Assembly: GCA_000004985.1 (NCBI GenBank)
Contig: GG738918.1
Reading direction: 5' to 3' (one strand)
DNA: 64,000 nucleotides
From: Naegleria gruberi
Lineage: Eukaryota
Shown here: positions 1 through 64,000 of the stretch, piece by piece
Numbering within the stretch: the first letter of the stretch is position 1
Layout of the letters: each line of letters starts with the position of its first letter
Notes under the pieces: generated by a model
Database searches by the model: none
What the model was told of the DNA's origin: nothing
Seen by the model: only the letters and a program-made list of their open reading frames with translations
Made by a program: the position numbers and the translations under genes

Positions 1-329
1 TGTTGCTTGGCCTGGACATCCAAAGTGGTTGAGAGCATTCTTGGATTTGTTAGGTACTACCATTACCTTATAAATTATTTCTCAATTATTTCGAATAGAA
101 TTAAACACACTTTGATTTTTTATGATGCATCATTTTGGAGCTAGGTCAAGAGTTTCCGAAATACCTGGAAATGTGAATATCAATATTACAATTCATTACT
201 TTGGCAGCTATTTGTAGTTTGAAAAGTAATGATGATACCAATGGGTTTGATGGTACCTGTTTGCTTTTGTGTAAATTTCAATAGAACTCCATTTCTTTTA
301 TGCTTCAAATTCAATTCTAAAAAAATAAG

Positions 330-1799
330 ATGACGACCTCTCTTCCCAAAAGCCATCATTTATTGCTCCTTGCACTCATCATCATCATCTTGGTGTCTGT
401 TATATCAACAAATTGTGAATTATCCTCCCAACAACCAACCATCAAAATTAAAGATGAAAAATTGAGAAAGTTATTGAACAGAGATCGGATTGAAATTGGC
501 CAATTATTCAACATGTATCAAGGAAGAAAGGATATCAAATTTGTTAATAGTAATAATAAGAAGGCAACTGATGCCAAGTTTTCACCATTGATTGCTGTAG
601 GAGGGTTGGGTGGATCTGCACTCATGTCCAAGAGAGATCATGCTGTGAATGAACCTCATTGGTGGTGTGAAAAGACAACCAGAGATCCATTTCAAATTTG
701 GATGTCTTTGGAAGAGTTAGTTCCATTCTTTACTGAGGATTGTTTCGTTCATGACATGTCTATTGAGTTGAAAGATGGATTGTTGAGACAGAAAGATAGT
801 GGAGTGAGAATTTTTGGAAAGGACATTGGTGGAATGGGTGGTTTGGAATCAGTTTTTGCTCAATTGGAAAGTAAGGCCTACTATATGAAATATTTATCTG
901 ATTATTTGGTCAAGTATGGAAATTTTCAAATTGGAAAGAGTTTGAGAGGTCTCACAATTGATTGGAGATTGGGTGTTAAAGAATGGTCCAATAATAATAA
1001 CACAATTGGAGGTGATTTTTACACATTGAAATCATTGGTTGAGGATACCTATTACAAGAATGGAAATTTGAAAGTTTCCCTTCTTGGGCATAGTATGGGA
1101 GGTCCTTTCTTACAATATTTTTTGGCAAACTTTGTCAACCAAGTGTGGAAAGATCAATATATTTCAAATTTCATTCCACTATCTGGTGCTTTTGATGGTA
1201 GTCCAATTGCATTGATATTGTACATGACAGGAACCAATTGGGGACTTCCAATATTCGAATTGGAAAATGCCAGAAAGATTCTTCACCAATATCCATCACC
1301 ATTGTACATGTCTCCAAATTATTCACCATTCCAGTATCCATTTTTCACATATAACAATACTAAAGTGGTCAAGAATTATGAATCTTCTTCATTGGCAGAC
1401 ATTGAAAAATTCATGACAGATGCCAAAATTAAGAATGGTTTCGAATTGTATCAACATGAATACTCTGCTTATAAGTATAATAAGATTGCTGCTCCAAATG
1501 TCACCACTCATTGTTTGTATGGATATGGCATCCCAACTATCACTCACGTTGAATATTCAGGTCCAAAGGAAATGAGTGAATTGAATTTCAATGACCTAGT
1601 TCATGGAATGAATATTTTGAAAGTGGAAGATGGAGATGGAGTTGTTCCATCCTATTCTCTTCAAATTTGTGATGAATTTGCTAAATATCAGAAACAACCA
1701 GTTTATATTCATCGTTTCTTCAATGCAAGTCATACTGGAATTATTTATGAAGAAAAAACATTTGAAACTTTATTGGAAATATTGAAAGTTAATAATTAA
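330..1799 (+). CDS. LCAT-family (lecithin:cholesterol acyltransferase / PLA2G15-like) lipase-acyltransferase with N-terminal signal peptide
   Basis: 489 aa uninterrupted ORF with a true ATG. Hydrophobic N-terminus (LLLLALIIIILVSVIS). Lipase nucleophile elbow GHSMGG in the context LLGHSMGGPFLQYFL. N-terminal WWCEK region typical of PF02450 family members. Confidence 0.7.
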   Translation: MTTSLPKSHHLLLLALIIIILVSVISTNCELSSQQPTIKIKDEKLRKLLNRDRIEIGQLFNMYQGRKDIKFVNSNNKKATDAKFSPLIAVGGLGGSALMSKRDHAVNEPHWWCEKTTRDPFQIWMSLEELVPFFTEDCFVHDMSIELKDGLLRQKDSGVRIFGKDIGGMGGLESVFAQLESKAYYMKYLSDYLVKYGNFQIGKSLRGLTIDWRLGVKEWSNNNNTIGGDFYTLKSLVEDTYYKNGNLKVSLLGHSMGGPFLQYFLANFVNQVWKDQYISNFIPLSGAFDGSPIALILYMTGTNWGLPIFELENARKILHQYPSPLYMSPNYSPFQYPFFTYNNTKVVKNYESSSLADIEKFMTDAKIKNGFELYQHEYSAYKYNKIAAPNVTTHCLYGYGIPTITHVEYSGPKEMSELNFNDLVHGMNILKVEDGDGVVPSYSLQICDEFAKYQKQPVYIHRFFNASHTGIIYEEKTFETLLEILKVNN

Positions 1800-1873
1800 T
1801 GTACTTTAATTCAATGTAATTTTATAAACAAATTAATCTCTCAGAAAGAAATGAAATCAATTATTTGAAATGA

Positions 1874-2748
1874 TTAGTCATTATCGTATGGATTGATATA
1901 TTGTAAAACTCGGGCAACATTTTTGGAAACAATATTCTTTACAACCTTGTTAAGTGGATTCTTTCTCAAGGAATAATCCAATTCGAATCTGATATCTTCC
2001 TTTACTTTCTCTGCAATTTCAATTAATTTCTTATCAGATTTCAAACTATCAGAAGCAAATTTAAGTGCATTTCCATCTTGTAAAATTGCTTTCAGAACTA
2101 TCTCTCTATTATTTCTCATATCATTTGAAGCAAATTTTAAAGCACTTCCCTTATTCGAAACTGCTTCCAAAACAACACGTCTGTCCTTTCTCAATTTCTT
2201 TGAAGCAAACTCCAGATTATTTCCATTAATTTTTACAACTTTTAAAACCAATTCCAAATCATTTTTCAATTCACTTGAAGCATATCTGAAAGAATTAGTA
2301 ATACAACGAGTTTCAACACGAAATACTTATCATTTCGTAAAATAGGTGAAGCATATTCAAACGCATGATAATTTTGCTTTACAGCTGCCAAAACAATATC
2401 CCTGTCATTTCTCAAACTGTCAGATGCAAATTGAAGAGCACTTCCATATTGAGAAACAGCCAACTTGACAATTTCTTTATCATTTTTCAATCTATCAGAA
2501 GCATAGGATAGTGAATATCCATTTCTTTTAACAGCTTGTGAAATAATTTGTCTATTGTTTCGTACATCATGAGGAGCATTTTTCAACACATGAACATTAC
2601 TCACAATGCGACTTGAATAATCATCAATCGATTCTGGAATTTCGGAAGATGTGAAATTATGTGCAATGATCGGAACTAGATGATGATAGATTTGCTCTAA
2701 TCTATTTCTTCTCATTTTTTTTTGTAAAATAATTTGAAGGTTTTTCAA
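1874..2748 (-). CDS. DUF4116-repeat protein, 2 exons joined by a 41-nt intron (2286..2326)
   Basis: The two adjacent ORFs (2266..2748 and 1874..2269) are both made of repeated xASDxLRNDxEIVLxAV units. The minus-strand intron GTATTTCG...TACTAATTCTTTCAG (plus 2286..2326) joins them in frame, giving ...ILRNDK|YASSELKNDLELVLKVV. The intron has a TACTAAT branch-like motif. Confidence 0.7.
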
Positions 2749-2996
2749 AGAGTTGCCAGCTCACCACCGAGGAAACAATTCACTGATCAAGATCCAATCT
2801 TTGTGTAAAATCCATTAAAAAATCCATTAAAATAGAAATTTTAAAACCAGAACATGCGAATGGTGGTTCAAGTTCAACGCCTTAATAATCAATTTAAGAA
2901 AAAAAAAATCACAACTCGATCTTTGGAATGTCCTCCTCCATTATTATTACTGGTTCAAACACCATCATCACTCTTGAAAGTTTGAAAAGAGGCCAA

Positions 2997-3326
2997 TCGG
3001 AACTGAATTCTCTGAAAAGAAGTGATTATTGTGAAATGGTGTCGTTTTTAAAACCTCCTGCTAGGGTTCAAATTATTTTCACTCTTGTGATGATCTTGTT
3101 GGGAAGGGAAGGAACATTCACAAGTGAGGGATGTTATGAATGGAATGACATGAAGAAGGATATTCATTCTCTTGAATTCCCCCTACTGCTCCAGAGAGTT
3201 GAAGTTGTTTCTAAGGAAACTCTTGATAAGGCCAATGAATTTATCAAGAATCATCGTGATGTGCTTAATCGTTCTGTTTATGCTCCAATGTCATTGGTTG
3301 CGGAAAGAATGTGTGTTTGGGCATGA
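2997..3326 (+). pseudogene. Orphan fragment resembling the dynein heavy chain stalk (CC1/MTBD entry)
   Basis: The ORF shows LKPPARVQIIFTLVMILLG ... WNDMKK ... NEFIKN ... SLVAERMCVWA. This matches the dynein heavy chain signature xKPPAGVxxVxxAVCILLG ... W..AKK ... and the downstream ...AAxGLCxWV block. Only about 110 aa are present, with no further dynein sequence on either side; the flanks are a DUF4116 gene and a P450 on the other strand. Confidence 0.45.
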
Positions 3327-3366
3327 ATTTTTTCCTCCTTTCTTTATTCGAAATGTTCTTTGGTGT

Positions 3367-5103
3367 TTATTGATTTGATAAGAGTGGTTTAACATGATCT
3401 CTTGGGATGAAATAGACTGGATTCTTATTCATATCAATATAGAACATGGATTGATCAGTTTCCATCTTTGGAAATTCATTTGGATTTTCGTGAACTAATC
3501 TGAAATGTCTAACAATATTAATCAATGAAAATAGAATTTCAGTAGTGGCCACTCTAGATCCAGGACATTTTCTAGCTCCCAAACCAAATGGATTGTGTAC
3601 ATAGTTATTGATTGGGCGACATTCATGACTCTTTTCATATCTTTCTGGAATAAACTCCATCGAATGTGGAATAAACTTTTCAGAATACTTTGGACTCTCA
3701 AAAAAGTGCACGAATGAACCTTTAGGAATCTTATATCCAGCAATCTCCAAATCCTTACTTAAAACTCTCAAACTTGAAGTGTCTATGACGTGATTCAATC
3801 TCATTGATTCATCAATAAAGTTTCTACAAAATTTAAGCTTCTTGAATTGCTCTGCTGTGATAAGCAGATTTCCATTCGTAATTTCATCAATTGATGGCTC
3901 TCCGAAAACTTTGACTAATTCCTCATAGAGTTTCTCCTGATATTTAGTTTCGTGAGCTATTCTATACATGGTAATGGCCATAACTCTGGCTGTGATATCG
4001 ACACCAGCTAAAAGGAAGGAACTGAGTGTGATGGTTGCCATCTCATTACCACGTTCATATTCCTTCGCCTTTTCTTCAATCAATTCTTTCAATCGAGGCA
4101 TTCCAGAAGGATTAGATTCAGTAAATAAATTAATACACATTTTACATCTCTCTATAATGGAAACATAGAGTGTTTTCAATTCTAAATAGTCCTTTCTACG
4201 TAAATACTTGAAGAATGGAATATCAAAAACTGTACGTGTACCAATATCTAAAAATCTCAGTGCATCCTTCACGAATAGATCTCTATCGAATGGTAAGATT
4301 AGAGATTTATCATAGAAATTGGCACCTAAAAAGACCTTTGAAACTGCGTTAAAGGTATATCTGGAGATGAATTGAGTTGGATTTACAATTTGAAAAACAG
4401 GAGAATTGGCAATTGACTTTTTGAAATCTTCATCTTGGATTTGATTCATGGTTGACTGAATGTTTTCAGTTTTTTTCAAATGTTCAATCAAACAATTCAT
4501 AAAACCAGAATTCAATTGAGTCAACTGTGGTAAAGAAATGCTTTCTGACAAATCAGGACGCATGGCAATGTTAAATAAACTTCTAACATCTTGCCAGTTT
4601 TCGTCTGGTTTCATCTCAACTGGGGCCATGATCATATTTTCATCCAATTTAACTTGTCTGAAACCTTTCACATAGAATCTACCTTCATCTTGTTGGGCAA
4701 CCTCTTTCACATAGATTGGATTTGATAGAATGACATTGTTAGCTCCTAACAATTCAAACTTTACAACTTCTCCGTATTCCTTTACCAATTTTTCAAAGTA
4801 AGCTTGTGAATTCTGTGAATGTTTGAAGAATTCCAAAGCATCACCAATTAATGGATATCCTTTAGGTCCTGGAATACTACTATATGGTTTTACCTCTTTC
4901 TTCTCTTTGGAATGATTTCCTGCAAAGGGACATGCTCCTTCATGTTGTTCTAGTTGACCATCTAATTTTGCTGCTGTATTACTGTAAAATCTTACAACAT
5001 TACCACTAAGACATGCATGTTTTGTAACTGATAATCTCTTCAATGCAGAGCAAGGGATCTGATATCTAATCATTTTCTTTCTTTTGTCCATTTGGCTTGG
5101 CAT
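3367..5103 (-). CDS. Cytochrome P450 monooxygenase, mitochondrial-clan-like
   Basis: 578 aa ORF with a true ATG. Heme-binding signature FGLGARKCPGSRVA (FxxGxRxCxG). N-terminal SSIPGPKGYPLIGD resembles the mitochondrial-clan IPGP entry motif. ETLR-like and PERF-like regions are present (PERY). Confidence 0.9.
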   Translation of the reverse strand: MPSQMDKRKKMIRYQIPCSALKRLSVTKHACLSGNVVRFYSNTAAKLDGQLEQHEGACPFAGNHSKEKKEVKPYSSIPGPKGYPLIGDALEFFKHSQNSQAYFEKLVKEYGEVVKFELLGANNVILSNPIYVKEVAQQDEGRFYVKGFRQVKLDENMIMAPVEMKPDENWQDVRSLFNIAMRPDLSESISLPQLTQLNSGFMNCLIEHLKKTENIQSTMNQIQDEDFKKSIANSPVFQIVNPTQFISRYTFNAVSKVFLGANFYDKSLILPFDRDLFVKDALRFLDIGTRTVFDIPFFKYLRRKDYLELKTLYVSIIERCKMCINLFTESNPSGMPRLKELIEEKAKEYERGNEMATITLSSFLLAGVDITARVMAITMYRIAHETKYQEKLYEELVKVFGEPSIDEITNGNLLITAEQFKKLKFCRNFIDESMRLNHVIDTSSLRVLSKDLEIAGYKIPKGSFVHFFESPKYSEKFIPHSMEFIPERYEKSHECRPINNYVHNPFGLGARKCPGSRVATTEILFSLINIVRHFRLVHENPNEFPKMETDQSMFYIDMNKNPVYFIPRDHVKPLLSNQ

Positions 5104-5519
5104 TCATGCTGTTTTTATATAAAGTTGAAATGGAAGAGCAAGTGCACTGAGAAAATCGTCACTCCGGTCAATGTGCTTTGTTTCTGAGTGGATTATGATT
5201 GACCAATGGTTCTAATTGCGATTGGAGATGAGATTTTTGCAACACCGACAATAAGTTTAAATTCAAATTTGAAACTGTTTTTTTCAAGGTCAGTTTTTGG
5301 AGGTAATTTTGTTTTGGCAAATTAATTGATTGGTTAAGTTGAATAACCAATTTATTTCCTTAGTATTCTCTAAGAAAAATTGGAAGAAGAAAATCAATTA
5401 TTTTGAATGCGGAAGAATGTTTTCTGATAATTTCCAAGTTTCCAGAATGTTTGGATTATTTTAATATTGTTTTCTTGTTGATTCTTATTAAAAGTATTTA
5501 TTTGTATGATAGATATTTC

Positions 5520-5670
5520 ATTGTGTGAATGATAAATGAAAACATGTATCACATTTTGAATTTATGCGAGTGATTGACATGTCACATGTTGAGTCATATG
5601 TGAATGATAAAATTGGCTAATAGAGTACATGTGAATGATTCACATATACTGTATGTGAATGTATAAACAA
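5520..5670. repeat. Cluster of four copies of a TGTGAATGA(T/A) motif within ~150 bp
   Basis: The motifs are tgtgaatgataaa (5524), tgtgaatgataaaa (5599), tgtgaatgatt (5630) and tgtgaatgtat (5655). The cluster lies in an intergenic region upstream of an orphan exon-like ORF. Confidence 0.4.
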
Positions 5671-5811
5671 CTCACATAATGTGTTTATTCAATCACAATT
5701 GAAACAATACATTACAATTATCCAGATAAATGGTGGAGCAAATATTCTGAAAATCATCACAGGAAATATTCATGAATCTATTATGGGGTACGTGATGGGT
5801 TTGTTATTTAG

Positions 5812-5979
5812 TATTATATTAATTTAACTTATTGTGTTTTTTATCTAAAAAAGGGTGGACAAAATGCACCATTGACCGTTGATGTTGGTGTTTCAGGAAT
5901 TGTTAAAATTCTTGATAACTTTAAGGATGAACAAAATGGTACTTTCATTCAACATGATGGAACTCCATTGAATTGGTAA
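5812..5979 (+). other. Orphan exon-like ORF without ATG (..GGQNAPLTVDVGVSGIVKILDNFKDEQNGTFIQHDGTPLNW), flanked by donor/acceptor-like sites
   Basis: Open frame from the stop at 5809 to TAA at 5977. A GTAAT donor sits right at its end and a GTACGT donor plus poly-A/AG acceptor lie upstream. I could not assemble a consistent multi-exon model or assign a family. Confidence 0.25.
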
Positions 5980-6274
5980 TTGATTTTATAAAGTAATCTC
6001 TTTGATTTATCAAATTTTCAATTTTTTAGGATAGGCAGTTATTGAATTAGTTTGGATTGTTGACTATAATTAAAGAGAAAGGTTTATGCAACCAACACAG
6101 AAACAAAGCATTAGGTGGTGACGATTTTCTCAGTGCATTTCAAATATTTATAGCAAGAAGCAACACTTTTTTTAGGTAGCTCAGATAAATGCAAAAAACA
6201 ACTATGGAAATTATGAATACCGATGTATGGTATATTTCATATTAGTCTGATCTTGATCAGTGTGATGGAATGGT

Positions 6275-7939
6275 TCAATGGTTTTGGATTGAAGGTCTGT
6301 AATTAATGAAATAGTCTTTGGAGTGTTCTATTTTGATTCCCTTCTCAACAGTAATATAATTGTAAACACTGGGGTAAGATTTTTTTGGAATCCAAAATAA
6401 TGTCTTTTCCAAGTCTTGTTCAATGCCAGGTACGTTACTAATAAAAATCAAGCCCAGACTTGTTGCAGCAAGTTCCTTATCTTTGCCAGTTAAATATTGG
6501 TTGACAAGTTCTTCATATCCCAGTAGTAGATTGGATTCTAAAAGGCCAGGAATTCCAATAATTTGTTTTCTTGCAATCCAAATAATTGCTAAAGGATATT
6601 CATATTTGTTTTTCAATTGACTGAAAACTTGGAAGGAATCAATCATGTCAATTTCTAAACCTGAAGCCCACAACAATGCCTTGATATTTGATTCATCCAA
6701 GTGATTACTGATATATTTGAAAAAGTTCAAACACTCTTTGTTTCCTTTTCTTGCTGATATAAAGGCATTAAAAAATACTTGTTGAGGAATTCCACATCCA
6801 AACTTGATTTCTTCGATTTTCTTGCTATTTTGTTCATACTCATAAATTTCATTATAAACTATATTAAGGATGTCAGTGTTATAGTTGCTCTCTTCAGATT
6901 CATTTGAAAATAATGACCGACACCAGTACATTCGAATTGGAGTTGATTTTAAACCATTAATATTATTAATTAAACATTCTCTACTATCATCACTAAAATC
7001 TCCTTCATGATCGACAATACTAAACTCTGAAAGGAAATCTGAAATGATTTCTGTCAATCCACGAGATACTGTGAAATAACAGGCCCCAATAAAAGTAATA
7101 ATCTTGTCATCCCTTCTTCCAATAACTGATGATAAGAAAATGTTGCATAATTCTCTGGCAGATTCATTTCCATTTCGAGCTAATCGACACATGTCCAAGA
7201 AACCAGTGCTTACCGATCTAATGTAGTCATAAATTGGAAATCTCACCGATTTCTTTAACTTTTTCATATATTGTTCACATATTCCTTGAATTTGTTTCGA
7301 ATAGTCTCGTTGTGAAATTTCAATTTCCAATATCTTGGAAACTGTCTCTTCAATGGAAGGAATTGTTTTAAAACTTCCTTCAATTTTAAAATTTGATAAA
7401 TCACAAGCATATTGATTGCAATTATTCCTTGCTTCATGAAACAATTTTTGATAACATGAAAGAACAGTTGGTGAAGATTTACAACTGATAGTATCCGAGT
7501 GATAGAGCATTTCTGGATATTCCTCTGTTAAAACGAACAACTTTCCAACAAGTTCCTTCATTGAATGTTTGCTTAGTTCATGTTGAAATTCACCTCCATC
7601 TACAATAAATTGGCACAACACTTGCTTGGAAGTATAAGTTTTCCAAACAAGCTGATAACGGTAATTAGGAAATGTTTCGAACAAGACACAAAAACATTCA
7701 TCCCTTTCGTTCCATTCAATATGAAATGCTCTTCTTTCTTCTCCCGCATCATTTCTTATGCTCAAGTTCTTCCTAATGTTTCCGATATTATCATCCAACT
7801 GTTGTGATGGCTTTGCTAATTTATGATCGACAAATAGCAATGCAAACTCAGCTACAAACATTGAAGCTGATGTTTTACGTTTGGAAAATACAAACAAGCC
7901 TCCTTTTTCTTTTGCTTTGATAGCTTTGAATTTGAACAT
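6275..7939 (-). CDS. Hypothetical protein (554 aa), no recognisable domain
   Basis: Long uninterrupted ORF with a true ATG. Codon usage is like its neighbours and Cys residues are spread throughout. No motif I can assign. Confidence 0.5.
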   Translation of the reverse strand: MFKFKAIKAKEKGGLFVFSKRKTSASMFVAEFALLFVDHKLAKPSQQLDDNIGNIRKNLSIRNDAGEERRAFHIEWNERDECFCVLFETFPNYRYQLVWKTYTSKQVLCQFIVDGGEFQHELSKHSMKELVGKLFVLTEEYPEMLYHSDTISCKSSPTVLSCYQKLFHEARNNCNQYACDLSNFKIEGSFKTIPSIEETVSKILEIEISQRDYSKQIQGICEQYMKKLKKSVRFPIYDYIRSVSTGFLDMCRLARNGNESARELCNIFLSSVIGRRDDKIITFIGACYFTVSRGLTEIISDFLSEFSIVDHEGDFSDDSRECLINNINGLKSTPIRMYWCRSLFSNESEESNYNTDILNIVYNEIYEYEQNSKKIEEIKFGCGIPQQVFFNAFISARKGNKECLNFFKYISNHLDESNIKALLWASGLEIDMIDSFQVFSQLKNKYEYPLAIIWIARKQIIGIPGLLESNLLLGYEELVNQYLTGKDKELAATSLGLIFISNVPGIEQDLEKTLFWIPKKSYPSVYNYITVEKGIKIEHSKDYFINYRPSIQNH

Positions 7940-8037
7940 TTTTTTATTAAGGAAACACCATGTTGCTGCAGTTTGTAGCGTTCTAGATAGTTAACGCAGC
8001 GAATAATATTGATAAACATAAAGTTAAGAAAGTGAAT

Positions 8038-8155
8038 GGCTACGGCCATATCACGATGAATGCACCTCATCCCGTCCGATTTGAGAAGTTAAGCATCGTA
8101 GAGCCACATCAGTACTGAGGTTGGAGACAACTTGGGAACCTGTGGTGCTGTAGTC
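8038..8155 (+). rRNA. 5S ribosomal RNA
   Basis: GGCTACGGCCATATCACGATGAATGCACCTCATCCCGTCCGATTTGAGAAGTTAAGCATCGTAGAGCC...GGGAACCTGTGGTGCTGTAGTC matches the canonical eukaryotic 5S consensus, including GCCATACCAC, CCCGTCCGATCTG, AAGTTAAGC, and the end CTGTAG. It is followed directly by TTTTT. Confidence 0.85.
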
Positions 8156-8160
8156 TTTTT
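8156..8160 (+). terminator. Pol III oligo-T terminator of the 5S gene
   Basis: A T5 run immediately follows the 5S 3' end. Confidence 0.6.
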
Positions 8161-8220
8161 ATGATTATTTATTGAATTCAAATTACAATTCAAAAATGTT
8201 GAAATATAATTATTTCATTG

Positions 8221-8859
8221 TTAATGTTGTCCTGAAACAGCTTTCCATGAAGGTCTTGATGAAATCTTTTCCCACCAAGCTTTAACATGTGGACGATCCA
8301 ATAACAAATTACCCAATCCAATGGCAAACAACAAGTTTCCGTATGGCAAATGATACAAATCGGCTAAGGTAAATTGATTTCCACCAATGAATTCTTGTTT
8401 GGCCAATACTCTTTCATAGGCATCCAAATTGAGAGACAACTTTTCACTCAATTGCTTGACACGAGCTTCGTCGGCAGCTCCATATCCCATCATTCCCTTA
8501 AATAACTTTTCAAAGACTAAACCAGATGCGTTAGAATCAAAGTAAGCAGTTTCAATGGAAGCTCCTTGTTCAAATAAACCCAAAGCTTTGAGCTCAGTTG
8601 GAATAAGTTCAGTTCCTTTACTCTTGTGTTTGGCTTCCAAATAACGACAGATGGCTCGTGATTCATAAATCAAGAAACCATCATCTTCCAAGACTGGAAT
8701 GACACCAAATGGGTGCTTTTCCAAGTAGGATGGTGATTTATGTTCTCCCTTCATCAAATCAACTGGTACAAGTTCGAATTCTAAACCTTTCTCTTTAATT
8801 GTTGTCAAAACACGTTGAACACAAGTAGATTGAGCAGCACCATAAATTTTGTAGACCAT
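8221..8859 (-). CDS. Glutathione S-transferase
   Basis: 212 aa protein. N-terminal thioredoxin-like GST fold MVYKIYGAAQSTCVQRVL...HPFGVIPVLEDDGFLIYESRAICRYL, followed by a C-terminal helical domain. Confidence 0.85.
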   Translation of the reverse strand: MVYKIYGAAQSTCVQRVLTTIKEKGLEFELVPVDLMKGEHKSPSYLEKHPFGVIPVLEDDGFLIYESRAICRYLEAKHKSKGTELIPTELKALGLFEQGASIETAYFDSNASGLVFEKLFKGMMGYGAADEARVKQLSEKLSLNLDAYERVLAKQEFIGGNQFTLADLYHLPYGNLLFAIGLGNLLLDRPHVKAWWEKISSRPSWKAVSGQH

Positions 8860-9031
8860 TTTGTTGTAGTAATGTAAAGTTGTTTTTTTTGTGATTAGAA
8901 ATGCATGCTATTGAAATGCCATTTATGGTGGATTCTGTATCCGAAACCAAAGCGCTATCGTGAGCACTAATTTTAATGATCTTAGGAAATGTCGCAATAA
9001 ATGGTTTGCATTACATCCTCTTTGAAACAAC

Positions 9032-10423
9032 ATGTCTTTGAAATTGATCATGTATTCAATTATTATTGTAAACTGTTGTTTATTCAATTTCCACTGTTTG
9101 TTTGAAAAATTAACAAAAAAAAATGAGCAAACGAAGCAGACAATTTATAAATTAATTGATTCGGAGGAAATATTCACTCTCAATAATAACAGAACAGAAG
9201 AGAAAGCAAAAAAGAAAAAACTCCAAGAAATATTCTCCAATGATGTTCTTTCAGAAATTGTATCTTTTAATAATGATTTTAAATTCGGAGTGATGACTTG
9301 TGCATTGGTTTCAAAGCAATGGTTTTCTGTTGTGAAGGAACGATCGAAACTTTCACTGCTATGTAAAAGTATTAAGAAATTACAAGGTGAATTTTTGGAG
9401 AATATTGAAAATTTGCGATTGGAAAGAAATAATAGATTCTTTGATTGTCAAATAATTGGATTGATGAAAGGATTGACAGTTCTCAGTGCTGAAAATTGTA
9501 TTGGTACAGAAGGGGTCAAGCATATTTGTAAAATGAACAATTTAACAAAACTGAATATCGAGAGAAATGAAATTGGTGAAGAAGGAGCCAAGTACATTAG
9601 CAAAATGAAACAATTAACTGAGCTCAACGTTGGATGGAACGGTATTGGTAAAGAGGGGGTTGAATTTATCAGTGAATTGAAAAATTTGACCTTACTTGAA
9701 ATTGAAGCTTGTAGGATTTGTGACGAAGGGGCTAAATCTATAAGCGAATTGAAGCAATTGACCCATCTCAATATTTCTTACAATAATATTAGTAATTTAG
9801 GATCAAAATATTTAACTGAATTGAAACAACTGACAGTTCTTACTCTTTGTGACTGTAATATTAGTGAAGAAGGATGCAAATATATTTCTGAGTTGAACCA
9901 ATTAACTGACCTCGATATTAGTAACAATGATATTGGATGCAACGGAGTTGAATATATTAGTGGAATGAAACAATTACTTTTCCTGTATATTTATGGAACT
10001 AATATGTACCCTACTGAACTTCAAAAGATCAGTGAAATGAAACAAGTAACAAACCTTAATATTTCATGGAATTATGTTGGAGATGAAGGAGCTAAATATA
10101 TTAGTGATATGAAACAATTGACTAAACTTGAGGTTGTAAGAAGTGATATTTCTACAGAAGGGGCTAAGCACATTAGTGAATTGAAACAATTGACTGATCT
10201 TAACATTGGTGAGAACAATATTGGTGGTGAAGGAGCAATTGCCATTAGCAAAATGAATCAATTGCGTATTCTAGATATTAGTGATAATAACATTGGTGGA
10301 ATAGGCGCAGAACACGTAAGCCAAATGAAACAATTAACTCATCTTGATATTAGCCACAATTGTATTGGAAATTATGGAGCTAAACGAATCAATACAATGA
10401 AACTGGTATTTCTTAGCAAATAA
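9032..10423 (+). CDS. F-box-like + RNI-type leucine-rich-repeat protein (paralog family A)
   Basis: N-terminal F-box-like segment IFSNDVLSEIVSFNNDFKFGVMTCALVSKQWFSVVKE. It is followed by about 13 tandem 24-aa LRR units of the form xNxIGxEGAKxISEMKQLTxLxIxx. Confidence 0.7.
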   Translation: MSLKLIMYSIIIVNCCLFNFHCLFEKLTKKNEQTKQTIYKLIDSEEIFTLNNNRTEEKAKKKKLQEIFSNDVLSEIVSFNNDFKFGVMTCALVSKQWFSVVKERSKLSLLCKSIKKLQGEFLENIENLRLERNNRFFDCQIIGLMKGLTVLSAENCIGTEGVKHICKMNNLTKLNIERNEIGEEGAKYISKMKQLTELNVGWNGIGKEGVEFISELKNLTLLEIEACRICDEGAKSISELKQLTHLNISYNNISNLGSKYLTELKQLTVLTLCDCNISEEGCKYISELNQLTDLDISNNDIGCNGVEYISGMKQLLFLYIYGTNMYPTELQKISEMKQVTNLNISWNYVGDEGAKYISDMKQLTKLEVVRSDISTEGAKHISELKQLTDLNIGENNIGGEGAIAISKMNQLRILDISDNNIGGIGAEHVSQMKQLTHLDISHNCIGNYGAKRINTMKLVFLSK

Positions 10424-10816
10424 GGAGCTAACTAAAGATGAAGCCTGGTAAAAAGTCGCTCGCAAACCTTAAACAAATGAAAAAGTTACAATTATGGAAT
10501 GTGAGTTCAAGAAAATGGTTTAATTTGGAGAAGTAACACTTTGACCAAAATACACTATGGTGGGGAGAGTTCAATATGATTCTAGTAGTACGCATAGAGT
10601 TTAGTATTCTCTGATAAAAATGAAACGAAAATTGCAAGCATCAGGCTCAACAATTCACAATGCTGATAAATCAAAGAAGAAGAAGAAAAACCTCCAGAAG
10701 GGTGTCTATTTGGATCAGCAAGAACAAACTTTCGCAATTCTCAAACAATCATGAGTACAACCCCACTTCGGAAGAGGAAGAGGAAGAGGAATTTAATGTG
10801 GAAGAGATAGGAAGAG

Positions 10817-11077
10817 ATGATGCAGATTGGATATAACTTTAAAGATGGAGAGGATGAACAAGATTGTTTAAAAGCAATGGAATGTTTTATGAAGGTTGCT
10901 TTTAAAGATGATAGATCTATCATCATTGCCGAGGCACAATTTGAAATTGGATGTTTTTATGATCTTGGTTGGGGAGTTGAAAAGGATTATGTCAAATCAT
11001 TTGAATGGTATATAAAAGCTCAAACAACAATTCAACCAAGATCAGATTTAATAATCAAAATATTACCTTCAATTTGA
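10817..11077 (+). pseudogene. Isolated Sel1-repeat fragment
   Basis: The 86 aa ORF contains Sel1/TPR-like units (AQFEIGCFYDLGWGVEKDYVKSFEWYIKA). No attached kinase or other domain is present, so it is likely a gene remnant. Confidence 0.3.
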
Positions 11078-11385
11078 AACAATGCATCATTGGCCATGAC
11101 ATTCTTGTCAAAATTAACTGTTCTCAAAACCTTGAAATATTAAGAGGAAGTAAGGTTTTTATTTATTTAAGCAAAGAATGAAAATAATTTTGCAATTTGG
11201 TTGGAATATTTTTCAAGTATCGAAAACAGTGACACTCTATTCCTATTCTTAATAAGAAGAACAGAGATTGATCAATTCAACTGGTGCTTTTGTAAATGTG
11301 GAATATTGATATTTCAATAATTTTCTCACTCTTTCCAATGATTTTGATTTAAAAAAAAATATCAAAACGTTGTTGACACTGTCAA

Positions 11386-11508
11386 ATGGCAAGAACCAAA
11401 TATACGGGCCGAAAATCAACAGGTGGTAAAAGACCAATGTATAGTCGTTCCTTTTTTATTGTTCAACTTTCTGAATTGATGAAATTTCCAATTTGTAAAA
11501 GTAATTTT
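11386..11508 (+). other. Histone H3 N-terminal-tail-like ORF (MARTKYTGRKSTGGKRPMYS...), no histone fold follows
   Basis: ATG at 11386 encodes MARTKYTGRKSTGGKRP. Compared with H3 MARTKQTARKSTGGKAPRK, the ARTK and RKSTGGK blocks are identical. The downstream sequence is unrelated to the H3 core and ends after about 40 codons. Confidence 0.35.
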
Positions 11509-11728
11509 TGAACAATTAATAATTTAATTATGTTGTAAATAATTATTTGATAACAAATTAGATTCAGAAAATAATGAAAGACAATCAAGAGAGGCATTGA
11601 TTGATATTTCATTGGAGATTGGTCCTCTAACTCCGTTCGGAAGTAAAATTGAATCTTTCAACTATGGTATTGGAAATTAATGGAAAGTTAGGATTTAAGC
11701 AATTCAATGAAGAGAGATTACGTTCTGC

Positions 11729-12127
11729 TTGTCCTGTCTAGAAGGTTATCGGACAATTTATAAACAGTTATTGGACTATCTCTTTGAAAGATGTAATTGT
11801 GAAATGGATCAAAATGTAATATTATTTGATGGAGAATCCATTCATGTGATTAGTGAAATGGTTGTTTTTCAAAATATGTTTGAATATCTGGATCCATTAT
11901 CATCAGTCAATCTGGCACTAACTTGTAAATCATTTTATGAAAAGATTTTCATTGAGGAAAGATTTACCTTTCCTTCTCTTGTATTATTTTCTGTTCCCTA
12001 TAGAAGGCGATATGTTTCCTATAATTCATCAGATGATGATAGGTATTTTCAGTATTCTGAAGAATCTGAGTATGATGATGATGATCGATCCGAAGAAAGA
12101 ATAACAAAACAACCAAAACTGGAATAA
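11729..12127 (+). CDS. Small F-box-like protein with acidic C-terminus; true ATG probably ~11804
   Basis: VISEMVVFQNMFEYLDPLSSVNLALTCKSFYEKI resembles an F-box. The C-terminus is D/E-rich. The ORF-track start is a non-ATG codon. Confidence 0.35.
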   Translation: MSCLEGYRTIYKQLLDYLFERCNCEMDQNVILFDGESIHVISEMVVFQNMFEYLDPLSSVNLALTCKSFYEKIFIEERFTFPSLVLFSVPYRRRYVSYNSSDDDRYFQYSEESEYDDDDRSEERITKQPKLE

Positions 12128-12300
12128 TTCACAATCGTTTACACTGATTTGATTTGATAACAGTGACTTTAGACGGAAGATCATTATTTAAATCTATCAT
12201 TGTTTGCTCTTGATGTATTTGAACAGTTCATTGTAAACTTGCAAAATTGATCACAAGTTCAGCTTTAAAAAAAAAAAAGGAAGTTCAGCTTTAAAAAAAA

Positions 12301-13239
12301 ATGTCAAAAACAACTGTGACCCTGATCGACTTTGTTCCATCTTCATCGATTCCAAATCACGAATTATTAAATTTCCTGAAATATTCGCTCCGAGCTAAAC
12401 AATACAAGAAATTTTCCATGAATTTTAATTTGATAGGAAAATTGAAAGGAACTAAAGGCGAGTACATGTATGATTTGGGCTTATCCGATTGTTTTAATAA
12501 GATTATTGTTGGAAATCAGCATTATTTAGAGGTTTTTGAAAGAGGAGGAGCAGAATATTATCGGAATCAACCAAGTGATTTCTCTCCTCTGTTTTCAGTT
12601 TCGTATGAACATCATGGAGAGTTTCATTGTTTGCGAGTGGTGAATGAGAATGGACACGAGTTTATCTATGCAACGACTAATAAGGGATTAATCAAGATTA
12701 GAGTACAAGATTTAATGAATAACAAGTCGAAAGTGGAATGGGTTTTTAAAAAGAATAGTTATTGTAATATTTGGGGATTGGATGTTATTGGAACGAGAGT
12801 TTACTATTTGGATTTTAACAATTCATCTCTCTTCTCATTGAATAGAAATACTGGTACTGAAGTGGAAGAAGAAAAACTTAAAGACCTTACAATGGGTTAT
12901 GGTTTGCAGTTTTTGAGTGAAAATAAGATACTAACCTCTCATGGAAATTGTTTGGAAATTTTAGAAAAGAAAGAGAATCAATGGGTTTCATTGAAAAAAG
13001 GAACAAGTCTTGAAACTAGTTGCCTGTACTCTATGTTTTATGAAAAGGAGTCAGGTTTAATTTATACATCAAATACCACAGAAGGACATGTAGTAATTGC
13101 AGATTTGGAACATCTTTCACTTGTGAAAAAGTGTGAAAATAGTTTGTTTAATTGGAATTATGGCATTATAGTTGATAGCAAAACTGGATTGTTATATATT
13201 TGCAATAGAACAACCAACCATATTTTAATCTTTGAATAA
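12301..13239 (+). CDS. Hypothetical protein (312 aa), possibly beta-propeller-like
   Basis: Uninterrupted ORF with an ATG at 12301. Recurrent YYLD/LLYICN-type strands suggest an NHL/SMP30-like fold, but this is weak. Confidence 0.45.
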   Translation: MSKTTVTLIDFVPSSSIPNHELLNFLKYSLRAKQYKKFSMNFNLIGKLKGTKGEYMYDLGLSDCFNKIIVGNQHYLEVFERGGAEYYRNQPSDFSPLFSVSYEHHGEFHCLRVVNENGHEFIYATTNKGLIKIRVQDLMNNKSKVEWVFKKNSYCNIWGLDVIGTRVYYLDFNNSSLFSLNRNTGTEVEEEKLKDLTMGYGLQFLSENKILTSHGNCLEILEKKENQWVSLKKGTSLETSCLYSMFYEKESGLIYTSNTTEGHVVIADLEHLSLVKKCENSLFNWNYGIIVDSKTGLLYICNRTTNHILIFE

Positions 13240-13919
13240 TTTATCTAATTGTGAATATTTGTAAATTTTCTGAATTAATCAATAATAAGCCATACATTAA
13301 CACCTCATCCACTTGTTTATTCTTATTCGAATTGGTGTCTATTAATGGTTCTTCTTTTTATTTTAATGAACAATTAAAAGATTACAATGAAATATATATT
13401 GCAATCTACTGTAATTGAATTTGATGGGAATTATTTGTTTTCTCCTCTCTCAAACCATTCAATTTTCCTTAGCACAGTCAATTGTCCAATTATTCCACCT
13501 ACCTCTTTCACCACTGTTCACTCTTTCCATTGTAATCTCCTTCTCACTTTTGAAAAATAGAGCGAAATTTTACAATAAATTCTCCAAAGCATTCACAACT
13601 TTGGTCTAAAATTCGCGAAAATCTCTCCAAAACTCTCCACTCACACACAATTGCAAGGAGAACTAATTTGGCCTTGATAAGTAGATCATCATCATTGAGC
13701 GACTGACTATTAATATAATTTTCCTTTGATTACTACAACAAAAAAAACACCTCAACATCACTTGACCTTTTTTTCCCCGATCAAGAGAGAACCATAAACT
13801 GATCACAAATTGAGAAGATTTTGTTTAATAGATTTTGAATAGATTTTGTAGATACTTTTGTATATAAAAACCATCAATAATAATTAGTAAATATTGCAAA
13901 GATTTTAAACTTGTAAAAT

Positions 13920-15420
13920 ATGAAGAGAATTAGTAAACAAATACAATCCATTGGTAAATATCAAGGATCATGGAGAAGTTATAATACTTGTATGATTGAT
14001 AGATCTCCCACCTCCGATAAACATCATCATTCTTCCTCTTCTGCTGGTAATGTAACAACTCACACAATTAAAGGTGCTGATCATAAGGAGCACATGATAA
14101 AGAATCTGATAACCTTTAATCCAACGTATCATGGAAGTCAAGAAGGTTCTTCAAAGAAAACACAGGGTAGTGTTGATTTGTCGACTGTTTATGATTTTGC
14201 CAAACAGCCTCCATCTTCAATTTCATTGAAAGTATGTGATTTTCAAAAATAATTCGAATATTTAACATTTTAGATGATTATGAATTTTGGAATGAAATTG
14301 AACAAGCAAACACTTTTAACATCATCAGATTGGTTGAAAGAAGAATTGCCGAAAAGATTGGGAAGACAGATAAGACAATTGGACAATTTGCCGAAAGGTT
14401 TGAATTTAATGCCATCTGTCAGACTTGTAAGAGTATGTTTTTTAATGTGAATTATATGTTTGTTAATATTGTTGTGCTATCAATTTAGGATTGGTATATG
14501 GCATCATTTAATGATTTATACTATAGTAAGAAACCTAAAACATTTGAAGAAGAATTGCAATTTACCAAAATGCTTGAAGGAGTTTATACAAGACACAATC
14601 CAACATTAATTAGCGTTGCTAAAGGTGTAAACGAATTGAAAAGCAAAATGAAGGAATCTATTTATCTGAGTGATGCTAACTTTGATTTGGCAGAATTTTC
14701 TGAACTTCATCAAGCTTTGGATGCCTTTTATATTAACAGAATCGGAATGAGAATGTTAATTGGACAACATTTGGCATTACATGAGCAATTGACCAAGCCA
14801 GTTAAAGATTATTCTGGGTTAATTTGTATGAATACCAATCCTTACAAGGTAGCCAAAGATGCTGCTGAGGATGCTGCTGAATTATGTAGAATGACATATG
14901 GAGATGCTCCAAGTATTGAACTAATTGGAAAGTTAGATTTACAATTCCCATATGTACCTTCCCATTTGTATTATATCTTCTTTGAATTATTAAAGAATTC
15001 AATGAGAGCTGTAGTTGAAAATCACCAAAAGGCCAAACATTTACCGAAAGTTCGAATGGTTATTGCTGATTCTGCCGATAAGGAGCATATTTCTATCAAA
15101 ATTAGTGATGAAGGAATGGGTATCCCCAGAAAGGATTTGCACAAGATTTGGTCTTATTTGTATACTACTGCAAGTATGTATTTATTTAATAATCAATTAT
15201 TTTAACAATTCTTCAAGATGTAATGGATGATGTCAGTAAGATTGAAGAATTCTCAGACAGTCATGCACCATTGGCTGGATTGGGCTATGGTTTGCCATTA
15301 TCTAGATTGTATGCTAAATATTGGGGAGGAGATTTGACTATTCAATCTTTGGAAGGATATGGTACAGATGCCTACATTTATCTTCATTGTCTTGGTGATA
15401 AGGAAGAACCTTTACCTTAA
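13920..15420 (+). CDS. Mitochondrial pyruvate dehydrogenase kinase / BCKDH kinase family (GHKL ATPase), 4 exons
   Basis: Exons are 13920..14231, 14274..14426, 14489..15173 and 15218..15420. Introns are 14232..14273 (GTATGT..TAG), 14427..14488 (GTAAGA..TAG) and 15174..15217 (GTATGT..AAG). The spliced protein reads ...PPSSISLK|MIMNFG...[31 protein letters not shown]|[11 protein letters not shown].... Downstream blocks follow in order: [35 protein letters not shown], then [24 protein letters not shown]...[10 protein letters not shown]. This is the PDK order. Confidence 0.85.
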
Positions 15421-15683
15421 TATTAACCTAAATTGGGTTGGAACTAAGTTATTTCAGTATATTTATGTTGTAGAAAAATCATATGGAATGAGAATAGAAT
15501 TGTTCAGATATAAAGAATAATCTTTGCTTTTTTATTCTAATTACAATTTTTCTCAATTCTTCGTCCTCTTTTGCTTATTAATCACAAAAAACAACGCTAA
15601 ATTCTGAAGAGTAGTTTTAATCCAATTACAAAATTACTAATAATTGAAGGTGAAGTAATTTGGAATTTTAAATTTAAAAAAAA

Positions 15684-17234
15684 ATGTTGAACAATAAACG
15701 AAGCAATCCATCATCATCCTCATCATCAGGAAATGTTGGATCAATGTTACCTCCAACAAAGAAGCCTAAAACACCATCGGTTGCTTCATCATCATCATCA
15801 TTGGGTGTTGTCGGATCATCAACATTTAATTTAAAACAACATTTTCAACTTGTTAAGAAACAAATAGACTTGTGCATACAACAATATGAAAAGAATGTTG
15901 ATATTAAAGATTTACTAGTACAATTGAACGAGTTTATAATAACTTTGAATGAAAATTTGTCAACACAAATAGATTTGTTGATTAATTTTGTTAAAGATTT
16001 GAATGGATTGCAAATATTTATTAAAATTATTGAATATGATTATATTTTCAATGCTGATTTGGACTTGTATTTGAATATATTTAAATTATTTAAAGAAATA
16101 ACACAAGAGGAATCAAATCAAGAGGAATATAATCAATATATTGTATTTATGGATACTTTATCTCAAGATGAATATTTTATTAGTTTATTTATTGATTTTA
16201 TATTGAAATATTTGAAAGATGAAGATTTTATTAATGAAATATTCCCATTTTTAGAAAATATGATTGAATATGATGATGAAACTCTAAAATTTATTTCTAA
16301 AGATAATATTAAATTATTGCTCGACTTTTTAGTTAATAATTTGAATAATAATGAATACTCAAGCTATACACAATTATATTTTTATGAAATTCTGTTTTTA
16401 TTAATATCAACTAGTAATCCAAATATTGAAGCTACATTAGTAGAAAACAAGGAATATATGGATAAATTATTAATATTATTAAATGAATTCAGAAATATCA
16501 AGAATGATACTAATATGGAAGTTGATGAAATGGTAGAAAATTTATTCAATATTCTAAGTGGAATTTTAATTAAGAATGAAAAGTTTAAGGAATACTTAAA
16601 TGAATTTGAAGGAATTGAACTAATGATAGCAATAATTAAAGATAAAAAGAAATATAGATTAGGAAGTATTAAAGTATTAAATAATTCTATGGATAATTGT
16701 CAATTAAACATTTCACAATTTGTGCAAAGTGGAGGATTAAAGACATTATTTGCTCTGTTCAGTAGATTGAAAGATTCAGATGACGATGTTATGGAAACTA
16801 ATTTAATTAATATTTTTGTAAATTTACTAAACTCAAAGGATGATCTTTCTCAAAGACTTTCTGCTAAATTTGAGGAAAACCAATTTGAAAAACTCAAAAT
16901 CCTAAACCAGTTATTGTACAAATATTACAAAAAGGTTTATATTTTCGATCAACAAATTGAAAATGAGGATTTATTACAAGAAATGTTCCCAGACCAAACA
17001 TTAGAGGAAATTACAGAACAGGACATTGCACTTAAAAGATTAGATATTGGTTTGGAAGTTTTACAGAGAATATGCTTTGTTTTGGCTCACCTATGCTCTG
17101 CAAGTGAAAAGGTGAAACAATTTGCCAAGGACAATCTTTCAGAAAAGTATAAGATTTCGCTGGAAACATGCAAAGTTCTTTTACAAGATTCCATCTTAGA
17201 TGTTCCAGAAGCATTGCTAAATAATCTCGATTAG
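15684..17234 (+). CDS. Beta-catenin-like protein 1 (CTNNBL1/NAP) homolog
   Basis: C-terminal block ...KRLDIGLEVLQRICFVLAHLC... matches CTNNBL1 ...RRLDAGLFVLQHICYIMAEIC.... Also ENLFNILSGIL ~ ENLFDSLCSCL and LKTLFALFSR ~ LRTIFPLFMK. 516 aa, armadillo-like composition. Confidence 0.7.
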   Translation: MLNNKRSNPSSSSSSGNVGSMLPPTKKPKTPSVASSSSSLGVVGSSTFNLKQHFQLVKKQIDLCIQQYEKNVDIKDLLVQLNEFIITLNENLSTQIDLLINFVKDLNGLQIFIKIIEYDYIFNADLDLYLNIFKLFKEITQEESNQEEYNQYIVFMDTLSQDEYFISLFIDFILKYLKDEDFINEIFPFLENMIEYDDETLKFISKDNIKLLLDFLVNNLNNNEYSSYTQLYFYEILFLLISTSNPNIEATLVENKEYMDKLLILLNEFRNIKNDTNMEVDEMVENLFNILSGILIKNEKFKEYLNEFEGIELMIAIIKDKKKYRLGSIKVLNNSMDNCQLNISQFVQSGGLKTLFALFSRLKDSDDDVMETNLINIFVNLLNSKDDLSQRLSAKFEENQFEKLKILNQLLYKYYKKVYIFDQQIENEDLLQEMFPDQTLEEITEQDIALKRLDIGLEVLQRICFVLAHLCSASEKVKQFAKDNLSEKYKISLETCKVLLQDSILDVPEALLNNLD

Positions 17235-17243
17235 ATTCTCCTT

Positions 17244-19263
17244 TTATTCTTTCTTTGAATAAATTTCTTTAATTCTTGTTAATTCTTGAACAAGATCAGA
17301 AGCAATAATTCTAGACTTTGGATCTATAACTAGGATCTTCCTCAATAATTGAATAAACTCTTCGGCAGCATCATTCTTGTAAATTTTTCTGATTTCTCCT
17401 TCAATTACATTTTTCATGTAAGTGTCACGATTGTAACTTGCCAAATAAGCATGATTCAATTGGTCTTTATCAATTTTTAAAGTTAACAACTCGTACAAAA
17501 TAATACCAAAAGACCAAATGTCAACTTCAAATCCGTAAACACTAACATCATTGACAAGTGCAATTTCAGGTGCAGTATATCCGAAATTCACAATCTTTGT
17601 AATACCTCCAATAATTGAAAGTGTGTTATTGATGGCTTTAGCAAATCCAAAATCTCCAATTTTTAATACTTTTTCTCCACTACTTGTTGTGGTTGTGCCA
17701 TTACTAGTACTTGTACTTGTATTACTGAGACCAAAATAGATATTATTTGGTTTTAAACTTCTGTGCATAATCGAGTGATCATGTAAAAATTGTACACCTT
17801 TAGCAATTTGTAAAGCATAATCACTGATTCTACGTAAAGTCAAGTGAATATTCTTTTTCTTAACCTTGCACATAAAATCATATAGAGAACCTTCATCATA
17901 GAAAGGTGTGACATAGCAAACAAAGAAAATGCTGCCTAGTATTTCATTGGTTGTAATATCAATAAACATATCCTCATAACTAATTAAATGGTCAAATTGT
18001 AATTCTAATAGCGGCCAACTTTCTTTAATTGCATCATTGGCATTCATAATAGTTTCACATTTAATTTTTTTCAATATCTTTGCCTTGTTAAACTTCAAAT
18101 CCATAATTTTATACAACATTGATTCACCTGATTTTGATGCTTGATTTGAAATGTATTGTACAATTTTGTATCTTCCATTTTGAATGAGTGTATCATTTGG
18201 TAATATTAAAGATGTTTGTTCATTGAATACATCAAATACATTGAATATTCCTGATGAAGATGATGGTGAGCTTAAATTTGGTGTTGTTGTGTTAGGTGTA
18301 TTTAATGTACTTTCTTCATTTCCTATTTGATTCATATTTAATTGTGCATCAGTAGAATCGTGAATAATTATTGACAAATCCACTTGTCCAGTAGTATTTC
18401 CTGTTAAATGTATTGATAATGGATTTTCTCTATTTCTTAACAATGTCTATTTTATCCAAGTATTTAATGGTCATGTATTAAATTAACATTATAATAAATA
18501 TTTAAACATTTAAAGTGAAAACACATACCTGTAAATTAATATTTTTAACACCTAACAATTCATCAGTCTTGAAAGTGTGTTTAGCCCAAACTTGCATAAT
18601 TATATTCTCGTGTATTACATATTTCTGATCATTATTGTTAGTAACATGAATATCAAAAATAAACAATTCATTCCAAACAGGACTTGTAGATCTAATTGCA
18701 TTGGATTTTAATGTTCTTCTATTATAACCTCTAATATTATTAGAACCACTGCTATTATAATTGGAAGAATCAAATTCACTCAATTTAGAACAAGCAATAG
18801 AACAAATAAAAACAACATAGGTATTACATGGTGATAATTGTTGTTGTTGTTGTTGTGTTTGTTGAACTGTAATAGTTGATGTATTAGATTGTACCGAACG
18901 TTCATAGATGTGTGATCCTTGCTTGAGATAAATTTCAATGTGTGGAACAAGAATATTATTATTGGTAGCCTTCTTCTTACTCGTATATAAATTATGTTGT
19001 CTTCTATTAATTATTGTATTGGATTGATTGGATAAATAACTACTGATCGATGCTGTGCTGATCAATGATGATGTAGAGGAAATATTATTTGGAAGTGTTG
19101 AAAAACTATTGGTGTGGTGGTGATGAGGAGATGACGATGAAGGAAGCCCAACAGGACTACTCGATCCAGTCAGAGAACTTAACGATGTAGTGCTGGATGA
19201 TGTTGTAGGACTGTGTCCTAACAAGTGATGAGAAATATTACCAGATGATGATGAAAAATTCAT
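17244..19263 (-). CDS. C2-domain + protein-kinase-like protein, predicted pseudokinase; 2 exons (intron 18447..18528)
   Basis: Exon 1 is 19263..18529. It has a Ser-rich N-terminus, then a C2-like segment KSNAIRSTSPVWNELFIFDIHV...IMQVWAKHTFKTDELLGVKNINLQ. Donor is CAG|GTATGT and acceptor AATAG|ACA. Exon 2 is 18446..17244 with kinase motifs KIGDFGFAK, GYTAPE and DIWSFGIILYELLT. The catalytic loop reads HRSLKPNN (HRD to HRS) and no GxGxxG loop is evident. Confidence 0.7.
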
Positions 19264-19529
19264 ATTTTCTCTCTCGTCTGTTGTTACTCGTTAATATATT
19301 ACAAATAGGTTCAAAAAAGAATTGTATAATCCTATTAATTATTATTATTAAATTGTTGTTTGTTGATTCCGCTTGTTTGCTGACTTTGCCCAAGAGAATG
19401 GAAATTTTCGCTGCAGCAAAAGAAGGGAATTTTTTATAATTTTTTAAAAAACAAAAAAAATGCTTGAAATTGGAACTTTTCGGACAAAATGTTTCTTTAA
19501 TTTGTAATTTTTGTTAATAATATTTGATA

Positions 19530-20548
19530 AATTACAAATCAGTGATGGCCAGTCTTCCTTTGATATCTTTATCATTAATGTGGATGTATCTTTCGACTGG
19601 AATTAACAAATCTTTGGTTTTCAAATATTCTGCATGTTGTTCGTGGACGTATTTAGTAATATCCTCTATTTTCTTACAGGCACCAGATTTACACATTGAT
19701 CTTAAAAATGATCCTTTGACTCCTATTTGAATTGCTCTGGTTAAACCTCCATTAATATTTCCGAATGCAGGTGTATGATATGGATCCCACTATTATTTAA
19801 AATTAATTTAGAATTAAAATTCAATTAAAAGAATATTAAAATTAAATATAATACGGAAACATACCTGCACTCTTGCAAAGCAAACATTATCTGTCATAAT
19901 GGTATCAGTATCATTCTTATTCATTAATTGAGCTACTTTTTCTTTCATTTGAGAACAATTGACTTTCCATTCTTTTTGTGATTTGTAATAACCTTCCAAT
20001 TCAGGATAATACATTGCACACACAGCATGTTTCAGTAATTCTTCTTCAAATGATTTTCTAGTGATGAATAGAGCCAAAATATTAGTTTGATTTTTAGCAG
20101 TGGCATATTCAGATCTGTACATCATCCACAAATAATTTGGTTTAATCCAACTCATTCGTTTCTTATCAAAATTTGGACATTCATCAAATGTTTGATTTTT
20201 AACCACCCAATCAGCAATTCCCGAATTATAGGCCTGATAAAATACAATACATTCTTCATCGTCGATTGTAATAATTGATCCAGTAACTTGTTGTGTAATC
20301 ATGATACCCAAAGTTGATGATTCATCGGCAGAAGATGGTTGTGTCGATGAAAAAGTGAGTGGAGATTTAAAATAGTGTCGTGTTGAATTTTCAAAGCTTT
20401 CTTTTGGTAATTGATCAAAGTATGATGGCATTGTTGAGGATTGTTGTGTTGAATAGAATTTTTGTGTTGCAAAATTACAAGAATAATTGATCGGAGAGAA
20501 AGTAAGATTCTTCAATGATTGATGACCAATTTTGCTTATTTTTTTCAT
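19530..20548 (-). CDS. Conserved hypothetical protein (possibly DUF4291-like), 2 exons (intron 19790..19864)
   Basis: Exon 1 is 20548..19865, ending ...CFARVQ|GTATGT. Exon 2 is 19789..19530, starting TAG|WDPYHTPAFGNINGGLTRAIQIGVKGSFLRSMCKSGACKKIEDITKYVHEQHAEYLKTKDLLIPVERYIHINDKDIKGRLAITDL*. The family assignment is from memory and weak. Confidence 0.5.
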
Positions 20549-20743
20549 GATGAAAAGTTGTTAATTTGAAAATCTGGATTTCATCAATTTATTGGAGATT
20601 CATTCTTGAAATTGATACCATACTCAAATCAAAATCATAAATGCACTTTAATTGGTTGAGTTACTCCATCGTTGTTCAACTAATTATTAAGATTTTACAT
20701 TGATCTTAATGATGATGATGATGTAGTACAATACCACAACAAT

Positions 20744-21071
20744 TTATTTGAATATAGTCGATGTAATTTCTTGTTTGATAGTATTCACTTTGAATAGTAA
20801 ATAAAAAGTCTCAGATTTGGATTTAAATGGCAAGATTATATAAAACTCTTCTCTATTCTTGTCATCAACTTTTGTAATCAAATCTTTAAATATTTCATTC
20901 CTATTCAAATACTCTATTAATAATTCTTGATACTCATTCGAGAGGAGTACAATTTTCTTATCCTTTATGAAGGTATTTAATGGATCTGGTAAGAAACGAT
21001 TCAAATCCTTTCCATCCACTGAGAATGATTCAAAATCTGATTCATTCATTCTTTCTATTAATTGACTCATT
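20744..21071 (-). CDS. Small hypothetical protein (~109 aa)
   Basis: ORF with a true ATG at 21071 (MSQLIERMNESDF...). No motif recognised. Confidence 0.3.
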
Positions 21072-21963
21072 TTGATGATGAACAATGCACAACTGCAAAA
21101 CTTTAAGCATAAAGAACAACAAGGTTTGAAGAATATTCTGACGGTTAGAGTTGTGTTTGTTTTTTTAAATTGAATTCATTCATCAAATGACCTCTTCTTG
21201 TTATTTAGGAAGGTAGGATAGTCTAAATGAGGATTCTTATCAAATGTTTTGAGATTTATCGCTATATACTTGATAAGGTTTTTTATAATTGAGATTAGTG
21301 GCCATTGTGCATGGCATTAAAATTCCCTCGTGAAAGTCAATTAGTTTATGTGAAAAGCAAAGAGTCACATTAAGAATCTTGTGATTCTCGAATATTGTTT
21401 ATTTGGAATGGTTATGGATACTGTTTGGATAATAGTATGTTACTCATGAAAGTTTGTTGTTTGGATGTCAACAATGGAAAAGATTATGAACTGAATAAGA
21501 TGAGAGATAAGAAATGATTCGAAGAATTCAGATTATTCTTCATGTTCATGCTGTGATCTCTAATTTCGATAAACATATATTTGATACAGGGCTCAATTTA
21601 ACAACTAGATTATGCAAACAACAATTGCATTTTGTTTTGCAGTATTCGATAAGCAATTGGTTGTGTTAATAACATCCAGTTTCCTTATTATTTGTGAGAA
21701 ATTTAAACTAATTCAATCTATTTGATTGAAGTGAACCTGGTGCTGGATTGATTGGTTTGATTCCAGGTTAACTGATCACTCAATTGAGATGCTTATGATT
21801 TTTCTGATCTAATTGAAGGTCCTCTCAATTATGCGCAATTCTTCCTTCTTTCTGTGCTCGGGTTTGAAAAATTATTAATAACCACAGCAACAGAAATTTA
21901 AAAAATCAAATTTAAAAAAATTTTCATCACCAACAACAACTTAATCTCGTCTCTTGCTTCAAA

Positions 21964-24900
21964 ATGATGGAAACTTCAACAGCAATAGCAACAACAGGAC
22001 AGGAGGTAGAGCTTGGATACAACTCTCAACTTCCATCTTTTGTTAGGGACGGTATCAAGGAGGAAATTTCTAATTGGAAGAATGAAATTATTGAAGGCTT
22101 TAAAAAAGTTGATGGATTATTGTTGAGTTCGGATGAAAAAGATGAAAATACGATCAAGCCTAAATGGTTTACTATTTTAAATTCATCTATCAAATTATTT
22201 CATAGATATATAACTAATACAAAGTATCCACTAAATGTTTCTGAAAGAGTAGTCATATTTGAACTTGCTCTTAATATTCTCATCAACAAGCAATTAGATT
22301 TATATTTGGAATTAAAAGCAAAGTTAGCTAATTTAATCATTATTTTGATGAAAAACAAGTACCATAAATTATTACAACAAAATATAAAACCAATCACTTG
22401 TTGGAAGAGATTATACGAAATGTTAAGAAGTGTTTATTTTACCAAGAATAGATGTATTAGTTATAATCCATCAGGATCTTTCGGAAAGTCTATTGTCAAA
22501 CTTGTTTGTAAATTGAGAAATAATTTTGCAAGTGAAACTACTGAGGAAGTTTTGAATGAATTTACCCCAAGACTCTATTTCAGGTATGTAAATCAAATTT
22601 TATGTCCAATAGTTTACCTTTAATACTAGTGACTCAGAGTTCTTTATTTCTCAAGCATTTTTATGCTTATTCTTGCCTTCCAATACTTCTGTTGAAGTTA
22701 TTGACAAGTGGTTCAATCAAGTATTGGCCATGTGGGATTGGAGATCAAATTCACCATTCTATGATTTAAATATTGTTTCTTTATTGTACAGATTGGTAAA
22801 AGACCAAGATGGTAAAATTGATTTCAAACCTCATTTAGATTTAATATTTACTAGAATGTTACGATCAATGGATTTAAACATTGGGTCTAATATTACAAGT
22901 AGCAGTGTTGCATCTGGTGTTGCAACTTCTAAACTTGCTAAAAATGTGCAAGGAGGATCACAAAACTCAACAGCTGGCATGATTCAAGTTTTAACAGCTG
23001 CCAGTGGATATTCATATCATAGCTATCCAAATAATAATTGTTCAATCTTCTGGAAATTGTCCGATTTGAAGAACTTGCTAATGCAATATAACTCTCAACT
23101 AATTTCATATTTATTACTATCATTCCCTACTGAAACTTTAACTTATTTAAGAAGATTATTCCAATCTATTGACCAATACTATTACCCAAGTAATAATGGT
23201 GAATGGTCTAGACCATTGAGTATTTTCATTTCAGAACTATTCCGTAATGTTTCTTTGAACACTAAAGAAAGTAGCAAAGATCTAGTGGTCAGTGACGACA
23301 CTATTGAAGAATTAATTAGAATAGTTTTCCCTTCATGTAAAATGGCTCTCTTCTCCAAGTCAGTTAAGGTTTCAAAGAATGCTATTCAAGCTATCAAACA
23401 TATTTGTTTTATTAGACCATCATGTATTGTACAGGAATTGTTTGAAATTGTTTTCCATGCTTTGCAAACTTTGACTGAAGTTCACCAAATCTCAGTTGCT
23501 TTGGAACTGTTAAATACCATTATTATACCATTATTGTACCATTCTATTCCAGAAGTTAAAGATTATATGGCTGATTTGTTGAATATGGCACTTTTGGGTA
23601 TCGATACAAACGATAGCCAAAAAACCTCTCTCACAATTTCCTTCTTGAACACTCTATTCTCAATTATGCCTATTATTTCCAACAACCAATTTGTTGAAGG
23701 AACTCCATACGTAGTTGAATTGTATCAAGATTTTGCTTTAGAGTTTGTGAGAAGAGTTTTGCATGTTATGGGCGAAATGACGACACACAAGGAAGAAAGT
23801 AAGGAACAAAAGGAAGTTTACAATCACTTGTCTAAATCAATTGTATTATTCTTCCAACAATTGTCTCCAAACTTGCACAAGCAATGTCTCAACAAGATAA
23901 TTTCCTATTTACAAGACGAGTTTAAACCTGCTGCTGTAAAGCAAATTGGTGAAATTGCTAATTGTTCCGTTAATTATTTCAATAATGGAGATGATACCTA
24001 TGATCCATTTGGATTGATGATGAACTCTCTTATTTCCAGAATCACTAATCAAAAAGGTGAATTGAAGGATTTACATGATAATGAAATGGATTACTATGTT
24101 CACTTGTTAGCTAAAGTTGTTAAGGGAAATAATCAAACATTCAAACATTGCGATAAGCTTTTGCAAATCTTGAAGCTCACTTGGAATTCTGAATCCAAAT
24201 CCATTGTTAAATCATCTGGCAAACTTTTGAAGAATATTTTGCAAAGTTTAACAACAGTTTACATTTTAGAAAAGAGAAGTGTACCTCCAAATGTTTGGCG
24301 TAGTGAAGATTTCCAAAAGAACCACTTTAAATATTGGGGTCAGCTCTACAATTCCAAGAATGTTGATGCTCAATGGCACGTTCCGAATGAATCTGAACTT
24401 GAAAAGGCAACCACTATTTTCAATGATTATTCAAGGGAGTGCTTTACCACTATCAAGAATGCTACAACCAATCAGGTTACTAGAGATCAATTGCTCAATG
24501 CCTTGTTGAAGGCTAAATATATTCTCAAGGGTGCCTCTTTAATGTTAGATGAAATTAGAGATGGTCAACTTCCAGAATATACCAAACAAATTGTCAAAGA
24601 TTTCTCAAACACCAATGCTGGTTGTATTGTTATTCCGAATGACAAGTTGGAATTCACCAGAAACGACATACTTGTATTATTACAAAAATTATTGGCTGAC
24701 TTTGTTCAAAATCAATCAGTTACCAGTGACGACTCAAAGAAGAATGATGTTAGAGTCTTGATTGCGTTAACCAAGGCTATTCATATTTGTGCTGCCTATA
24801 GAAGTTTGAGCTTTACTAAAATGGTGAATATGGCAAAGATTTGGTCACTTTTGAAGCTTCACTTCTTTAAGAGTACTGTCAAGAAGTTGTTCCCAAGATG

Positions 24901-27649
24901 TTTCATCTTGGATAGATGCCAAATGTTATTCATTTCAAGAGTTTTCCAAAGAACTATTCCATGTACACAAGTTCACTTGGATGCCTTGGAAAGCTTGAAA
25001 ATTCTCTCTACCAGTTGTGAATATGCCAAAGTAAGATCAAGAGCACAAACATCTTTCATTGGAATTTTGAAGTTGTTTAACAATTCTACATTCGAAAAGT
25101 TTGTTACACCAATTATTGAAACACTTTCAAATAGGGATTCTACACATGCTATGATTAATGGTTCCATTTTCCTTTTGGAAAAGTCTTCAGTTATTAGAAG
25201 AGTAACAGATAGTTGGGTTTTAATTTCTAAACTCCTTCCATCGATCTGTAATTGTTACCATGTCGACAAATCATCAATCCAGAAGAGATTGTATGGACTC
25301 TATATGCAATATAGCACAGCATTCAAAGAGTTACCAATTAATAATCAAAAGACATTGCAATACTATAATGATACAGTGAACAGCTTGGTTAATTTATCAT
25401 ACCAACTATCACAATCATTATTCTGGAACTATCAATTGATTACTATTTCATGCTTGAATTTATTGATTCGTTCTGATAAGTCAATTATTTTACCTATTGA
25501 AGCAATCAAATGTTTCATGAATAATCTTGTCAGTGATCATGTACCGCTCAGATTACTGTGTATGAAGGCATTAGATTTTATTTTCACTCAATATAAGCCT
25601 ATTCAACCTAGAATTGAAATTACTGATTCAACACAAATCGAAAAGGTTGCTAGACATCACAAAGCTAGTGCTACCATTCAAGATATTGCTACCCAAGAAG
25701 AATTTGAAAAGACCTTGTTCCTTGACAAGTATTATATTGGCTGGAATGCTATGCCAAAGAGTATGGTCACCTATGATTACACTAAGGAAAGAATTTTCAA
25801 AGATGAAACTGTGCAATTACAACAACTGATTCGTAACACCATGTTCCAAGAAGAATATCTTTCCAAAGTGTTTTCATACTTCTCAGATGATACAAATGGA
25901 CAATCTAACAATAGAGCATTCACTAAAGCTCACGCTCAAATGTTCAAAGGTTTCTTCCAAATTATGGGAATTGAAGGTTTGAAGGTTATTGAAAAACATT
26001 TTGAACATTTGCTTTCAGCTTCTGGCACTGGTAATGCTGACGAATTTTCAAAGATTTGTTTTGCTTCTGAAATATTTGCAGGTGTTTGCAGAGGAAGCAA
26101 ACATTGGAAATTTAATGACAGAAAACAAGCTCAAGACTACTTGTTCGAAAAGATTTCAACTGTAATTGATTCTTGTTCACCTCAATGTATTGAAAGTGGT
26201 TTGAGATCATCCTTCCATTTCTGCATGTTTGATGCTGACGGCAGAAGAACCAAGCCATTGGTAGACTTCCTAACTGGAAAAGTTAACTTGGATTATGGTC
26301 TTGCTGCTGTTCAAATGAAGGTATTACAGTTGGTATTCTTCACCCTCGCCGAACTTGATTGGAGACTTGTTAAACTTTTGGAAAATTTCATTGAAGAAAA
26401 GCTTTTTAACCATCTCTCACATCCATACCAACAAATCAGAGAGCTTATTGCAAGAAATGTATCTCTTGTATTTTTGAAGTCTTGGAATCCTGTTAGAGAT
26501 GAAAACTATTTGCCAAAGTCACCATCCAGTGGAGGTCAACAAAGTCTATTTGCCCAATTCTTGAATGAATTAATCTCCAACAATGCTACTAAATTCAATA
26601 TGGATGAGAATGGATTGCTTTCTCTTCCAAGTAATATTTTCAATATTGTACAAACAGATATGAACAGATCAGAATTTATCCAAAACAAACTCATTCCAAA
26701 ATTGCAAACAGAATTCAGCAAACTCTATCAAGAATATACTCAAAAATTGTCTGAAAAATCTGCCGAACAATCACACAAGACAAAACCATCTCAAGAAGAA
26801 ATGACATTCAAATCACTTTGTAAGACAATTATTGAATCCATTGGAACTTCGATGATGTTTGGAATTACTGTCACCCTACCTTACTTTAATTCAATTCTCC
26901 CACTTTTCTTGCAATGCTTCACATGCTCAAATGATACTGACATTACTATTAGTGCTTCAGGAATTATTGCAAGAATTGGTGCATTCTTAATTCCTGCCTT
27001 TATGGTCAAGGAATTATTGTACAGTTTAATGTTTATTCAAAAGTTGCTCATGACCAATCAAGCCAACACCTCAAGTAGAAAGGCCAGATTAGTTCTTTGT
27101 TTCTTCCTTCAAAAGTTTGCCTTTAAACATCAATTCTTTATTTTAGGAACCTCAGCTGAGAATGATTTCTATAACCATTTACTCTTGTTGCTCAAGGATA
27201 AGACTGTTGAAGTTAAGGATATGGCATGCAACACATTGGCTGGTTTCATCAAAATTGCATCCGATGATAGAGTTGAAATTATCAATGCTCATTTCTCTGC
27301 CGAACATCAAAAGCATTTTGCCACTAAAAAGTCAGGCAACGTTGAACAAATTCAAAAGTTGGACGCAAACTATGTTTCTGTTGGTTTGAGTGCTTTGGCT
27401 AAAGCTTTCCCATACAGCATTCCACCATTTGTTCCACAAGTACTTGTGAAATTATCAAGATTCAGTTCTTATCAAAAATCGGAACAAGAAACTGTTGATA
27501 TTCAATTCTTGAGTGATACTATTAAGAATACTTTTACTCAATTCATGAAGACTCACCACGAACAATGGGAAGAACACAAAAAACAATTCACAGAAGATGA
27601 GCTCTACACTGTTAATCAACTTTTATATTCACCAGTTTATTATGCTTAA
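21964..27649 (+). CDS. Proteasome activator Blm10/PA200 family (HEAT-like, C-terminal YYA); probable short intron ~22584..22629
   Basis: About 1880 aa in total (206 + 1673). The protein ends ...LLYSPVYYA*, which is the HbYX-type YYA tail characteristic of Blm10/PA200. It is long and helical, with HEAT-like composition. The N-terminal ORF (21964..22583) joins the main ORF through a GTATGT donor at 22584. The TACTAG acceptor at 22629 is my best frame-consistent guess. Confidence 0.6.
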
Positions 27650-29715
27650 ATTTGTAGTGAAGAAAGTATTTTCGAAACTGTTGGATGACCTAATAAAATC
27701 AAATACATAAATTCTCTATTTCCACTTGTGAATTGAGGTAAACGAGTGCCAACTTTCTTTGCAAGTGATTGTAAAATGGAGGCACACTTCTTTTGGAATT
27801 TGAGAGAATCGCAACCCTTCTTGCTTTCGTCCACCATATTACTATCATCAGTTGGAGTCTCCGTTGAGAAACAGCCATCATAGCCATCATATATTTCTTC
27901 AATATCATTCTTTTCATCATAATCTTCAGCATCTTCGAATAAACTTTCTGATTGTTTCATAAATATGTTCAATTCACCTCCTTCTACATTCTTATCTTTT
28001 TCATTCTCTTTCACTTGTTGTAAAATTAAATAAGGATATTGCTCTATTCTATTGTACAAGTTTGATTTCCAAACTATCAGTGTAATTAATTTATCTATAC
28101 ATCCATTACAAGCACTAATAGTTTCCAATAATTGTGTATTGTTTGTAAACTCGACTAATTTAGATAAAAAGTTGATTGAACTCATTCTACAGAGAAGTTC
28201 AATATCTGTGAGCCTAGAAGTAAGTGATTTTTGTTTTTGTTTCTCAACAGTTTGAATTTCTTCCTTGTTTTCATTAGTTTCATCCTCGTCTTCAGGTTCG
28301 CCTTCAACTTTTTCCTCTTCATAATCAATTTGGTTTTCAGACTTGATAAATGCTGGAGATTGTAAAAACCCAATAATAGTTTCAATAATTTTAGGGTTGT
28401 TTTGTAAAACATTTTCAATAGTAGATAAATTATTCTTGCCCTTTAAAACATAATTTAAAGTCTCCAAGCAACTGGCAGAAAGTAGCATGGAATCGTTTTC
28501 CTTAGAGTCCAATGTATTAGAAATAAATCTTGCAAGAATATCATTTGCAGAAAAGTCTACAAACTCTGATACATTGATGATAATGTCTACTAATCTTAAT
28601 CTCCATTCCATATGTAAAATATCATTAATATTGTTTCTCAAAAAGAATACAAGTATGTCCATAAGAGAATTTGATTTTCCAATAGAAGGTTGATTGTCAG
28701 GGAGAAAAGAGGCATTTCTTAATAGGGTTATAACCATGAAGGCCTTGTGTTGAGATTCCAAATATTCTTGATTTTTTAAATTGAAGATATCTCCATCCTC
28801 CATAGCATTTTGTTTTTCGACTTGAGTTGCGTAGTCCAATAAATATTCTTCACAAACATCAACCAAAGTAGGAATATGATGACATCTGAATGTTTCAAAT
28901 TGAGACAATCTAAGAACTTGATAAAGAGCCCATTCCTTCAAATTTTGATCCTCAGATTTGAATCCACAATCAATTCTTCTGGCATATTCTATTTCCTTCA
29001 GTATATTTTCATCAGTGACATCTGCTCTATTAAAGAACCCGTCGCTATAATGCTCAAAAGCACCAGCAAGAGACTGTATAGTCAGAACGCTATGATCATG
29101 TTCAGCTTGCTTTCGATTATTTAAAGCATGCTGGTTAGATTGAAGTAATGAGTGGAAATTTAAAATTGAATTTGAAGGTTTCTTTCTAACTTCTCTTTCA
29201 ATCTTTCTAGATTTTGGTGCCATTGAAGATGTTGATGGTGGAGGTCTCTTTTTTGGTGCAGCTATTTTCTTGACAGTGGTTGTTCCAGATGCTTGTTGTT
29301 TTTGTTGTTCAAGTACGTGTGGTGTTTGTTTTTGAATCGGATCAGCCTTTCCTAACTTCATCACTTGTTCAAAAGAGTACAACCACTTTTGATAGTACAT
29401 CTTTAAACTGTATGATGCACTGGTACAAGTCTTAGGTACTTGATAGGAATCTCTCACTTCAGTCCATTGTTTATTCTCACAAACAGCCTCATAGCCTCCT
29501 CTTCCCCACACCTGAAGCCATAATTTATAAACATTCAATCGACGACCTCCAAGTTGTGGCAAGTTATCGTGAGGGATCGGAGTACCTCTCTTTTCCATAA
29601 ATTCGTTAACCTCCCTATAGAATTTATCCCTCTCTTCTGCGTCCACATCTTCATTATCACCAAATGCGTCTTCCTCTTCTTCCTCCTCTAATACTGATTT
29701 CTTTTTTCTTGGCAT
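27646..29715 (-). CDS. ARID/BRIGHT DNA-binding domain protein (ARID2/Rsc9-like architecture)
   Basis: N-terminal ARID block ERDKFYREVNEFMEKRGTPIPHDNLPQLGGRRLNVYKLWLQVWGRGGYEAVCENKQWTEVRDSY...SASYSLKMYYQKWLYSFEQ. It is followed by about 450 aa of helical-repeat-like sequence. True ATG at MPRKKKSVLEEEEEE (29715). Confidence 0.7.
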   Translation of the reverse strand: MPRKKKSVLEEEEEEDAFGDNEDVDAEERDKFYREVNEFMEKRGTPIPHDNLPQLGGRRLNVYKLWLQVWGRGGYEAVCENKQWTEVRDSYQVPKTCTSASYSLKMYYQKWLYSFEQVMKLGKADPIQKQTPHVLEQQKQQASGTTTVKKIAAPKKRPPPSTSSMAPKSRKIEREVRKKPSNSILNFHSLLQSNQHALNNRKQAEHDHSVLTIQSLAGAFEHYSDGFFNRADVTDENILKEIEYARRIDCGFKSEDQNLKEWALYQVLRLSQFETFRCHHIPTLVDVCEEYLLDYATQVEKQNAMEDGDIFNLKNQEYLESQHKAFMVITLLRNASFLPDNQPSIGKSNSLMDILVFFLRNNINDILHMEWRLRLVDIIINVSEFVDFSANDILARFISNTLDSKENDSMLLSASCLETLNYVLKGKNNLSTIENVLQNNPKIIETIIGFLQSPAFIKSENQIDYEEEKVEGEPEDEDETNENKEEIQTVEKQKQKSLTSRLTDIELLCRMSSINFLSKLVEFTNNTQLLETISACNGCIDKLITLIVWKSNLYNRIEQYPYLILQQVKENEKDKNVEGGELNIFMKQSESLFEDAEDYDEKNDIEEIYDGYDGCFSTETPTDDSNMVDESKKGCDSLKFQKKCASILQSLAKKVGTRLPQFTSGNREFMYLILLGHPTVSKILSSLQI

Positions 29716-29818
29716 TTTTTTTTTAAAATTAAAATTAAAATTCGTGATGACGGAAGAAATTATTTGATGAAGAAAAATTGTTACCGACTTTTTATTCTTC
29801 AATTTTATATTAAAAGCA

Positions 29819-30289
29819 ATGACAAGTAGTAGTGGTTTTTTAACGTTTTTATTGTCCTCGGTGGCTCAGTTTGTTATGAATGCTCATACTTCTCAAGTGG
29901 CACAGGCTACTACAACAACTTCATCTTCAACTGTTGATTCATTGTTATCGGGAAAGATGATCATGAACAGCAATAATACTGATGTTCAGCCGTTTGTTGA
30001 GTGTGCTGCCAAGCCTTTCCGAAAGCCTAATATCATTAAATCATTATCAATTGATAATCATCAAAACAATGTAAATAATAGAACAAGACAACATAATAAT
30101 CATCAACACAACACTCGAGTTAATACTAATAATAATAACTATCATGGAAGTATGGGAATTATAGAAATGAAAGGACACAATAATCCAATGGAACTATCAA
30201 CACAACATTTAGAATCAACACTTCCATTCCTTCACGAACAAGCAAACATTTTAAATACAATTCTTCAGAATAGAAATGGAAATTTGTAA
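29819..30289 (+). CDS. Low-complexity N/Q/T-rich hypothetical ORF
   Basis: 156 aa ORF with an ATG between the ARID and PP5 genes. Its compositional bias makes the coding call uncertain. Confidence 0.25.
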   Translation: MTSSSGFLTFLLSSVAQFVMNAHTSQVAQATTTTSSSTVDSLLSGKMIMNSNNTDVQPFVECAAKPFRKPNIIKSLSIDNHQNNVNNRTRQHNNHQHNTRVNTNNNNYHGSMGIIEMKGHNNPMELSTQHLESTLPFLHEQANILNTILQNRNGNL

Positions 30290-30296
30290 TGTTTAA

Positions 30297-31727
30297 TTAC
30301 ATTAATTGGTTGTACAGACTGGAAACGTAATGCATTGGACCAAGTGGTGGATGAGGAGCATGTGTAAATTGAGTAAAGTTTGGTTTCATATCTGAACCAT
30401 TGAATCTAATGAAAGCACCCTTGTTACCAACAGAGTCACAATAATTTGGTGCAGAGAAGATAGTTATCAGTCTATTGTTTGCTTCAACTTCATAACCTGC
30501 CATCTTGACTTCGTGAGATCTAATCAATAATTCGAGACCATTGTCATCCAAAAATTTCTTTGTGACATCAGGACCAAATACTCTTGAAACACCTCTCTTA
30601 TTGAGTCCGAGCCCATTGAGTTTTTGTGGATCAGACCAAAGAATGTCGCACATTAAACCATCTTCTGGAATATCTCTCATTCTATCAATATTTTCAATAT
30701 CTTGAAGTGTAACACCTGGTTCCTTAAATCCTATACCACCGTGTAAAACAAGTACCTTACTATTAATAACACAAGCCAATGGAAGATAATTGAAAACTTC
30801 TTGGAAGAGTTCATAAACTTCACCATTGTACTTCTTGACAGTTTCAGCTTCAAATCCATAAATTTGGTTAAGATGACGACTTTCGTGATTACCTCTAGTC
30901 AAATACATGCATTCAGGATCATGTAACTTGTATGCCAATAAAGTGAAAATAACTTCACATGAGAATGAACCTCTATCAACAAAATCACCATTGAATAAAA
31001 ATGGATTTTCCTTTGATGGTCTTCCATTCAATTCGAAAATCTTTAAAAGATCATAATATTGACCATGAGTATCACCACAAACTGTAATATGTCTATCTTC
31101 TGGAACATTAATACGGAAGAGTGATTTTTCATTCTTCAATAATTTGCTAGCCATGACAAGAATTTCCATAGCATACTTGATGTGAATTTTCTTTTGATTC
31201 TTAAATCTTTCAACCATATCTTCAACAAATTCCTTTGTAATAACTTCACCTAATCTTACACCATCATATGATTCTTCAACATCAATTACGTTATAGTTAA
31301 TTTCTTCGGAAATATGAGTTTTTGTACCACCAATAGCTTCCATAAATTTCTGATGTTTCAACTCCTTTTTACATTGAGCAACTCTTTCTTTAATTAATTT
31401 ATCATTAGGATGAAGTTTAAGAGCATCATTAAAATCTGTTAAAGCATCTTCCAATTTGGATAAACCAATATGGGCCATTCCGCGTCTATAGTAAGCCTTT
31501 GTGTTTTGTGGATCAAGGCTGATAGCCTTTGCAGCATCATCAAGAGCTGCTCCGTAATTTTCCAAGTGAGTATTGGAAAGAGCACGATTACAATAGAAAA
31601 CAGCATCTTCATAAAGTTCTATAGCCTTTGTATAATAATCAATACTCTCCTCATACTTTTTCTCTTTGAAAAATTGATTTCCTTTAGCTTTAAATTCTTC
31701 AGCAGCTTGTTTTTTTGATTCCTCCAT
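30297..31727 (-). CDS. PPP5C: Serine/threonine protein phosphatase 5 (TPR + PPP catalytic domain)
   Basis: The N-terminus carries three TPR units (AEEFKAKGNQFFKEKKYEESIDYYTKAIEL...). The catalytic domain has GDTHGQYYDL, GDFVDRGSFS, LTRGNHE and the SAPNYC motifs. 476 aa with no intron. Confidence 0.9.
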   Translation of the reverse strand: MEESKKQAAEEFKAKGNQFFKEKKYEESIDYYTKAIELYEDAVFYCNRALSNTHLENYGAALDDAAKAISLDPQNTKAYYRRGMAHIGLSKLEDALTDFNDALKLHPNDKLIKERVAQCKKELKHQKFMEAIGGTKTHISEEINYNVIDVEESYDGVRLGEVITKEFVEDMVERFKNQKKIHIKYAMEILVMASKLLKNEKSLFRINVPEDRHITVCGDTHGQYYDLLKIFELNGRPSKENPFLFNGDFVDRGSFSCEVIFTLLAYKLHDPECMYLTRGNHESRHLNQIYGFEAETVKKYNGEVYELFQEVFNYLPLACVINSKVLVLHGGIGFKEPGVTLQDIENIDRMRDIPEDGLMCDILWSDPQKLNGLGLNKRGVSRVFGPDVTKKFLDDNGLELLIRSHEVKMAGYEVEANNRLITIFSAPNYCDSVGNKGAFIRFNGSDMKPNFTQFTHAPHPPLGPMHYVSSLYNQLM

Positions 31728-32276
31728 TTGTATTATAACTGTTTATTGCACTATTAACACAACAATTAAATGATGATGATGATGACGACGAATATATTCT
31801 CTCTGAAAAAAACAGCACTGCTCCGAGGTTTTCTTACGACGCCGCCGAGAAGATGATGGTGTTTGTATTTTTTTTGTTTCAAAAATCCAATAAATTGTTT
31901 TTATTGTTTTTTCTTAAATTTTTATTACTCCTCTCCGTGATGAAGATAACAACAACGTAGAGATGACATTAAGTAGTGTTACCATAATATAATGGATTAG
32001 AGAATTTGATTAAAGTGATGGTTTTTGAGCATTTTTATGGAAATTTGGATAACATCTTTGATGAAATTGCAAATTTCTATTGAATAATGTAAATATTATT
32101 AATGTGTGAATTAATTTCATTGTAAATGAGAAGAATGAATAGGAAAGCAAGAGAAATTGGAAGGGAAATAGCATACTAAGAATGTCAATGTGGATATCCG
32201 AGAAGGCAGATATCTCATTTGGACACGTGACATTCAAACTTCAAAAAAAAAGACCTGACACCATCGTTCATCAATA

Positions 32277-34544
32277 ATGTCATCACAATTGCGAATGGGA
32301 TGCTGTTATTTCATAATGCTTTCCATCATTCTTTTGTATCATCATGTTTATTCGGTGGTGGCTCTTCAAAATTTTGAGACGAAAGTCCAAAGCATTTCTA
32401 ATAATTTTCAAGTTATTCCAATAGAGAATTTAAAGGAAGGGAATGTAATTTATGGAGTTGCGGAATATAACTATGTATTCATTAGCAAATCTTTAAATAT
32501 AACTAATCTGGAAATGTTACTTTCGTATATGAATACAACAGATAGAACTATTAGAAATTCAGCACCTCTACAATTCGGAATGGAAAGAAGTTTAACTCAA
32601 TTAGTGGAAACATACTTTTACTATCAAAACATCTCATCCTATTCGATTTCTTTCATTTCATTTGCTCCACTAATTTGCAGAACTAGAAATCCATTCGAAA
32701 TATTAAGTGGAATCATTACAAGTGAAAGCAGCTTTGCAGAACAAGTTAGATGCTACCGAGATAGAGTGAATACTCAAGAATCTACTCGATATATCAATTC
32801 GAGAGATTTCATTCCAATACCTTTATTCCCAAATAAGGTAATTATTGGAAGAAATGTTTCAACTAGTAGTGAAATTAGTCAATATTCGGAAAGTGATTTG
32901 AATTCTCTTGAAGTGAGCATACTCCCATTGACATTGGATTATGAAAAAAGTGGTTGCAAGAGCAATCCTCAAAAATTTGATGCACTGAGAATTTCACTCA
33001 CTCGTGGAATTTCAAATTTCACCAATTTTGATTTGGAATGGATGAAAAATGTGGCTGGTGTGAAGGAGTTGAATTATGATAGATCATTATATGAATATTT
33101 ATTTCAGAGATTTGTGAATCGAAATAATTTACAAAATTTAACAAATAGTATTGAAATTTCACAAAGTTTACTTTCTTCTGATTGCTATTATTGTAATTTT
33201 GGATCTTTTGGAGATCCGAGAGAAACATTGACTGATTTGTGGATTATTCCAATAGCTGTGCTTACATTGGTGTATTTTATTTTATTATTTGCTACAAAGA
33301 GTTATTCGAAACCTTATCTTCAAAGAAGATTGGTAGTACCTTACCTGTTGCCTATTTGTAATTTACTATTTGAGGCTCTATCAGTGGATTCTCTATTGGT
33401 TCTGGTTTACAATTGTGAACCGAAATATTTGTTGATTTCTGTATTCTTTGGAATTATCATGATTTTCCTTTACATGATAACAGTTATTCGATTCTATTAT
33501 TTGAGAAACCTTTACAAAATTGTATCAGATTCTAAATTTTACAAAGTTCACAAATATTTAACCTCTACATCATTTGGAATTGGTTTCACACTCATAATGT
33601 CAGCTCTCTTAACAATCATTTTCATGGTTCCTGTATTTGCAACATTGAGCTTTGAGACTAACATTATTTATATTTCTCAAAATGTGACAAATGCAAGTTA
33701 TGTGGTCATTGGAAGTGCATTTGCGTTGGCTGCTAGTGTTGTTGATGCAATTTTGAACAGAAAAAAGATTTCCAAAAATGGAATACTCTATTATTTATTT
33801 GCAGATGATCCTCTTTATGTGAGAATTGACTTGTTTTTGACTGGTATTATCATTATTATCATTCTACTCACAATTGTCTTCCAATTATTCGAATTGCTAT
33901 ATTTGGTGGGAGTTGTTAGAACTCTAGTTACAATAATGGCTCTAATGATAAGTGGAGGAACAGCAATTATAGCAGAAATGATAAGAAGATTCGTATATAG
34001 AAATAGAAAGATAACAGAGAATGATTCAGATTTGGAAAAACATCTTTCTCAAAGCAGCGACTTTTTTGAGCTATTCCAAGAATATGCATCGAAAGAGTTT
34101 AGTTTGGAGAATATCATGTTCTTTGATATTATTCACGAAATCAAAACCGAATATGTAACAGTGGAAACTATGAAACACATTGAGGAAAACTTTATGAGAA
34201 ATTATTCCAAATATGAGGTGAATATTTCCTTTTCTTCTAGGAGAAAGTTTTACGAATTGTTTGATACAATGGAATTCAAAGTAGACAAAATGGAAGTATC
34301 AAGTTCAGAAATGAATTTATTGAGTGGTAGAGCTTCTATGAAATTATCAACATCAGACATGTCTCAATTGAGTATTACAGAATCTAAGAAATCATCTAAT
34401 ATCACTCTAAAGCAATTGAAAGATGCAGTCTATATGGACATTATCGGAAATATGAAAGATACCTACGGAAGATTACAATTAACACCACAATTTGCCAAAT
34501 GGGAATCAGTTTACAATTTACAAAATAAGGCAGCAATTATTTAA
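32277..34544 (+). CDS. Seven-transmembrane receptor-like protein with C-terminal RGS domain (fungal GprK-type architecture) and a large N-terminal ectodomain
   Basis: Signal peptide-like N-terminus. About 300 aa ectodomain with many N-x-S/T sites. Seven hydrophobic helices (LWIIPIAVLTLVYFILLF ... TLVTIMALMISGGTAIIAEMI). Then the RGS core FSLENIMFFDIIHEIKTEY, compared with FSEENLEFWLACEEFKK. Confidence 0.65.
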   Translation: MSSQLRMGCCYFIMLSIILLYHHVYSVVALQNFETKVQSISNNFQVIPIENLKEGNVIYGVAEYNYVFISKSLNITNLEMLLSYMNTTDRTIRNSAPLQFGMERSLTQLVETYFYYQNISSYSISFISFAPLICRTRNPFEILSGIITSESSFAEQVRCYRDRVNTQESTRYINSRDFIPIPLFPNKVIIGRNVSTSSEISQYSESDLNSLEVSILPLTLDYEKSGCKSNPQKFDALRISLTRGISNFTNFDLEWMKNVAGVKELNYDRSLYEYLFQRFVNRNNLQNLTNSIEISQSLLSSDCYYCNFGSFGDPRETLTDLWIIPIAVLTLVYFILLFATKSYSKPYLQRRLVVPYLLPICNLLFEALSVDSLLVLVYNCEPKYLLISVFFGIIMIFLYMITVIRFYYLRNLYKIVSDSKFYKVHKYLTSTSFGIGFTLIMSALLTIIFMVPVFATLSFETNIIYISQNVTNASYVVIGSAFALAASVVDAILNRKKISKNGILYYLFADDPLYVRIDLFLTGIIIIIILLTIVFQLFELLYLVGVVRTLVTIMALMISGGTAIIAEMIRRFVYRNRKITENDSDLEKHLSQSSDFFELFQEYASKEFSLENIMFFDIIHEIKTEYVTVETMKHIEENFMRNYSKYEVNISFSSRRKFYELFDTMEFKVDKMEVSSSEMNLLSGRASMKLSTSDMSQLSITESKKSSNITLKQLKDAVYMDIIGNMKDTYGRLQLTPQFAKWESVYNLQNKAAII

Positions 34545-34547
34545 AAA

Positions 34548-35935
34548 ATGAATGAAGAAGAAACAAGCCCAACCGTCCTATCATTTGATCCATCATCTTG
34601 TGATCAAAAAGTTGCTTTAAGCTTGCTGAATCAGCAAGATGATTTAATGATTAGTGTATTTGAGTTTTTCTTTGGATCGGAAATATTAATACAAATAAGA
34701 TTGGTGTGTAAAGAGTGGTATCAATTATCTACAAAGGTTCCTCTCTATTTTCATTCATCTCCTCCCGATTATGATTTGGATACATTGGCTCTCTGTGAAC
34801 ATCTTACCCATCAAAATGAATTTACAAATATTGCATCAATTATTTGTTGTTCGCATCATTGGGGTAAGTAATCACATAAATTTTAATATATTTATGCAGG
34901 ACATGTATAATTGATTTAATTGATTGATATTTATTAGGAGAGATGAATGAGGAGAAGATGCAAATATTTTCACATCCACATTGCTCCAGAATGAAACGAT
35001 TAATTATTGGTCTGCAAGATTTAAAGATCTTTAATTCTAATCTCTCTAATTTGACTGATCTTGACCTGTACGAAACAAATTTAGATATGGAAGGCATAGA
35101 TAAATTGATTCAATTGAAACATTTGACTAGATTGAACATTCAATATAGTTCTGCCGATAGTTGTGAACCAATACTTGCAATGTTTGCAAATACTAATTGG
35201 AAAAAATTGAAATCACTAAACTTGCTTGCATTAATAGTGAAAGAGAAAAAAGTGCCATTAATCAAAGACGTTGAAATTGTTCCCTGTGGATTCAAACCAG
35301 AGCTAGAAAAGCTGGTCCTTGCAGAAAGTCAAATCTCTGGAAATTTGCTTAAACATCTTCTTAATTGTGAGATTCTATCAAATTTACAAATCTTGGACTT
35401 GAGCTACTTGTGCTTTGTATACAGCAATTCATCTATTCATAATTTAGATGGAGTACTTGCAATTGCCAACTCTAAATGCTTGAAAAATTTGAGGATTTTA
35501 AAATTGTATCAATCTTATATGGACAGTGATTGTATTAAACTAATTGCTGAGAGAGGATGTCAGACACTTCCTAATCTTCAATCATTGGATTTGCGAATGG
35601 GCCAACTTGGAGATGAATCATTTGAGAAAATTATGGAATATGAATTTATGCAAAATTTGGAATTATTATTTGTCATGTTGAGTGCAGAAAATAACAATTC
35701 TTACTTTTTGACCACTGTTTCTGCAAAGGCAATACTAAAGAATTCAAAGAAAATGAAGAAATCTCTATATGAAGCATATGAATATTATGTTCATGTAGGT
35801 GGCATTATTGATATTGAGAGAGATTATCAAAATTATCAAGTGGAAGAAGGTCCAAAATTGTTAGGAGCCATCGTTAATCATGGAAGTGATTGGGACTATG
35901 GTGTTGATGAACTAGAATTGTTATCCGAATCATAG
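34548..35935 (+). CDS. F-box + leucine-rich-repeat protein, 2 exons (intron 34864..34937)
   Basis: Exon 1 (34548..34863) has the F-box LSLLNQQDDLMISVFEFFFGSEILIQIRLVCKEWYQLS. Donor is TGG G|GTAAGT and acceptor TTATTAG|GA, phase 1. Exon 2 (34938..35935) has LRR units of the cysteine-containing FBXL type (LTDLDLYETNLD..., LQILDLSYLCF...). Confidence 0.65.
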
Positions 35936-36101
35936 TTTATTCATTTCCAAAAATCAATAATATTATTGAAACTTGTGAACTGATTCATTCCACTTTCGAA
36001 TAATCTTGATTAATGGATACACTAGGATAATGTGGAATTGAAAAATATTCATCTGATAGGATATACTCTTCGAATGGTATCTCCAGAGTGGCAGCATTCT
36101 C

Positions 36102-37199
36102 TCAAACATCAATGCAAACAAGAAATTTTAAAGAGGTTAGTGATGTTAATAATGTGACTCCTTCAGCACCAATTCTATTGTTACCAATATCAAGTGATGT
36201 CAATTGTTTCATTTCACTTATGAATTTGACTCCTTCAGCACCAATTTGATTTGCAGAAGCAGCAAGTGATGTTAATTGTTTAAGTTCACTTATTGATTCA
36301 GCTCCTTTTACACCAATTTGATTCGCAGAAATAGCAAGTGATGTTAATTGTTTAAGTTCACTTATTGATTTGGCTCCTTCATCACCGATTTGATTCGCAG
36401 AAATATAGAGTAATGTTAATTGTTCCAGTTCACTTATTGATTTGGCTCCTTCATCACCAATTTGATTTAGACAAATATCAAGTGATGTTAATTGTTTCAT
36501 TTCACTTATTGAATTAGCTCCTTTTACACCAATTCCATTATAGCATATATCAACTGATGTTAATCGCTTCATTTCACTTATGAATTTGACTCCTTCATCA
36601 CCAATTTGATTTAGACCAATATAAAGTACTGTTAATTGTTTCATTTCACTTATTGATTTGGCTCCTTCGTTACCAAATTTGTTGCTACCAATATTAAGTG
36701 ATGTTAATTGTTTCATTCCACTTATGAAATTGGCTCCTTTATCACCAATTTCATTGTTAGAAATATTAAGTGATGTTAATTGCTTCATTTCACTAATTGA
36801 TTTAGCTCCCTCTACACCAACTTGATTACAATAAATATCAAGTAATGTTAATTGTTTCATTTCACTTATAAATTTGAGTTTTTCTATGGGTTGAAGCAAC
36901 CAACAAGAAAATTTAACATTGACAATACTATTCACGAATTGACTTTTCATGCATAATTCAATTCTTTTTTCTGTAAGATTCTTTTTAAATTGAATGACAA
37001 GTTTTGCTCGTTCCTTGATCACATGAAAGAATTGTTTTGAAATTAGAGAACAATTTTGCAAAATAAAACACGAATCATCAATCATGGAAATGATTTCAAA
37101 ACAAACATCATCCGAAAATATAACATCATTGGAAAATACTTGTCGTTGGAGTTTTTGCAATTTTTGCACAAGATTTTTCTGATTTGGTGCCTCTTTCAA
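36102..37199 (-). CDS. F-box-like + RNI-type LRR protein (paralog family A); N-terminal region appears frameshifted relative to an upstream ATG at 37269
   Basis: Near-identical 24-aa repeats NQIGDEGAKSISELKQLTSL. The N-terminal block VFSNDVIFSDDVCFEIISMIDDSCFILQNCSLISKQFFHVIKERAKLVI is almost identical to the 58436..59587 gene. The in-frame start is non-ATG. MSQLERQENDDQLIN, starting at the ATG at 37269, resembles the paralog N-terminus, but it is in the -1 frame and hits TAA. Confidence 0.6.
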   Translation of the reverse strand: MKEAPNQKNLVQKLQKLQRQVFSNDVIFSDDVCFEIISMIDDSCFILQNCSLISKQFFHVIKERAKLVIQFKKNLTEKRIELCMKSQFVNSIVNVKFSCWLLQPIEKLKFISEMKQLTLLDIYCNQVGVEGAKSISEMKQLTSLNISNNEIGDKGANFISGMKQLTSLNIGSNKFGNEGAKSISEMKQLTVLYIGLNQIGDEGVKFISEMKRLTSVDICYNGIGVKGANSISEMKQLTSLDICLNQIGDEGAKSISELEQLTLLYISANQIGDEGAKSISELKQLTSLAISANQIGVKGAESISELKQLTSLAASANQIGAEGVKFISEMKQLTSLDIGNNRIGAEGVTLLTSLTSLKFLVCIDV

Positions 37200-37478
37200 A
37201 GTATTACTGGTGATCTGCAGCCGTATTAATTAATTGGTCATCGTTTTCTTGTCTTTCTAGTTGGCTCATTTTTTTTGAGTTTTTCGCGCGCAAACTTTGT
37301 GGAACATTGTAAAATATTGTAAACTATTGTAAAATCATATTAACAATTATTAAGAACCCTGACTGTACATATTGTAAAAGACAACATGCTACAAACCAAG
37401 TTCATGATGCTAAACTGAAAACAGAAAGATGTCGACTGTCAATGTGTGGTTTCCAAATAGCAAAAAAAATACACCAAG

Positions 37479-39249
37479 ATGAAGTTAGTTTCGCCACTGA
37501 TGAAAAAGTCCATCAATCAATCTCTGCTTCCACACTTGGAGATTCATCTTAGGTGTGCAAAGAATTTACCAGCCATGGATATTGGTGGAAAGAGTGATGG
37601 TTTCGTTGTCTTTTCTATTGGAAACGAAAGTGTAGGTTTTAATTAGATTCCTTGTGTGATGACGTTTGACAATTAGGTAAAATCAACAGTTGTGGAGGCT
37701 AATTTAAATCCAGTTTGGAGTGATAGAATGTTATTGGGTATTCCAAATGGTGATAAATTGACAGTAAGTTTCGTCAAATGTTTCGTATATTAATTCAGTA
37801 CAGAGTTTTGATCAATTAGTTCTAAAAGTTCAAGTTTTTGACAAGGATTTACTCACCAAGAATGATTTAATCTCAGAATTCACTCTCTCATTCAAAGAAT
37901 TCAAAAGTGAAGGTCTCCCATTAGAAAAGATTGTTTCATTACCTGGAACAGAATGTCAAAAAAAGAATAGCACACTTGATTTCTCAATTACTTGTCAAAA
38001 TTTCAATCAAATTGCAAATGCCAACAAACCAATCATTGCCAATCATTATCAAGTGATCATGGAGAAGAAAATTGAAGCAATTCAAGCTAAATTTGAGGAC
38101 AGTAATATTCAATTCATTGGATCCAGAGAGGATATTCAACAACGAATTGAGGCAGCTAAGAAGGAAGATGCTTGGTTCAAGTGTGGAAATAAGGTTGGTC
38201 TATCACCTGGTTTGGAGATTTGGAGAATTGAAAAATTCAAAGTTGTTCCAGTTCCAAAAGAAACCTATGGTCAATTTTATGATGGTATGTTTCGAATAGT
38301 TTGAGGAGATTCTGATAATTGAAAATTTATAGGTGATAGTTATATTATTCTTCATACATACAAGAAGGAAAATGCACTCTATTGGAATATTCACTTTTGG
38401 TTAGGATTAAATACTAGTATTGATGAGATGGGTGTTGCTGCCTATAAAACTGTTGAATTGGATGATTTATTGGGTGGATCTCCAGTTGAGTTCAGAGAAG
38501 TTCAAGGAAATGAGAGTGATGAATTCTTGGCCTTATTCCCAAAGGGCATTCGTATCTTGTCTGGAGGTATGGAAACTGGATTCCGTAATGTGAAACCAGA
38601 AGAATATGAACCACGTCTCTTACAAGTTAAGGGAAAGAAAAACATTAAGGTCACTGAAGTTCCTCTCTTATTTTCCTCACTCAATCAAGGTGATTGTTTC
38701 TTATTGGATGCTGGATTAAAATTATTGCTATGGGAAGGAAGTTCTTGCTCGAATATGGAAAGATTCAAGGTTAATCAATTGGCCCAATCGATTCAATCTG
38801 AAAGAGGAGAGAAACCAGTGCTCATTATTGCAAAGGATAAGGCCAGTTCCAATACTTCTGAATTGACATTCCTATATTCATTACTCAAGGGTGATGAAAA
38901 GGATATCAAGACAGCTCTTGAAGGTGGAAACGATGAAGAAAAGCAATCAGCCAAACTCTCCAAACCTGTCGTTTATAAATTGAGCGACAGCAGTGGCAAG
39001 ATGGAATTCACTAAAATGCAAGGAAATTTCATATTTTCTGATTTGAAGAGTCAGGATGCCTTCATTGTCGATGCAGGATATAAGGTTTTCACATGGATTG
39101 GAAAGGGCTCGAGTCAAAATGAAAGAAAATATGCCAATGACTTTGCTGTGACCTATTTGAGAAATAATGGAAAATCTTTGAGAACTCAAATTAGTAGAGT
39201 AAGTGAAGGAAACGAAACATCAACTTTCCTAGAAGTTTTCAATATTTAA
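37479..39249 (+). CDS. C2-domain + gelsolin/severin-like (3 gelsolin repeats) actin-binding protein, 4 exons
   Basis: Exon 1 is 37479..37631 (...[32 protein letters not shown]|GTAGGT). Exon 2 is 37677..37763 ([29 protein letters not shown]|GTAAGT). Exon 3 is 37804..38284 ([26 protein letters not shown]..., then [26 protein letters not shown]|GTATGT). Exon 4 is 38333..39249 ([12 protein letters not shown]...[28 protein letters not shown]...). The exon 3 acceptor (CAG at 37803) is the only canonical phase-consistent choice. Confidence 0.7.
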
Positions 39250-39278
39250 ACCTGTTATAGATTTATAAAAAAGAATAT

Positions 39279-40979
39279 TTACAAGGAGGCGAATACTTTT
39301 CTCACAAAATTTCCATTTACAAACATTGGAGAAGAAGATGAAATATATAATCCATCATATTCTAACTCAAATCTTCTCTGAATCCAAATATTTACAATTC
39401 CTCTATCTTGCCATGCGACATTTTGTTTCCCCTTGTTGGCATGTCTATCTGAAAGATAACCAGAGGAAAGAGCTGCCACTTCTGATAAATCTTCCTTGAT
39501 TGTTGATTTTCCAGATTCCCAATAGTACAGACAATGACCATTTCGTTCCACACACTTTCGAATAAAAAGTGAATCGATTGGAGGAATGAACGAAAGTACT
39601 AATTGAGGATTTTTCTCCACAATATCAAGAACAAACCCTTCATCCTCCATAAATTCATTTTCCAAAGATTTCAACTTTCCAGTGCTTGCATATTTTACAA
39701 TTATCTCCTTATCCTTTTTTAGTCTTTCACTAATGTGAGAAAACATTCCTGGAAAAAGTTCAATATTTTTCATAACGAATTCCTTGTCGTCTCTTAATCT
39801 ATCGGAAGCATACTCAAAATTAATTGATGACTGTTGCATTAAGGCACACGAAACGACCTGTTCGTCATCCCTTAATCTTTCAGAAGTTTCGGATAATCTA
39901 TTCGAGGGAAATTTCAGACATTCCAAAACAAATTCCTTGTCGTCTTTGAGAATTGGTGGTGCATCTCTAAGGGTATGTCTGTAAGTTGTTAAAGAATTCA
40001 ATAAAAATTGTCTTTCCGATCGTAACTCCAAATCTTTGCAAGTTTCGAATGCTTTTGCATCATATTTAACCCATTCCATTCGAAACTCTCTACTTTGCTT
40101 CAAAGATTGTGGTATGAATACCCTTACATTAGGTAACAATTTCAAAACAAATTCTTGATCTATTTTTACCGAATCAGGTAAATATTTAAATAAGGAAGGT
40201 TTCGTTTTCACACCACTCAAAACTAAACTCTTAATATCTTCCACAGAATATTTTAAGAGTTCTTTTCTAACAAGAACTCTTTCAATTATTGAATCACTTG
40301 CATACTGTAGTGTTGTCTTATCTTTTGTAATGGCTCTCAAAACAATCTCTTCATCATTCCTAAATAAATCTTTCGAATATTTCAGAGCTTGGGGATTATG
40401 CTCAATTACAGAAATATGAAAATCTCTATCACAAGGAATAAACCTTAATAGTGAAATATTCTTTTTACAAGCTTTCTTAAGCAATTCAATGTCAAATCCA
40501 TCAATTTTTATCAAGTATCGAATAATTTCTGGATTCAACTCTACCAACCGATTCAATTTTAAATCTTTGGGTATATATTCCTTCTCCTCTTGTTTTTCTC
40601 GTTGTAAAAATCGAAAAGTTTGATAATTTTCTTGAATCGCTCGCTCAATAAATGAAATTTTACATTTCCAAGTTTCGTCCAAACTCGAGAATAAATAATC
40701 AAATTCATGATCACTCTTTCCTCTCAAAAAAAAGAAAACAAACTCTTCATCGGCACCTTCTTTTAACAATAAATGTTTTAACAGAGGAGGATATTTCATC
40801 AAGACATGACAATCCCTCAGAAACTCCACTGGAATCAGATAAATATTCGAATATTTTCCACTCAATATTTCTTCCCGTTTCCGACAATATTTAGTGAAGG
40901 CACTTGTTTGCCGAGTGTATTTTCCCAGCAGTAACTTGGATCTGAAACTCATGTCCAGAAACAAGATGGTTTCGTCCAT
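39279..40979 (-). CDS. DUF4116-repeat protein (566 aa)
   Basis: Repeated units of the type ASDRLRDDKEFVMKNI / TSERLRDDEQVVSCAL / ISERLKKDKEIIVKYA, the same repeat family as the 1874..2748 gene. True ATG at 40979. Confidence 0.65.
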   Translation of the reverse strand: MDETILFLDMSFRSKLLLGKYTRQTSAFTKYCRKREEILSGKYSNIYLIPVEFLRDCHVLMKYPPLLKHLLLKEGADEEFVFFFLRGKSDHEFDYLFSSLDETWKCKISFIERAIQENYQTFRFLQREKQEEKEYIPKDLKLNRLVELNPEIIRYLIKIDGFDIELLKKACKKNISLLRFIPCDRDFHISVIEHNPQALKYSKDLFRNDEEIVLRAITKDKTTLQYASDSIIERVLVRKELLKYSVEDIKSLVLSGVKTKPSLFKYLPDSVKIDQEFVLKLLPNVRVFIPQSLKQSREFRMEWVKYDAKAFETCKDLELRSERQFLLNSLTTYRHTLRDAPPILKDDKEFVLECLKFPSNRLSETSERLRDDEQVVSCALMQQSSINFEYASDRLRDDKEFVMKNIELFPGMFSHISERLKKDKEIIVKYASTGKLKSLENEFMEDEGFVLDIVEKNPQLVLSFIPPIDSLFIRKCVERNGHCLYYWESGKSTIKEDLSEVAALSSGYLSDRHANKGKQNVAWQDRGIVNIWIQRRFELEYDGLYISSSSPMFVNGNFVRKVFASL

Positions 40980-41165
40980 TTTTTAATTTTAATTTTTTAT
41001 TGGAATTAAACAATGTCTTGATTATTGATCTGGTTATTATTGGTTGATAATATCTTTTCAAGATGTTGGAATTTTCCTTTTCAAAAAGGATTTTGTTTTC
41101 TTCCAAATATCTGTCACGCAATATTCATCCAATAATTTCCAAAATCCACACTCAAATAAATTCAA

Positions 41166-41510
41166 CTATTTCTTCTCAATTTCAGAAGAAACAACAGTTA
41201 AAGTAGCAGCATTCATAATGCTATCCATTTTCATTCTTGTTTTCTTCTCTGATTGACTTTCTCCTGAAGCATAAAATTCAAACAAGTATCCTTCATAGGC
41301 TTTGTATTTATCCATTGCCTTGTATGATGAAGAAGATGACGAATGAACAGTATCCCTCATCCATGATGGAATTTCATTCATTTGACCTTCGGGAATGATG
41401 TAAATTTCCAAAGCTCCACCTCTATCAATTTTTACATATTGAATGTGATACTCGGGATGAGCATCCTTGCACCGACGTACAAATCCTTCAAGTTTGTTAG
41501 TTTTGTACAC
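41166..41510 (-). CDS. Hypothetical small protein, terminal exon; 5' exon(s) probably near 41620-41717 but splice/frame unresolved
   Basis: ORF (G)PPVYKTNKLEGFVRRCKDAHPEYHIQYVKIDRGGALEIYIIPEGQ... is preceded by a TGAATAG acceptor-like site. Upstream lie an ATG at 41717 and a GAG|GTACGA donor at about 41621. I could not join them in a consistent phase without crossing a TGA. Confidence 0.3.
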   Translation of the reverse strand: MYKTNKLEGFVRRCKDAHPEYHIQYVKIDRGGALEIYIIPEGQMNEIPSWMRDTVHSSSSSSYKAMDKYKAYEGYLFEFYASGESQSEKKTRMKMDSIMNAATLTVVSSEIEKK

Positions 41511-41837
41511 CGGTGGCCCACCTATTCACATTAATTATATAATATTAATATATATATATATTAAATAATCACATGTTTAAATATTTAAACAAATTAATGA
41601 ATTTTTGATATTCGTACCTCAGCAAGCAGTTCGTCCATATCGGACGAGAACAAGAGGAAATGACTTGAATAAATCATCATCCTCTTGAAAAGTGTTGGAA
41701 GTGGCACTTTGTGACATTTTTTTTAAAGATGTTTTTGAGATCTATTTTAGGAATCTTAATTGATGATTGGTTTTCATTGTAAGCGGCGAAATTATTGACT
41801 TACAATACTTGATAACTAGCATAAGAAAGTAGGTAAA

Positions 41838-42711
41838 TTAGTATTCATCAGGTTCCTGTTCTAAATAACCATCCAAATAGTAAACAAATGGTTGGAAATC
41901 TGAGGCAATTGGCAGTTGACCATAATGATCAAATACTTGATCGTTTGGTAAAGAAACATTAGGATCTAAACATTTACAATAGGATGCACCCTGACCACAC
42001 GAATCTGAAAATATCTTCAAAAGTAAATACACCTTTTCCTTGTCAATGGCAAAACCCTCTAGCTCAGAACTTGAAGCAATAGAACAGTACTTGAAAGAGT
42101 CAAAATTGAATTGATCAACCATTCTTGAAAATCCATCATGAACACAATAAAACTTGGATAATGAGTGTGGTAGTGTCCATTCTCCTTGGTAATCACTCTT
42201 CACTTGCATACCAAATGTTTGAGGATTACAAAACTTGCCTCTCCATAACTCTATCTTTTCCTCAAATTGAGCTACATATAATAATATCCAATTTCCATTC
42301 ATACAGACCACATAGAGATCCTTAATTCTCTCCTGTAATTGTTCCACAATTGGTGGATATTCCAATGGCTGCCAAATTCTAGAAATAATCGATTGGATAT
42401 CATTGGCCTCATCTGATCGAAGATAAATATCAAAAGGTGATGGAATACTTCCAATCTTGGCAAATATCGTCAATTTCCCTCTCTTCCTCAAGAGCCTCTT
42501 CTTGTTGTTGACAAGTTTCTAGACACGATGAAGAAACCATCATGAAATTGAATAAATCTTGAAAGGATAAATATTTGATAATCTCCAATAAACATGGAAG
42601 GATGATATTCAGTGCTGGAGCATGATGTTGTTGTGTTGTTGTTGTTGGTGATGATGTTTTTCTCTTCTTTTGTTGGATAGAAGAATCGGATGATTGTTCT
42701 AATCTCTTCAT
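41838..42711 (-). CDS. F-box protein; two ORFs (42430..42711 and 41838..42491) offset by one frame
   Basis: The N-terminal ORF has the F-box ILPCLLEIIKYLSFQDLFNFMMVSSSCLE. The C-terminal 217 aa ORF continues in the +1 frame with a ~60-nt overlap. No canonical intron resolves this, so it is either a pseudogene, a sequencing indel, or an unusual splice. Confidence 0.4.
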
Positions 42712-43194
42712 GATATTTTTTTTAATGTTGTTGTTATTAGTATCCAGTATTTACTAGTTTTCTAGTTTGGTGTGGAATAAAACAAGAAAAGACATGGTTC
42801 AATTATTGTTATTTGTTTAAATTTGAAATATATGTAACGGTTTTCTAAAGTGCCAAGAAATCACCTCGCTTATTAACCGTTTAAAAAAAAATTAATAAAA
42901 ATCTCAACAAAATTAATTACTTCCAGTTCATCATGAGTATTATTATTATTTCCAACTAATTTTAAGTTTAATATTATTTTTCAATTTTCATCATGTAACC
43001 CCACAAGAAGGATAACAACAATTCATGACCACCACCTCCAATTCCGGATGTTACCAACAAACATAGCACGATTACTATTTTACCTCATTCCGAAGATATA
43101 AAGTGTTGCTTGGATATTTATCAACACATCAATCGCACACAAGTTTTTGAAGATACACGATGTCAACAGGACGCTAAACAAATATCATCAAAAA

Positions 43195-46100
43195 ATGTTT
43201 GAAAGTGTTGTTGCCAAAGTATTGACAGCAACTCTTGGTGATTACATTGAAAATTTAGATAAACAATCATTGTCGGTTGGTGTGTGGAATGGTAAATTTA
43301 AACTGACAGATTTGATTGTTAAAAGATCGGCACTTGATTTGTTGGATTTACCTTTTTCTGTTGTGAATGGAACTGTTGGTTTGATTGAAGCTGATATACC
43401 ATGGAAGAGTATTTCAACTTCATCAATTAAAGTTCGATTGAGTGATATCATGTTGGTGGTTCAACCGAGGAGGTGTGAAAAAATTGATGAGACAAGTGAA
43501 AGGAAGAGACAACGAATGGTGAAACAGAGAAAGTTAACACAATATGAATTGAGAAGAAAATCAGAGAATGAAGTTTCGAATGCTGCAAGCCAAGCAACAA
43601 CAACAAATCAAACAGAAGAAACCAATGAAAAGAATGAAAAGAACGAAAAGAAACAAGAAGGATTTGTGTCAAGGTTGACTGAAACCATTATTAATAATCT
43701 TCAGATTGAGATTAATAATATTCACGTTAGATATGAAGATGATTCTGATGAAAGATTCAAAGTGGTTATGGGAGCAACACTTGAATCTCTTTCCATGTCA
43801 AGTTGTGATGTCAATTGGCAGGAATCTTTCTTGGCCACAACAGCAAAAACCTTTTTTAAAAAGCTTACATTGAGAAACTTATCAGTTTACATGAATAATA
43901 ATGAAACTGAATTGTTTTCATTGATGAAGAATGATTTGGATAATAGAAAATTCATTGAACACATGAGAAATATCATTGTGGAGAAGAAGAATTATAGGAG
44001 ATTTGTTTTGAGTCCAGTGAATGGAGAGTTATTGTTATGTATGCAGAAGGATGAAGCTTTGGATTTAGAAAGGCCAAGAATTAGTGCCGAGTTGAGGTTA
44101 GAATCGGTGAATGCAACACTGGACGAAAGGCAGTACAGAAATATTCAGTCAACTCTGGATTATATTACTCAGTTTATGGAAAAACCATTCGATAGACCAA
44201 TGTTTAATTCTCAAAACGAATGTCAACAATATTTATCTCAATCAACGGATGAGAAAGTTACCCAATTCAAAAATTACATGCTCATGTTCAAGAGGAGTAA
44301 GAAAGTGGCCTGGCTACAACCATTAACAAAAGATGAAGCTGAAAAATTATTGGAATTGGAAGATTTCATCCATGTTGATGACATTATGAAACTGAGAGAG
44401 GCAGCTTATCTTGAAATTCAAATTGAGGAACAAAAGTACAAACAAAAGAAGAAGGAATCAAGCTATTGGTCCAAGTGGTTCGGTTCAATTGATAAGACTA
44501 TTGAAGTTACCGAAGAGGATCGAGTGGAATTTTCCAAGCTATTTGGATTGGAAGAAGATAAGGGGCCATCTTTTATTCTTCCTCCACATTTTGTGAATTT
44601 TGCTCTTAAAGTTAAGATTAACACTATTGGAGTCAAGCTAAGGAATGCATCAACCAGAACTGCAGCACCTGATTCGGTTGCAGTATTTGAATTGACTCAA
44701 TTATTGGTCGATTTCAAGTTAAGAGTGGAGGGTTTTAATGTAGAGGTGAGTCTTGGAGGTGTATCCGGAGTTGACAATTTCTCTACAAGAAACGAACAGA
44801 GCATTTCAGAATATTACAACTTTGTCAAAACCAATTCTGTTGGAAATTTTGTCGAGTTTAAAATGGACTCTAATCCTATGAACGGAGTGGAGCAGATGGA
44901 TTGCAAGGTTGGCAATTTGAATGTGGTGTTGAATCTTTCTCTCATTCAAAAGATGTTGTCTATTTTCATTCTACCAAAATATTTACAAAGAAGTCAATTT
45001 ACAGCACCTTCATTACCAGATACTTTGAAAATTACAAAAAAGATACTCAATGCTGAGCTAGATAGTATTAGTGTAATCATTCCTGATACTCTTTCAGGTA
45101 AAGAATACTTTCAAGCTCATTTAGGACATTCTAAATTGACCAAAATTAATGAAAAGATTGATATTTCATTGACACCTATCAAATTGTTACACATTGGAGA
45201 AGCAGAGGATTTCACCATTATTCAGCCAACTGATTTCTCAATTTCTATGGTACAGACAATTGATCAAAATTTAATAGATGTCAAGTCCACTCCATTAATG
45301 GTTGATGTTAATCCTCAAGTGGTGACTCAATTGGTTCGGTTAGGAGATACTGTTTCTCATTTCACCAACAATCCATTCGGTTCTTCAAAGGAGAGTATTC
45401 TCATTGTAAATAATGTGCAAATGAAATTACCAAAACAAGAGGAACTTTCGTCAGCTCATATCCAATTACATGACGATGGTAGATTGTTAGTTTTCAAGGA
45501 AGAATCCAGTTTAGCTCCTTCACACAATATCTATTTCAACACTGTCCAATTCCATACGGAAACTAATAGTTTCAAAGTTGTGGATTTTGAATTTGTGCTT
45601 TCAAATGCAAAAACATTTGAAGAATGGAAGAAAAACTTGGAATCTCTATTGAACAAGAGCATTTCTAAAGCCCCACTTCCACCTGCCATAGAAACAATTG
45701 TAAATTTCAGTCTGGATAGTATCGTACTGAGAGCTCTGAATGATTCTTCATCGAGTGAAGTTGTTGCCATGGCACAAGCTAATGGGCTTCACACAAATGT
45801 ACTCGCGAGACCAAATGATAACCAGGTCAAGGTAACACTCCGAGAAATCACACTCCACGATGGAAATCAAAGAAAAATATTCTTCTCAGATCACAGTACG
45901 AATATTATTGAGATTAGTATTATTCTGTGCTCAAATAAGGAATCTGAATTTGCAAGCCAACATTCTTCTAAAATGTTCCTGAATATCAAGCTTTCAGATA
46001 TGAATTTGATTTTCAATACTGGAATTATCACAAAATTATTCCTATTTTCAAAGAAGATTAATTTTGAAAAGGAAAGTCCTATTGTAATGATTACAGAAGA

Positions 46101-49100
46101 TGATTCAGAGGATATTTTCAAACATGAAATGAAATTACAAGGAGAAATTTCTAAAATCCTTGTCGATTTGGAAAGAGAAGATAGTTCCAAGTTGGCCAAT
46201 TTCTCGCTTTCCAGTTTGAATGTAAATCTTTATATGGGAAAGAATAGTTTATCGTGTGAAGGAGATATTGGTACTGCCTATCTTTCACAACCTAATTCTA
46301 CATCTACTTATCCATATATTCTTTCTCCAAAATATTTGGGCGATCGCTCACTTATTAGATTTGCATACAGTCAAACAGATGATGAGCCAGTAATGAATAT
46401 AGAAAATTCAACCCGTGTTGTAAGAGGTTTCACCGAAAAGAAATCACTAAAGCTTGCAATGGCTTCAATTCAATTCATATTCATCAGCCAATTTATTGAG
46501 GACATTCAGAGTTATTTCCAAGATGGTCCACTATGGGAAGCTTTGGAAAATGGTGGAAAAATGATTAGTGACTATTCAAAAGAATTGATTTCTCAACAGG
46601 ATAAGAAATTGGAAATTATTTCTATGGACATTAAGGTGGAAGATCCAGTTGTTATTGCTCCAATACAAGACAATACTTTCACAGTTCACTTGGGAAATAT
46701 CAGATTAACCAATAAGGGAGACTGGGTTGAGAATGGAATTCCATGTGATAGCTATTCAATGATTTTCAATAGGATGAATTTACAAACTAAAATTAATGGA
46801 ATTGAAAAGACAGTGACTTCTCCATTCAATGTTGCTCTTGGATTGAAAAGAGTTCTCAAGAAGGATCACTTTCCAAGCATGTATTTGGATATTGAAATTG
46901 TACCAAAGGTTTTATTCACTTTGGAACATGCTCAGTATTTACTCTTGTTTCAACTTATTGATTCTTTCAATAAGAAACCAAGCGAAAGTAACGAAAAGAA
47001 ACAAGCAGAAGATTTGGAAAAGAAGGATAGTCTAACACTAATTGCTTTTATTAGAATCAAGTCCTTTGAGTTGGATGTAAAATCAGTAGCTGAGAATACT
47101 GATCTGGCCAAGTTGGAAGTTGAAGATTTCCAAATGAGATATTTCAAAGAACAATCTGGAGACAATATGCAATTCCTTGTCAAATCAATAATTGGAACTG
47201 ATCTAAGAGCTGAAAAGAATGAATATTTCACACAATTTATCACCACTCATTCCAAAACTACCAAGTGCTTGTCAGGTTCAATGATTACAAGAGGAAAGAA
47301 GAATGAAATTTCCCTCCAGATCAATAATCCAATTGTTACAATTATTCCTCAAGTATTTAAGGAGCTGCAAGAGTTCTTCTCCACAATGAAACTTGCTACA
47401 GAACCTCAAGAGGAAAAGAAACCAGAAAAGGAAATTAAGGAAGATGATTTAATGATATCTGTCAAATGTAACGATATTCGTGTAGCTCTTCCTGCCAATA
47501 ATTTCAATCAATTAGCATTCGTAATGAGATGCAAACAATTCTCAATGGAAGATATTCACAATTTCAATATTCATGATTTGGATCTTTCATTCCAAAAGAA
47601 TAGAAACAAATATGATGAGTACACCAACTATATTCTTCATCCAATTAGTTTGAATGTGAGCTATACGGATACTTTAATTATTCAGACAACTAGGGCAATT
47701 AATATTCGTATTTCAACAAGTATTATTCACCAAATTAGACAAGTTATGGACATGTTTACTTCTGAACTTTCCAAAATCAAAAAGACAACTGAAACCAAAT
47801 TGCCACCTTATCAAATTAACAACTTGCCTAATAATAAGGTAGATCTTTCGTATTTCGCTAACTTTTTTGCAAGTTTCAACCAAGAAACCAGATCTGAAAC
47901 CTTTAAATTTGAAGCATATCTAGTGTCAGGAATTTCCATTCTACTTGTCACTGATCGAAATGAAATTGACTTGCCAGCTCTACAACTCGATATTGAACAA
48001 GCGATCATTTCTGATTTCATTAGAATATCCAACATTCAACTATTGTGCTTCAATTTAAACTATGGAGTTTGGGAATCACTTGTGGAACCATTCACAGTTT
48101 CTGGATCTAGAAAAGGAAGCAATTACATTCTTGATATTCCAAAATGTTTATTGAATTTCAATAAGAATACATTCGAAATATTCAAATCTATAATGGAAAG
48201 TAAGGAAAGAAGTGTCATTACGAGAACTTTCTATCCAACAATTGTCAGAAACATGCATCCAACACCAATTACTATTAATGATCAATTACTGGAAGATGGT
48301 CAGGAATATATTGTGCAGGGAGAAGTTTCTTCTATTAGTTTCATTATTAATAATCAAACTTTCGTATTCTCCTTAAAGAAGAAACCAGGAACACATATTC
48401 TATCCTCTGAATGTTTACTCACTGTGGAAATTGTTGATGGAACAAGTTATTTTACCATTCATTCTTTGTATTCCATTGAGAATCAAACAGATGTCACCTT
48501 TGAAGTGTTGTACAATTCGAAACGATGTGGAAAACTTTCACCTAATCAAGTGAAATATCTTCCAAATGCTCCATTTGACAAGACCAATTTGAAAATTAGA
48601 CCATCCTATAGTGACGAGTACATGAGTCCAACATTCGAAGATCAAAATTCATCTCAATTCATCTTTATGAATAAGACTTCCAGTTTCTATTGTGAGTACG
48701 TGGAAGATATTGGACGAAACATGAAAAATTTCACAATTTCTCCACCTCTCAAACTAGAAAATAGAACTCCTATTGAATTGGACATGGAAATTAATGGAAA
48801 GAAATTTTCCTTACAAAAAGAATCCTCACTCTATTACTACTATGCCAATAAGGATTTCTCTGTGAACATTCTGACGAATAATCCTTCATTTAGTGATCAA
48901 TCATTCAGTGCCACAACCAGCAAAACCATGCAAATTTGTACGAATGGTAAAACTATTCCTCAAAAGCAAGAACCTAAAAAATCAAAATCATTTGCTGAGA
49001 TTGTCATTCGTGCACCTTTTTGGATTTTCAATGATTTGGAATTACCTATCAATATTAATGGAATTAATATTCTACCATTCAATTATACTACTATGAACAT

Positions 49101-51360
49101 CAATAATTTGACCATTTGTAGAGATGATAAAAACAAATTTACACCTAATTTGGATAAAATTCCACATGATACCATGGATTTGTGGAAATTAGGAGATAAA
49201 AGAATGGTTTACTATTTGAGAGAAACTGATGAGAGTAAATACATGTACCTCAGAGAAAGATATTACATTAGAAACAATACCAAATTTGATTTAAACATTA
49301 CTTTCGAGAAGAATTCATTCTCAGTCGCTGCAGGAAAGACACAACCTTATTCACATTACAATGATTCACTTCCTAAAATGAAAATCACTTTGGGAGAAGA
49401 GGAAAATATTGTGGAAACTAAATGTCAACAGGAATTGTCACTCAAATTTGGAAAATTCCTAAATGCCAAGCTTTTACTTAAGGAACAGGAAGGTTCAATG
49501 TTTGTGGTGATTAATGAAATACTATTGCCTGAATTTTACGTGGTCAACTCTACAGATTTGGAAATTGTAATTGATAAGGAAGGATTAGCTCCAAAAAATA
49601 TCAAACCCTATCTCAACATGCCCCAATCTGTTATAATTGACACCATTTCAGAGATTATCACCCTTAATAAGATTACAATGAATAAGGAAACAATGAAAAA
49701 GGTTGGAGATGAAGAAATTTATTACACACTCATTCCATATCAACAAGTAATCATTCTCCACATTCACAAAAAGAAAAAGACTGAGGAGAAGGATTATGAA
49801 CTGGCAGTAGATGTTACTTTCTATTCTATTGGAATTTCGATTATTGGTGAAAGTCAGGAATTGGCTTTTATTCATTTTGATCAATTATTTACTAAATTTG
49901 GAATGCTCAATACTCAATTTTGCGTTTATACTAAATTGCGTGGACTCCAAGTTGACGATCACAATGAACAAGAGGTCAACCCAGTTCAATTTGTGAATAT
50001 CAATTCTTCAGAGCAGAGTTTCATTGAATTTACAATAGAAAAGAATGGAAACTATTTTGAAACTGTTTCAGTAACTATCAGAGAAATGTTATTTAGCTCT
50101 AACAATATTTTCATTCAAAAGATGAGTGACGTATTCGCAAGTGCCATGAAACAAATGAAAGCAGTCCAAGAAACAAAACTAAATCAATTCTTGCAATATT
50201 TTGAAGTAGAGGAAAGTGAGAAAATGTTCTTTGGAAAGTTTGAACTCAATCCATTGAAAGTCGATGCTTCTTTCAAGGTGAAACCTTCCAATGATTTGAA
50301 ATACGATTTGGTTTATATTCTTTCCTCTTATGGAACTAAATTTACACACATTGAAAATGCCATAATTAGAATTTACGATTTCAAACTTCCTCAATCCTCA
50401 TTCGTTACCATGCAAGATGTTATGGAAAGAGTTGGAAAACACTACAAACGTCAAATCAAGTACAATTTATTGTCAATTATTGGATCGTTGAATACTTTTG
50501 GAAGTCCTATTCAATTATTTGGTGATTTGGCTTCAGGAGTTACTTCTCTATTTTATGAACCTGCAAATGCCATCACTGAAGGCCCACATATGTTCTTATT
50601 GGGTGTTGGTAAGGGATCTGTTGGATTTATTTCAAATTCTGTCAAGGGAGTAACTGGTTTCACATCAACAATTACAGGAACAGTTGGAAATACGCTTTCA
50701 ATCTTTACACTTGACAGAGATTTCGTCGAGAAGAGAGACAGGATTATGGAAAGGAAACCTGCCAATATTTTCCAAGGTATTGGACAAGGTATGCAAGTTC
50801 TCTTCACAGGACTCATTGATGGAGGTGTTGGAATTATTGCTCAACCAATTAAGGGAGCTAGAAAAGAGGGAGCTTTGGGATTGGCTAAAGGAGTTGTTCT
50901 TGGAATTGTTGGAATTCCTACAAAGCCAGTAGTTGGTATGATTGATTTTAGTATCAAGCAAATGCAAGGTATTCGAAACTTTAATCAATCATCACTTCAC
51001 AAAATTAGAGAAAATCCAAGAATGTTATTTAACGGAGTGATTAAACCATACAAGGAAAATATGGAATTGTTTTTGAGATTAATCCACAAATCCCAACAAT
51101 CAATAGAGTTTAATATTTTAATTCCTTTAGGAAAGACCTTGGCAATCACCAACAGACATTTGCTCATTCCACAATCAACCAACTCTAATGCACTTCAGGT
51201 TGTTGAATTGAATCAAGTGGAAGCTATTGAACAAGTAGATGATGATAATGTCAAGATTAGAGTGGCAAATCAAACAAGTTATTGTGTTTATTTGAATGTG
51301 GAGGCAGCTACTGTTCGTGCCTTGGTTGATAAGATGTTACGTGAGTTGAGTACTAATTAA
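43195..51360 (+). CDS. VPS13: VPS13-family lipid-transfer protein (chorein-N domain), ~2720 aa single ORF
   Basis: N-terminus MFESVVAKVLTATLGDYIENLDKQSLSVGVWNGKFKLTDLIVKRSALDLLDLPFSVVNGTVGLIEADIPWKS matches the VPS13 chorein-N consensus (MLESxVAxLLNRxLGxYVENLxxxQLxxGIWxGxVxLxNLxLKxxALxxLDLP...). The size and long beta-rich repeats fit VPS13. The true ATG is at 43195; the track start is a TTG. Confidence 0.75.
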   Translation: MFESVVAKVLTATLGDYIENLDKQSLSVGVWNGKFKLTDLIVKRSALDLLDLPFSVVNGTVGLIEADIPWKSISTSSIKVRLSDIMLVVQPRRCEKIDETSERKRQRMVKQRKLTQYELRRKSENEVSNAASQATTTNQTEETNEKNEKNEKKQEGFVSRLTETIINNLQIEINNIHVRYEDDSDERFKVVMGATLESLSMSSCDVNWQESFLATTAKTFFKKLTLRNLSVYMNNNETELFSLMKNDLDNRKFIEHMRNIIVEKKNYRRFVLSPVNGELLLCMQKDEALDLERPRISAELRLESVNATLDERQYRNIQSTLDYITQFMEKPFDRPMFNSQNECQQYLSQSTDEKVTQFKNYMLMFKRSKKVAWLQPLTKDEAEKLLELEDFIHVDDIMKLREAAYLEIQIEEQKYKQKKKESSYWSKWFGSIDKTIEVTEEDRVEFSKLFGLEEDKGPSFILPPHFVNFALKVKINTIGVKLRNASTRTAAPDSVAVFELTQLLVDFKLRVEGFNVEVSLGGVSGVDNFSTRNEQSISEYYNFVKTNSVGNFVEFKMDSNPMNGVEQMDCKVGNLNVVLNLSLIQKMLSIFILPKYLQRSQFTAPSLPDTLKITKKILNAELDSISVIIPDTLSGKEYFQAHLGHSKLTKINEKIDISLTPIKLLHIGEAEDFTIIQPTDFSISMVQTIDQNLIDVKSTPLMVDVNPQVVTQLVRLGDTVSHFTNNPFGSSKESILIVNNVQMKLPKQEELSSAHIQLHDDGRLLVFKEESSLAPSHNIYFNTVQFHTETNSFKVVDFEFVLSNAKTFEEWKKNLESLLNKSISKAPLPPAIETIVNFSLDSIVLRALNDSSSSEVVAMAQANGLHTNVLARPNDNQVKVTLREITLHDGNQRKIFFSDHSTNIIEISIILCSNKESEFASQHSSKMFLNIKLSDMNLIFNTGIITKLFLFSKKINFEKESPIVMITEDDSEDIFKHEMKLQGEISKILVDLEREDSSKLANFSLSSLNVNLYMGKNSLSCEGDIGTAYLSQPNSTSTYPYILSPKYLGDRSLIRFAYSQTDDEPVMNIENSTRVVRGFTEKKSLKLAMASIQFIFISQFIEDIQSYFQDGPLWEALENGGKMISDYSKELISQQDKKLEIISMDIKVEDPVVIAPIQDNTFTVHLGNIRLTNKGDWVENGIPCDSYSMIFNRMNLQTKINGIEKTVTSPFNVALGLKRVLKKDHFPSMYLDIEIVPKVLFTLEHAQYLLLFQLIDSFNKKPSESNEKKQAEDLEKKDSLTLIAFIRIKSFELDVKSVAENTDLAKLEVEDFQMRYFKEQSGDNMQFLVKSIIGTDLRAEKNEYFTQFITTHSKTTKCLSGSMITRGKKNEISLQINNPIVTIIPQVFKELQEFFSTMKLATEPQEEKKPEKEIKEDDLMISVKCNDIRVALPANNFNQLAFVMRCKQFSMEDIHNFNIHDLDLSFQKNRNKYDEYTNYILHPISLNVSYTDTLIIQTTRAINIRISTSIIHQIRQVMDMFTSELSKIKKTTETKLPPYQINNLPNNKVDLSYFANFFASFNQETRSETFKFEAYLVSGISILLVTDRNEIDLPALQLDIEQAIISDFIRISNIQLLCFNLNYGVWESLVEPFTVSGSRKGSNYILDIPKCLLNFNKNTFEIFKSIMESKERSVITRTFYPTIVRNMHPTPITINDQLLEDGQEYIVQGEVSSISFIINNQTFVFSLKKKPGTHILSSECLLTVEIVDGTSYFTIHSLYSIENQTDVTFEVLYNSKRCGKLSPNQVKYLPNAPFDKTNLKIRPSYSDEYMSPTFEDQNSSQFIFMNKTSSFYCEYVEDIGRNMKNFTISPPLKLENRTPIELDMEINGKKFSLQKESSLYYYYANKDFSVNILTNNPSFSDQSFSATTSKTMQICTNGKTIPQKQEPKKSKSFAEIVIRAPFWIFNDLELPININGINILPFNYTTMNINNLTICRDDKNKFTPNLDKIPHDTMDLWKLGDKRMVYYLRETDESKYMYLRERYYIRNNTKFDLNITFEKNSFSVAAGKTQPYSHYNDSLPKMKITLGEEENIVETKCQQELSLKFGKFLNAKLLLKEQEGSMFVVINEILLPEFYVVNSTDLEIVIDKEGLAPKNIKPYLNMPQSVIIDTISEIITLNKITMNKETMKKVGDEEIYYTLIPYQQVIILHIHKKKKTEEKDYELAVDVTFYSIGISIIGESQELAFIHFDQLFTKFGMLNTQFCVYTKLRGLQVDDHNEQEVNPVQFVNINSSEQSFIEFTIEKNGNYFETVSVTIREMLFSSNNIFIQKMSDVFASAMKQMKAVQETKLNQFLQYFEVEESEKMFFGKFELNPLKVDASFKVKPSNDLKYDLVYILSSYGTKFTHIENAIIRIYDFKLPQSSFVTMQDVMERVGKHYKRQIKYNLLSIIGSLNTFGSPIQLFGDLASGVTSLFYEPANAITEGPHMFLLGVGKGSVGFISNSVKGVTGFTSTITGTVGNTLSIFTLDRDFVEKRDRIMERKPANIFQGIGQGMQVLFTGLIDGGVGIIAQPIKGARKEGALGLAKGVVLGIVGIPTKPVVGMIDFSIKQMQGIRNFNQSSLHKIRENPRMLFNGVIKPYKENMELFLRLIHKSQQSIEFNILIPLGKTLAITNRHLLIPQSTNSNALQVVELNQVEAIEQVDDDNVKIRVANQTSYCVYLNVEAATVRALVDKMLRELSTN

Positions 51361-51362
51361 TG

Positions 51363-51620
51363 TTATAAATTGTAAGGATTAACAGGTTGAGTGGTATCCT
51401 CATCCATTCCAACTGCTGATCGAGTTTTCCTCTCCAAATCCTCTTCTCTTGTTGTTCTTGCTCTCGTTCCAACTGCAAACTCTTCTTCCAGTTCGTGTTG
51501 CATAGACTCGAGATTGGTTTCTTCAGATATTGAAGGAGGTGTTTGTGGCTTTTCCAAAGTCGTTTCCTTATGCTGATGCTGTTTGTTGGATATGTTTGAA
51601 ATGTTGGATACGTTCGACAT
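51363..51620 (-). CDS. Small acidic hypothetical ORF (85 aa)
   Basis: ATG-initiated ORF sitting convergent with the VPS13 3' end. An alternative-frame ORF on the same strand (51353..51730) overlaps it. Coding status uncertain. Confidence 0.2.
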   Translation of the reverse strand: MSNVSNISNISNKQHQHKETTLEKPQTPPSISEETNLESMQHELEEEFAVGTRARTTREEDLERKTRSAVGMDEDTTQPVNPYNL

Positions 51621-51674
51621 TTTTCTTTGTAGATTTGATTAATAATTATTAATAATTTTTTGGGAATTTTCCAT

Positions 51675-53060
51675 TTAGAGTTTTGACAAATAAAGTTGAT
51701 TGTGTTCTCCAAGTAATGGTCCAAATTCATTCATAGGTTGTAACTCCTCTGATTGATTTCCACTGACAGTCAGTTGAATTGATTTGTAATCGAGTGCATT
51801 CTTCACCAAATTGCTGGAAGTCAACATGTTTCGTTGTTGTAATAATTCTCTATCGACCTCTTTCAATTTTCTCACTTTTGTAATTGGCAATTTCAAATCA
51901 AAAGCAAAAATCTTCTCCCACTCCTCGGCGCTCTTTTGCTCGAGCACTTTAACAATTCTCTGTTTCAATTTCGAATCATTGGAAAAGAGAAATTCAACAG
52001 TTGTAAATTGTTTCCATGAATCTTTTGGATTTTCCTTATCGTGAACACTCAAAGCTTGAATAAATCCACTCCAAAAATGTGGTTCCAAACATCCAACAGC
52101 TAATTGTCCAGATTTTGTTGGATAGATATTATATCCAAGAATGGATCCACTTAAAACACTTCGTCCTTCACTTGCCATCTTGTCAAAACCATTCAATGTC
52201 AAGGAAAGTGGCATTTGAATTGCAGAAATGGCATTATCAAACATGGAAATATCAATAACTCGATTCATTCCTCTCAAGATTCGTTCTCTTTCTTCTGTAG
52301 ATTTTACAGAATAATTTAAAGCTTCAATTTTTCTAACCATGGCCACAACTTGCAAAGCAGAGCTGTAACCTGTCAATACATCAGACAATTGAATAGGCAG
52401 TGGTTTCAATTGCTTGTTCTTTTCACTCACATCTCCAGCAACATCAAATACACCAGCAGATCCAACAGCATTCATATCATGAGCTGGAATATCCGAATAC
52501 TTTCCAATATCTTGTCCGAAAGCAGAAATCCTACAAATTATCAATTGCAAATTCTCCTCCAACAATTCCTCAATCTTTCCAACACCCAATAAGCTTTCCA
52601 ACTTTCCAGGTCTTGAACTATCAATCAAAACCTTCACAGCCTTTCTCCTCTGATCGCCATCATCATTATCATTGGAATAACAACAAATTAATCGTTTCAA
52701 CTCTTCTACGTGTTGCTTCTTTTTAAAATTCAACGAAATGGCCTGTTTTCCTCTATTAAAACAATGATAAATTAATCCCGATGATGATGATTTCCCAATT
52801 TCATCATTATTTAAATTATTATTTAAATTATTATTTAAATTATGACGATCGGAAGAAGAAGAAGGCTTCTTATTGGAAATTTCAGCCTTCTTCTTCATCA
52901 TCATTGTATTAGTAGTAATAGTTGTAGAATTATTAATTAGTGGAGGATAATATCTTGTTGGATCACCACCATTGGATTCATCTTCAATTTTAATGACAAG
53001 TGCTCCGAGATCGGACAAGAGTTGGCCATAGAGGACCAGGATAGAGGCGAGAAAGATCAA
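51675..53060 (-). CDS. CoA-transferase family III (CaiB/BaiF; AMACR-like) protein with low-complexity insertion
   Basis: N-terminal YGQLLSDLGALVIKIEDESNGGDPTRY matches the family-III signature GPxAGxLLADLGAxVIKVExPxGGDxxR. C-terminal ...LLGEHNQ. A 12-nt x3 tandem (ttatttaaatta) encodes NLNNNLNNNLNN at 52806..52846. Confidence 0.7.
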   Translation of the reverse strand: MIFLASILVLYGQLLSDLGALVIKIEDESNGGDPTRYYPPLINNSTTITTNTMMMKKKAEISNKKPSSSSDRHNLNNNLNNNLNNDEIGKSSSSGLIYHCFNRGKQAISLNFKKKQHVEELKRLICCYSNDNDDGDQRRKAVKVLIDSSRPGKLESLLGVGKIEELLEENLQLIICRISAFGQDIGKYSDIPAHDMNAVGSAGVFDVAGDVSEKNKQLKPLPIQLSDVLTGYSSALQVVAMVRKIEALNYSVKSTEERERILRGMNRVIDISMFDNAISAIQMPLSLTLNGFDKMASEGRSVLSGSILGYNIYPTKSGQLAVGCLEPHFWSGFIQALSVHDKENPKDSWKQFTTVEFLFSNDSKLKQRIVKVLEQKSAEEWEKIFAFDLKLPITKVRKLKEVDRELLQQRNMLTSSNLVKNALDYKSIQLTVSGNQSEELQPMNEFGPLLGEHNQLYLSKL

Positions 53061-53144
53061 AAACTTGAATATTGGAGAGCATTTAATGTTGTGATATTTT
53101 TTTTTAATATTAAATAGTGTATTGTAAAGTATTTAATCTTTACA

Positions 53145-54266
53145 AAGATCAATTTTTCTTTTCTCTAAAGTTGAGACACTTCCAAATCATAGGTATCAGT
53201 AGATTTCAATAACAGGAATGAAATACAGAAACAACAGTTATAATTTGGTCTCACCCGATAGGTATTTCCTGTTTTTTTCAGTTTCACCAATTTGTTTCTT
53301 ACAATCCACTCAGAAACATCTCTATTACAACATAATAAACTGAAAAGCAAACCAATAAACACTGCATCAATCAAGAAGAGGAACAATAACACTAAACCAC
53401 TTGGTAATAATCCTATGAATAGTGGATAATCAATTTCTGGTTTGTAAAGATAGAGTTGATAAATTTCAACTCCACTCTTAGAGCTATATGATGTCATTTT
53501 ACATTTGAGAGCTCCATCTTGATTTTTTTCCTTAATACATTCAGGGACATTGCATTCATATGAAAATACAGTGGGATATTGTATTTTGCTTTCTCTAAGT
53601 TTAACATAATAGAAATATTTCAGTCTTGTTGGGATACTATCAAACATACATCCAATACTTGTTGAGCTATTATTCGGTTGACAACATGGAAGAGTATTAA
53701 AATTATTACAACTCGAATTCCAATTAGTGTTGCATTCCACACATTCTGGATACGAAACCCTTCCAATAGTACTGTTCAAAACTTGAACAGAAGAAACAAT
53801 CCTCTCACAATCATTGAACGAACTCTCTACATGACTCGCAGAACCTAAAGCCAAGCCAAGACCTCCAACCAATAACAACATCCCCAGAATCACAACAAAT
53901 AGTAAACAAGCTGTATAAAAACAGTTGCACTCAGTAGCATATCTCATACTGTTGACAAGTCTGTCCGTGTTTTGTTCCTCGCGGTTTCGTTTGATTTCAA
54001 CTTTTTCTTCATATTCAATCCTTTTCTGATTCCAAAATTTTGGCTTTTCCGTCTCAAAAATTGAATAACATTGCCTATTGATATGTGAAAATGATGAATA
54101 ACTACTCGGAGTAATAAATTCAAGAATAATTGTCAGCTCATCATCATTTAATTTGTGAAAATTTCCCTTCACTTGCTTTCTTGTCATTTTTTTTCACAAG
54201 TTTGAACTCTACAGACCATGACAGGAGATCTTCACTTCAACAGTCAAAGAGAGAATTTCTTGTTTT
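53145..54266. repeat. Left arm of a ~1.15 kb inverted duplication (gene plus 5' and 3' flanks)
   Basis: The 5' flank 54188..54266 and the 3' flank AATTTTTCTTTTCTCT are reverse-complementary to 55050..55168 and ~56200..56215 respectively. Confidence 0.6.
53165..54187 (-). CDS. Cys-rich type-with-two-TM hypothetical protein, paralog A of an inverted gene pair
   Basis: 340 aa: MTRKQVKGNFHKLNDDELTIILEFITPSSYSSFSHINRQCYSIFETEKPKFWNQK.... Then the first TM (LLFVVILGMLLLVGGLGLALG), a Cys/N-glyco-rich segment (ECVECNTNWNSSCNNFNTLPCCQPNNSSTSIGCMFD), the second TM (LVLLFLFLIDAVFIGLLFSLLCC) and a short tail ending ...DTYDLEVSQL. Confidence 0.6.
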   Translation of the reverse strand: MTRKQVKGNFHKLNDDELTIILEFITPSSYSSFSHINRQCYSIFETEKPKFWNQKRIEYEEKVEIKRNREEQNTDRLVNSMRYATECNCFYTACLLFVVILGMLLLVGGLGLALGSASHVESSFNDCERIVSSVQVLNSTIGRVSYPECVECNTNWNSSCNNFNTLPCCQPNNSSTSIGCMFDSIPTRLKYFYYVKLRESKIQYPTVFSYECNVPECIKEKNQDGALKCKMTSYSSKSGVEIYQLYLYKPEIDYPLFIGLLPSGLVLLFLFLIDAVFIGLLFSLLCCNRDVSEWIVRNKLVKLKKTGNTYRVRPNYNCCFCISFLLLKSTDTYDLEVSQL

Positions 54267-55049
54267 GATTAATGTAGTTGTAATTTTTGAATTATCATAA
54301 TAAAATTACTGATTGTCACATGCTCAATTTACTCCTTGACTCAAACTATTCTTTGATTATTCGAATTTTGAATGTTTCGAACTCATCCATAAATTGTTCC
54401 CAATCATTTTACAATCCTTATTTTAAATCCAATCCCTCAAATTCAGTTGAAATGATGCGTGATAATAGATCATCATACGGATTTAACACTCTCACAACAA
54501 TAACAACATGAAAAAATCAACAAGTTAGGCTACTAATAATAATAATACACTATCAAAAGGTGCCACTTCAACCATTAATAATATATGTCCTTCAAAATCA
54601 AGTACCACAACAACAACCACTGCTCCATCTCCCACTCCTTTATGAATAAGAGAAAAATCTAAAACTTCTTCATCAAATCTTCATACAAAACAATATTCAA
54701 AACAATCCATTCAAAAAAATAATCTTAATAAGTTATCAAGGCTTCCGTTGGATTGTATTTTTTATATGTTAGAATTTGTTGGTCAATATTCAAATACAAC
54801 CAAAGGCTAATAAGAATAATAAGGAAATGTTAAATGATTCAAAGATTTATTGGAATTTATTAAAGATTGGTTCGGAAGATTTTCATAAACCAAAAAAATT
54901 TCCAATTTAATAGAGTGGATCAAATATATCTTGAAACATTGAATTATATAGTTACCGTTGATTTTAAAATTTGGAAATGGAAATATTCAATGCATAGGAA
55001 GATTTTCACGTGGCTAGATTTCTGTTAAAATCTTCATACCACTACCCTA

Positions 55050-56215
55050 ACAAAACAAGAAATTCTCTCTTTGACTCTTGAAGTGAAGAAGATTGTCAAT
55101 CTCCTAGCATGGTCTATTAAGTTCAAACTCATGGTGTTGTGTTGGTTCAAACTTGGTGTGAAAAAAAAATGACAAGAAAGCAAGCGAAGGGAAATTTTCA
55201 CAAATTAAATGATGAGCTGACAATTATTCTTGAATTTATTCCTCCGAGTAGTTATTCATCATTTTCACATATCAATAGGCAATGTTATTCAATTTTTGAG
55301 ACGGAAAAGCCAAAATTTTGGAATCAGAAATGGATTGAATATGAAGAAAAAGTTGAAATCAAACGAAACCTCGAGGAGCAAAACATGCACAGAATTGTCA
55401 ACACTATGAGACATGCTGCTGAGTGCAACCTTTTTTACATGGTTTTGCCTTTATTAATAGTTACGATTCTGGGGATGTCGTTATTGGCAGGAGGTCTTGC
55501 CTTGTCTTTTAGTTCTATGAGTCATGCAGAGAGTTGGTTTAAGGATTGTGAGAGAAATGTTTCATCTATTCAAGTTTTGAACAGTACTATTGGAAGGGTT
55601 TCGTATCCAGAATGTGTGGAATGCAACACTAACTGGAATTCAAGTTGTAATAATTTTAATATTCTTCCATGTTGTCAACCGAATAATAGCTCAACAAGTA
55701 TTGGATGTATGTTTGATAGTATTCCAACAAGAGTGAAATATTTCTTTAATTTTACAGTTAAAGATTACAAAGAAATGCATTATTCTTCAGTTTTTTCATA
55801 TGAATGCAATGTCACTGAATGCATTAAGGAAAATTATCAAGATGGAACTCTCAAATGTAAAATAACCTCATATAATACTAAGCGTGGATCATTTTATCAA
55901 CTATATGTATACAAGCCAGAAATTGATTATCCACTGTTTATAAGATTATTACCCAGTGGTTTAGTTTTATTGTTCCTTTTCTTGATTGATTTAGTGTTTA
56001 TTAGTTTGCTTTTCACTTTATTTATCGGGTTTACTTGTAAGAGAGACATGTTTGGATGGATTGTAAGAAACAAATTGATGAAATTGAAAAAAATAGGAAA
56101 TACCTATAGGGTGAGGCCAAGTTGTTGTTGTTTCTGTATTTCATTCCTGTTTTTGAAATCTACTGATACCTATGATTTAGAAGTGTCTCAACTTTAGAGA
56201 AAAGAAAAATTTGGC
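55050..56215. repeat. Right arm of the inverted duplication; spacer between the arms ~54267..55049
   Basis: The reverse complement of 55050..55168 aligns to 54188..54266 (TTTTCACA.GTTTGAAC...CATG..AGGAGAT...CTTCACTTCAA.AGTCAAAGAGAGAATTTCTTGTTTTG) with indels. Confidence 0.6.
55169..56197 (+). CDS. Cys-rich two-TM hypothetical protein, paralog B (inverted copy of 53165..54187)
   Basis: Collinear with paralog A at roughly 75-80% amino-acid identity. It starts MTRKQAKGNFHKLNDELTIILEFIPPSSYSSFSHINRQCYSIFETEKPKFWNQK and ends ...DTYDLEVSQL. The true ATG is at 55169. Confidence 0.6.
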   Translation: MTRKQAKGNFHKLNDELTIILEFIPPSSYSSFSHINRQCYSIFETEKPKFWNQKWIEYEEKVEIKRNLEEQNMHRIVNTMRHAAECNLFYMVLPLLIVTILGMSLLAGGLALSFSSMSHAESWFKDCERNVSSIQVLNSTIGRVSYPECVECNTNWNSSCNNFNILPCCQPNNSSTSIGCMFDSIPTRVKYFFNFTVKDYKEMHYSSVFSYECNVTECIKENYQDGTLKCKITSYNTKRGSFYQLYVYKPEIDYPLFIRLLPSGLVLLFLFLIDLVFISLLFTLFIGFTCKRDMFGWIVRNKLMKLKKIGNTYRVRPSCCCFCISFLFLKSTDTYDLEVSQL

Positions 56216-56338
56216 ACCTGCTATTCTTATGTGATCAACTCTTCTACAATTTGGTCCATATGATCAGAGAGAGTGCATGATTATTGTAGTTACAACATAA
56301 GATTCTGAACTTAATAAAAAAGAAAGAGATAAATTATT

Positions 56339-57280
56339 TTAATGTATTAGTGCTTCATCTTCAAAATCAATCAATTGAATACAAATGGTTGGTTCAAGAT
56401 CTGAAAGTTGTACATTTTTCTTCACTCCATGCAAACCCAATCGTACTGAATGGTAAAAATTGCCTGGAAGTGAAGTTTCCCTTGATTTTGAAGTGGCAAC
56501 GAACACAGAATTTTCATTTGAATTCATTGCCATTTCCTCTCTTTTCAACATTGTTTTAATTTCCTTAACAGTCGATTCAAGCTTGCTCGATTTGTTGAAC
56601 CAAGTGGAAAATAATTGTCTATAGATGGCAGTGCATGGTTTTTGAATCTGATTCTTGACATGGTGGTATTGCATCATTGTAAAGAGGGAAGCTCTAGTTG
56701 GTTGTTGGTAATACGAAATGTCAGTATCAAAGCAGAATTTCTTCTTTTCATTATTCCACTTGAGAGTGATGGTGTAGACTGTATGTTGATATTTACATGG
56801 TGATTTACAATAAGATCTATTCAATTCTGATTCTATAGAGTCAGTGGTAGACCCAGAGCTTGAATTGTGACTAGTTTCGAATAGAAAATCTTCATTGTGT
56901 TGAGGCGATATCGAACCAATCGAATCGTCCACATTCCACAACGTGGTCATTCCACAATTTCTCTGCACAATCTCCTCCTGTATATCCTCAAACGATGAAG
57001 ATCTCGAAGAGGACTTTGAGTTGACCACCGGAGTATTCATTAAGGAACAACTCCTACCAACTCCTTCATTCATATTCAAAATTGCATGATTCATTGTGAA
57101 TTGAAACTGTTCCTCTCCATCCAACCTCATCATGTTTAAATTCTCTTCATGTTGACCATTCGATAATATTTGATTTTGTAAATTTCCCGCCACCACAGAT
57201 GAACCCGAATAGGAAGAGGAAACATTGTAAATTCTATTCATTGTCCCCGAGTGCTGGTAATCGCTTGATTTACGTTTCAT
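56339..57280 (-). CDS. Hypothetical protein (~313 aa), Ser-rich N-half
   Basis: ORF with the first true ATG at 57280 (MKRKSSDYQHSG...). C-terminal globular part TVYTITLKWNNEKKKFCFDTDISYYQQP.... No family assigned. Confidence 0.45.
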   Translation of the reverse strand: MKRKSSDYQHSGTMNRIYNVSSSYSGSSVVAGNLQNQILSNGQHEENLNMMRLDGEEQFQFTMNHAILNMNEGVGRSCSLMNTPVVNSKSSSRSSSFEDIQEEIVQRNCGMTTLWNVDDSIGSISPQHNEDFLFETSHNSSSGSTTDSIESELNRSYCKSPCKYQHTVYTITLKWNNEKKKFCFDTDISYYQQPTRASLFTMMQYHHVKNQIQKPCTAIYRQLFSTWFNKSSKLESTVKEIKTMLKREEMAMNSNENSVFVATSKSRETSLPGNFYHSVRLGLHGVKKNVQLSDLEPTICIQLIDFEDEALIH

Positions 57281-57873
57281 TTGAGAGTGAGTTTGAGTTT
57301 GGCGCTTTTCTAGCCGTAGATTTTCAGTCCTTTTTTTCAGGTTGAAAAAAGATAAAAATAGGTGAAAGCGGGAAGATTTTATTGGATTTTGCAGTGTCAA
57401 CTGTTTGGACTTGTTGGGGATGTGATAACACTTCTTAGAGAACTAATGGTGGCACACGAAGGAACTTGTTAGGAAACTGATTGAAATTATCAAGACGTGC
57501 AATTGTTATTTTCATTTTTATTTTGTCAAGTGTTCTTCTTGTCAATAGTTCATTCAAAAATTCATCATCATCATGAATTTATTAAATTATAATTACCAAT
57601 TCTCGGAGAACATTAAAACTGTAGATAATGAGCAAATAGAGTGAAAATGATTTTTATTAATATCTTTCAAAGAGATGATTCTATTTCACTCTTGAACATG
57701 ATGTGAATTTTAACTTTGAACATGTATCACCATATCTTCATCTTCATCTACCAACTCGTGAATTCATATTAAAAATAGATTTCAAAGATAATTTGCTTCA
57801 AAAATCTTCATCATGATTCGGAAACTATTATTAAACAATAAGAAAAAAACAATTAATAATACACAATAGTAAG

Positions 57874-57945
57874 ATGGAAGCCTCATACACTGTCAAGAGC
57901 ATTGTTGGTACCAGAATTACCTTGCAAATTTTGCAAAAGAAGTAA
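57874..57945 (+). CDS. Micro-ORF / orphan first exon with a ubiquitin-like beta-hairpin motif (MEASYTVKSIVGTRITLQILQKK*), copy 1
   Basis: ATG at 57874, TAA at 57943. The core YTVKSIVGTRITLQI resembles ubiquitin IFVKTLTGKTITLEV. A GTAAAT donor-like site overlaps the stop (AAG AA|GTAAAT). Confidence 0.3.
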   Translation: MEASYTVKSIVGTRITLQILQKK

Positions 57946-58435
57946 ATAGACACACAACTATCATTGATGAAATTTCGGCTTGGAAATATGGATATAACTA
58001 AACATTGTGAAAATGTTGGACTATTTCCACAACGCGTTCATCATCATCATAATCACCTACCTCTCCTGCTGCTGCTTTACTACACCAGGTGAGAAGAGAG
58101 AAACCTATTTCTACAACTACACTCAGTTTGCTATTGCTTTTGGAAAATGTTTTTAATAATGAGTGTGGTAATGTTGTTGAGAATCTTCTCTAGAATACAT
58201 TTGCTTGTAAATATAACAAAATAGTGCATCAATACAAACAACATTTATTTGTTGAATTATTAACCAGTTTTTTCTCTTGATAGAAATATCTTGTTGTGAA
58301 TTCACATGTGTGAAGAATCCTTGTTTGAAAAGTATTGGAATATTTTCAATTCTATATTCCAAAATATTCAATAATTGCTGTAAGGTAAATCGTGACCAAA
58401 TGAAAATTAAGTGATGTTAATTTAAATGTTTCATT

Positions 58436-59587
58436 TCACTTATCCTTCACAATTTCATTGTAACCTATATCAAGTGATGTTAACTGTTTCATTTCACTAA
58501 TGAATTTGACTCCTTCATCACCAATTTGATTTCCACCAATATAAAGTGATTTTAATTGTTTCATTTCACTTATGAATTTGGCTCCTTCAATACCAATTTG
58601 ATTGTTATAAATATTAAGTGATATTAATTGTTTCATTTCACTTATCAATTTGGCTCCTTCATCACCAATTTGATTTCCACCAATTTCAAGTGATGTTAAT
58701 TGTTTCATTTCACTTATTGGTATGACTCCTTCAACACCAATTTCATTTCCACTAATATCAAGTGATGTTAATTGTTTCATTTCATTTATAAATTTGGCTC
58801 CTTCATCACCAATTTGATTGTTATAAATACTAAGTGATTTTAATTGTTTCATTTCACTTATGAATCTGGCTCCTTCGGCGCCAATATGATTGTTATTAAT
58901 ACTAAGTAATGTTAAATGTTTCATTTCACTTATAGATTTGGCTCCTTTATCACCAATTCTATTGTTATTAAAATCAAGTGATGTTAATTGTTTCAGTTCA
59001 CTGATTGATTTTACTCCTTCATCACCAATTCCATTTCCACTAATATCAAGTGATGTTAAATGTTTCATTTCATTTATGAATTTGACTCCTACAACACCAA
59101 TTCGATTGTAACCTATATCAAGTGATGTTAATTGTTTCATTTCACTTATAAATTTGGCTCCTTCATCACCTATTCGATTTTCGCTAATATCAAGTGATTT
59201 TAATTGTTTCATTTCAGTTATGAATTTGACTTGTATAGAGTCAAGCAACCTTCTAGAAAATTTAAGATTAACAATACTATTCATAAATTGGCTTTTCATG
59301 CATAATTCAATCCTTGTTTCTGTAAATTTTTGTTTAAATTTAATAACAAGTTTTGAACGTTCCTTGATCACATTAAAGAATTGTTTTGAAATCAAGGAAC
59401 AATTATTCAAAATAAACCACGAATCATCAATCATGGAAATTATTTCAAAACAAACATCATCTGAAAATATTTCTTGTTCAAGCTTGACAACTTTTACTTT
59501 CCCTTCCATGTTAGTATTATTATTATTGATCATGAATAGCTCTTCCGAAATTAGTTGCTTTTCAAAATCTTGTCTTTGTTTACTCAT
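58436..59587 (-). CDS. F-box-like + RNI-type LRR protein (paralog family A)
   Basis: True ATG at 59587 (MSKQRQDFEKQLISEE...). The N-terminal block IFSDDVCFEIISMIDDSWFILNNCSLISKQFFNVIKERSKLVI matches the 36102 gene. About 12 tandem 24-aa LRRs of the form NQIGDEGAKFISEMKQLTSL. Confidence 0.7.
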   Translation of the reverse strand: MSKQRQDFEKQLISEELFMINNNNTNMEGKVKVVKLEQEIFSDDVCFEIISMIDDSWFILNNCSLISKQFFNVIKERSKLVIKFKQKFTETRIELCMKSQFMNSIVNLKFSRRLLDSIQVKFITEMKQLKSLDISENRIGDEGAKFISEMKQLTSLDIGYNRIGVVGVKFINEMKHLTSLDISGNGIGDEGVKSISELKQLTSLDFNNNRIGDKGAKSISEMKHLTLLSINNNHIGAEGARFISEMKQLKSLSIYNNQIGDEGAKFINEMKQLTSLDISGNEIGVEGVIPISEMKQLTSLEIGGNQIGDEGAKLISEMKQLISLNIYNNQIGIEGAKFISEMKQLKSLYIGGNQIGDEGVKFISEMKQLTSLDIGYNEIVKDK

Positions 59588-59681
59588 TTTTTTTGGCAAG
59601 GAGCATTACAATGAAAAAGAAGGAAGTAAATTGATTTAGAAGAGTTATTGAGAATATAAAGATGAGCTATAATAGTATGTA

Positions 59682-60298
59682 TTATTGACTCGATTTCTGA
59701 ACCAATAATGTTTGAATTTGAAGAGTTGTTTCAGATTTTGGAGGTGGAATTGGAAGTGGCTTTCCAACATTTGAATTTCGTCTTGCTTGTTCTATTCCTT
59801 TCGAATCATTATCTGTCTTATTGGCCTCTGCTGATGGATAATTATTTGGTTTTGTTGCATTGGAGAGCCTTCTTGCTGAAGGTGGATTTACAGATGGAGG
59901 AAGTGTCACGCTAGTTGACTGTTGATTACAAAGCTGTAAAATTCCAAGCTGAATTTGTTTCGTTTTCAATTCATCAATTCTGCTTATTAAAGAAAGGCAA
60001 GCTCCCTTCGGAATGCCAATCTCTAACCAATCTTCAATTTTAATATTGAGAATGGAACCTCCATCAAATCTGTGTTTAATAATTACTTTAAATATATTTA
60101 AATACTATTAATTCTAATTGAACAGATTTACTTACCATCAACAACTGATGATTTATCATAACCCGATTCAATAAGCCATTGTCTAAAATTATCAACTGTC
60201 CAATTCTTGAGGCTAATCGAATCAACTTCCATTACAAGATGAGTTGTCTTTACCTTACTCGAGAATATTTTCAAAGAAGGCACATTGAGAATTGGCAT
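59682..60298 (-). CDS. SAM (sterile alpha motif) domain protein, 2 exons (intron 60086..60135)
   Basis: Exon 1 is 60298..60136: MPILNVPSLKIFSSKVKTTHLVMEVDSISLKNWTVDNFRQWLIESGYDKSSVVD|GTAAGT. Exon 2 is 60085..59682: (V)IIKHRFDGGSILNIKIEDWLEIGIPKGACLSLISRIDELK..., then a Pro/Ser-rich tail. The W..V..WL...G / FDG..L..L...DL..LGI..G core is typical of SAM domains. Confidence 0.6.
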
Positions 60299-60440
60299 AT
60301 TTTGTTCTGTGATGATTATTATAATACTCTCATGTTGTTGCTGTTCTTTCTACGGAGGTTTGATGTAGGAGATGACTCGAAAATCTCTTTCAATTCATGT
60401 CATTCAGAAAGGCTTGTTATCATCACTTGATTATAAATTT

Positions 60441-60710
60441 TTATTGGATTCTCTCCTCGATGCTTTTTCGAAACTTGTGGAAGCGTTCCCAGGACATTGA
60501 CTCTCTAGAAACCTTTTCATAGAGTCTCTTGTTGCAATAGATTGTTACCTCATCATTGTGTTCATTCTGAACAAATACCAAACAATCTGCACAATGATGT
60601 TCATCCAATTTATAAGGAACAAAAACGTAGCAGTCGACGTGTCTTCTCAAAAGAATGGCCTTCAAAAATCGAATAGTAACTTGCTCCTCTCCCTTCTTTT
60701 GCTCCTCCAT
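60441..60710 (-). CDS. Small hypothetical protein (~89 aa)
   Basis: The ORF starts at the ATG at 60710 (MEEQKKGEEQVTIRFLKAILLRRHVDCYVFVPYKLDEHHCADCLVFVQNEHNDEVTIYCNKRLYEK...). No family recognised. Confidence 0.3.
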   Translation of the reverse strand: MEEQKKGEEQVTIRFLKAILLRRHVDCYVFVPYKLDEHHCADCLVFVQNEHNDEVTIYCNKRLYEKVSRESMSWERFHKFRKSIEERIQ

Positions 60711-60831
60711 TCTTCTTGCTTGTATTGTATCTAGCTTAATGATCAAAAAATTCCAAAAGGTTCTTACACAGATTGAGTTGAGTAATTTTTTTGTGCTTTA
60801 TTTGTGGCAAATTTTGGCGGCAAACTTTGTC

Positions 60832-61806
60832 TTAATTTGCTTGTTTGGTTGCCTCAATTACAATGGCAGTGCAAACATCGATCGAATTTCTTCCGTATTC
60901 TTTGGCGCCTAATTCCTTTTCATCGAGTCTTAATTTGTGAAAGACAACTTTGGAGAAACCTGCCAATTTGAGTGCCTTCTCATAACTTTGAGGTGAAAAG
61001 TATCGATTTTGAATCTTTACAATGAAATTCTCATTCTGATCGAATTCATTGAAATTCAAATCGATGGAAATTTCGAATTGATCACCATCGATGAGATAGT
61101 TTCGTTCCTTTGAATCTATCATGAAGTTACTTCTGTAAACTCCGAGTTTTTTCTGATCTTGATTGATTTGTGCTTGATTGAGGAAAGGATTCGAATTAAG
61201 GGTGAGGAAAGTTCCACCAGGTTTTAACATTCCAGAAATTGATTTGCACATTTTGCATAATTCTTCATAATCGGATGAGTAGTGGAGTAAGTGGCAAGCA
61301 GTTACGAAATCAAATACTGGACTTTCTTGTTTAGTTTCGTTCTTATTCGAATGTTTGTAATACAGTTTCTTCAATTGCTCATTTTCATTCAATTTAATAA
61401 CATCACCGACTATGAATTCGAGAGGAATTTTCTTTGAAAGAGAGTTTTCCACTTGCTCTTTCGAATTATTAGCCAACTGAATCATATCATTCGAAAGGTC
61501 CACACCAATCACTGATTTAATATGAGATTCGAATTGATTGTACAAAACCCAAGTATCATTTCCAGATCCACAACCCAAATTCAACACCATCAACTTTTCA
61601 GAGTTTCGGTTAGTTTCGTTTCTCTCCTTCTCCACAGTAAATATTCTTTCCCAATGATGAATCATATTTGGGTTGACAATATAGAGACGATGAGGGTGAT
61701 GTCTGTTCTTATCATACTTGTTGGAAATTGATTGGTAGAGTTGAAGTGCTTGCTCGCTCAGATTCATTTTCCTCAATCTTTGTTTTTTTTGAGATTTGTA
61801 TATCAT
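60832..61806 (-). CDS. Class I SAM-dependent methyltransferase
   Basis: Motif I is VLNLGCGSGNDTWVL, followed by an acidic post-I residue (VIGVDLS), and motif III/IV LKPGGTFL. 324 aa with an ATG at 61806. Confidence 0.75.
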   Translation of the reverse strand: MIYKSQKKQRLRKMNLSEQALQLYQSISNKYDKNRHHPHRLYIVNPNMIHHWERIFTVEKERNETNRNSEKLMVLNLGCGSGNDTWVLYNQFESHIKSVIGVDLSNDMIQLANNSKEQVENSLSKKIPLEFIVGDVIKLNENEQLKKLYYKHSNKNETKQESPVFDFVTACHLLHYSSDYEELCKMCKSISGMLKPGGTFLTLNSNPFLNQAQINQDQKKLGVYRSNFMIDSKERNYLIDGDQFEISIDLNFNEFDQNENFIVKIQNRYFSPQSYEKALKLAGFSKVVFHKLRLDEKELGAKEYGRNSIDVCTAIVIEATKQAN

Positions 61807-62411
61807 ATTCGATTGGAAACGAAACTAAACTGAATGTAAATTGAAAGTTGATGATTTCAACGTTTCGAAATGGTTCTTTGCAAATTGTGGCTCATTCTGA
61901 TAAACCAATTCAAGTCCAAAGCAAGTTAGACATTTAAAACATTTAAAAGCAGTTTGATTTCAGATTGCTAGAAACGCGCCATTTTTAAAAAAGAAACCGT
62001 TACACAATTAAAAATCTTCTTCACAAAAAAATTAAGTTAAAAAGCAAATCACTCCTTCGTGAATTGTAGTTAACTGGACCTTCATCAACATACTATACAA
62101 CGATGCATTGGCCAACAATTCCCTAAATTAAACCTTCTCTAAAGAGGCAAATGAGTAAAAACAATAATTTGACCAAATATTCGAAGTCATCACCATTAAC
62201 AACCAATGAACAAGTTGGGAGGCTTCTTTCACGCATCATCATCCAACATTCCATCATGATAGAGAAGAAGAGTTGAGGATTTGTGTGCTATTCTTATTGC
62301 CTCAAGTTGATAAAGACAGAAAACAATCAAAAGATTTCAAGTAAAACAAAAACAAAGAGAAGAACAATAAGAATTTCACCATTTAGTATACAACAGAACA
62401 TAATCAACAAT

Positions 62412-62486
62412 ATGGATACTACATTCTATACAGTCAAGAGCATTGTCGGCACACGTATTACTTTGCAAATTAATTTTAAAAGATAG
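62412..62486 (+). CDS. Micro-ORF with the same ubiquitin-like motif (MDTTFYTVKSIVGTRITLQINFKR*), copy 2
   Basis: The same 15-aa core as copy 1 is encoded with 7 synonymous codon differences and no nonsynonymous ones. Confidence 0.3.
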   Translation: MDTTFYTVKSIVGTRITLQINFKR

Positions 62487-62873
62487 GAAGAATTGTTGTT
62501 GATGATGATGAATTTGTTAATACATATATATGAGACTACATCAGACTACACCAATTCCTATTCTCTGATCAGCTTGCTTATATATTATAGGTAGCTACCT
62601 AGACCTTGTTCATGTATTTTGTAATTTAGAATGATTAATATTATTATTGTATAATAATTGTGTATTATAACCTCATCATCATAGTGAGAGTAAAAGAACA
62701 GAAAGAAGAATAATTATCATCAAACTGGAATGATCTCTTCCTACTTGTAGTGTATACAATAAACTCCACTTTATATGGAGTATTAATCCTCTCTAATTTA
62801 TTATCAATTTAGTCAATCCATTCTCCTCAATATAATCTTCTTCTTATAATATTCGAAAATTTAGAATTACAAT

Positions 62874-64000
62874 TTATTTTGATTGAACCAAAGCTTGTAA
62901 ATATCTTCTCTGGTGTTCCCTAATTGAATACTCTGTAATATCCTTAAAGACAGTCAACAAATTATTCTCATCAAAGGCATTCAACACTCTCACTAACATG
63001 GATGGTCCAGCATTCTCATCATTTGGATCGACACAACATTCTCCTGGATTGAGTAGTAATTGTCGAGTCTTTACACTTGAGGAATACTTATCAACAATGA
63101 ATTGAATGCAATCATCAATGTTCTGTCCATTCTTATCAGAAGGAAAGTCATCAAAGTGAGATGCAAATGATTGGTTGACTAGTTTTTGTTCCAAAACGTC
63201 TTTCTTATTGAAAAGTAGGACGAAAGGAAGTTTGGCAAATGAAGGATTATAGAGCAAGTTCATGAAAATATCGAAACTTTCTTTCCATCTTGGAGTTTCT
63301 CCATCTTCAAAACAATTCGTATCAAATTCTGATAAGGAAACAACAAATAGAATGACATCTGCTGAATTAAATTGGTGAATCCACTTTTTTCTTTCATGTC
63401 TGGATCCTCCCATGTCAATCATTGAGACAGTGACAGCATCTTCAACTCTGTACTTTAATTCTTGTACTCCAAGAGTCTTTTCTCTCAAAAGTAAGACATC
63501 TCTCAATGTTGGAACATAATCATCATTGAAAACTCTATCAAAATTGGTAAAAAAACTAATCAAGGTCAATCAGGAATTATTCAGTTACTGAGATTACTTA
63601 CTATTCTGCGTTATCGTAGACTCTAAATTCATTTCTTCTCTTAAATGACTCTTGAATTCCTTCATCATTCCATAACTTGACAAAAAACTCACAAAATTCC
63701 TTTGAAACTTTACAATTTCCACTCACAGTATACAAACTCTCAACTCCATCCATCTCACTAACTTTATCAGCAAAATCAAAAGCTTTTGCTTTCAATTCTT
63801 CTCCACCTCGAATATCAATTGCTAAATCTTCACTTCCCTCAATGACCCATCTCATATTATGGAGAACATTCTCTCTAATAACTTGAACGAAACCTTTCAA
63901 ATCATTCTCATTGTAAAATGTAGAAACGTCAATGTCAATGAGACTAGTTGATCTCTGAGCAGGTCCTTCACATAGATATTTCATTAGTTTAAAGAGAAGA
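62874..64000 (-). CDS. Divergent heterotrimeric G-protein alpha subunit, 3' part (gene runs off the window end); intron 63556..63601
   Basis: The upstream exon (through 63602) has the helical-domain block FVKLWNDEGIQESFKRRNEFRVYDNAE. Donor is TA|GTAAGT and acceptor GATTAG|T. The downstream exon (63555..62874) reads YFFTNFDRVFNDDYVPTLRDVLLLREKTLGVQELKYRVEDAVTVSMIDMGGSRHERKKWIHQFNSADVILFVVSLSEFD...LLFNKKDVLEQKL. This compares with the G-alpha blocks RVKTTGI, DVGGQRSERKKWIHCFE and FLNKKDLF. Confidence 0.75.

Follow-up and report, generated by a model that had tools for sequence, protein, structure and literature searches.

A C2-domain protein kinase homologue of Naegleria predicted to be a selectively maintained pseudokinase

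The gene at positions 17,244 to 19,263, on the minus strand of the 64,000-nucleotide stretch of Naegleria gruberi DNA analysed here (the window), most probably encodes a pseudokinase that is maintained by selection and is composed of a Ser/Thr-rich tail, a Ca2+-independent C2 domain and a NEK-like kinase domain without the catalytic base; we estimate the probability of this reading at about 75%. The broader statement, that the product is a conserved and functional protein without a catalytic base, holds very probably. The gene is no orphan oddity. It is already present in RefSeq (N. gruberi NEG-M XP_002670203.1 / EFC37459.1), annotated only as a "serine/threonine protein kinase" of 624 residues. 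Comparison with its relatives places it as the predicted inactive branch of a family of C2 plus NEK-like kinases, found so far only in Heterolobosea.

Concerning the gene structure, the minus-strand open reading frames 18502..19263 and 17244..18443 of the program-made list join through an 82-nt intron and give a protein of 645 residues, as follows.

18529..19263, minus strand: exon 1, codons 1-245, with the ATG at 19263 (open reading frame list, splicing and translation, collinearity with orthologues)
19009-19263, minus strand: low-complexity N-terminus rich in Ser, Thr and His, about residues 1-85, within exon 1
18447..18528, minus strand: intron of 82 nt, GTATGT...AAAATAG, phase 0 (splicing and translation)
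17244..18446, minus strand: exon 2, codons 246-645 and the stop codon at 17244-17246 (open reading frame list, splicing and translation, Pfam)

Exon 1 also encodes strands one to six of the C2 domain, and exon 2 contains the end of this domain, a linker rich in Ser, Thr and Asn and the entire kinase domain. The intron thus falls inside the C2 domain. It is missing from the orthologues of N. lovaniensis (contig L002, 6001-8193) and N. fowleri (contig L003, 6001-8262), which are uninterrupted single-exon reading frames. Since these orthologues are collinear with the N. gruberi protein at the splice junction (...NINLQ/TLLRNREN..., TISLQSLVRNREN in the orthologue alignment), the junction between the two exons is validated and a missing exon is excluded. 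The two-exon gene proposed in the initial annotation was thereby borne out with a phase-0 GT..AG junction, and the motifs quoted there, SPVWNELFIFDIHV, VWAKHTFKTDELLGVKNI, IMHRSLKPNN, KIGDFGFAK, GYTAPE and DIWSFGIILYELLT, are all present in the product. Downstream lies a CTNNBL gene (PF08216; 15684-17234) in convergent orientation to the kinase gene. The same neighbour is found in N. fowleri, and this shared synteny supports the orthology of the two loci. A tblastn scan detected no tandem paralogue of the C2-kinase gene in the window.

The C-terminal part of the protein belongs to the eukaryotic protein kinase superfamily (PF00069/PF07714). Residues 356-632 matched the Pfam Pkinase profile with an E value of 4e-32 (112.1 bits, cut-off 31.7), and PK_Tyr_Ser-Thr was matched with an E value of 1e-22 (81 bits, cut-off 23.1). 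The domain and the positions that bear on its catalytic status are the following.

17280..18170, minus strand: protein kinase (predicted pseudokinase) domain, about residues 338-634, NEK-like (Pfam, family profile against PDB)
18120..18137, minus strand: degenerate remnant of the Gly-rich loop, SKSGES, residues 349-354 (alignments)
18069..18071, minus strand: Lys371 (ILKKI), equivalent of the VAIK Lys, retained (invariant alignment column)
17757..17759, minus strand: Ser475, codon AGT, at the position of the HRD Asp (IMHRSLKPNN) (alignments)
17652..17654, minus strand: Asp510 of DFG (KIGDFGF), retained (alignments)

In alignments with B-Raf, with canonical active kinases and with the active members of the family, Ser475 occupies the position of the HRD Asp, and the replacement of the catalytic-loop Asp claimed in the initial annotation was confirmed. 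In the orthologues the same position is Asn, encoded by AAT in N. lovaniensis and N. fowleri (motif HRN) and found also in Willaertia magna (motif YRN, in IIYRNLNLNN), so that the residue reads Ser, Asn, Asn and Asn across the four species. A sequencing error at the Ser475 codon was considered and rejected, as an independent metagenome contig (L001), which represents a second N. gruberi-like allele with 99.3% identity, has the same codon as well as the same intron.

The Gly-rich loop had been reported as absent. No canonical loop is indeed present, but the claim was overstated, as the remnant SKSGES can be aligned, preceded by a four-residue insertion relative to the active paralogues (xKGGFGx). 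The corresponding sequence is SKGGDS in the other Naegleria species and SKTGDY in Willaertia, and the Pfam Pkinase match begins at profile position 15 in the window protein, 26 in Willaertia and 1 in the active relatives. An additional upstream exon with a canonical loop was also rejected, as the orthologues are continuous reading frames with the same degenerate loop. The loop remnant, Lys371 and the alphaC Glu (E387) all lie in exon 2, and the N-lobe is therefore not missing. Besides Lys371, E387 and Asp510, the protein retains Lys477 and Asn480 of the catalytic loop, the HRD Arg (R474), the activation-loop Thr (invariant in the whole family), the subdomain IX Asp and the subdomain XI Arg. 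Across the family, K371, E387, K477, N480, D510, R474 and the activation-loop Thr vary little or not at all. DFG, APE and subdomain IX, which the initial annotation had described as kept, are all found in the 645-residue product.

We used an operational definition in which a pseudokinase lacks at least one of the VAIK Lys, the HRD Asp and the DFG Asp. The VAIK Lys and the DFG Asp are present and the HRD Asp is absent, which alone suffices for the protein to be classed as a pseudokinase. The pseudokinase assignment of the initial annotation therefore stands in this operational sense; its further statement that the protein is catalytically dead is a prediction, given that the residues are otherwise kept, and nucleotide binding or some remaining activity may persist.

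To assemble the family, 1.84 billion representatives were searched exhaustively with a profile, and the result was combined with cluster names, Pfam and a local C2 HMM. Only this profile search brought the family to light; when the full-length, low-complexity sequence served as the query, just 10 of 8000 candidates were significant. All named members with a C2 and a kinase domain come from Heterolobosea, and several metagenome proteins were found besides. The pseudokinase orthologues are the window gene, N. lovaniensis P0002, N. fowleri P0003 and Willaertia magna KAL9645186.1 (P0013). Paralogues with intact GGFG, HRD and DFG motifs, predicted to be active, comprise Willaertia KAL9643241.1 (P0018), N. 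fowleri P0193, N. lovaniensis XP_044553839.1 (P0060), Acrasis kona KAL0481324.1 (P0105) and several metagenome proteins. An active paralogue was thus found in N. fowleri, N. lovaniensis, Willaertia and metagenomes, and no copy was directly recovered from N. gruberi.

These active relatives share with the window protein the same order of domains (an N-terminal C2, a short linker and a C-terminal kinase) and a set of signatures: KKIKC, VC[FY]V, the invariant activation-loop Thr and T-L-N after subdomain IX. Identity in the kinase domain is 24-35%. On the other hand, GGFG, HRD, the catalytic-loop Lys and DFG are intact in the active relatives, whereas in the clade of the window protein HRD is replaced by HRS, HRN or YRN, and the Gly loop is degenerate and bears an insertion. 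In a neighbour-joining tree, the pseudokinase clade and a clade of active paralogues ("active A") each received 100% bootstrap support, and the sister relationship between the two only 48%. The Willaertia pseudokinase is further degenerate, with His replaced by Tyr in HRD, Lys by Asn in the catalytic loop (LNLNN) and DFG by DFH. The simplest history consistent with these sequences is that the catalytic Asp was lost once, before the split between Naegleria and Willaertia, and that the loss is old and fixed. The codons suggest a likely path from Asp (GAY) to Asn (AAY), followed by a change from Asn to Ser (AAT to AGT) in N. gruberi.

The gene is not a relic but evolves under strong purifying selection. 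Between N. lovaniensis and N. fowleri, dN/dS (Nei-Gojobori) was lowest for the kinase domain, at 0.10 with a dS of 0.45; the C2 region with its variable inserts gave 0.275 (dS 0.60), and the linker between the domains 0.55 (dS 0.85). Comparisons with N. gruberi gave similar ratios, but with saturated dS. The value of about 0.10 in the kinase domain indicates that the gene is not decaying. Outside the Ser/Thr-rich insert of the kinase domain, the coding differences between the window and the second allele were six synonymous and no non-synonymous.

A constraint of this strength on the kinase domain raises the possibility that the protein is still an active, atypical kinase, in which Asn or Ser is tolerated at the position of the base, or another residue or the substrate itself handles the proton. 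In that case, catalysis would be what conserves the Lys-Glu pair, the catalytic-loop Asn, the DFG Asp, the RD Arg and the activation-loop Thr. With the exception of the Gly loop, all ATP and Mg ligands and the regulatory residues are kept in the three Naegleria species. There are also precedents for residual activity, as HER3 (HRN) retains weak autophosphorylation and the JH2 domain of JAK2 (HGN) weak activity. Nevertheless, none of the four orthologues has the catalytic Asp, and the Gly loop lacks its first and third Gly and has an acidic residue at its tip in addition to the four-residue insertion. Willaertia has also lost the catalytic-loop Lys, the HRD His and the DFG Gly, which fits a lineage already released from catalytic constraint, and paralogues with canonical motifs coexist with the pseudokinase. 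Taking these points together, we regard retained activity as unlikely.

The deposited model of the gene raises a different question. It differs from the 645-residue model only by the removal of 63 nt, annotated as an intron:

17654..17716, minus strand: in-frame segment of 63 nt, STSTSNGTTTTSSGEKVLKIGD, intron in the RefSeq model (model comparison)

This segment covers a Ser/Thr-rich insert specific to N. gruberi and strand beta8, and extends to the first base of the codon for the DFG Asp. Its removal exchanges STSTSNGTTTTSSGEKVLKIGD for a single Asn, and strand beta8 and the DFG Asp are lost from the deposited protein. If the RefSeq model were right, the 624-residue protein would lack both (SNT-N-FGFAK), and the pseudokinase would be degraded more severely than the initial annotation suggested. 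The segment begins with GT and ends with AG, the differences between the two N. gruberi-like alleles mostly cluster within it, and the intron is part of the model deposited as XP_002670203.1. However, its length is a multiple of three and it contains no stop codon, its 5' site is GTACAA as against GTATGT in two confident introns nearby, and the VLKIGD encoded by its 3' half is conserved in every orthologue, with reading frames that run uninterrupted. The allele differences, moreover, preserve the frame and the composition of Ser, Thr, Asn and Gly. For its frame, the lack of stop codons, the GTACAA site, the conserved VLKIGD and the uninterrupted orthologues, the RefSeq intron is probably spurious, with the DFG segment wrongly spliced out; that it is a real intron appears very unlikely.

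The loss of the catalytic Asp and the Gly loop, and the growth of low-complexity inserts in the loops of the C2 domain and around the activation segment, might suggest a functionless duplicate of an active C2-kinase gene in the course of decay, but the selection data effectively refute this, in view of the dN/dS in the kinase domain, the lack of non-synonymous allele differences outside the insert, and the intact reading frames at the syntenic locus in three Naegleria species, with a further orthologue in Willaertia.

Concerning the N-terminal half of the selectively maintained pseudokinase, the initial annotation had proposed a C2-like domain, and structure prediction was carried out on this region.

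18354..18951, minus strand: C2 domain, about residues 105-276, interrupted by the intron (Pfam, AF2, Foldseek, alignment)

Pfam C2 (PF00168) matched residues 182-254 with an E value of 7.7e-8 (32.9 bits, gathering cut-off 22). The AF2 model of residues 102-280, based on an alignment of 17 sequences, had a pLDDT of 83.5 and a pTM of 0.80, and the top 50 Foldseek matches to it in the PDB were all C2 domains, with TM scores of up to 0.81 on the target. They include Trichomonas C2 proteins, C2A of a plant E-Syt, cPLA2, C2A of myoferlin/dysferlin, Munc13 C2B and PKC-epsilon. In sequence, the region weakly matched the C2 domains of CC2D1/Lgd, ferlin and Munc13. The modelled structure thus confirms the C2 fold, and the domain spans the intron. 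A Q-rich insert lies in loop 1 and a 25-residue insert rich in Ser and Asn follows strand 2. A full-length AF2 model, with the three orthologues as the alignment, had a pLDDT of 30. When the C2 domain of the family was used as a profile, only PF00168 proteins were recovered, mostly redundant Doc2-like fragments from insects, and no further family members.

The C2 domain had also been taken to suggest Ca2+-regulated scaffolding at the membrane. Ca2+-dependent C2 domains have five acidic ligands in loops 1 and 3 (D...SDPY and WDxDxxxxxD). Aligned to such domains, the window protein has CNTY in place of SDPY and W-A-K-H in place of W-D-x-D. The last ligand Asp (TDELLG) is the only one kept, and the first position, in loop 1 with the Q-rich insert, has no aligned counterpart. 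At least three of the five canonical ligand positions are therefore lost, and regulation of the window protein by Ca2+ is not supported. Ca2+-independent binding of lipid or protein would be the likelier role of the domain. The Acrasis relative (P0105) differs in this respect, as its C2 domain keeps the canonical Ca2+-binding Asp residues (DTNGFSDPF and WDRD).

In terms of kinase group, the best single-domain PDB matches of the family profile were NEK7, NEK1 and NEK2 (E values of 5e-46 to 1e-41), with a modest margin over PKR, ULK and CDK (160 vs 134-140 bits). An active paralogue scored best against NEK1, and one family member carries the JGI name NIMA-related kinase. The first matches of the window protein alone were B-Raf and CDK7/8. 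Canonical NEKs have an N-terminal kinase domain followed by regulatory regions, whereas the window protein ends in its kinase domain (residues 338-634 of 645) and carries the C2 domain towards the N-terminus. To our knowledge, no NEK has an N-terminal C2 domain. Considering the small margin and the reversed domain order, we describe the family as NEK-like on the basis of these profile matches, without assigning it to the NEKs proper. Nek kinases that likewise lack catalytic residues are present in Giardia, where they have been read as structural or regulatory pseudokinases (PMC3243723). A C2 domain together with a Ser/Thr kinase domain is also found in PKC. However, Pfam detected neither a C1 domain (PF00130) nor Pkinase_C (PF00433) in the window protein or any family member. 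A PKC identity was rejected, as there is no C1 domain and no AGC tail and the kinase domain is NEK-like rather than AGC-like. An Acrasis family member has been automatically annotated as 'inaC'.

Several well-studied pseudokinases carry the same kind of replacement. The HRD Asp is exchanged in HER3/ErbB3 (HRN), JAK JH2 (HGN) and STRADalpha (HRS), for Asn or Ser as in the Naegleria protein. HER3 and JAK JH2 largely keep their nucleotide-binding residues, whereas STRADalpha also lacks DFG, and each of the three works as the allosteric partner of an active kinase. The kinase groups they come from (TK and STE) are unrelated, and their accessory domains differ from those of the Naegleria protein. 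In keeping the Lys-Glu pair, the Mg ligands, the RD Arg and the activation-loop Thr, the Naegleria protein resembles pseudokinases that still bind nucleotide, take up an active-like conformation and control a partner kinase allosterically, such as HER3 with HER2, JAK JH2, STRADalpha with LKB1 and KSR with RAF.

By analogy, a mechanism may be proposed for the Naegleria protein. Replacement of the Asp in the common ancestor of Naegleria and Willaertia would have left a domain that does not phosphorylate substrates at a useful rate and that may serve as a conformational module sensitive to nucleotide, phosphorylation or both. The C2 domain would probably hold this module at a membrane or another surface, where it could scaffold or allosterically regulate a partner. 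An active C2-NEK-like paralogue would be the most obvious candidate, and with a bootstrap value of 48% for the sister relationship, the choice of a particular paralogue is a guess. Regulation of an active paralogue at the membrane is accordingly phrased here as a tentative proposal, with the odds somewhat against it. A more specific version, in which the pseudokinase is an allosteric subunit switched by nucleotide or phosphorylation and paired with the active paralogue on a membrane or cytoskeletal surface, or else catalyses a non-canonical ATP-dependent reaction, we consider doubtful. If the proposal is true, it would describe a NEK-type module of kinase plus pseudokinase, found so far only in Heterolobosea.

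We found no literature on the gene or on a C2 plus NEK-like architecture. Family members appear in databases only as 'hypothetical protein' or generic 'kinase', and the architecture is undescribed. The protein itself is an ordinary, well-behaved pseudokinase and not a new kind of system. As pseudokinases make up about a tenth of most kinomes, another one is no surprise; the result is plausible and would be unsurprising to a kinase specialist, and it opens no long-standing question. Its value lies rather in a pair of active and inactive paralogues in the brain-eating amoeba N. fowleri and the model N. gruberi (for the latter, the active copy was not directly recovered), which offers a tractable case of a pseudokinase and its kinase outside animals and plants. 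In addition, a RefSeq gene model in which the DFG segment is probably spliced out in error can be corrected, and the C2 domain is an example of one that has lost Ca2+ ligands still present in deeper members of its family (Acrasis).

As to the surroundings of the gene, the window is AT-rich (GC about 0.27-0.35), with short GT..AG introns and homopolymeric coding runs of Ser, Thr and Gln. A neighbouring DUF4291 gene has an intron with the same GTATGT..TAG pattern as that of the C2-kinase gene.

The deposited 624-residue model of the kinase gene (XP_002670203.1/EFC37459.1) removes, as an intron, an in-frame segment of 63 nt (window 17654-17716, minus strand). When the segment is spliced out, strand beta8 and the Asp of the DFG motif are lost. 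The orthologues are single-exon genes and the donor site, GTACAA, is poor, which together indicate that this intron is an annotation error. An 82-nt intron (window 18447-18528) interrupts the C2 domain in N. gruberi and is absent from the orthologous loci of N. lovaniensis (L002) and N. fowleri (L003). This intron was gained or lost in one lineage specifically.

A further copy of the gene was found on L001, an environmental contig from the metagenome ERZ929261, which covers window 16950-19283 with an identity of 99.3%. L001 represents a second, N. gruberi-like allele. Its differences from the window are exclusively synonymous or non-coding outside the S/T-rich insert (residues 490-495), which is reshuffled with the frame preserved.

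From species to species, the C2 loops carry low-complexity inserts of greatly differing length. In the N. lovaniensis (P0002) and N. fowleri (P0003) proteins, the regions that vary relative to the window protein are the C2 loops and the linker (residues ~120-145 and 207-215). The insert after strand 4 is short in N. gruberi and has ~70 additional S/Q-rich residues in N. fowleri. Despite this variation, the C2 core strands are near-identical among the three proteins.

Two Cys residues are invariant across all members of the C2-kinase family, active or inactive: Cys375 (window ~18057-18059), in the motif KKIKC after the VAIK Lys, and Cys422 (~17916-17918), in the motif VC[YF]V of strand beta5. 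They may constitute a structural or redox feature particular to this family. The activation-loop Thr is likewise invariant.

The kinase gene is flanked by two genes:

15684-17234, plus strand, CTNNBL (beta-catenin-like protein 1; PF08216, E 2e-50)
19532-20548, minus strand, DUF4291 gene, two exons, 313-residue product (PF14124, E 5e-49)

CTNNBL and the kinase gene are convergent, with stop codons 9 nt apart, and are also neighbours in N. fowleri (CTNNBL at L003 8380-10470). The DUF4291 gene lies upstream of the kinase gene and contains an intron at 19789-19864 (GTATGT...AATAG).

What the first reader, a model, noticed from the sequence alone, without database searches (positions are those of the whole stretch)
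53145..56215. Head-to-head inverted duplication of a Cys-rich two-TM protein gene
Two full-length paralogs, 53165..54187 on the minus strand and 55169..56197 on the plus strand, are transcribed divergently from a spacer of about 0.8 kb. The homology extends into both the 5' and 3' flanks, so the whole ~1.15 kb gene unit was duplicated in inverted orientation. The proteins are roughly 75-80% identical. They keep every Cys and most N-x-S/T sites of the ectodomain, which suggests both copies are under constraint. The encoded protein has a short cytosolic N-terminus, a first TM, a Cys-rich glycosylated loop, a second TM and a conserved tail (DTYDLEVSQL). It has no family I can name, so it may be a lineage-specific surface/secretory-pathway protein pair sharing a bidirectional promoter.
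Basis: seen in the sequence. Interest (0 to 1): 0.6.

Follow-up and report, generated by a model that had tools for sequence, protein, structure and literature searches.

The report
Inverted paralog pair, Naegleria membrane protein
Two neighbouring, oppositely oriented copies of one gene in the amoeba Naegleria gruberi encode a species-restricted membrane protein that probably starts with an F-box-like module; this is a real but ordinary local gene duplication, and both genes are already annotated as hypothetical proteins.

Summary
Two intact ORFs, 53165..54187 (-) and 55169..56197 (+), lie head-to-head. They are 78% identical as proteins. The duplicated units (53151..54267 and 55051..56211) are 89.5% identical as DNA and flank a unique 783-nt spacer.

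The window is Naegleria gruberi nuclear DNA. The genes are the annotated hypothetical proteins NAEGRDRAFT_74842 and NAEGRDRAFT_74843. A metagenome contig about 95% identical to the window shows the same layout, so this is not an assembly artefact.

All six coding indels are in frame. All 10 Cys of the loop are kept. dN/dS is 0.58 overall and 0.25-0.5 from the loop to the C-terminus, so constraint is real but moderate. In the related contig, copy A carries two disabling deletions.

It scores just below the Pfam threshold in both copies and in a third, distant member. An exhaustive HMMER search found no relatives outside Naegleria-like DNA.

Each copy carries its own conserved proximal upstream stretch, so a shared bidirectional promoter is not required.

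My best reading is a lineage-restricted two-pass membrane glycoprotein pair, possibly membrane-anchored SCF adaptors. Interest is low to moderate.

The parts
53151..54267 (-). Arm A: the duplicated gene unit (14 nt of 3' flank, CDS, about 80 nt of 5' flank)
   Evidence: Inverted-repeat pairs I1-I9. Pairwise alignment and arm boundaries, 89.5% identity.
53165..54187 (-). CDS of copy A, 340 aa. This is NAEGRDRAFT_74842 (XP_002670212.1, UniProt D2W0F8, named 'F-box domain-containing protein').
   Evidence: ORF list. Exact-sequence look-up.
54035..54160 (-). F-box-like module of copy A (residues 10-51)
   Evidence: Pfam PF00646: E = 0.014, 15.8 bits, model positions 2-42 of 43, below the cut-off of 20.5. 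62% identical to the N-terminus of P0004.
53840..53920 (-). First hydrophobic (transmembrane) segment of copy A (about residues 90-116)
   Evidence: Kyte-Doolittle 19-residue window peaks at 2.79. More K+R on the N-terminal side.
53432..53833 (-). Cys-rich loop of copy A (about residues 119-252): 10 Cys and 4 N-x-S/T sites
   Evidence: No Pfam or PDB sequence match.
53327..53425 (-). Second hydrophobic segment of copy A (about residues 255-287)
   Evidence: Kyte-Doolittle peak 2.77. Four K+R on the C-terminal side.
53168..53326 (-). C-terminal tail of copy A, with a CCFC cluster and the invariant ending STDTYDLEVSQL
54188..54267 (-). Conserved proximal upstream region of copy A (presumed 5' UTR and core promoter). 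It contains a short uORF (54219..54184) whose TGA overlaps the main ATG.
   Evidence: 90% identical to the upstream region of copy B and conserved in L001. uORF.
54268..55050 (.). Unique spacer between the arms. It is not part of the duplication.
   Evidence: No similarity to either arm or to the rest of the window. 81.6% identical with many gaps to L001, against 95% for the genes. No Rfam or tRNA hit.
55051..56211 (+). Arm B: the duplicated gene unit (about 118 nt of 5' flank, CDS, 14 nt of 3' flank)
55051..55168 (+). Conserved proximal upstream region of copy B, with 10-nt and 28-nt insertions relative to A. Its uORF (55131..55172) also ends in a TGA that overlaps the main ATG.
55169..56197 (+). 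CDS of copy B, 342 aa. This is NAEGRDRAFT_74843 (XP_002670168.1, UniProt D2W0F9).
   Evidence: 100% identical to P0001. Names.
55196..55318 (+). F-box-like module of copy B (residues 10-50)
   Evidence: Pfam PF00646: E = 0.23, 11.9 bits, below the cut-off
55523..55924 (+). Cys-rich loop of copy B: the same 10 Cys and 7 N-x-S/T sites

Best explanation
This is a genuine local inverted (head-to-head) duplication of one intronless Naegleria gruberi gene. It is older than the split between the reference strain and a relative about 5% diverged.

Each 1.1-kb unit carried along its own proximal upstream region of roughly 80-120 nt, which is presumably the 5' UTR and core promoter. The two copies can therefore be transcribed independently and divergently. 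The 783-nt unique spacer between them evolves fast.

The 5' third of the genes has been kept unusually similar, most likely by gene conversion between the arms.

The product is a protein restricted to Naegleria-like organisms. Its inferred topology runs as follows:
- a cytosolic N-terminus of about 85 residues, made of an F-box-like helical module and a charged helix;
- a first membrane span;
- a luminal or extracellular loop of about 135 residues with 10 conserved Cys and 4-7 N-glycosylation sequons;
- a second long hydrophobic segment;
- a cytosolic tail of about 55 residues with a Cys cluster and an invariant C-terminal peptide.

The most likely mode of action is inferred, not shown. The protein would be a membrane-anchored adaptor that recruits Skp1/cullin ubiquitin-ligase machinery to a secretory-pathway or surface membrane through its F-box-like module. 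The disulfide-bonded loop and the tail would supply specificity.

Constraint is moderate, and one copy appears dispensable in a related strain.
For: Shown:
- Arms are 89.5% identical against about 44% background just outside them.
- Both ORFs are intact. All six indels are in frame (P = 0.0014). An open 340-codon frame has P of about 2e-12.
- The window is N. gruberi and both genes are annotated.
- The same layout appears in the independent contig L001.
- There is an excess of synonymous change. A versus B gives omega 0.58 (P = 0.011). From the loop to the C-terminus, omega is 0.25-0.5 (P = 0.002). Reference A versus L001 A gives omega 0.34 (P = 0.009).
- The 5' part is homogenised. There is 1 synonymous difference in the first 75 codons against about 30 in the rest (Fisher P = 0.007). 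The longest identical run is 89 nt (permutation P = 0.003). One site is shared by both copies within each strain but differs between strains.
- Topology: two hydrophobic segments, K/R bias on the cytosolic sides, and 10/10 Cys plus the sequons confined to the loop.
- F-box-like module: Pfam F-box is the best hit across the whole model for A, B and P0004 (E = 0.014, 0.23, 0.001). UniProt names copy A an F-box protein. hhalign places it in the right register. AF2 predicts helices at residues 15-24 and 27-40, with a further helix at 49-71.
- P0004 shares the N-terminal module at 62% identity and has the same F-box-like / TM / Cys+sequon loop / TM layout with an unrelated loop sequence.

Precedent: Arabidopsis CFB is a Skp1-binding F-box protein that is membrane-localised through a transmembrane domain (PMC5853388).
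Against: - All Pfam F-box scores are below the gathering cut-off of 20.5 bits.
- The hallmark Pro and Trp of the F-box are replaced here by Asn and Tyr.
- There are no expression, localisation or Skp1-binding data, and no literature on these genes.
- dN/dS in codons 1-118 is at or above 1, on few changes.
- Copy A in L001 lacks its ATG and first 15 or so codons and has a 1-nt deletion in the second hydrophobic segment.
- The hydrophobic segments are 35-38 residues long, so the second could be a hairpin. That would put the tail on the other side of the membrane.
Confidence: 0.55

Rival explanations
1. The pair encodes lineage-specific membrane glycoproteins whose N-terminal F-box resemblance is degenerate or coincidental. 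They would have nothing to do with SCF ubiquitin ligases and might be surface, adhesion or secretory-pathway proteins. The duplicates would be largely redundant and drifting, with one copy on its way to becoming a pseudogene.
For: - F-box scores are below threshold in every member, and the key Pro and Trp are missing.
- No structural match to F-box proteins.
- Overall omega is 0.58, and at or above 1 in the first 118 codons.
- Copy A in L001 has two disabling lesions.
- There are no detectable homologues outside Naegleria-like DNA.
Against: - The 42-residue N-terminal module is the only part conserved between the pair and the distant member P0004 (62% identity). It is also the part that hits F-box, over the full model length and at the N-terminal position typical of F-box proteins.
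- Both reference copies are intact with only in-frame indels, and omega is significantly below 1 from the loop to the C-terminus.
Confidence: 0.33
2. One reading: the two genes are co-expressed from one shared bidirectional promoter in the spacer.
For: The genes are divergent with 981 nt between their ATGs, and no other gene, tRNA or Rfam RNA lies in between.
Against: - Each arm retains its own copy of the proximal 80-118 nt upstream, at 90% identity. This is as conserved as the CDS and is also conserved in L001.
- The unique central spacer is the least conserved segment between strains, at 81.6% with 81 gaps.
- Duplicated unidirectional promoters explain the data without any shared element.
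- This was not tested directly.
Confidence: 0.2
3. The inverted repeat is not a gene pair. It would be the long terminal inverted repeats of a foldback-type mobile element, or an assembly or haplotype artefact.
For: The geometry alone fits: 1.1-kb inverted arms around a 0.8-kb core.
Against: - The arms are full-length open frames with only in-frame indels and omega below 1.
- No target-site duplication: the outer flanks CTTTACAAAGATC and TGGCACCTGCT do not match.
- No other copy in the 64-kb window.
- No transposase in the core.
- The arms differ by 10%, and an independent metagenome assembly reproduces the arrangement at the same position next to the CoA-transferase gene.
Confidence: 0.02

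Closest known systems
F-box domain proteins (Pfam PF00646), the substrate receptors of SCF ubiquitin ligases
   Same: A roughly 40-residue N-terminal helical module. Its hydrophobic register (L-x-D-E-L-x-I-I-L-x-F-I ... I-N-R-x-C-Y-x-I) aligns with the whole F-box model. F-box is the top Pfam hit in all three family members, and UniProt names copy A accordingly.
   Different: Scores are below the curated cut-off. The Skp1-contacting Pro and the conserved Trp are replaced. There is no LRR, WD40, Kelch or other known substrate-binding domain. Instead the module is followed by two membrane segments and a Cys-rich luminal loop. Skp1 binding is untested.
Arabidopsis CFB (AT3G44326) and its two relatives: F-box proteins with a transmembrane domain (PMC5853388)
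   Same: An intronless gene of about 360 codons, with an N-terminal F-box, no other known domain, and membrane anchoring through a hydrophobic helix. CFB binds the Skp1 homologue ASK1 in an F-box-dependent way.
   Different: CFB has a single C-terminal transmembrane helix and no luminal Cys-rich glycosylated loop. No sequence similarity was detected: the exhaustive search returned only Naegleria-like proteins.
P0004, a 254-aa protein from metagenome ERZ929261 (locus L002), the only distant relative found
   Same: 62% identity over the 42-residue N-terminal module. It has the same order of parts: F-box-like module, hydrophobic segment, loop with Cys and 5 sequons, hydrophobic segment.
   Different: The loop is unrelated in sequence (6 Cys in a different pattern). 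There is no C-terminal tail. It sits at a different locus, next to Ras-family GTPase genes.
Divergently arranged young paralog pairs made by local inverted segmental duplication, with gene conversion between the arms
   Same: Head-to-head orientation, arms that include short flanks, a mosaic of divergence with a homogenised 5' part, and one site that changed in parallel in both copies of each strain.
   Different: Nothing unusual was seen. Conversion is inferred from divergence patterns, not from a phylogeny of many strains.

Membership tests
F-box domain family (PF00646) | Score at or above Pfam's gathering cut-off (20.5 bits) | tested here: not met
   A scores 15.8 bits (E = 0.014), B 11.9 bits (E = 0.23), and P0004 19.3 bits (E = 0.001). 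All cover nearly the full 43-position model. The module is therefore described as F-box-like and not filed as a confirmed member.
F-box domain family (PF00646) | Conserved sequence register, including L-P at the start and C/S-K-x-W in helix 3 | tested here: inconclusive
Pro is replaced by Asn and Trp by Tyr.
F-box domain family (PF00646) | Three-helix fold that superposes on solved F-box domains | tested here: inconclusive
F-box domain family (PF00646) | Binds Skp1 and assembles into an SCF complex | not testable with these tools
   This needs yeast two-hybrid, pull-down or complex modelling with Naegleria Skp1.
Two-pass integral membrane glycoprotein (N-in, C-in) | Two hydrophobic segments long enough to span a bilayer, with charge bias consistent with a luminal loop | tested here: met
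   Kyte-Doolittle peaks of 2.4-2.9 at residues ~84-118 and ~252-290 in both copies. There are more K+R before the first and after the second segment. The 35-38-residue lengths leave a hairpin possible.
Two-pass integral membrane glycoprotein (N-in, C-in) | Loop carries disulfide-forming Cys and used N-glycosylation sites | tested here: inconclusive
   10/10 Cys and 4 sequons are conserved and confined to the loop. Actual glycosylation and disulfides cannot be tested here.
Local inverted segmental duplication of a gene | Arms align beyond the CDS, both frames are intact, and the arrangement is reproduced in an independent assembly | tested here: met
Bidirectional-promoter gene pair | Divergent genes with start sites less than about 1 kb apart and correlated expression from a shared element | not testable with these tools
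   The ATG-to-ATG distance is 981 nt, so the geometry is borderline. Each arm has its own conserved upstream stretch, and the central spacer is poorly conserved. No expression data were available.
Foldback or TIR mobile element | Target-site duplication, multiple genomic copies, and non-coding or transposase-coding content | tested here: not met
   No target-site duplication at the outer arm ends. No other copy in the window. The arms are conserved ORFs.

The most novel reading that the evidence does not exclude
The pair, together with P0004, would define a Naegleria-restricted class of integral-membrane F-box proteins. In this class a cytosolic Skp1-binding module is wired through the membrane to a fast-evolving, disulfide-rich, glycosylated ectodomain. 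That would make it a transmembrane SCF receptor coupling recognition on the luminal or extracellular side to ubiquitination on the cytosolic side. Only the F-box-like module is conserved among members while the loop is replaced, which would fit a diversifying recognition domain.
Probability: 0.2. Interest if true: 0.5.

Novelty: new member of a known kind. Interest (0 to 1): 0.25.

Why it matters
As a genome feature it is ordinary. It is one more young, partly homogenised inverted gene duplicate in a protist genome, and both genes are already in the public annotation.

Its modest value lies in the protein. An F-box-like module followed by two membrane segments and a Cys-rich luminal loop is an uncommon architecture, and the family is taxonomically restricted. 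If Skp1 binding were shown, it would add a transmembrane type of SCF adaptor in a deep-branching eukaryote (Heterolobosea).

The locus also gives a small, clean case of gene conversion and of differential loss of one duplicate between closely related strains.

Tried and rejected
- Word-index homology searches with copy A, with P0004 and with the N-terminal alignment returned only the paralog, only P0004 itself, and nothing, respectively.
- An exhaustive HMMER profile search of 1.84 billion representatives returned only P0003 (a fragment of the L001 orthologue) and P0004.
- Scans of JGI metagenome contigs and of viral contigs found no relatives.
- The full-length AF2 model had pLDDT 39.9 and was unusable, so it was not sent to fold search.
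- PDB sequence searches with the N-terminal profile and with the loop gave one spurious repeat-protein hit and nothing, respectively.
- The Pfam Hanta_Gc_C hit (E = 0.027, residues 222-290) lies over the hydrophobic segment and was judged compositional.
- A tempting F-box-like string in the spacer (LSRLPLDCIFYMLEFV, 54733..54780) has no Pfam support. It needs a frameshift to continue, is interrupted by stops in both strains, and matches nothing else in the window. It was rejected as a gene.
- No Rfam family or tRNA lies in the locus.
- The bacterial promoter and terminator scan is irrelevant for a eukaryote and was ignored.
- A search of the window's ORFs with a profile of the N-terminal module found no further convincing copies. 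The best was E = 0.02 over 15 residues at 8926..9144.
- A literature search for the locus tags, accessions and the metagenome project found nothing.
- The clustered sites at CDS nt 320-400 where L001 A matches reference B looked like a conversion tract. They are interleaved with sites where L001 A matches reference A, so no clean tract can be claimed.
Full report
OBSERVATION

Copy A is 53165..54187 on the minus strand (340 aa). Copy B is 55169..56197 on the plus strand (342 aa). The 352-aa version of B in the ORF list starts at a GTG only because the tool uses bacterial start codons.

BLASTP gives 269/345 identical residues (78%) with 8 gap positions. The repeat finder tiles the locus with nine inverted-repeat pairs of 83-98% complementarity. 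From the pairwise alignment, the duplicated units are 53151..54267 and 55051..56211. They share 992 of 1108 aligned bases (89.5%). The 150-200 columns just outside drop to about 44%, which is background for this AT-rich DNA.

Homology passes the CDS on both sides, but unequally. About 80 aligned nt lie upstream of the ATG at 90% identity, interrupted by 10- and 28-nt indels. Only 14 nt lie after the stop, at 100% identity. The unique spacer is 54268..55050 (783 nt), and the two ATGs are 981 nt apart.

All ten Cys of the inter-membrane loop are conserved. The four N-x-S/T sites of A are all shared with B, which has three more. The tail STDTYDLEVSQL is identical.

SOURCE AND STATUS

Copy B is 100% identical to NAEGRDRAFT_74843, a hypothetical protein of Naegleria gruberi. 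Copy A is NAEGRDRAFT_74842, which UniProt (D2W0F8) labels 'F-box domain-containing protein'. Both lie on a 222-kb scaffold.

The rest of the window carries ordinary eukaryotic genes: a VPS13-like protein, PSME4/Blm10, an ARID protein, PP5 phosphatase, gelsolin, a G-alpha subunit, LRR proteins and a CoA-transferase. GC content is 30-35%. So this is nuclear DNA of a heterolobosean amoeba, and both genes are already annotated. No paper in the library mentions them.

IS IT REAL, AND IS IT CODING?

An independent metagenome contig, L001 (ENA ERZ929261, 3031 bp), matches the window in three pieces:
- 52276..54140 at 95% identity (the CoA-transferase gene plus copy A);
- the spacer at 81.6% identity with 81 gap positions;
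- 54935..55326 at 95% identity (upstream region and start of copy B).

The order and orientation are the same as in the window. The arrangement is therefore not an assembly or haplotype artefact, and the duplication predates the split of the two organisms.

The arms are coding. All six indels inside the CDS are multiples of three (chance 0.0014). An open 340-codon frame has probability of about 2e-12 at this composition.

Nei-Gojobori estimates for A versus B are dS 0.177 and dN 0.102, giving omega 0.58. The excess of synonymous change is significant (P = 0.011). It comes from the loop, the second hydrophobic segment and the tail (omega 0.25-0.5, P = 0.002). Codons 1-118 show no such excess.

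Reference A versus L001 A gives dS 0.058, dN 0.020 and omega 0.34 (P = 0.009). Constraint is therefore real but moderate.

A transposon reading fails. There is no target-site duplication, no other copy in the window and no transposase.

MOSAIC DIVERGENCE

The first 75 codons carry one synonymous difference, against about 30 in the remainder (Fisher P = 0.007). The longest identical run is 89 nt (permutation P = 0.003).

In the four-way alignment of the 5' ends, one site reads G in both reference copies and A in both L001 copies. Together these points suggest gene conversion between the arms in the 5' third. This is an inference from few sites.

ONE COPY MAY BE DISPENSABLE

In L001, copy A lacks about 57 nt, including the ATG and the first 15 or so codons (junction at L001 1182/1183). 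It also has a 1-nt deletion in the second hydrophobic segment, equivalent to window 53397..53413. The gene caller therefore found only a 164-aa fragment, P0003.

These lesions sit in a single metagenome contig, so they need confirmation. Indel differences also run the other way: the reference has a 2-nt deletion in the neighbouring CoA-transferase gene relative to L001.

WHAT THE PROTEIN IS

Pfam finds no family above threshold. However, F-box (PF00646) is the top hit for both copies, covering almost the entire 43-position model at residues ~10-51 (E = 0.014 and 0.23).

The exhaustive HMMER search of 1.84 billion representative proteins returned only two sequences. One is P0003. The other is P0004, a 254-aa protein from the same metagenome but a different locus, next to Ras-family genes.

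P0004 matches only over the N-terminal module, at 62% identity over 42 residues. It hits Pfam F-box at E = 0.001 and 19.3 bits, against a cut-off of 20.5. It has the same order of parts: module, hydrophobic segment, a loop with Cys and sequons, hydrophobic segment. Its loop sequence is unrelated. The N-terminal module is thus the conserved core of a tiny family.

Other tests of the F-box assignment were weaker:
The hallmark Pro and Trp are Asn and Tyr here.
- AF2 on residues 1-72 gives pLDDT 65.6, with helices at 15-24, 27-40 and 49-71.
- The full-length model was unusable, with pLDDT 39.9.

I therefore call the module F-box-like and probable, at roughly 60-70%. It is not a confirmed member.

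The loop has no match in Pfam or among PDB sequences. No relatives turned up in JGI metagenome or viral contigs.

TOPOLOGY (INFERRED)

Hydrophobic segments lie at residues ~84-118 and ~252-290. Basic residues are enriched before the first and after the second. All sequons and ten Cys lie between them.

This fits an N-in/C-in two-pass protein with a luminal or extracellular disulfide-bonded, glycosylated loop. The F-box-like module and the tail would be in the cytosol, which is where an F-box must sit to meet Skp1. The segments are long (35-38 residues), so a hairpin in the second cannot be excluded.

REGULATION

Each arm retains its own proximal upstream stretch. It is 90% identical between the paralogs and is also conserved in L001. 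The central spacer is the least conserved part of the locus between strains. It contains no RNA family, no tRNA and no credible ORF.

Duplicated unidirectional promoters are the simpler reading. A shared bidirectional promoter is neither required nor excluded. Both copies also carry a short upstream ORF whose TGA overlaps the main ATG. Its relevance depends on where transcription starts, which is unknown.

COMPARISON WITH KNOWN SYSTEMS

The closest functional analogue I could document is Arabidopsis CFB. It is an intronless gene of about 360 codons whose product has an N-terminal F-box, one C-terminal transmembrane helix and no other domain. It binds ASK1 and partly localises to membranes (PMC5853388).

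The Naegleria proteins differ in having two membrane segments and a Cys-rich loop, and they show no sequence relationship to CFB. As a genomic event, the locus is a standard local inverted duplication with partial homogenisation.

VERDICT

The feature is a real, already-annotated, lineage-restricted paralog pair. Interest is low to moderate (0.25).

The most novel reading not excluded is a transmembrane SCF adaptor family with a diversifying ectodomain. I give it a probability of about 0.2.

Noticed in passing
window 53028..53082 (-), start of the CoA-transferase III gene 51675..53082; compare L001 2240..2310: The reference lacks 2 nt (TG) that are present in L001. In the window this puts the conserved ATG (53082..53080) and the first 17 or so codons (MLSNIQVFDLSRLYPGP) out of frame with the rest of the CoA-transferase. 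In L001 the frame is continuous (…PGPLCGQLLSDLGALVIKIEDE…). It could be a real frameshift, an assembly error, or something the annotation handles in its gene model.
   Followed up: partly
L001 1182/1183 and 1910..1925 (equivalent to window 54141..54196 and 53397..53413): In the metagenome relative, about 95% identical to the window, copy A has lost about 57 nt including its ATG. It also has a 1-nt deletion in the second hydrophobic segment, so only a 164-184-aa fragment remains open. The start of copy B is intact in the same contig.
   Followed up: partly
window 54219..54184 (-) and 55131..55172 (+): Both copies have a short upstream ORF (MVCRVQTCEKK* and MVLCWFKLGVKKK*) whose TGA stop overlaps the main ATG (ATGA). 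This could be translational coupling or repression if transcription starts upstream. The transcription starts are unknown.
   Followed up: no
window 54733..54780 and 54824..54868 (+), inside the unique spacer: The peptide strings LSRLPLDCIFYMLEFV and EMLNDSKIYWNLLKI resemble the two halves of an F-box. They are in different frames, flanked by stops, and conserved with the same frame break in L001. There is no Pfam hit. They may be a very decayed gene relic or just chance.
   Followed up: yes
L002 1348..2112 (+), metagenome ERZ929261 contig k127_369749: A third, distant family member (P0004, 254 aa) has the same F-box-like / TM / Cys+sequon loop / TM layout. It lies next to Ras-family GTPase gene fragments. 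No orthologue appeared among N. gruberi proteins in the database search, so it may be unannotated or absent in NEG-M.
   Followed up: partly
window 58436..59599 (-) and 36102..37199 (-): Two proteins consist almost entirely of LRR_6 (ribonuclease-inhibitor-type) repeats, with E = 2e-57 and 2e-42. The first has an N-terminal stretch that looks F-box-like by eye (DDVCFEIISMI…ISKQFFNVI) but has no Pfam F-box hit.
   Followed up: partly
window 43147..51360 (+): A single uninterrupted ORF of 2737 codons with a VPS13 N-terminal domain (E = 2.6e-83). This very long, apparently intronless gene lies about 1.8 kb from copy A, with the CoA-transferase gene in between.
   Followed up: no
window 8926..9144 (-): This is the best extra match in the window to the profile of the N-terminal module (E = 0.02, 15 residues). 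It lies just upstream of ORF 8221..8859 (-). It may be an F-box-like first exon of that gene, or chance.
   Followed up: no

Follow-up and report, generated by a model that had tools for sequence, protein, structure and literature searches.

Two short open reading frames with a synonymously diverged core are candidate stand-alone micropeptide genes in Naegleria gruberi

Two very short ORFs in a window of 64,000 nt, the whole stretch of DNA analysed here, encode the same core peptide in different codons, which raises the question of whether they are genes in their own right or pieces of something larger. The window was assigned to Naegleria gruberi NEG-M by exact matches to six annotated proteins. 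When re-read from the sequence, the positions and translations of both ORFs were exactly as given in a preliminary description of this DNA (Table 1). The two copies lie 4.5 kb apart with three minus-strand genes in between, and both are absent from the genome annotation. Copy 1 is located in a 1 kb gap between the minus-strand gene EFC37469 (56339-57241) and an LRR gene (58436-59599, minus strand), and copy 2 between the minus-strand methyltransferase gene EFC37472 (60832-61767) and a G-alpha gene (62874 onward). Each is the sole plus-strand occupant of a gap of about 1 kb flanked by minus-strand genes, and the downstream neighbour of each is a convergent minus-strand gene 390-490 nt away. The accession order of the flanking gene models leaves no space for a plus-strand model over copy 1.

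Table 1. Positions of the two micro-ORFs and of associated features in the window
Feature	Position	Strand	Description
Micro-ORF 1 (copy 1)	57874..57945	+	23 codons plus TAA, MEASYTVKSIVGTRITLQILQKK*; from sequence and translation
Micro-ORF 2 (copy 2)	62412..62486	+	24 codons plus TAG, MDTTFYTVKSIVGTRITLQINFKR*; from sequence and translation
Core of copy 1	57886..57930	+	15 codons, YTVKSIVGTRITLQI; same peptide as copy 2
Core of copy 2	62427..62471	+	15 codons, YTVKSIVGTRITLQI; same peptide as copy 1
11-mer, copy 1	57834..57844	+	AACAATAAGAA; 40 nt before the ATG
11-mer, copy 2	62363..62373	+	AACAATAAGAA; 49 nt before the ATG
Upstream small ORF near copy 1	57573..57644	+	MNLLNYNYQFSENIKTVDNEQIE*; weakly similar to that of copy 2
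Upstream small ORF near copy 2	62151..62276	+	MSKNNNLTKYSKSSPLTTNEQVG..., 41 codons; in frame with micro-ORF 2, one TGA apart; inside the strain-conserved block
Near-invariant block around copy 2	62090..62694		NEG-M versus a related environmental strain: 2 substitutions in 605 nt

The cores of the two copies differ at eight bases in seven codons, and all eight differences are synonymous. Seven of the eight fall at one codon position, with the AGA/CGT pair differing at the first and third positions. The seven differing codons and the lack of any amino-acid change reported earlier are therefore correct, but the number of base differences is eight, since AGA/CGT counts twice. The core contains 10.8 synonymous sites, at which pS is 0.74 and the Jukes-Cantor dS is about 3 (saturated), and 34 non-synonymous sites without a single change (dN 0). 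Simulation gave a probability of about 5e-6 that eight random substitutions would leave the core peptide intact. The dN/dS comparison (0 non-synonymous versus 8 synonymous changes) thus bears out the proposal of purifying selection on the peptide, and the statistical evidence that selection acts on the amino-acid sequence of the core is strong. Outside the ORF, where the similarity between the loci ends abruptly, the flanks cannot be aligned, a pattern indicative of long-term selection at these sites. Given that synonymous sites are saturated and the flanks retain no usable similarity, the duplication that gave rise to the two copies is old, with selection acting on the peptide. The antisense frame that shares the wobble positions carries one amino-acid change and, in copy 2, a stop; antisense coding was rejected on these grounds, leaving the plus-strand frame as the coding frame.

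The boundaries of the ORF are conserved as well. Both copies have an in-frame ATG four to five codons before the core (chance about 0.007), and in both the first stop follows four codons after it, at the same offset (chance about 0.02-0.035) and after KK or KR. The start contexts, aagATGg in copy 1 and aatATGg in copy 2, have A at -3 and -2, as in the other genes of the window. When codon log-likelihood was compared among 293 intergenic ATG-ORFs of similar size, copy 1 ranked in the top 2% and copy 2 in the top 12%. Start, stop and frame of the short ORF are retained across the whole conservation sample, which consists of the two paralogues and one strain orthologue of copy 2.

That orthologue, which is identical to copy 2, was found in an ENA metagenome and belongs to a related strain about 3% different overall. 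No orthologue of copy 1 was found in this strain; its flanking gene EFC37469 gave no relatives whatsoever, and tentative models of the LRR gene gave no match. The identity extends over the near-invariant block listed in Table 1; in the same strain comparison, the adjoining spacer carries 18 substitutions in 322 nt plus indels and the methyltransferase coding sequence 11 substitutions in 936 nt, 6 of them synonymous. Strain conservation spans the whole block of about 600 nt, within which micro-ORF 2 is not singled out. The block may mark the extent of a transcription unit, although it holds several upstream ATGs, which would be awkward if it were the 5′ leader of a simple mRNA. In Naegleria lovaniensis, the syntenic spacer is about 800 nt shorter and contains no copy, and deep conservation is consequently unproven.

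Beyond this strain, searches for further copies and relatives were negative. A degenerate back-translated 12-residue pattern matched twice in the window, both times at the known copies (0 expected), and the only other weak six-frame match, at 47173, lies inside a 2737-aa VPS13-like ORF and was dismissed as chance; the 64 kb window holds no further copies. Degenerate DNA patterns gave no match in IMG/VR, none in the JGI metagenomes (a looser pattern gave two chance matches there, one of them bacterial IF-1) and a single chance match in the GTDB genomes, in Nostoc. At the protein level, a word-based search with both peptides concatenated found no match at E<=10 among 5.8e9 sequences, the N. gruberi proteome included, and HMMER with a two-sequence profile found none among 1.84e9 representative proteins. 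From these data, the micropeptide family appears to be restricted to the N. gruberi lineage.

To see whether either copy is an exon of something longer, the loci were compared in all six frames; no downstream exon or read-through is conserved outside the ORF. Copy 2 contains no GT between core and stop and has no canonical donor for about 200 nt past the stop; GTAAGT and GTATGT, used as donors by four genuine introns of the window, do not occur near it. No gene model, matching protein, canonical donor or conserved neighbouring exon makes either micro-ORF part of a longer gene, but a weakly similar small ORF, which may belong to a larger unit with it, lies upstream at both loci. This upstream pair has an N-anchored ungapped score of 22 (p about 0.001 per random intergenic ORF pair, the pair having been chosen post hoc among about 8 candidate pairs) and a DNA identity of 33/69. 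On both strands of the 64 kb window, the 11-mer AACAATAAGAA is present at the two matched positions and nowhere else (0.18 expected). It could act as a promoter or leader element; the evidence is marginal, and the flank alignment as a whole reaches only p of about 0.01-0.05. The motif TGATGAA(A)TTT about 20 nt past both stops was discarded as a shared signal; it is not unusual in the window and the downstream flanks are unalignable.

The core had been likened to the first hairpin of ubiquitin and ubiquitin-like (UBL) domains. Taken as homology, this likeness did not hold up: neither peptide matched a Pfam family at E<=10 (PF00240 and its relatives included) or a PDB sequence at E<=10, and no BLASTP alignment to ubiquitin was obtained at E<=100. 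AlphaFold2, given a two-sequence alignment that included 6 non-coding residues, placed the core of copy 2 in a predicted two-strand hairpin with an SIVGT loop (mean pLDDT 80, and 93 for model residues 11-20). With the beta1-beta2 hairpin of the ubiquitin/UBL beta-grasp (PF00240), the peptides have in common a predicted two-strand amphipathic hairpin, the turn glycine and I-T-L in the second strand; however, they comprise 23-24 residues compared with about 76, and the helix and strands 3-5 are missing. A complete beta-grasp fold takes about 70-80 residues (beta1-beta2, helix, beta3-beta5), whereas these ORFs stop at 23 and 24 codons. What remains of the likeness is a generic amphipathic beta-hairpin pattern common to many beta proteins, and the peptide is at most akin to an isolated hairpin rather than a member of the ubiquitin family.

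Among the alternatives, the one that deserves most attention, unlikely as we judge it, makes each micro-ORF the last coding exon or second cistron of a larger unit that includes the upstream small ORF some 260-300 nt away, giving a spliced protein of about 47-50 residues or a two-ORF transcript. The upstream ORFs at both loci share the pattern M..N5..[YF]S10-11..NEQ19-21[VI], the strain-conserved block starts 61 nt ahead of the small ORF upstream of copy 2, and, on inspection of the sequence, the two ORFs can be joined in frame at each locus. The donors that such joins need (GTTGGG and GTGAAA) are nevertheless unlike GTAAGT/GTATGT, their positions and phases differ between the copies, and the related strain has lost one candidate donor near the TGA; moreover, the pair was selected after the fact and a conserved ATG in good context requires no upstream exon. 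It is more doubtful still that both loci are decayed fragments of two diverged parent genes, or of a mobile element, located elsewhere, so that the synonymous pattern would reflect selection on the parents. The shorter N. lovaniensis spacer would fit with an insertion on the N. gruberi lineage, and the rest of the 41 Mb genome was covered at the protein level only. Yet no full-length parent gene turned up in protein collections covering the N. gruberi proteome; neutral decay would not spare 15 codons while the flanks randomize, nor keep a matching ATG and stop; and the transposon version lacks terminal (inverted) repeats, target duplications and extra copies in the window.

Two further readings are highly improbable. 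That the ORFs are first exons of UBL-domain genes whose other exons lie beyond long or atypical introns would fit the hydrophobic/polar alternation, which by eye follows the ubiquitin beta1-beta2 hairpin, and the AlphaFold2 hairpin. It sits poorly with the failed homology searches, with the in-frame stop four codons past the core in both copies and no donor before it in copy 2, with the absence of a conserved downstream coding segment ahead of genes that converge from the other strand, and with the lack of any annotated protein containing the core. Of the three options offered in the preliminary description, 'expressed micro-peptides' fits best. We give equally little credence to a regulatory role in cis, with the small ORFs controlling a downstream cistron as conserved-peptide uORFs or arrest peptides. 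Such elements are typified by very short ORFs conserved at the peptide level, and the fungal arginine attenuator peptide and the plant CPuORFs resemble the present ORFs in having about 20-25 codons and in conserving amino-acid rather than nucleotide sequence. The Naegleria micro-ORFs, however, are not followed by a same-strand main ORF: the 390-490 nt up to the convergent gene contain no plus-strand ORF of at least 60 codons, and the two loci share no conserved downstream sequence. Least probable of all is that the conserved 45-57 nt represent an RNA- or DNA-level element (a snoRNA or binding site) or a coincidental similarity. Weak C/D-box snoRNA matches exist on the minus strand near copy 1, but their 22-25 bits fall far short of the gathering thresholds (60-80), and they lie outside the core on the other strand; no tRNA was found, and Rfam otherwise matched only a distant 5S rRNA gene. 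Entirely synonymous differences concentrated at one codon position are not predicted by structural or binding constraint.

With moderate confidence, we therefore favour the reading that these are two old paralogous stand-alone micropeptide genes of N. gruberi, apparently restricted to its lineage. Each copy would be transcribed from the plus strand of its intergenic gap of about 1 kb, and translation would begin at the ORF's own ATG and end at its own stop, yielding a basic product of 23 or 24 residues with a net charge of about +3. The selected product would be the peptide itself, consisting of a strand, the SIVGT loop and a second strand (a predicted amphipathic beta-hairpin), followed by a two-residue basic tail. 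Such a peptide would act neither as an enzyme nor as a domain; it would probably pair with a partner protein or surface through its hydrophobic face or the exposed edges of its strands. A literature search found nothing bearing on the transcription or translation of the micro-ORFs. A much bolder proposal, which we consider very unlikely to be right, is that a lineage-specific family of autonomous beta-hairpin micropeptides mimics the first UBL hairpin and adds strands to partner proteins in trans, for instance so as to complete or block a beta-grasp or another open beta-sheet, and that each member is produced from a compact, strongly constrained transcription unit of about 600 nt.

Stand-alone small-ORF micropeptide genes are known from other eukaryotes, including tarsal-less/polished rice in insects, sarcolipin and myoregulin in animals, and small unannotated ORFs in yeast. 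The Naegleria ORFs resemble them in lying far under the annotation cut-off and outside any larger gene model, in being conserved at the peptide level and in keeping start and stop; in contrast, they have no sequence similarity to any of these and are candidate genes. Unlike the sarcolipin group, the Naegleria peptide is not a hydrophobic transmembrane helix, and, unlike tarsal-less, the two copies are not tandem ORFs on one transcript but are separated by three minus-strand genes.

The micro-ORFs were missed by annotation and are without a relative among billions of predicted proteins. If expressed, they would count among the earliest conserved micropeptide genes reported from a heterolobosean amoeba. 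They would also demonstrate that functional protist ORFs of about 24 codons can be revealed by comparing paralogues within a genome, and would supply a defined peptide for synthesis and testing. In practice the gain is modest, amounting to two additional gene models and a family that can be followed through the other Naegleria genomes.

The two micro-ORFs, copy 1 (23 codons) and copy 2 (24 codons), lie exactly where the preliminary description had placed them and translate, as it had stated, to MEASYTVKSIVGTRITLQILQKK and MDTTFYTVKSIVGTRITLQINFKR, each followed by a stop. They share a core of 15 codons whose peptide is identical in both copies, as had been claimed. The DNA of the core carries eight base differences over seven codons; the earlier figure of seven third-position differences is right for codons and one short for bases, the eighth being the first position of AGA/CGT. 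A simulation gave P ~5e-6 that eight random substitutions would spare the peptide, pS is 0.74 over 10.8 synonymous sites (saturation), and none of the 34 non-synonymous sites has changed, which upholds the earlier proposal of purifying selection on the peptide. A back-translated 12-residue pattern matched just these two places in the window (0 expected). The similarity of the two micro-ORFs is confirmed and lies far beyond chance. A third, weak six-frame match fell within an unbroken ORF of 2737 codons, which from reading by eye we take to be VPS13-like, and was rejected as a chance match.

The antisense frame with the same wobble positions has an L/R change and, in copy 2, a stop right after the core; since it is not kept as an ORF, the plus frame is the coding frame. 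In this frame an ATG lies four (copy 1) or five (copy 2) codons upstream of the core (chance ~0.007), followed in both by E/D and then small residues, and the first stop falls exactly four codons past the core in both, preceded by KK or KR (chance ~0.02-0.035). Positions -3 and -2 of both ATGs are A, as is usual among 20 other starts in the window, and position +4 is G. When 293 intergenic ATG-ORFs of 15-40 codons were ranked by codon log-likelihood against intergenic trinucleotides, copy 1 fell within the highest 2% and copy 2 within the highest 12%.

Coordinates of the features discussed (positions in the window)
Feature	Position	Strand	Remark
5S rRNA gene	8038-8156	+	Rfam, 106 bits
VPS13-like ORF (presumed)	43147-51360	+	
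F-box-domain genes EFC37468, EFC37424	53165-54187, 55169-56197	-, +	
EFC37469	56339-57241	-	neighbour of copy 1
Upstream small ORF	57573-57644	+	near copy 1
snoRNA-like matches	57759-57819, 58009-58060	-, -	
Micro-ORF 1 (copy 1)	57874-57945	+	core 57886-57930
LRR gene	58436-59599	-	neighbour of copy 1
Methyltransferase EFC37472	60832-61767	-	neighbour of copy 2
Conserved block	62090-62694		
Upstream small ORF	62151-62276	+	near copy 2
Micro-ORF 2 (copy 2)	62412-62486	+	core 62427-62471
G-alpha gene	from 62874	-	neighbour of copy 2

The window has a G+C content of 30-35%, long, intron-poor ORFs and short introns with GTAAGT or GTATGT donors, and six of its ORFs, three out of ten long ones first compared by exact sequence and three added afterwards, exactly match annotated N. 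gruberi NEG-M proteins encoded on a contig of 222,118 bp (EFC37415, EFC37457, EFC37468, EFC37472, EFC37469 and EFC37424). Its one 5S rRNA gene sits in a short gap with a protein-coding gene on either side, and 54 nt of it recur at 93% identity at the N. lovaniensis locus (L003:20340-20393). The two F-box-domain genes are head-to-head paralogues forming an inverted local duplication (~88% DNA identity between copies, judged through the contig of a related strain). Each micro-ORF stands alone on the plus strand in a gap of ~1 kb with a minus-strand gene on either side, and the neighbours of copy 1 are unrelated to those of copy 2. EFC37469 is an orphan gene, as a search of 5.8e9 protein clusters at E<=1e-5 detected no relative of it. 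The accession run from EFC37469 through two more minus-strand models to EFC37472 (UniProt D2W0G0 to D2W0G3) would leave no room for a plus-strand gene model over copy 1. The weak C/D-box snoRNA-like Rfam matches on either side of copy 1 (22-25 bits, far under gathering scores) probably come from ATGATGA-rich sequence.

Homology between the two loci is limited to ~57 nt. When the 1.2 kb surrounding each copy was compared by BLASTN and in all six frames, no other similarity emerged, and the flanks aligned no better than random intergenic DNA (upstream p ~0.01-0.05, downstream p ~0.3-0.7). The 11-mer AACAATAAGAA, chosen after the alignment had been viewed, occurs only twice in the window (0.18 expected), 40 and 49 nt 5' of the two ATGs, which hints at a common leader or promoter element.

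The most likely reading, which on sequence grounds we hold to be somewhat better than evenly probable, is that the pair are old, lineage-restricted, stand-alone small genes whose product, a basic beta-hairpin micropeptide, is under strong purifying selection. After this we rank a somewhat larger unannotated unit that takes in an upstream small ORF, the main rival and in our judgement unlikely. At both loci an ATG-ORF lies 260-300 nt 5' of the micro-ORF, and the two upstream ORFs show a faint common pattern (M, N at 5, Y/F-S at 10-11, NEQ at 19-21 and V/I at 22; per-pair p ~0.001 with ~8 candidate pairs; DNA identity 33/69). In-frame joins to the micro-ORF can be drawn, and near copy 2 the upstream ORF is already in frame, with a single TGA between; however, the donors needed (GTTGGG and GTGAAA) are unlike the real introns of the window, and their positions and phases differ between the copies. 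Downstream, copy 2 has no GT from core to stop and no canonical donor in the next ~200 nt; in copy 1 a GTAAAT overlaps the stop, and splicing there gains nothing conserved. Read-through past both stops gives sequences unrelated between the copies.

That the pair derive as fragments copied from parent genes elsewhere in the genome seems to us improbable. The two peptides, concatenated, had four word-sharing candidates and no match at E<=10 among the 5.8e9 clusters, a collection that includes the N. gruberi proteome and in which an exact 15-mer match (~30 bits by our estimate) should have cleared that threshold; a two-sequence profile had no match among 1.84e9 representatives. Degenerate DNA patterns had no match in IMG/VR or JGI metagenomes; a looser pattern gave two matches in the latter, judged chance, one of them bacterial IF-1. 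A single match in GTDB genomes, in Nostoc, was also judged chance and puts the false-positive rate at ~1 per 600 Gb. Ubiquitin-like first exons are very improbable, as are regulatory uORFs. The hydrophobic/polar alternation of the peptide does fit the first hairpin of ubiquitin when aligned by eye, and AlphaFold2, given a two-row alignment that included six non-coding residues to meet the 30-residue minimum, predicted two strands with an SIVGT loop between (mean pLDDT 80; 93 over model residues 11-20). The ubiquitin-fold label of the preliminary description nevertheless failed every formal family test: at E<=10 there was no match in Pfam or among PDB sequences, and BLASTP gave no alignment to ubiquitin at E<=100.

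A Naegleria strain ~95-97% identical to NEG-M, from ENA metagenome ERZ929261, has a contig covering 60092-62725, in which micro-ORF 2 is identical. The conserved block differs at 2 of 605 nt, the adjoining spacer at 18 of 322 nt (~5.6%, as well as indels), the stretch to the left of the methyltransferase at 22 of 740 nt and the methyltransferase CDS at 11 of 936 nt (1.2%; six synonymous), so the ~600-nt unit around copy 2 is better conserved than the nearby coding region. This intergenic block is far bigger than the micro-ORF inside it. In this one pairwise comparison, it may represent a constrained transcription unit, or else a mosaic in history or in assembly. In N. lovaniensis the order of the G-alpha and methyltransferase genes is retained (L003:5915-10927 against 60832-64000), with a spacer of 272 nt there versus ~1100 nt in N. 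gruberi, and with two tandem methyltransferase copies there and in an environmental relative (L004) versus one beside G-alpha in N. gruberi. No micro-ORF copy was found in the 21-kb N. lovaniensis locus or in a second environmental relative, so the unit either is confined to the N. gruberi lineage or was lost elsewhere; for copy 1 no orthologue was obtained. Stand-alone micropeptide genes would be of a kind already known, and the present peptide family would be a new, unannotated one.

Follow-up and report, generated by a model that had tools for sequence, protein, structure and literature searches.

Within the 64,000-nucleotide stretch of Naegleria gruberi DNA analysed here (the window), the minus strand of positions 62874..64000 encodes the C-terminal 359 residues of a G-alpha subunit (direct translation, spliced) in which the catalytic glutamine of switch II is replaced by serine. 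That the gene is a real and intact G-alpha paralog of N. gruberi, mis-annotated and with a Gln-to-Ser change private to it, is secure. The best explanation of its behaviour, to which we give a probability of roughly 55%, is that of an intact lineage-specific G-alpha that would bind nucleotide, hydrolyse GTP very slowly and be a poor substrate for RGS proteins; nucleotide binding, slow hydrolysis, RGS insensitivity and expression are properties that we infer.

Few residues of G-alpha subunits are as conserved as the catalytic Gln, and somatic mutations of it drive tumours in humans. A natural G-alpha that has Ser in its place and is otherwise intact is a ready-made test of whether permanently GTP-bound alpha subunits serve as components of Naegleria signalling, which is of particular relevance in a genus where many G-alphas self-activate and depend on 7TM-RGS proteins for switching off.

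Gene structure and public annotation

The last coding exon (62877..63555, minus strand) comprises 226 codons and the third base of a split Tyr codon, specifies residues 324-550, and carries, in an uninterrupted frame of 679 nt, the Ras-like domain elements switch I, switch II, G4, G5 and helix α5; after splicing, translation closes with ...ALVQSK at a TAA stop codon (62874..62876, minus strand). It is preceded by a phase 2 spliceosomal intron of 46 nt (63556..63601, minus strand; GTAAGT...TTGATTAG) and by an upstream coding exon cut by the window edge (63602..64000, minus strand; residues 192-323), which supplies the last part of helix α1 and the complete all-helical domain. Without splicing, the upstream frame runs into TAG and then TAA right at the donor site. 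Splicing restores the TA/T Tyr codon, joining ...RVYDNAE to FFTNFDRVFNDDYVPT (DNAE-Y-FFTNFDRV), and the exon junction aligns gap-free to DSAEYFFNELDKI in Willaertia and to DSAEYLFKNIQRI of the nearest homologs, so that the intron placed here by an earlier reading of the sequence alone (the sequence-only reading) was correctly inferred and is of the canonical GT-AG type. The same 46 nt are present, without change, in an independently assembled metagenome contig. No intron-length statistics for N. gruberi were found in the literature searched, and a comparable candidate intron of 45 nt in another gene of the window (GTATGT...TAG, 22585..22629) serves as a local comparison; with this second candidate, very short introns look normal for the N. 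gruberi genome.

The P-loop and N-terminus of the gene lie beyond base 64000, as the sequence-only reading had said of its 5' part, and the N-terminus was recovered as protein: the N-terminal 191 residues, including the P-loop, are taken from the public N. gruberi protein model P0001 and not from DNA. P0001 is a 323-aa "predicted protein" whose last 132 residues are 100% identical to the upstream exon and which stops exactly at ...DNAE, that is, the model reads into the intron. A second public model, P0007 (XP_002670217.1 / EFC37473.1, NAEGRDRAFT_74848, 179 aa), begins MGGSRHERKKW and is identical to the remainder of the downstream exon, and the two fragments adjoin on the same 222,118-nt contig. 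Thus the reference annotation missed the intron and divided one G-alpha gene between two "predicted proteins". Split in this way between the 323-aa model and XP_002670217.1, the gene cannot be recognised in protein databases as a complete G-alpha, and surveys of the G-alpha family would overlook or miscount it. What is new is the previously fragmented gene; lineage-specific protist G-alphas with deviant catalytic motifs are already recognised, and such motifs among the 44 N. gruberi G-alphas have been reported by Anantharaman et al. (2011), as that work is cited in the review PMC8584482.

Joining P0001 to the downstream exon yields a 550-aa protein that starts MGIGVSA, continues through about 175 Ser/Asn/Pro-rich residues, and then enters the P-loop GAGEVGKS and the G-alpha core. 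The start matches, as a motif only, the myristoylation-type lipidation motif MGxxxS, and Met1-Gly2 is invariant in alignment A1. The N-terminal extension is of low complexity, with neither a Cys-rich nor an NLS-bearing domain of the XLG type. No obvious amphipathic αN helix precedes the P-loop, and the same is true of N. fowleri Gα7.

The switch II substitution

Switch II and its G3 box, DMGGSRHERKKW, occupy 63381..63416 on the minus strand (residues 371-382) and include the sequence DMGGS, with Met for Val201 and His for Ser206 in Gαi1 numbering. The minus-strand translation reads ...VTVSMIDMGGSRHERKKWIHQF... inside the 226-codon final exon, and Ser375, encoded by TCC (63402..63404, minus strand) in place of the catalytic Gln, aligns exactly on Gln204 of human Gαi1, for which a reference sequence 100% identical to the PDB chains was used. 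Relative to the DxGGQ consensus, the Asp and the Gly-Gly pair are kept and the Gln has become Ser.

The Gln-to-Ser call of the sequence-only reading is borne out by the codon, by its exact alignment to Gln204, and by the independently assembled metagenome contig (ENA ERZ929261, 796 nt), which is 99.75% identical and carries the same TCC. This agreement rules out a sequencing error in the reference. The contig differs at 2 nt, one synonymous and one giving a Val-to-Ile change, too few for an estimate of dN/dS. Nor is a Gln concealed by a wrong frame or a misplaced intron, as the nearest splice site is about 150 nt away and the flanks align residue-for-residue with other G-alphas; the exon frame around the motif is unambiguous, and the correct frame holds no Gln at this position. 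TCC lies at least two nucleotide changes from either CAA or CAG, the shortest path passing through Pro, and is thus not the product of a fresh single-base change.

Family membership, fold and conserved motifs

The spliced product matches the Pfam G-alpha profile (PF00503) with an E value of 6.9e-73 and 246 bits against a gathering cutoff of 48.8, over profile positions 49-331 of 333. It also matches 353 PDB G-alpha sequences at E below 1e-3, the best solved structure being that of N. fowleri Gα7 (PDB 6NE6, E 1.4e-43). The upstream exon aligns to about residues 49-153 of Gαi1 and has the conserved Trp131 and D150-x-A-x-Y154 motif of the helical domain. An AlphaFold2 model of the downstream exon alone reached a pLDDT of 87.4 and a pTM of 0.82, and superposes on Gα13, Gαs, Gαi1 and Gαt with a query TM-score of about 0.76 and an rmsd of 2-3 Å. 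The only low-confidence block in that model, with a pLDDT of about 55, is a lineage-specific loop insertion, LLLNPGECCVDPNDENAGPS (63000..63059, minus strand; residues 490-509), which lies between helix α4 and strand β6 and falls opposite a gap in all other sequences of alignment A1.

Outside switch II, the residues of the nucleotide-binding motifs are largely retained. Switch I (G2), LLLREKTLGV (63465..63494, minus strand; residues 345-354), keeps the RxxT pattern, with the arginine finger at R348 (Gαi1 R178) and the Mg2+-binding Thr at T351 (Gαi1 T181); the RGS-contact residue Thr182 of Gαi1 is replaced by Leu. The G4 box, NKKD (63198..63209, minus strand; residues 440-443), is an intact NKxD, and the G5 box, LNAFDE (62967..62984, minus strand; residues 515-520), keeps the guanine-contacting Ala (Gαi1 A326). 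Retention of the switch I Arg and of NKKD, both remarked on in the sequence-only reading, is evident from translation and alignment alike. Its further description of the G5 region as divergent holds for the sequence itself and fails insofar as it implied a peculiarity of this gene, since Willaertia (LSAIDQ) and N. fowleri Gα7 (VTALDK), the latter biochemically active (PMC9283941), have similar boxes; the divergent residues flanking the G5 Ala are, by this comparison, typical of the clade. The P-loop of P0001, GAGEVGKS, fits the GxGxxGKS pattern with its Lys and Ser in place, and is atypical in S44V and, just after it, T48L. In all, the residues retained in Gαi1 numbering are G40, G42, E43, G45, K46, S47, R178, T181, G183, D200, G202, G203, R205, R208, K210, W211, N269, K270, D272 and A326.

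Of the 38 alignable columns with at least 90% conservation, five are changed (S44V, T48L, Q52L, V201M and Q204S), all of them in the P-loop/α1 region or in switch II; as many departures are seen in only 13 of 214 representatives. Leu48, Leu52 and His206 are absent from all 222 aligned G-alphas. The changes S44V, T48L, Q52L and S206H, and the N-terminal region of about 190 residues, are additional to what the sequence-only reading had observed.

T48L and S44V could instead reduce nucleotide affinity, and it is in this light that a role independent of nucleotide has to be weighed, in which the protein would act as a decoy or scaffold like the plant XLG proteins, its P-loop changes weakening binding, and would sequester Gβγ, RGS proteins or effectors. 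The long N-terminal extension in a protein of 550 aa and the unique P-loop/α1 changes T48L, S44V and Q52L are in keeping with such a role, for which XLG2, a G-alpha-like protein with drastically reduced nucleotide binding, provides a precedent (bioRxiv 10.1101/795088). It is nevertheless rather improbable. Of the five key residues that XLG2 has lost, the N. gruberi protein lacks the Gln only, and its extension is a low-complexity one without an XLG-type domain. Moreover, the residues of Ras that correspond to S44 and T48 are Val and Ala, and Ras binds nucleotide tightly.

Relatives, rarity of Gln loss and evolution

The closest relatives of the protein are two Willaertia magna proteins, P0002 and P0010 (KAL96-series), at 36-41% identity. 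Both have Gln in switch II, as do P0173 and P0171 of N. gruberi and P0003 and P0005 of N. fowleri. The possibility, raised in the sequence-only reading, that Ser might be found across the whole subfamily is ruled out by this Gln in every close relative, and the Gln-to-Ser change is private to the N. gruberi gene. The downstream exon alone, run with HMMER against the full set of 1.84 billion cluster representatives, returned no relative above 41% identity besides the gene itself, and a 90%-clustered protein collection likewise held no closer relative. Protein searches found no ortholog in N. fowleri or any other Naegleria, the JGI metagenomes yielded no close relative, and none of the searches gave a transcript-derived sequence that crosses the exon junction.

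In a MAFFT alignment of 222 diverse near-full-length G-alphas from these searches, Gln204 is present in 218 (98.2%), the exceptions being Ser, Glu, Ala and His, and among the 150 best representatives about 10 of 157 switch II motifs are without Gln. Natural loss of Gln in G-alphas is thus, by these counts, rare but recurrent. N. gruberi has 44 G-alphas (review PMC8584482), and deviant catalytic motifs are described for Naegleria, Dictyostelium and plants in that review's citation of Anantharaman et al. (2011). Membership of the HAS-GTPases, which have a hydrophobic residue at the Gln position, was considered and rejected for the N. gruberi protein, Ser being polar; two chytrid proteins with Leu, P0018 and P0030, fit that class better.

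Neighbour-joining placed the protein with Willaertia P0002 and P0010 at 60% bootstrap, a grouping that shared derived residues support. Tajima's test shows it to have evolved faster than P0002 when four of the five outgroups are used (p 0.0005 to 0.05), and no faster than P0010 with three of five. Its retention of family consensus residues stands at about the 5th percentile in every conservation class, and falls from 87% in the class of 90% conservation or more to 55% in the 70-90% class and 42% in the 50-70% class. Such graded retention argues for continuing constraint on the fold and nucleotide pocket as opposed to free decay, while the faster evolution than P0002 and the low overall retention would also fit relaxed constraint.

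The latter two observations bear on an unlikely alternative, namely that a redundant paralog among roughly 44 G-alphas lost its Gln under relaxed selection and is drifting towards a pseudogene with no specific function. Such drift would account for the accelerated rate relative to P0002, the 5th-percentile retention, the several unique changes at near-invariant positions, and the failure of protein searches and JGI metagenomes to reveal an ortholog outside N. gruberi; the annotation, too, failed to treat the gene as a single unit, which hints at a lack of EST support. Against it stand about 550 open codons in a genome of 33% GC, where the chance of a random open frame of 226 codons is estimated at about 1e-8, and splice sites that are intact and canonical. 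The residues that bind GTP and Mg or form the Arg finger (G1 Lys/Ser, switch I Arg/Thr, DxGG, NKxD and the G5 Ala) have been kept, the best-conserved columns have lost consensus residues about half as often as the moderately conserved ones, and the structural model of the downstream exon is of high confidence. Finally, because the passage from CAR to TCC takes at least two substitutions, the Gln was lost so long ago that stops or frameshifts would by now be expected in an unconstrained gene.

Probable consequences for the GTPase cycle

Replacement of Gln204 in Gαi1 or of Gln227 in Gαs abolishes GTPase activity (PMC8584482; bioRxiv 10.1101/795088). Judged by these mutants, the prediction in the sequence-only reading of a GTPase-deficient or otherwise atypical G-alpha is plausible, and the most reasonable that can be drawn. 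With the residues that hold Mg·GTP and the arginine finger kept, guanine nucleotide would still be bound; with Ser375 standing where the water-orienting switch II Gln should be, GTP would be hydrolysed very slowly; and with T182L and S206H at RGS-contact positions, the protein would be a poor RGS substrate. Position 206 is a strong determinant of RGS action, and the single change S206D in Gαi1 abolishes RGS GAP activity (PMC12505447). If nucleotide exchange were spontaneous, as it is in several Naegleria G-alphas, including the self-activating Gα5 and Gα7 of N. fowleri (PMC9283941), the protein would be mostly in its GTP form, and its control would be exerted through abundance, localisation or partners instead of a GTPase timer. 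Taken together, the private Ser, the behaviour of Gln mutants, the precedent of N. fowleri Gα1 and the self-activation of Gα5 and Gα7 make slow hydrolysis and poor RGS sensitivity the most likely outcome.

The retention of the Arg finger and of all phosphate- and Mg-binding residues would be odd in a protein that never hydrolyses GTP, and Ser and His are both polar residues able to hydrogen-bond water. These points, and the very large Naegleria repertoire of RGS and GAP proteins (PMC9283941), speak for a protein that still cycles, whether by an alternative catalysis in cis that uses Ser375 and/or His377 or through a dedicated GAP that acts in trans in the manner of RapGAP. We nonetheless consider continued cycling improbable, about as much so as a nucleotide-independent role. 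By homology to Gαi1, position 206 faces the RGS surface and not the γ-phosphate (PMC12505447), the Asn thumb of RGS proteins in known complexes merely orients the G-alpha's own Gln (bioRxiv 10.1101/795088), and no G-alpha precedent was found in the literature searched. That the Ser375/His377 switch II embodies a changed catalytic logic, with a residue supplied by a GAP in trans or a mechanism in cis, is a long shot and the least probable of the proposals considered here; if true, it would add to heterotrimeric G proteins a so far undescribed mode of regulation.

Genomic neighbourhood

The sequence-only reading had also placed a PP5 gene and a 7TM-RGS receptor in the window. The PP5 gene is confirmed (30297..31727, minus strand). 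The receptor stands in part, as the open reading frame at 32277..34544 has a signal peptide and seven hydrophobic segments, and its C-terminal RGS match, with 19 bits and an E value of 0.0019, stays below the cutoff of 23.9; a 7TM-RGS identity is plausible. Some 28-31 kb and about a dozen open reading frames separate the two genes from the G-alpha gene, and in N. fowleri alone the RGS complement comprises 28 7TM-RGS and a further 79 RGS proteins (PMC9283941). Given this distance and the abundance of RGS genes, and with no supporting evidence found, a functional link of the G-alpha gene to either neighbour was rejected, and their proximity is probably incidental.

Comparison with known systems

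The nearest points of comparison are the heterolobosean relatives, N. fowleri Gα7 (6NE6) and Willaertia P0002 and P0010, which have the same domain architecture and the same G1, G2, G4 and G5-Ala residues. With the Willaertia pair the N. gruberi protein further shares T182L, the L-(S/N)-A-(I/F)-D G5 box, the sequence SLSEFD..C.E and a C-terminal extension. These relatives differ from it in having the catalytic Gln and the canonical S44, T48 and Q52, and in being without the low-complexity N-terminal insertion of about 150 residues.

In animals and plants, the GTPase-deficient mutants Gαi1 Q204L, Gαs Q227L/R, Gαq Q209L and AtGPA1 Q222L have lost the same residue with the Arg finger and nucleotide residues intact, and are expected to signal in a GTP-locked, RGS-resistant manner (PMC8584482; bioRxiv 10.1101/795088). 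The N. gruberi change differs from these in being natural and germ-line, in leading to Ser and not to Leu or Arg, and in being accompanied by further changes in the P-loop and switch II. N. fowleri Gα1 is, by contrast, another natural Naegleria G-alpha with active-site variation, in which an atypical P-loop, 23-TAQ-25, makes GTP hydrolysis slow and unresponsive to RGS proteins (Bosch, Jeck & Siderovski 2022, PMC9283941). There, however, the variation falls in the P-loop (Gαi1 positions 41-43) and the Gln is kept, whereas the N. gruberi protein keeps GAGE and loses the Gln.

Plant XLG1-3 resemble the N. gruberi protein in that they, too, are homologs of G-alpha that carry an N-terminal extension and have lost the catalytic Gln. 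XLG2 lacks the P-loop Lys, the DxxG Asp, the Arg finger, the catalytic Gln and Ala326 (bioRxiv 10.1101/795088). As the P-loop Lys, DxxG Asp, Arg finger and G5 Ala are all kept in the N. gruberi protein, assignment to the XLG family was rejected; the XLGs, moreover, bind nucleotide very weakly, and their N-terminal extensions are unrelated to that of the N. gruberi protein.

Rap small GTPases have Thr61 in place of Gln61, with RapGAP supplying an Asn in trans. The likeness lies in a small polar hydroxyl residue that takes the place of the catalytic Gln in an otherwise intact GTPase, and the difference in the family to which Rap belongs and in its dependence on the RapGAP Asn thumb; we know of no RapGAP-equivalent GAP for G-alphas.

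Other natural G-alphas without the Gln are Leptophrys vorax P0075 (DVGGSRGERKKW), Willaertia P0156 (DVGGHREERRNW, with His) and the chytrid tandem P0018 and P0030 (DVSGL). P0075 comes from a transcriptome and is thus expressed, and it has the same Ser as the N. gruberi gene. All four represent independent replacements in unrelated lineages that do not group with the N. gruberi gene, and most of them differ from it in having more degenerate P-loops.

Gene structure and annotation

In the reference annotation of N. gruberi, the single G-alpha gene (62874..64000 (-) and beyond) appears as two separate 'predicted proteins', the 323-aa P0001 and the 179-aa XP_002670217.1 (NAEGRDRAFT_74848), because a 46-nt intron was left uncalled; merging the two fragments yields a protein of 550 aa. 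For a PSME4/Blm10-like proteasome activator, whose coding sequence lies in the ORFs 21964..22623 and 22673..27649, a candidate intron joining the two (45 nt, GTATGT...TAG, 22585..22629 (+)) resembles that of the G-alpha gene in size and consensus.

The metagenome contig L001, which carries the same serine codon and intron as the G-alpha gene, is 99.75% identical over its positions 1..796 to window positions 62872..63667. Such identity implies that the sample from which the contig derives (ENA ERZ929261, run ERR1078381, project PRJEB11402) contained either N. gruberi NEG-M itself or an organism very closely related to it. A literature search found no publication on the project.

Neighbouring genes

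The PP5 that the sequence-only reading had placed in the window is borne out at 30297..31727 (-), where TPR repeats, a PPP5 region and a Metallophos domain identify a PP5-type Ser/Thr phosphatase. The candidate 7TM-RGS receptor is a 755-aa ORF at 32277..34544 (+), some 28 kb from the G-alpha gene, with a signal peptide, about 290 aa of ectodomain, hydrophobic segments numbering seven at residues 321-569, and a weak C-terminal match to RGS (PF00615, E 0.0019, under the gathering score). Its assignment as a 7TM-RGS receptor is plausible.

Two near-identical ORFs in divergent orientation, at 53165..54187 (-) and 55139..56197 (+), share a sequence running from MTRKQ.KGNFHKLND..ELTIILEFI.PSSYSSFSHINRQCYSIFETEKPKFWNQK... 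to ...STDTYDLEVSQL, and a Pfam scan of one of them returned zero matches; the pair appears to have arisen when an uncharacterised gene was recently duplicated in inverted orientation. The genes at 9032..10423 (+), 36102..37199 (-) and 58436..59599 (-) look like members of one LRR family, the first and third, the two scanned against Pfam, having LRR_6 matches and the second and third a common N-terminal box, FSDDVCFEIISMIDDS.FIL.NCSLISKQFF.VIKER. This family appears to be a lineage-specific expansion.

Divergent G-alpha and G-alpha-like proteins in other organisms

G-alpha proteins that depart from the canonical switch-II motif are also found elsewhere. In chytrids, P0018 from Terramyces sp. 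JEL0728 and P0030 from Kappamyces sp. JEL0680 each carry two G-alpha domains in tandem, and in every domain the P-loop reads GSSDSGKS and the switch-II motif DVSGL, whereby the catalytic Gln is replaced by Leu and the first Gly of GG by Ser. These could represent a conserved, hydrophobic-substituted G-alpha subfamily, or could be fused gene models. Eight stretches of P0015, a 2766-aa protein from an ENA metagenome, match the C-terminal half of G-alpha, and several GxxxxGKS loops are present; canonical DxGGQ is absent from the whole protein. The same Gln-to-Ser substitution as in N. gruberi occurs in P0075 of Leptophrys vorax (motif LIDVGGSRGERKKW), which has a degenerate P-loop, GGASSGKSS, and which is expressed, since its sequence comes from a transcriptome (EukProt). 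P0075 is a natural G-alpha in which the change from Gln to Ser arose independently.
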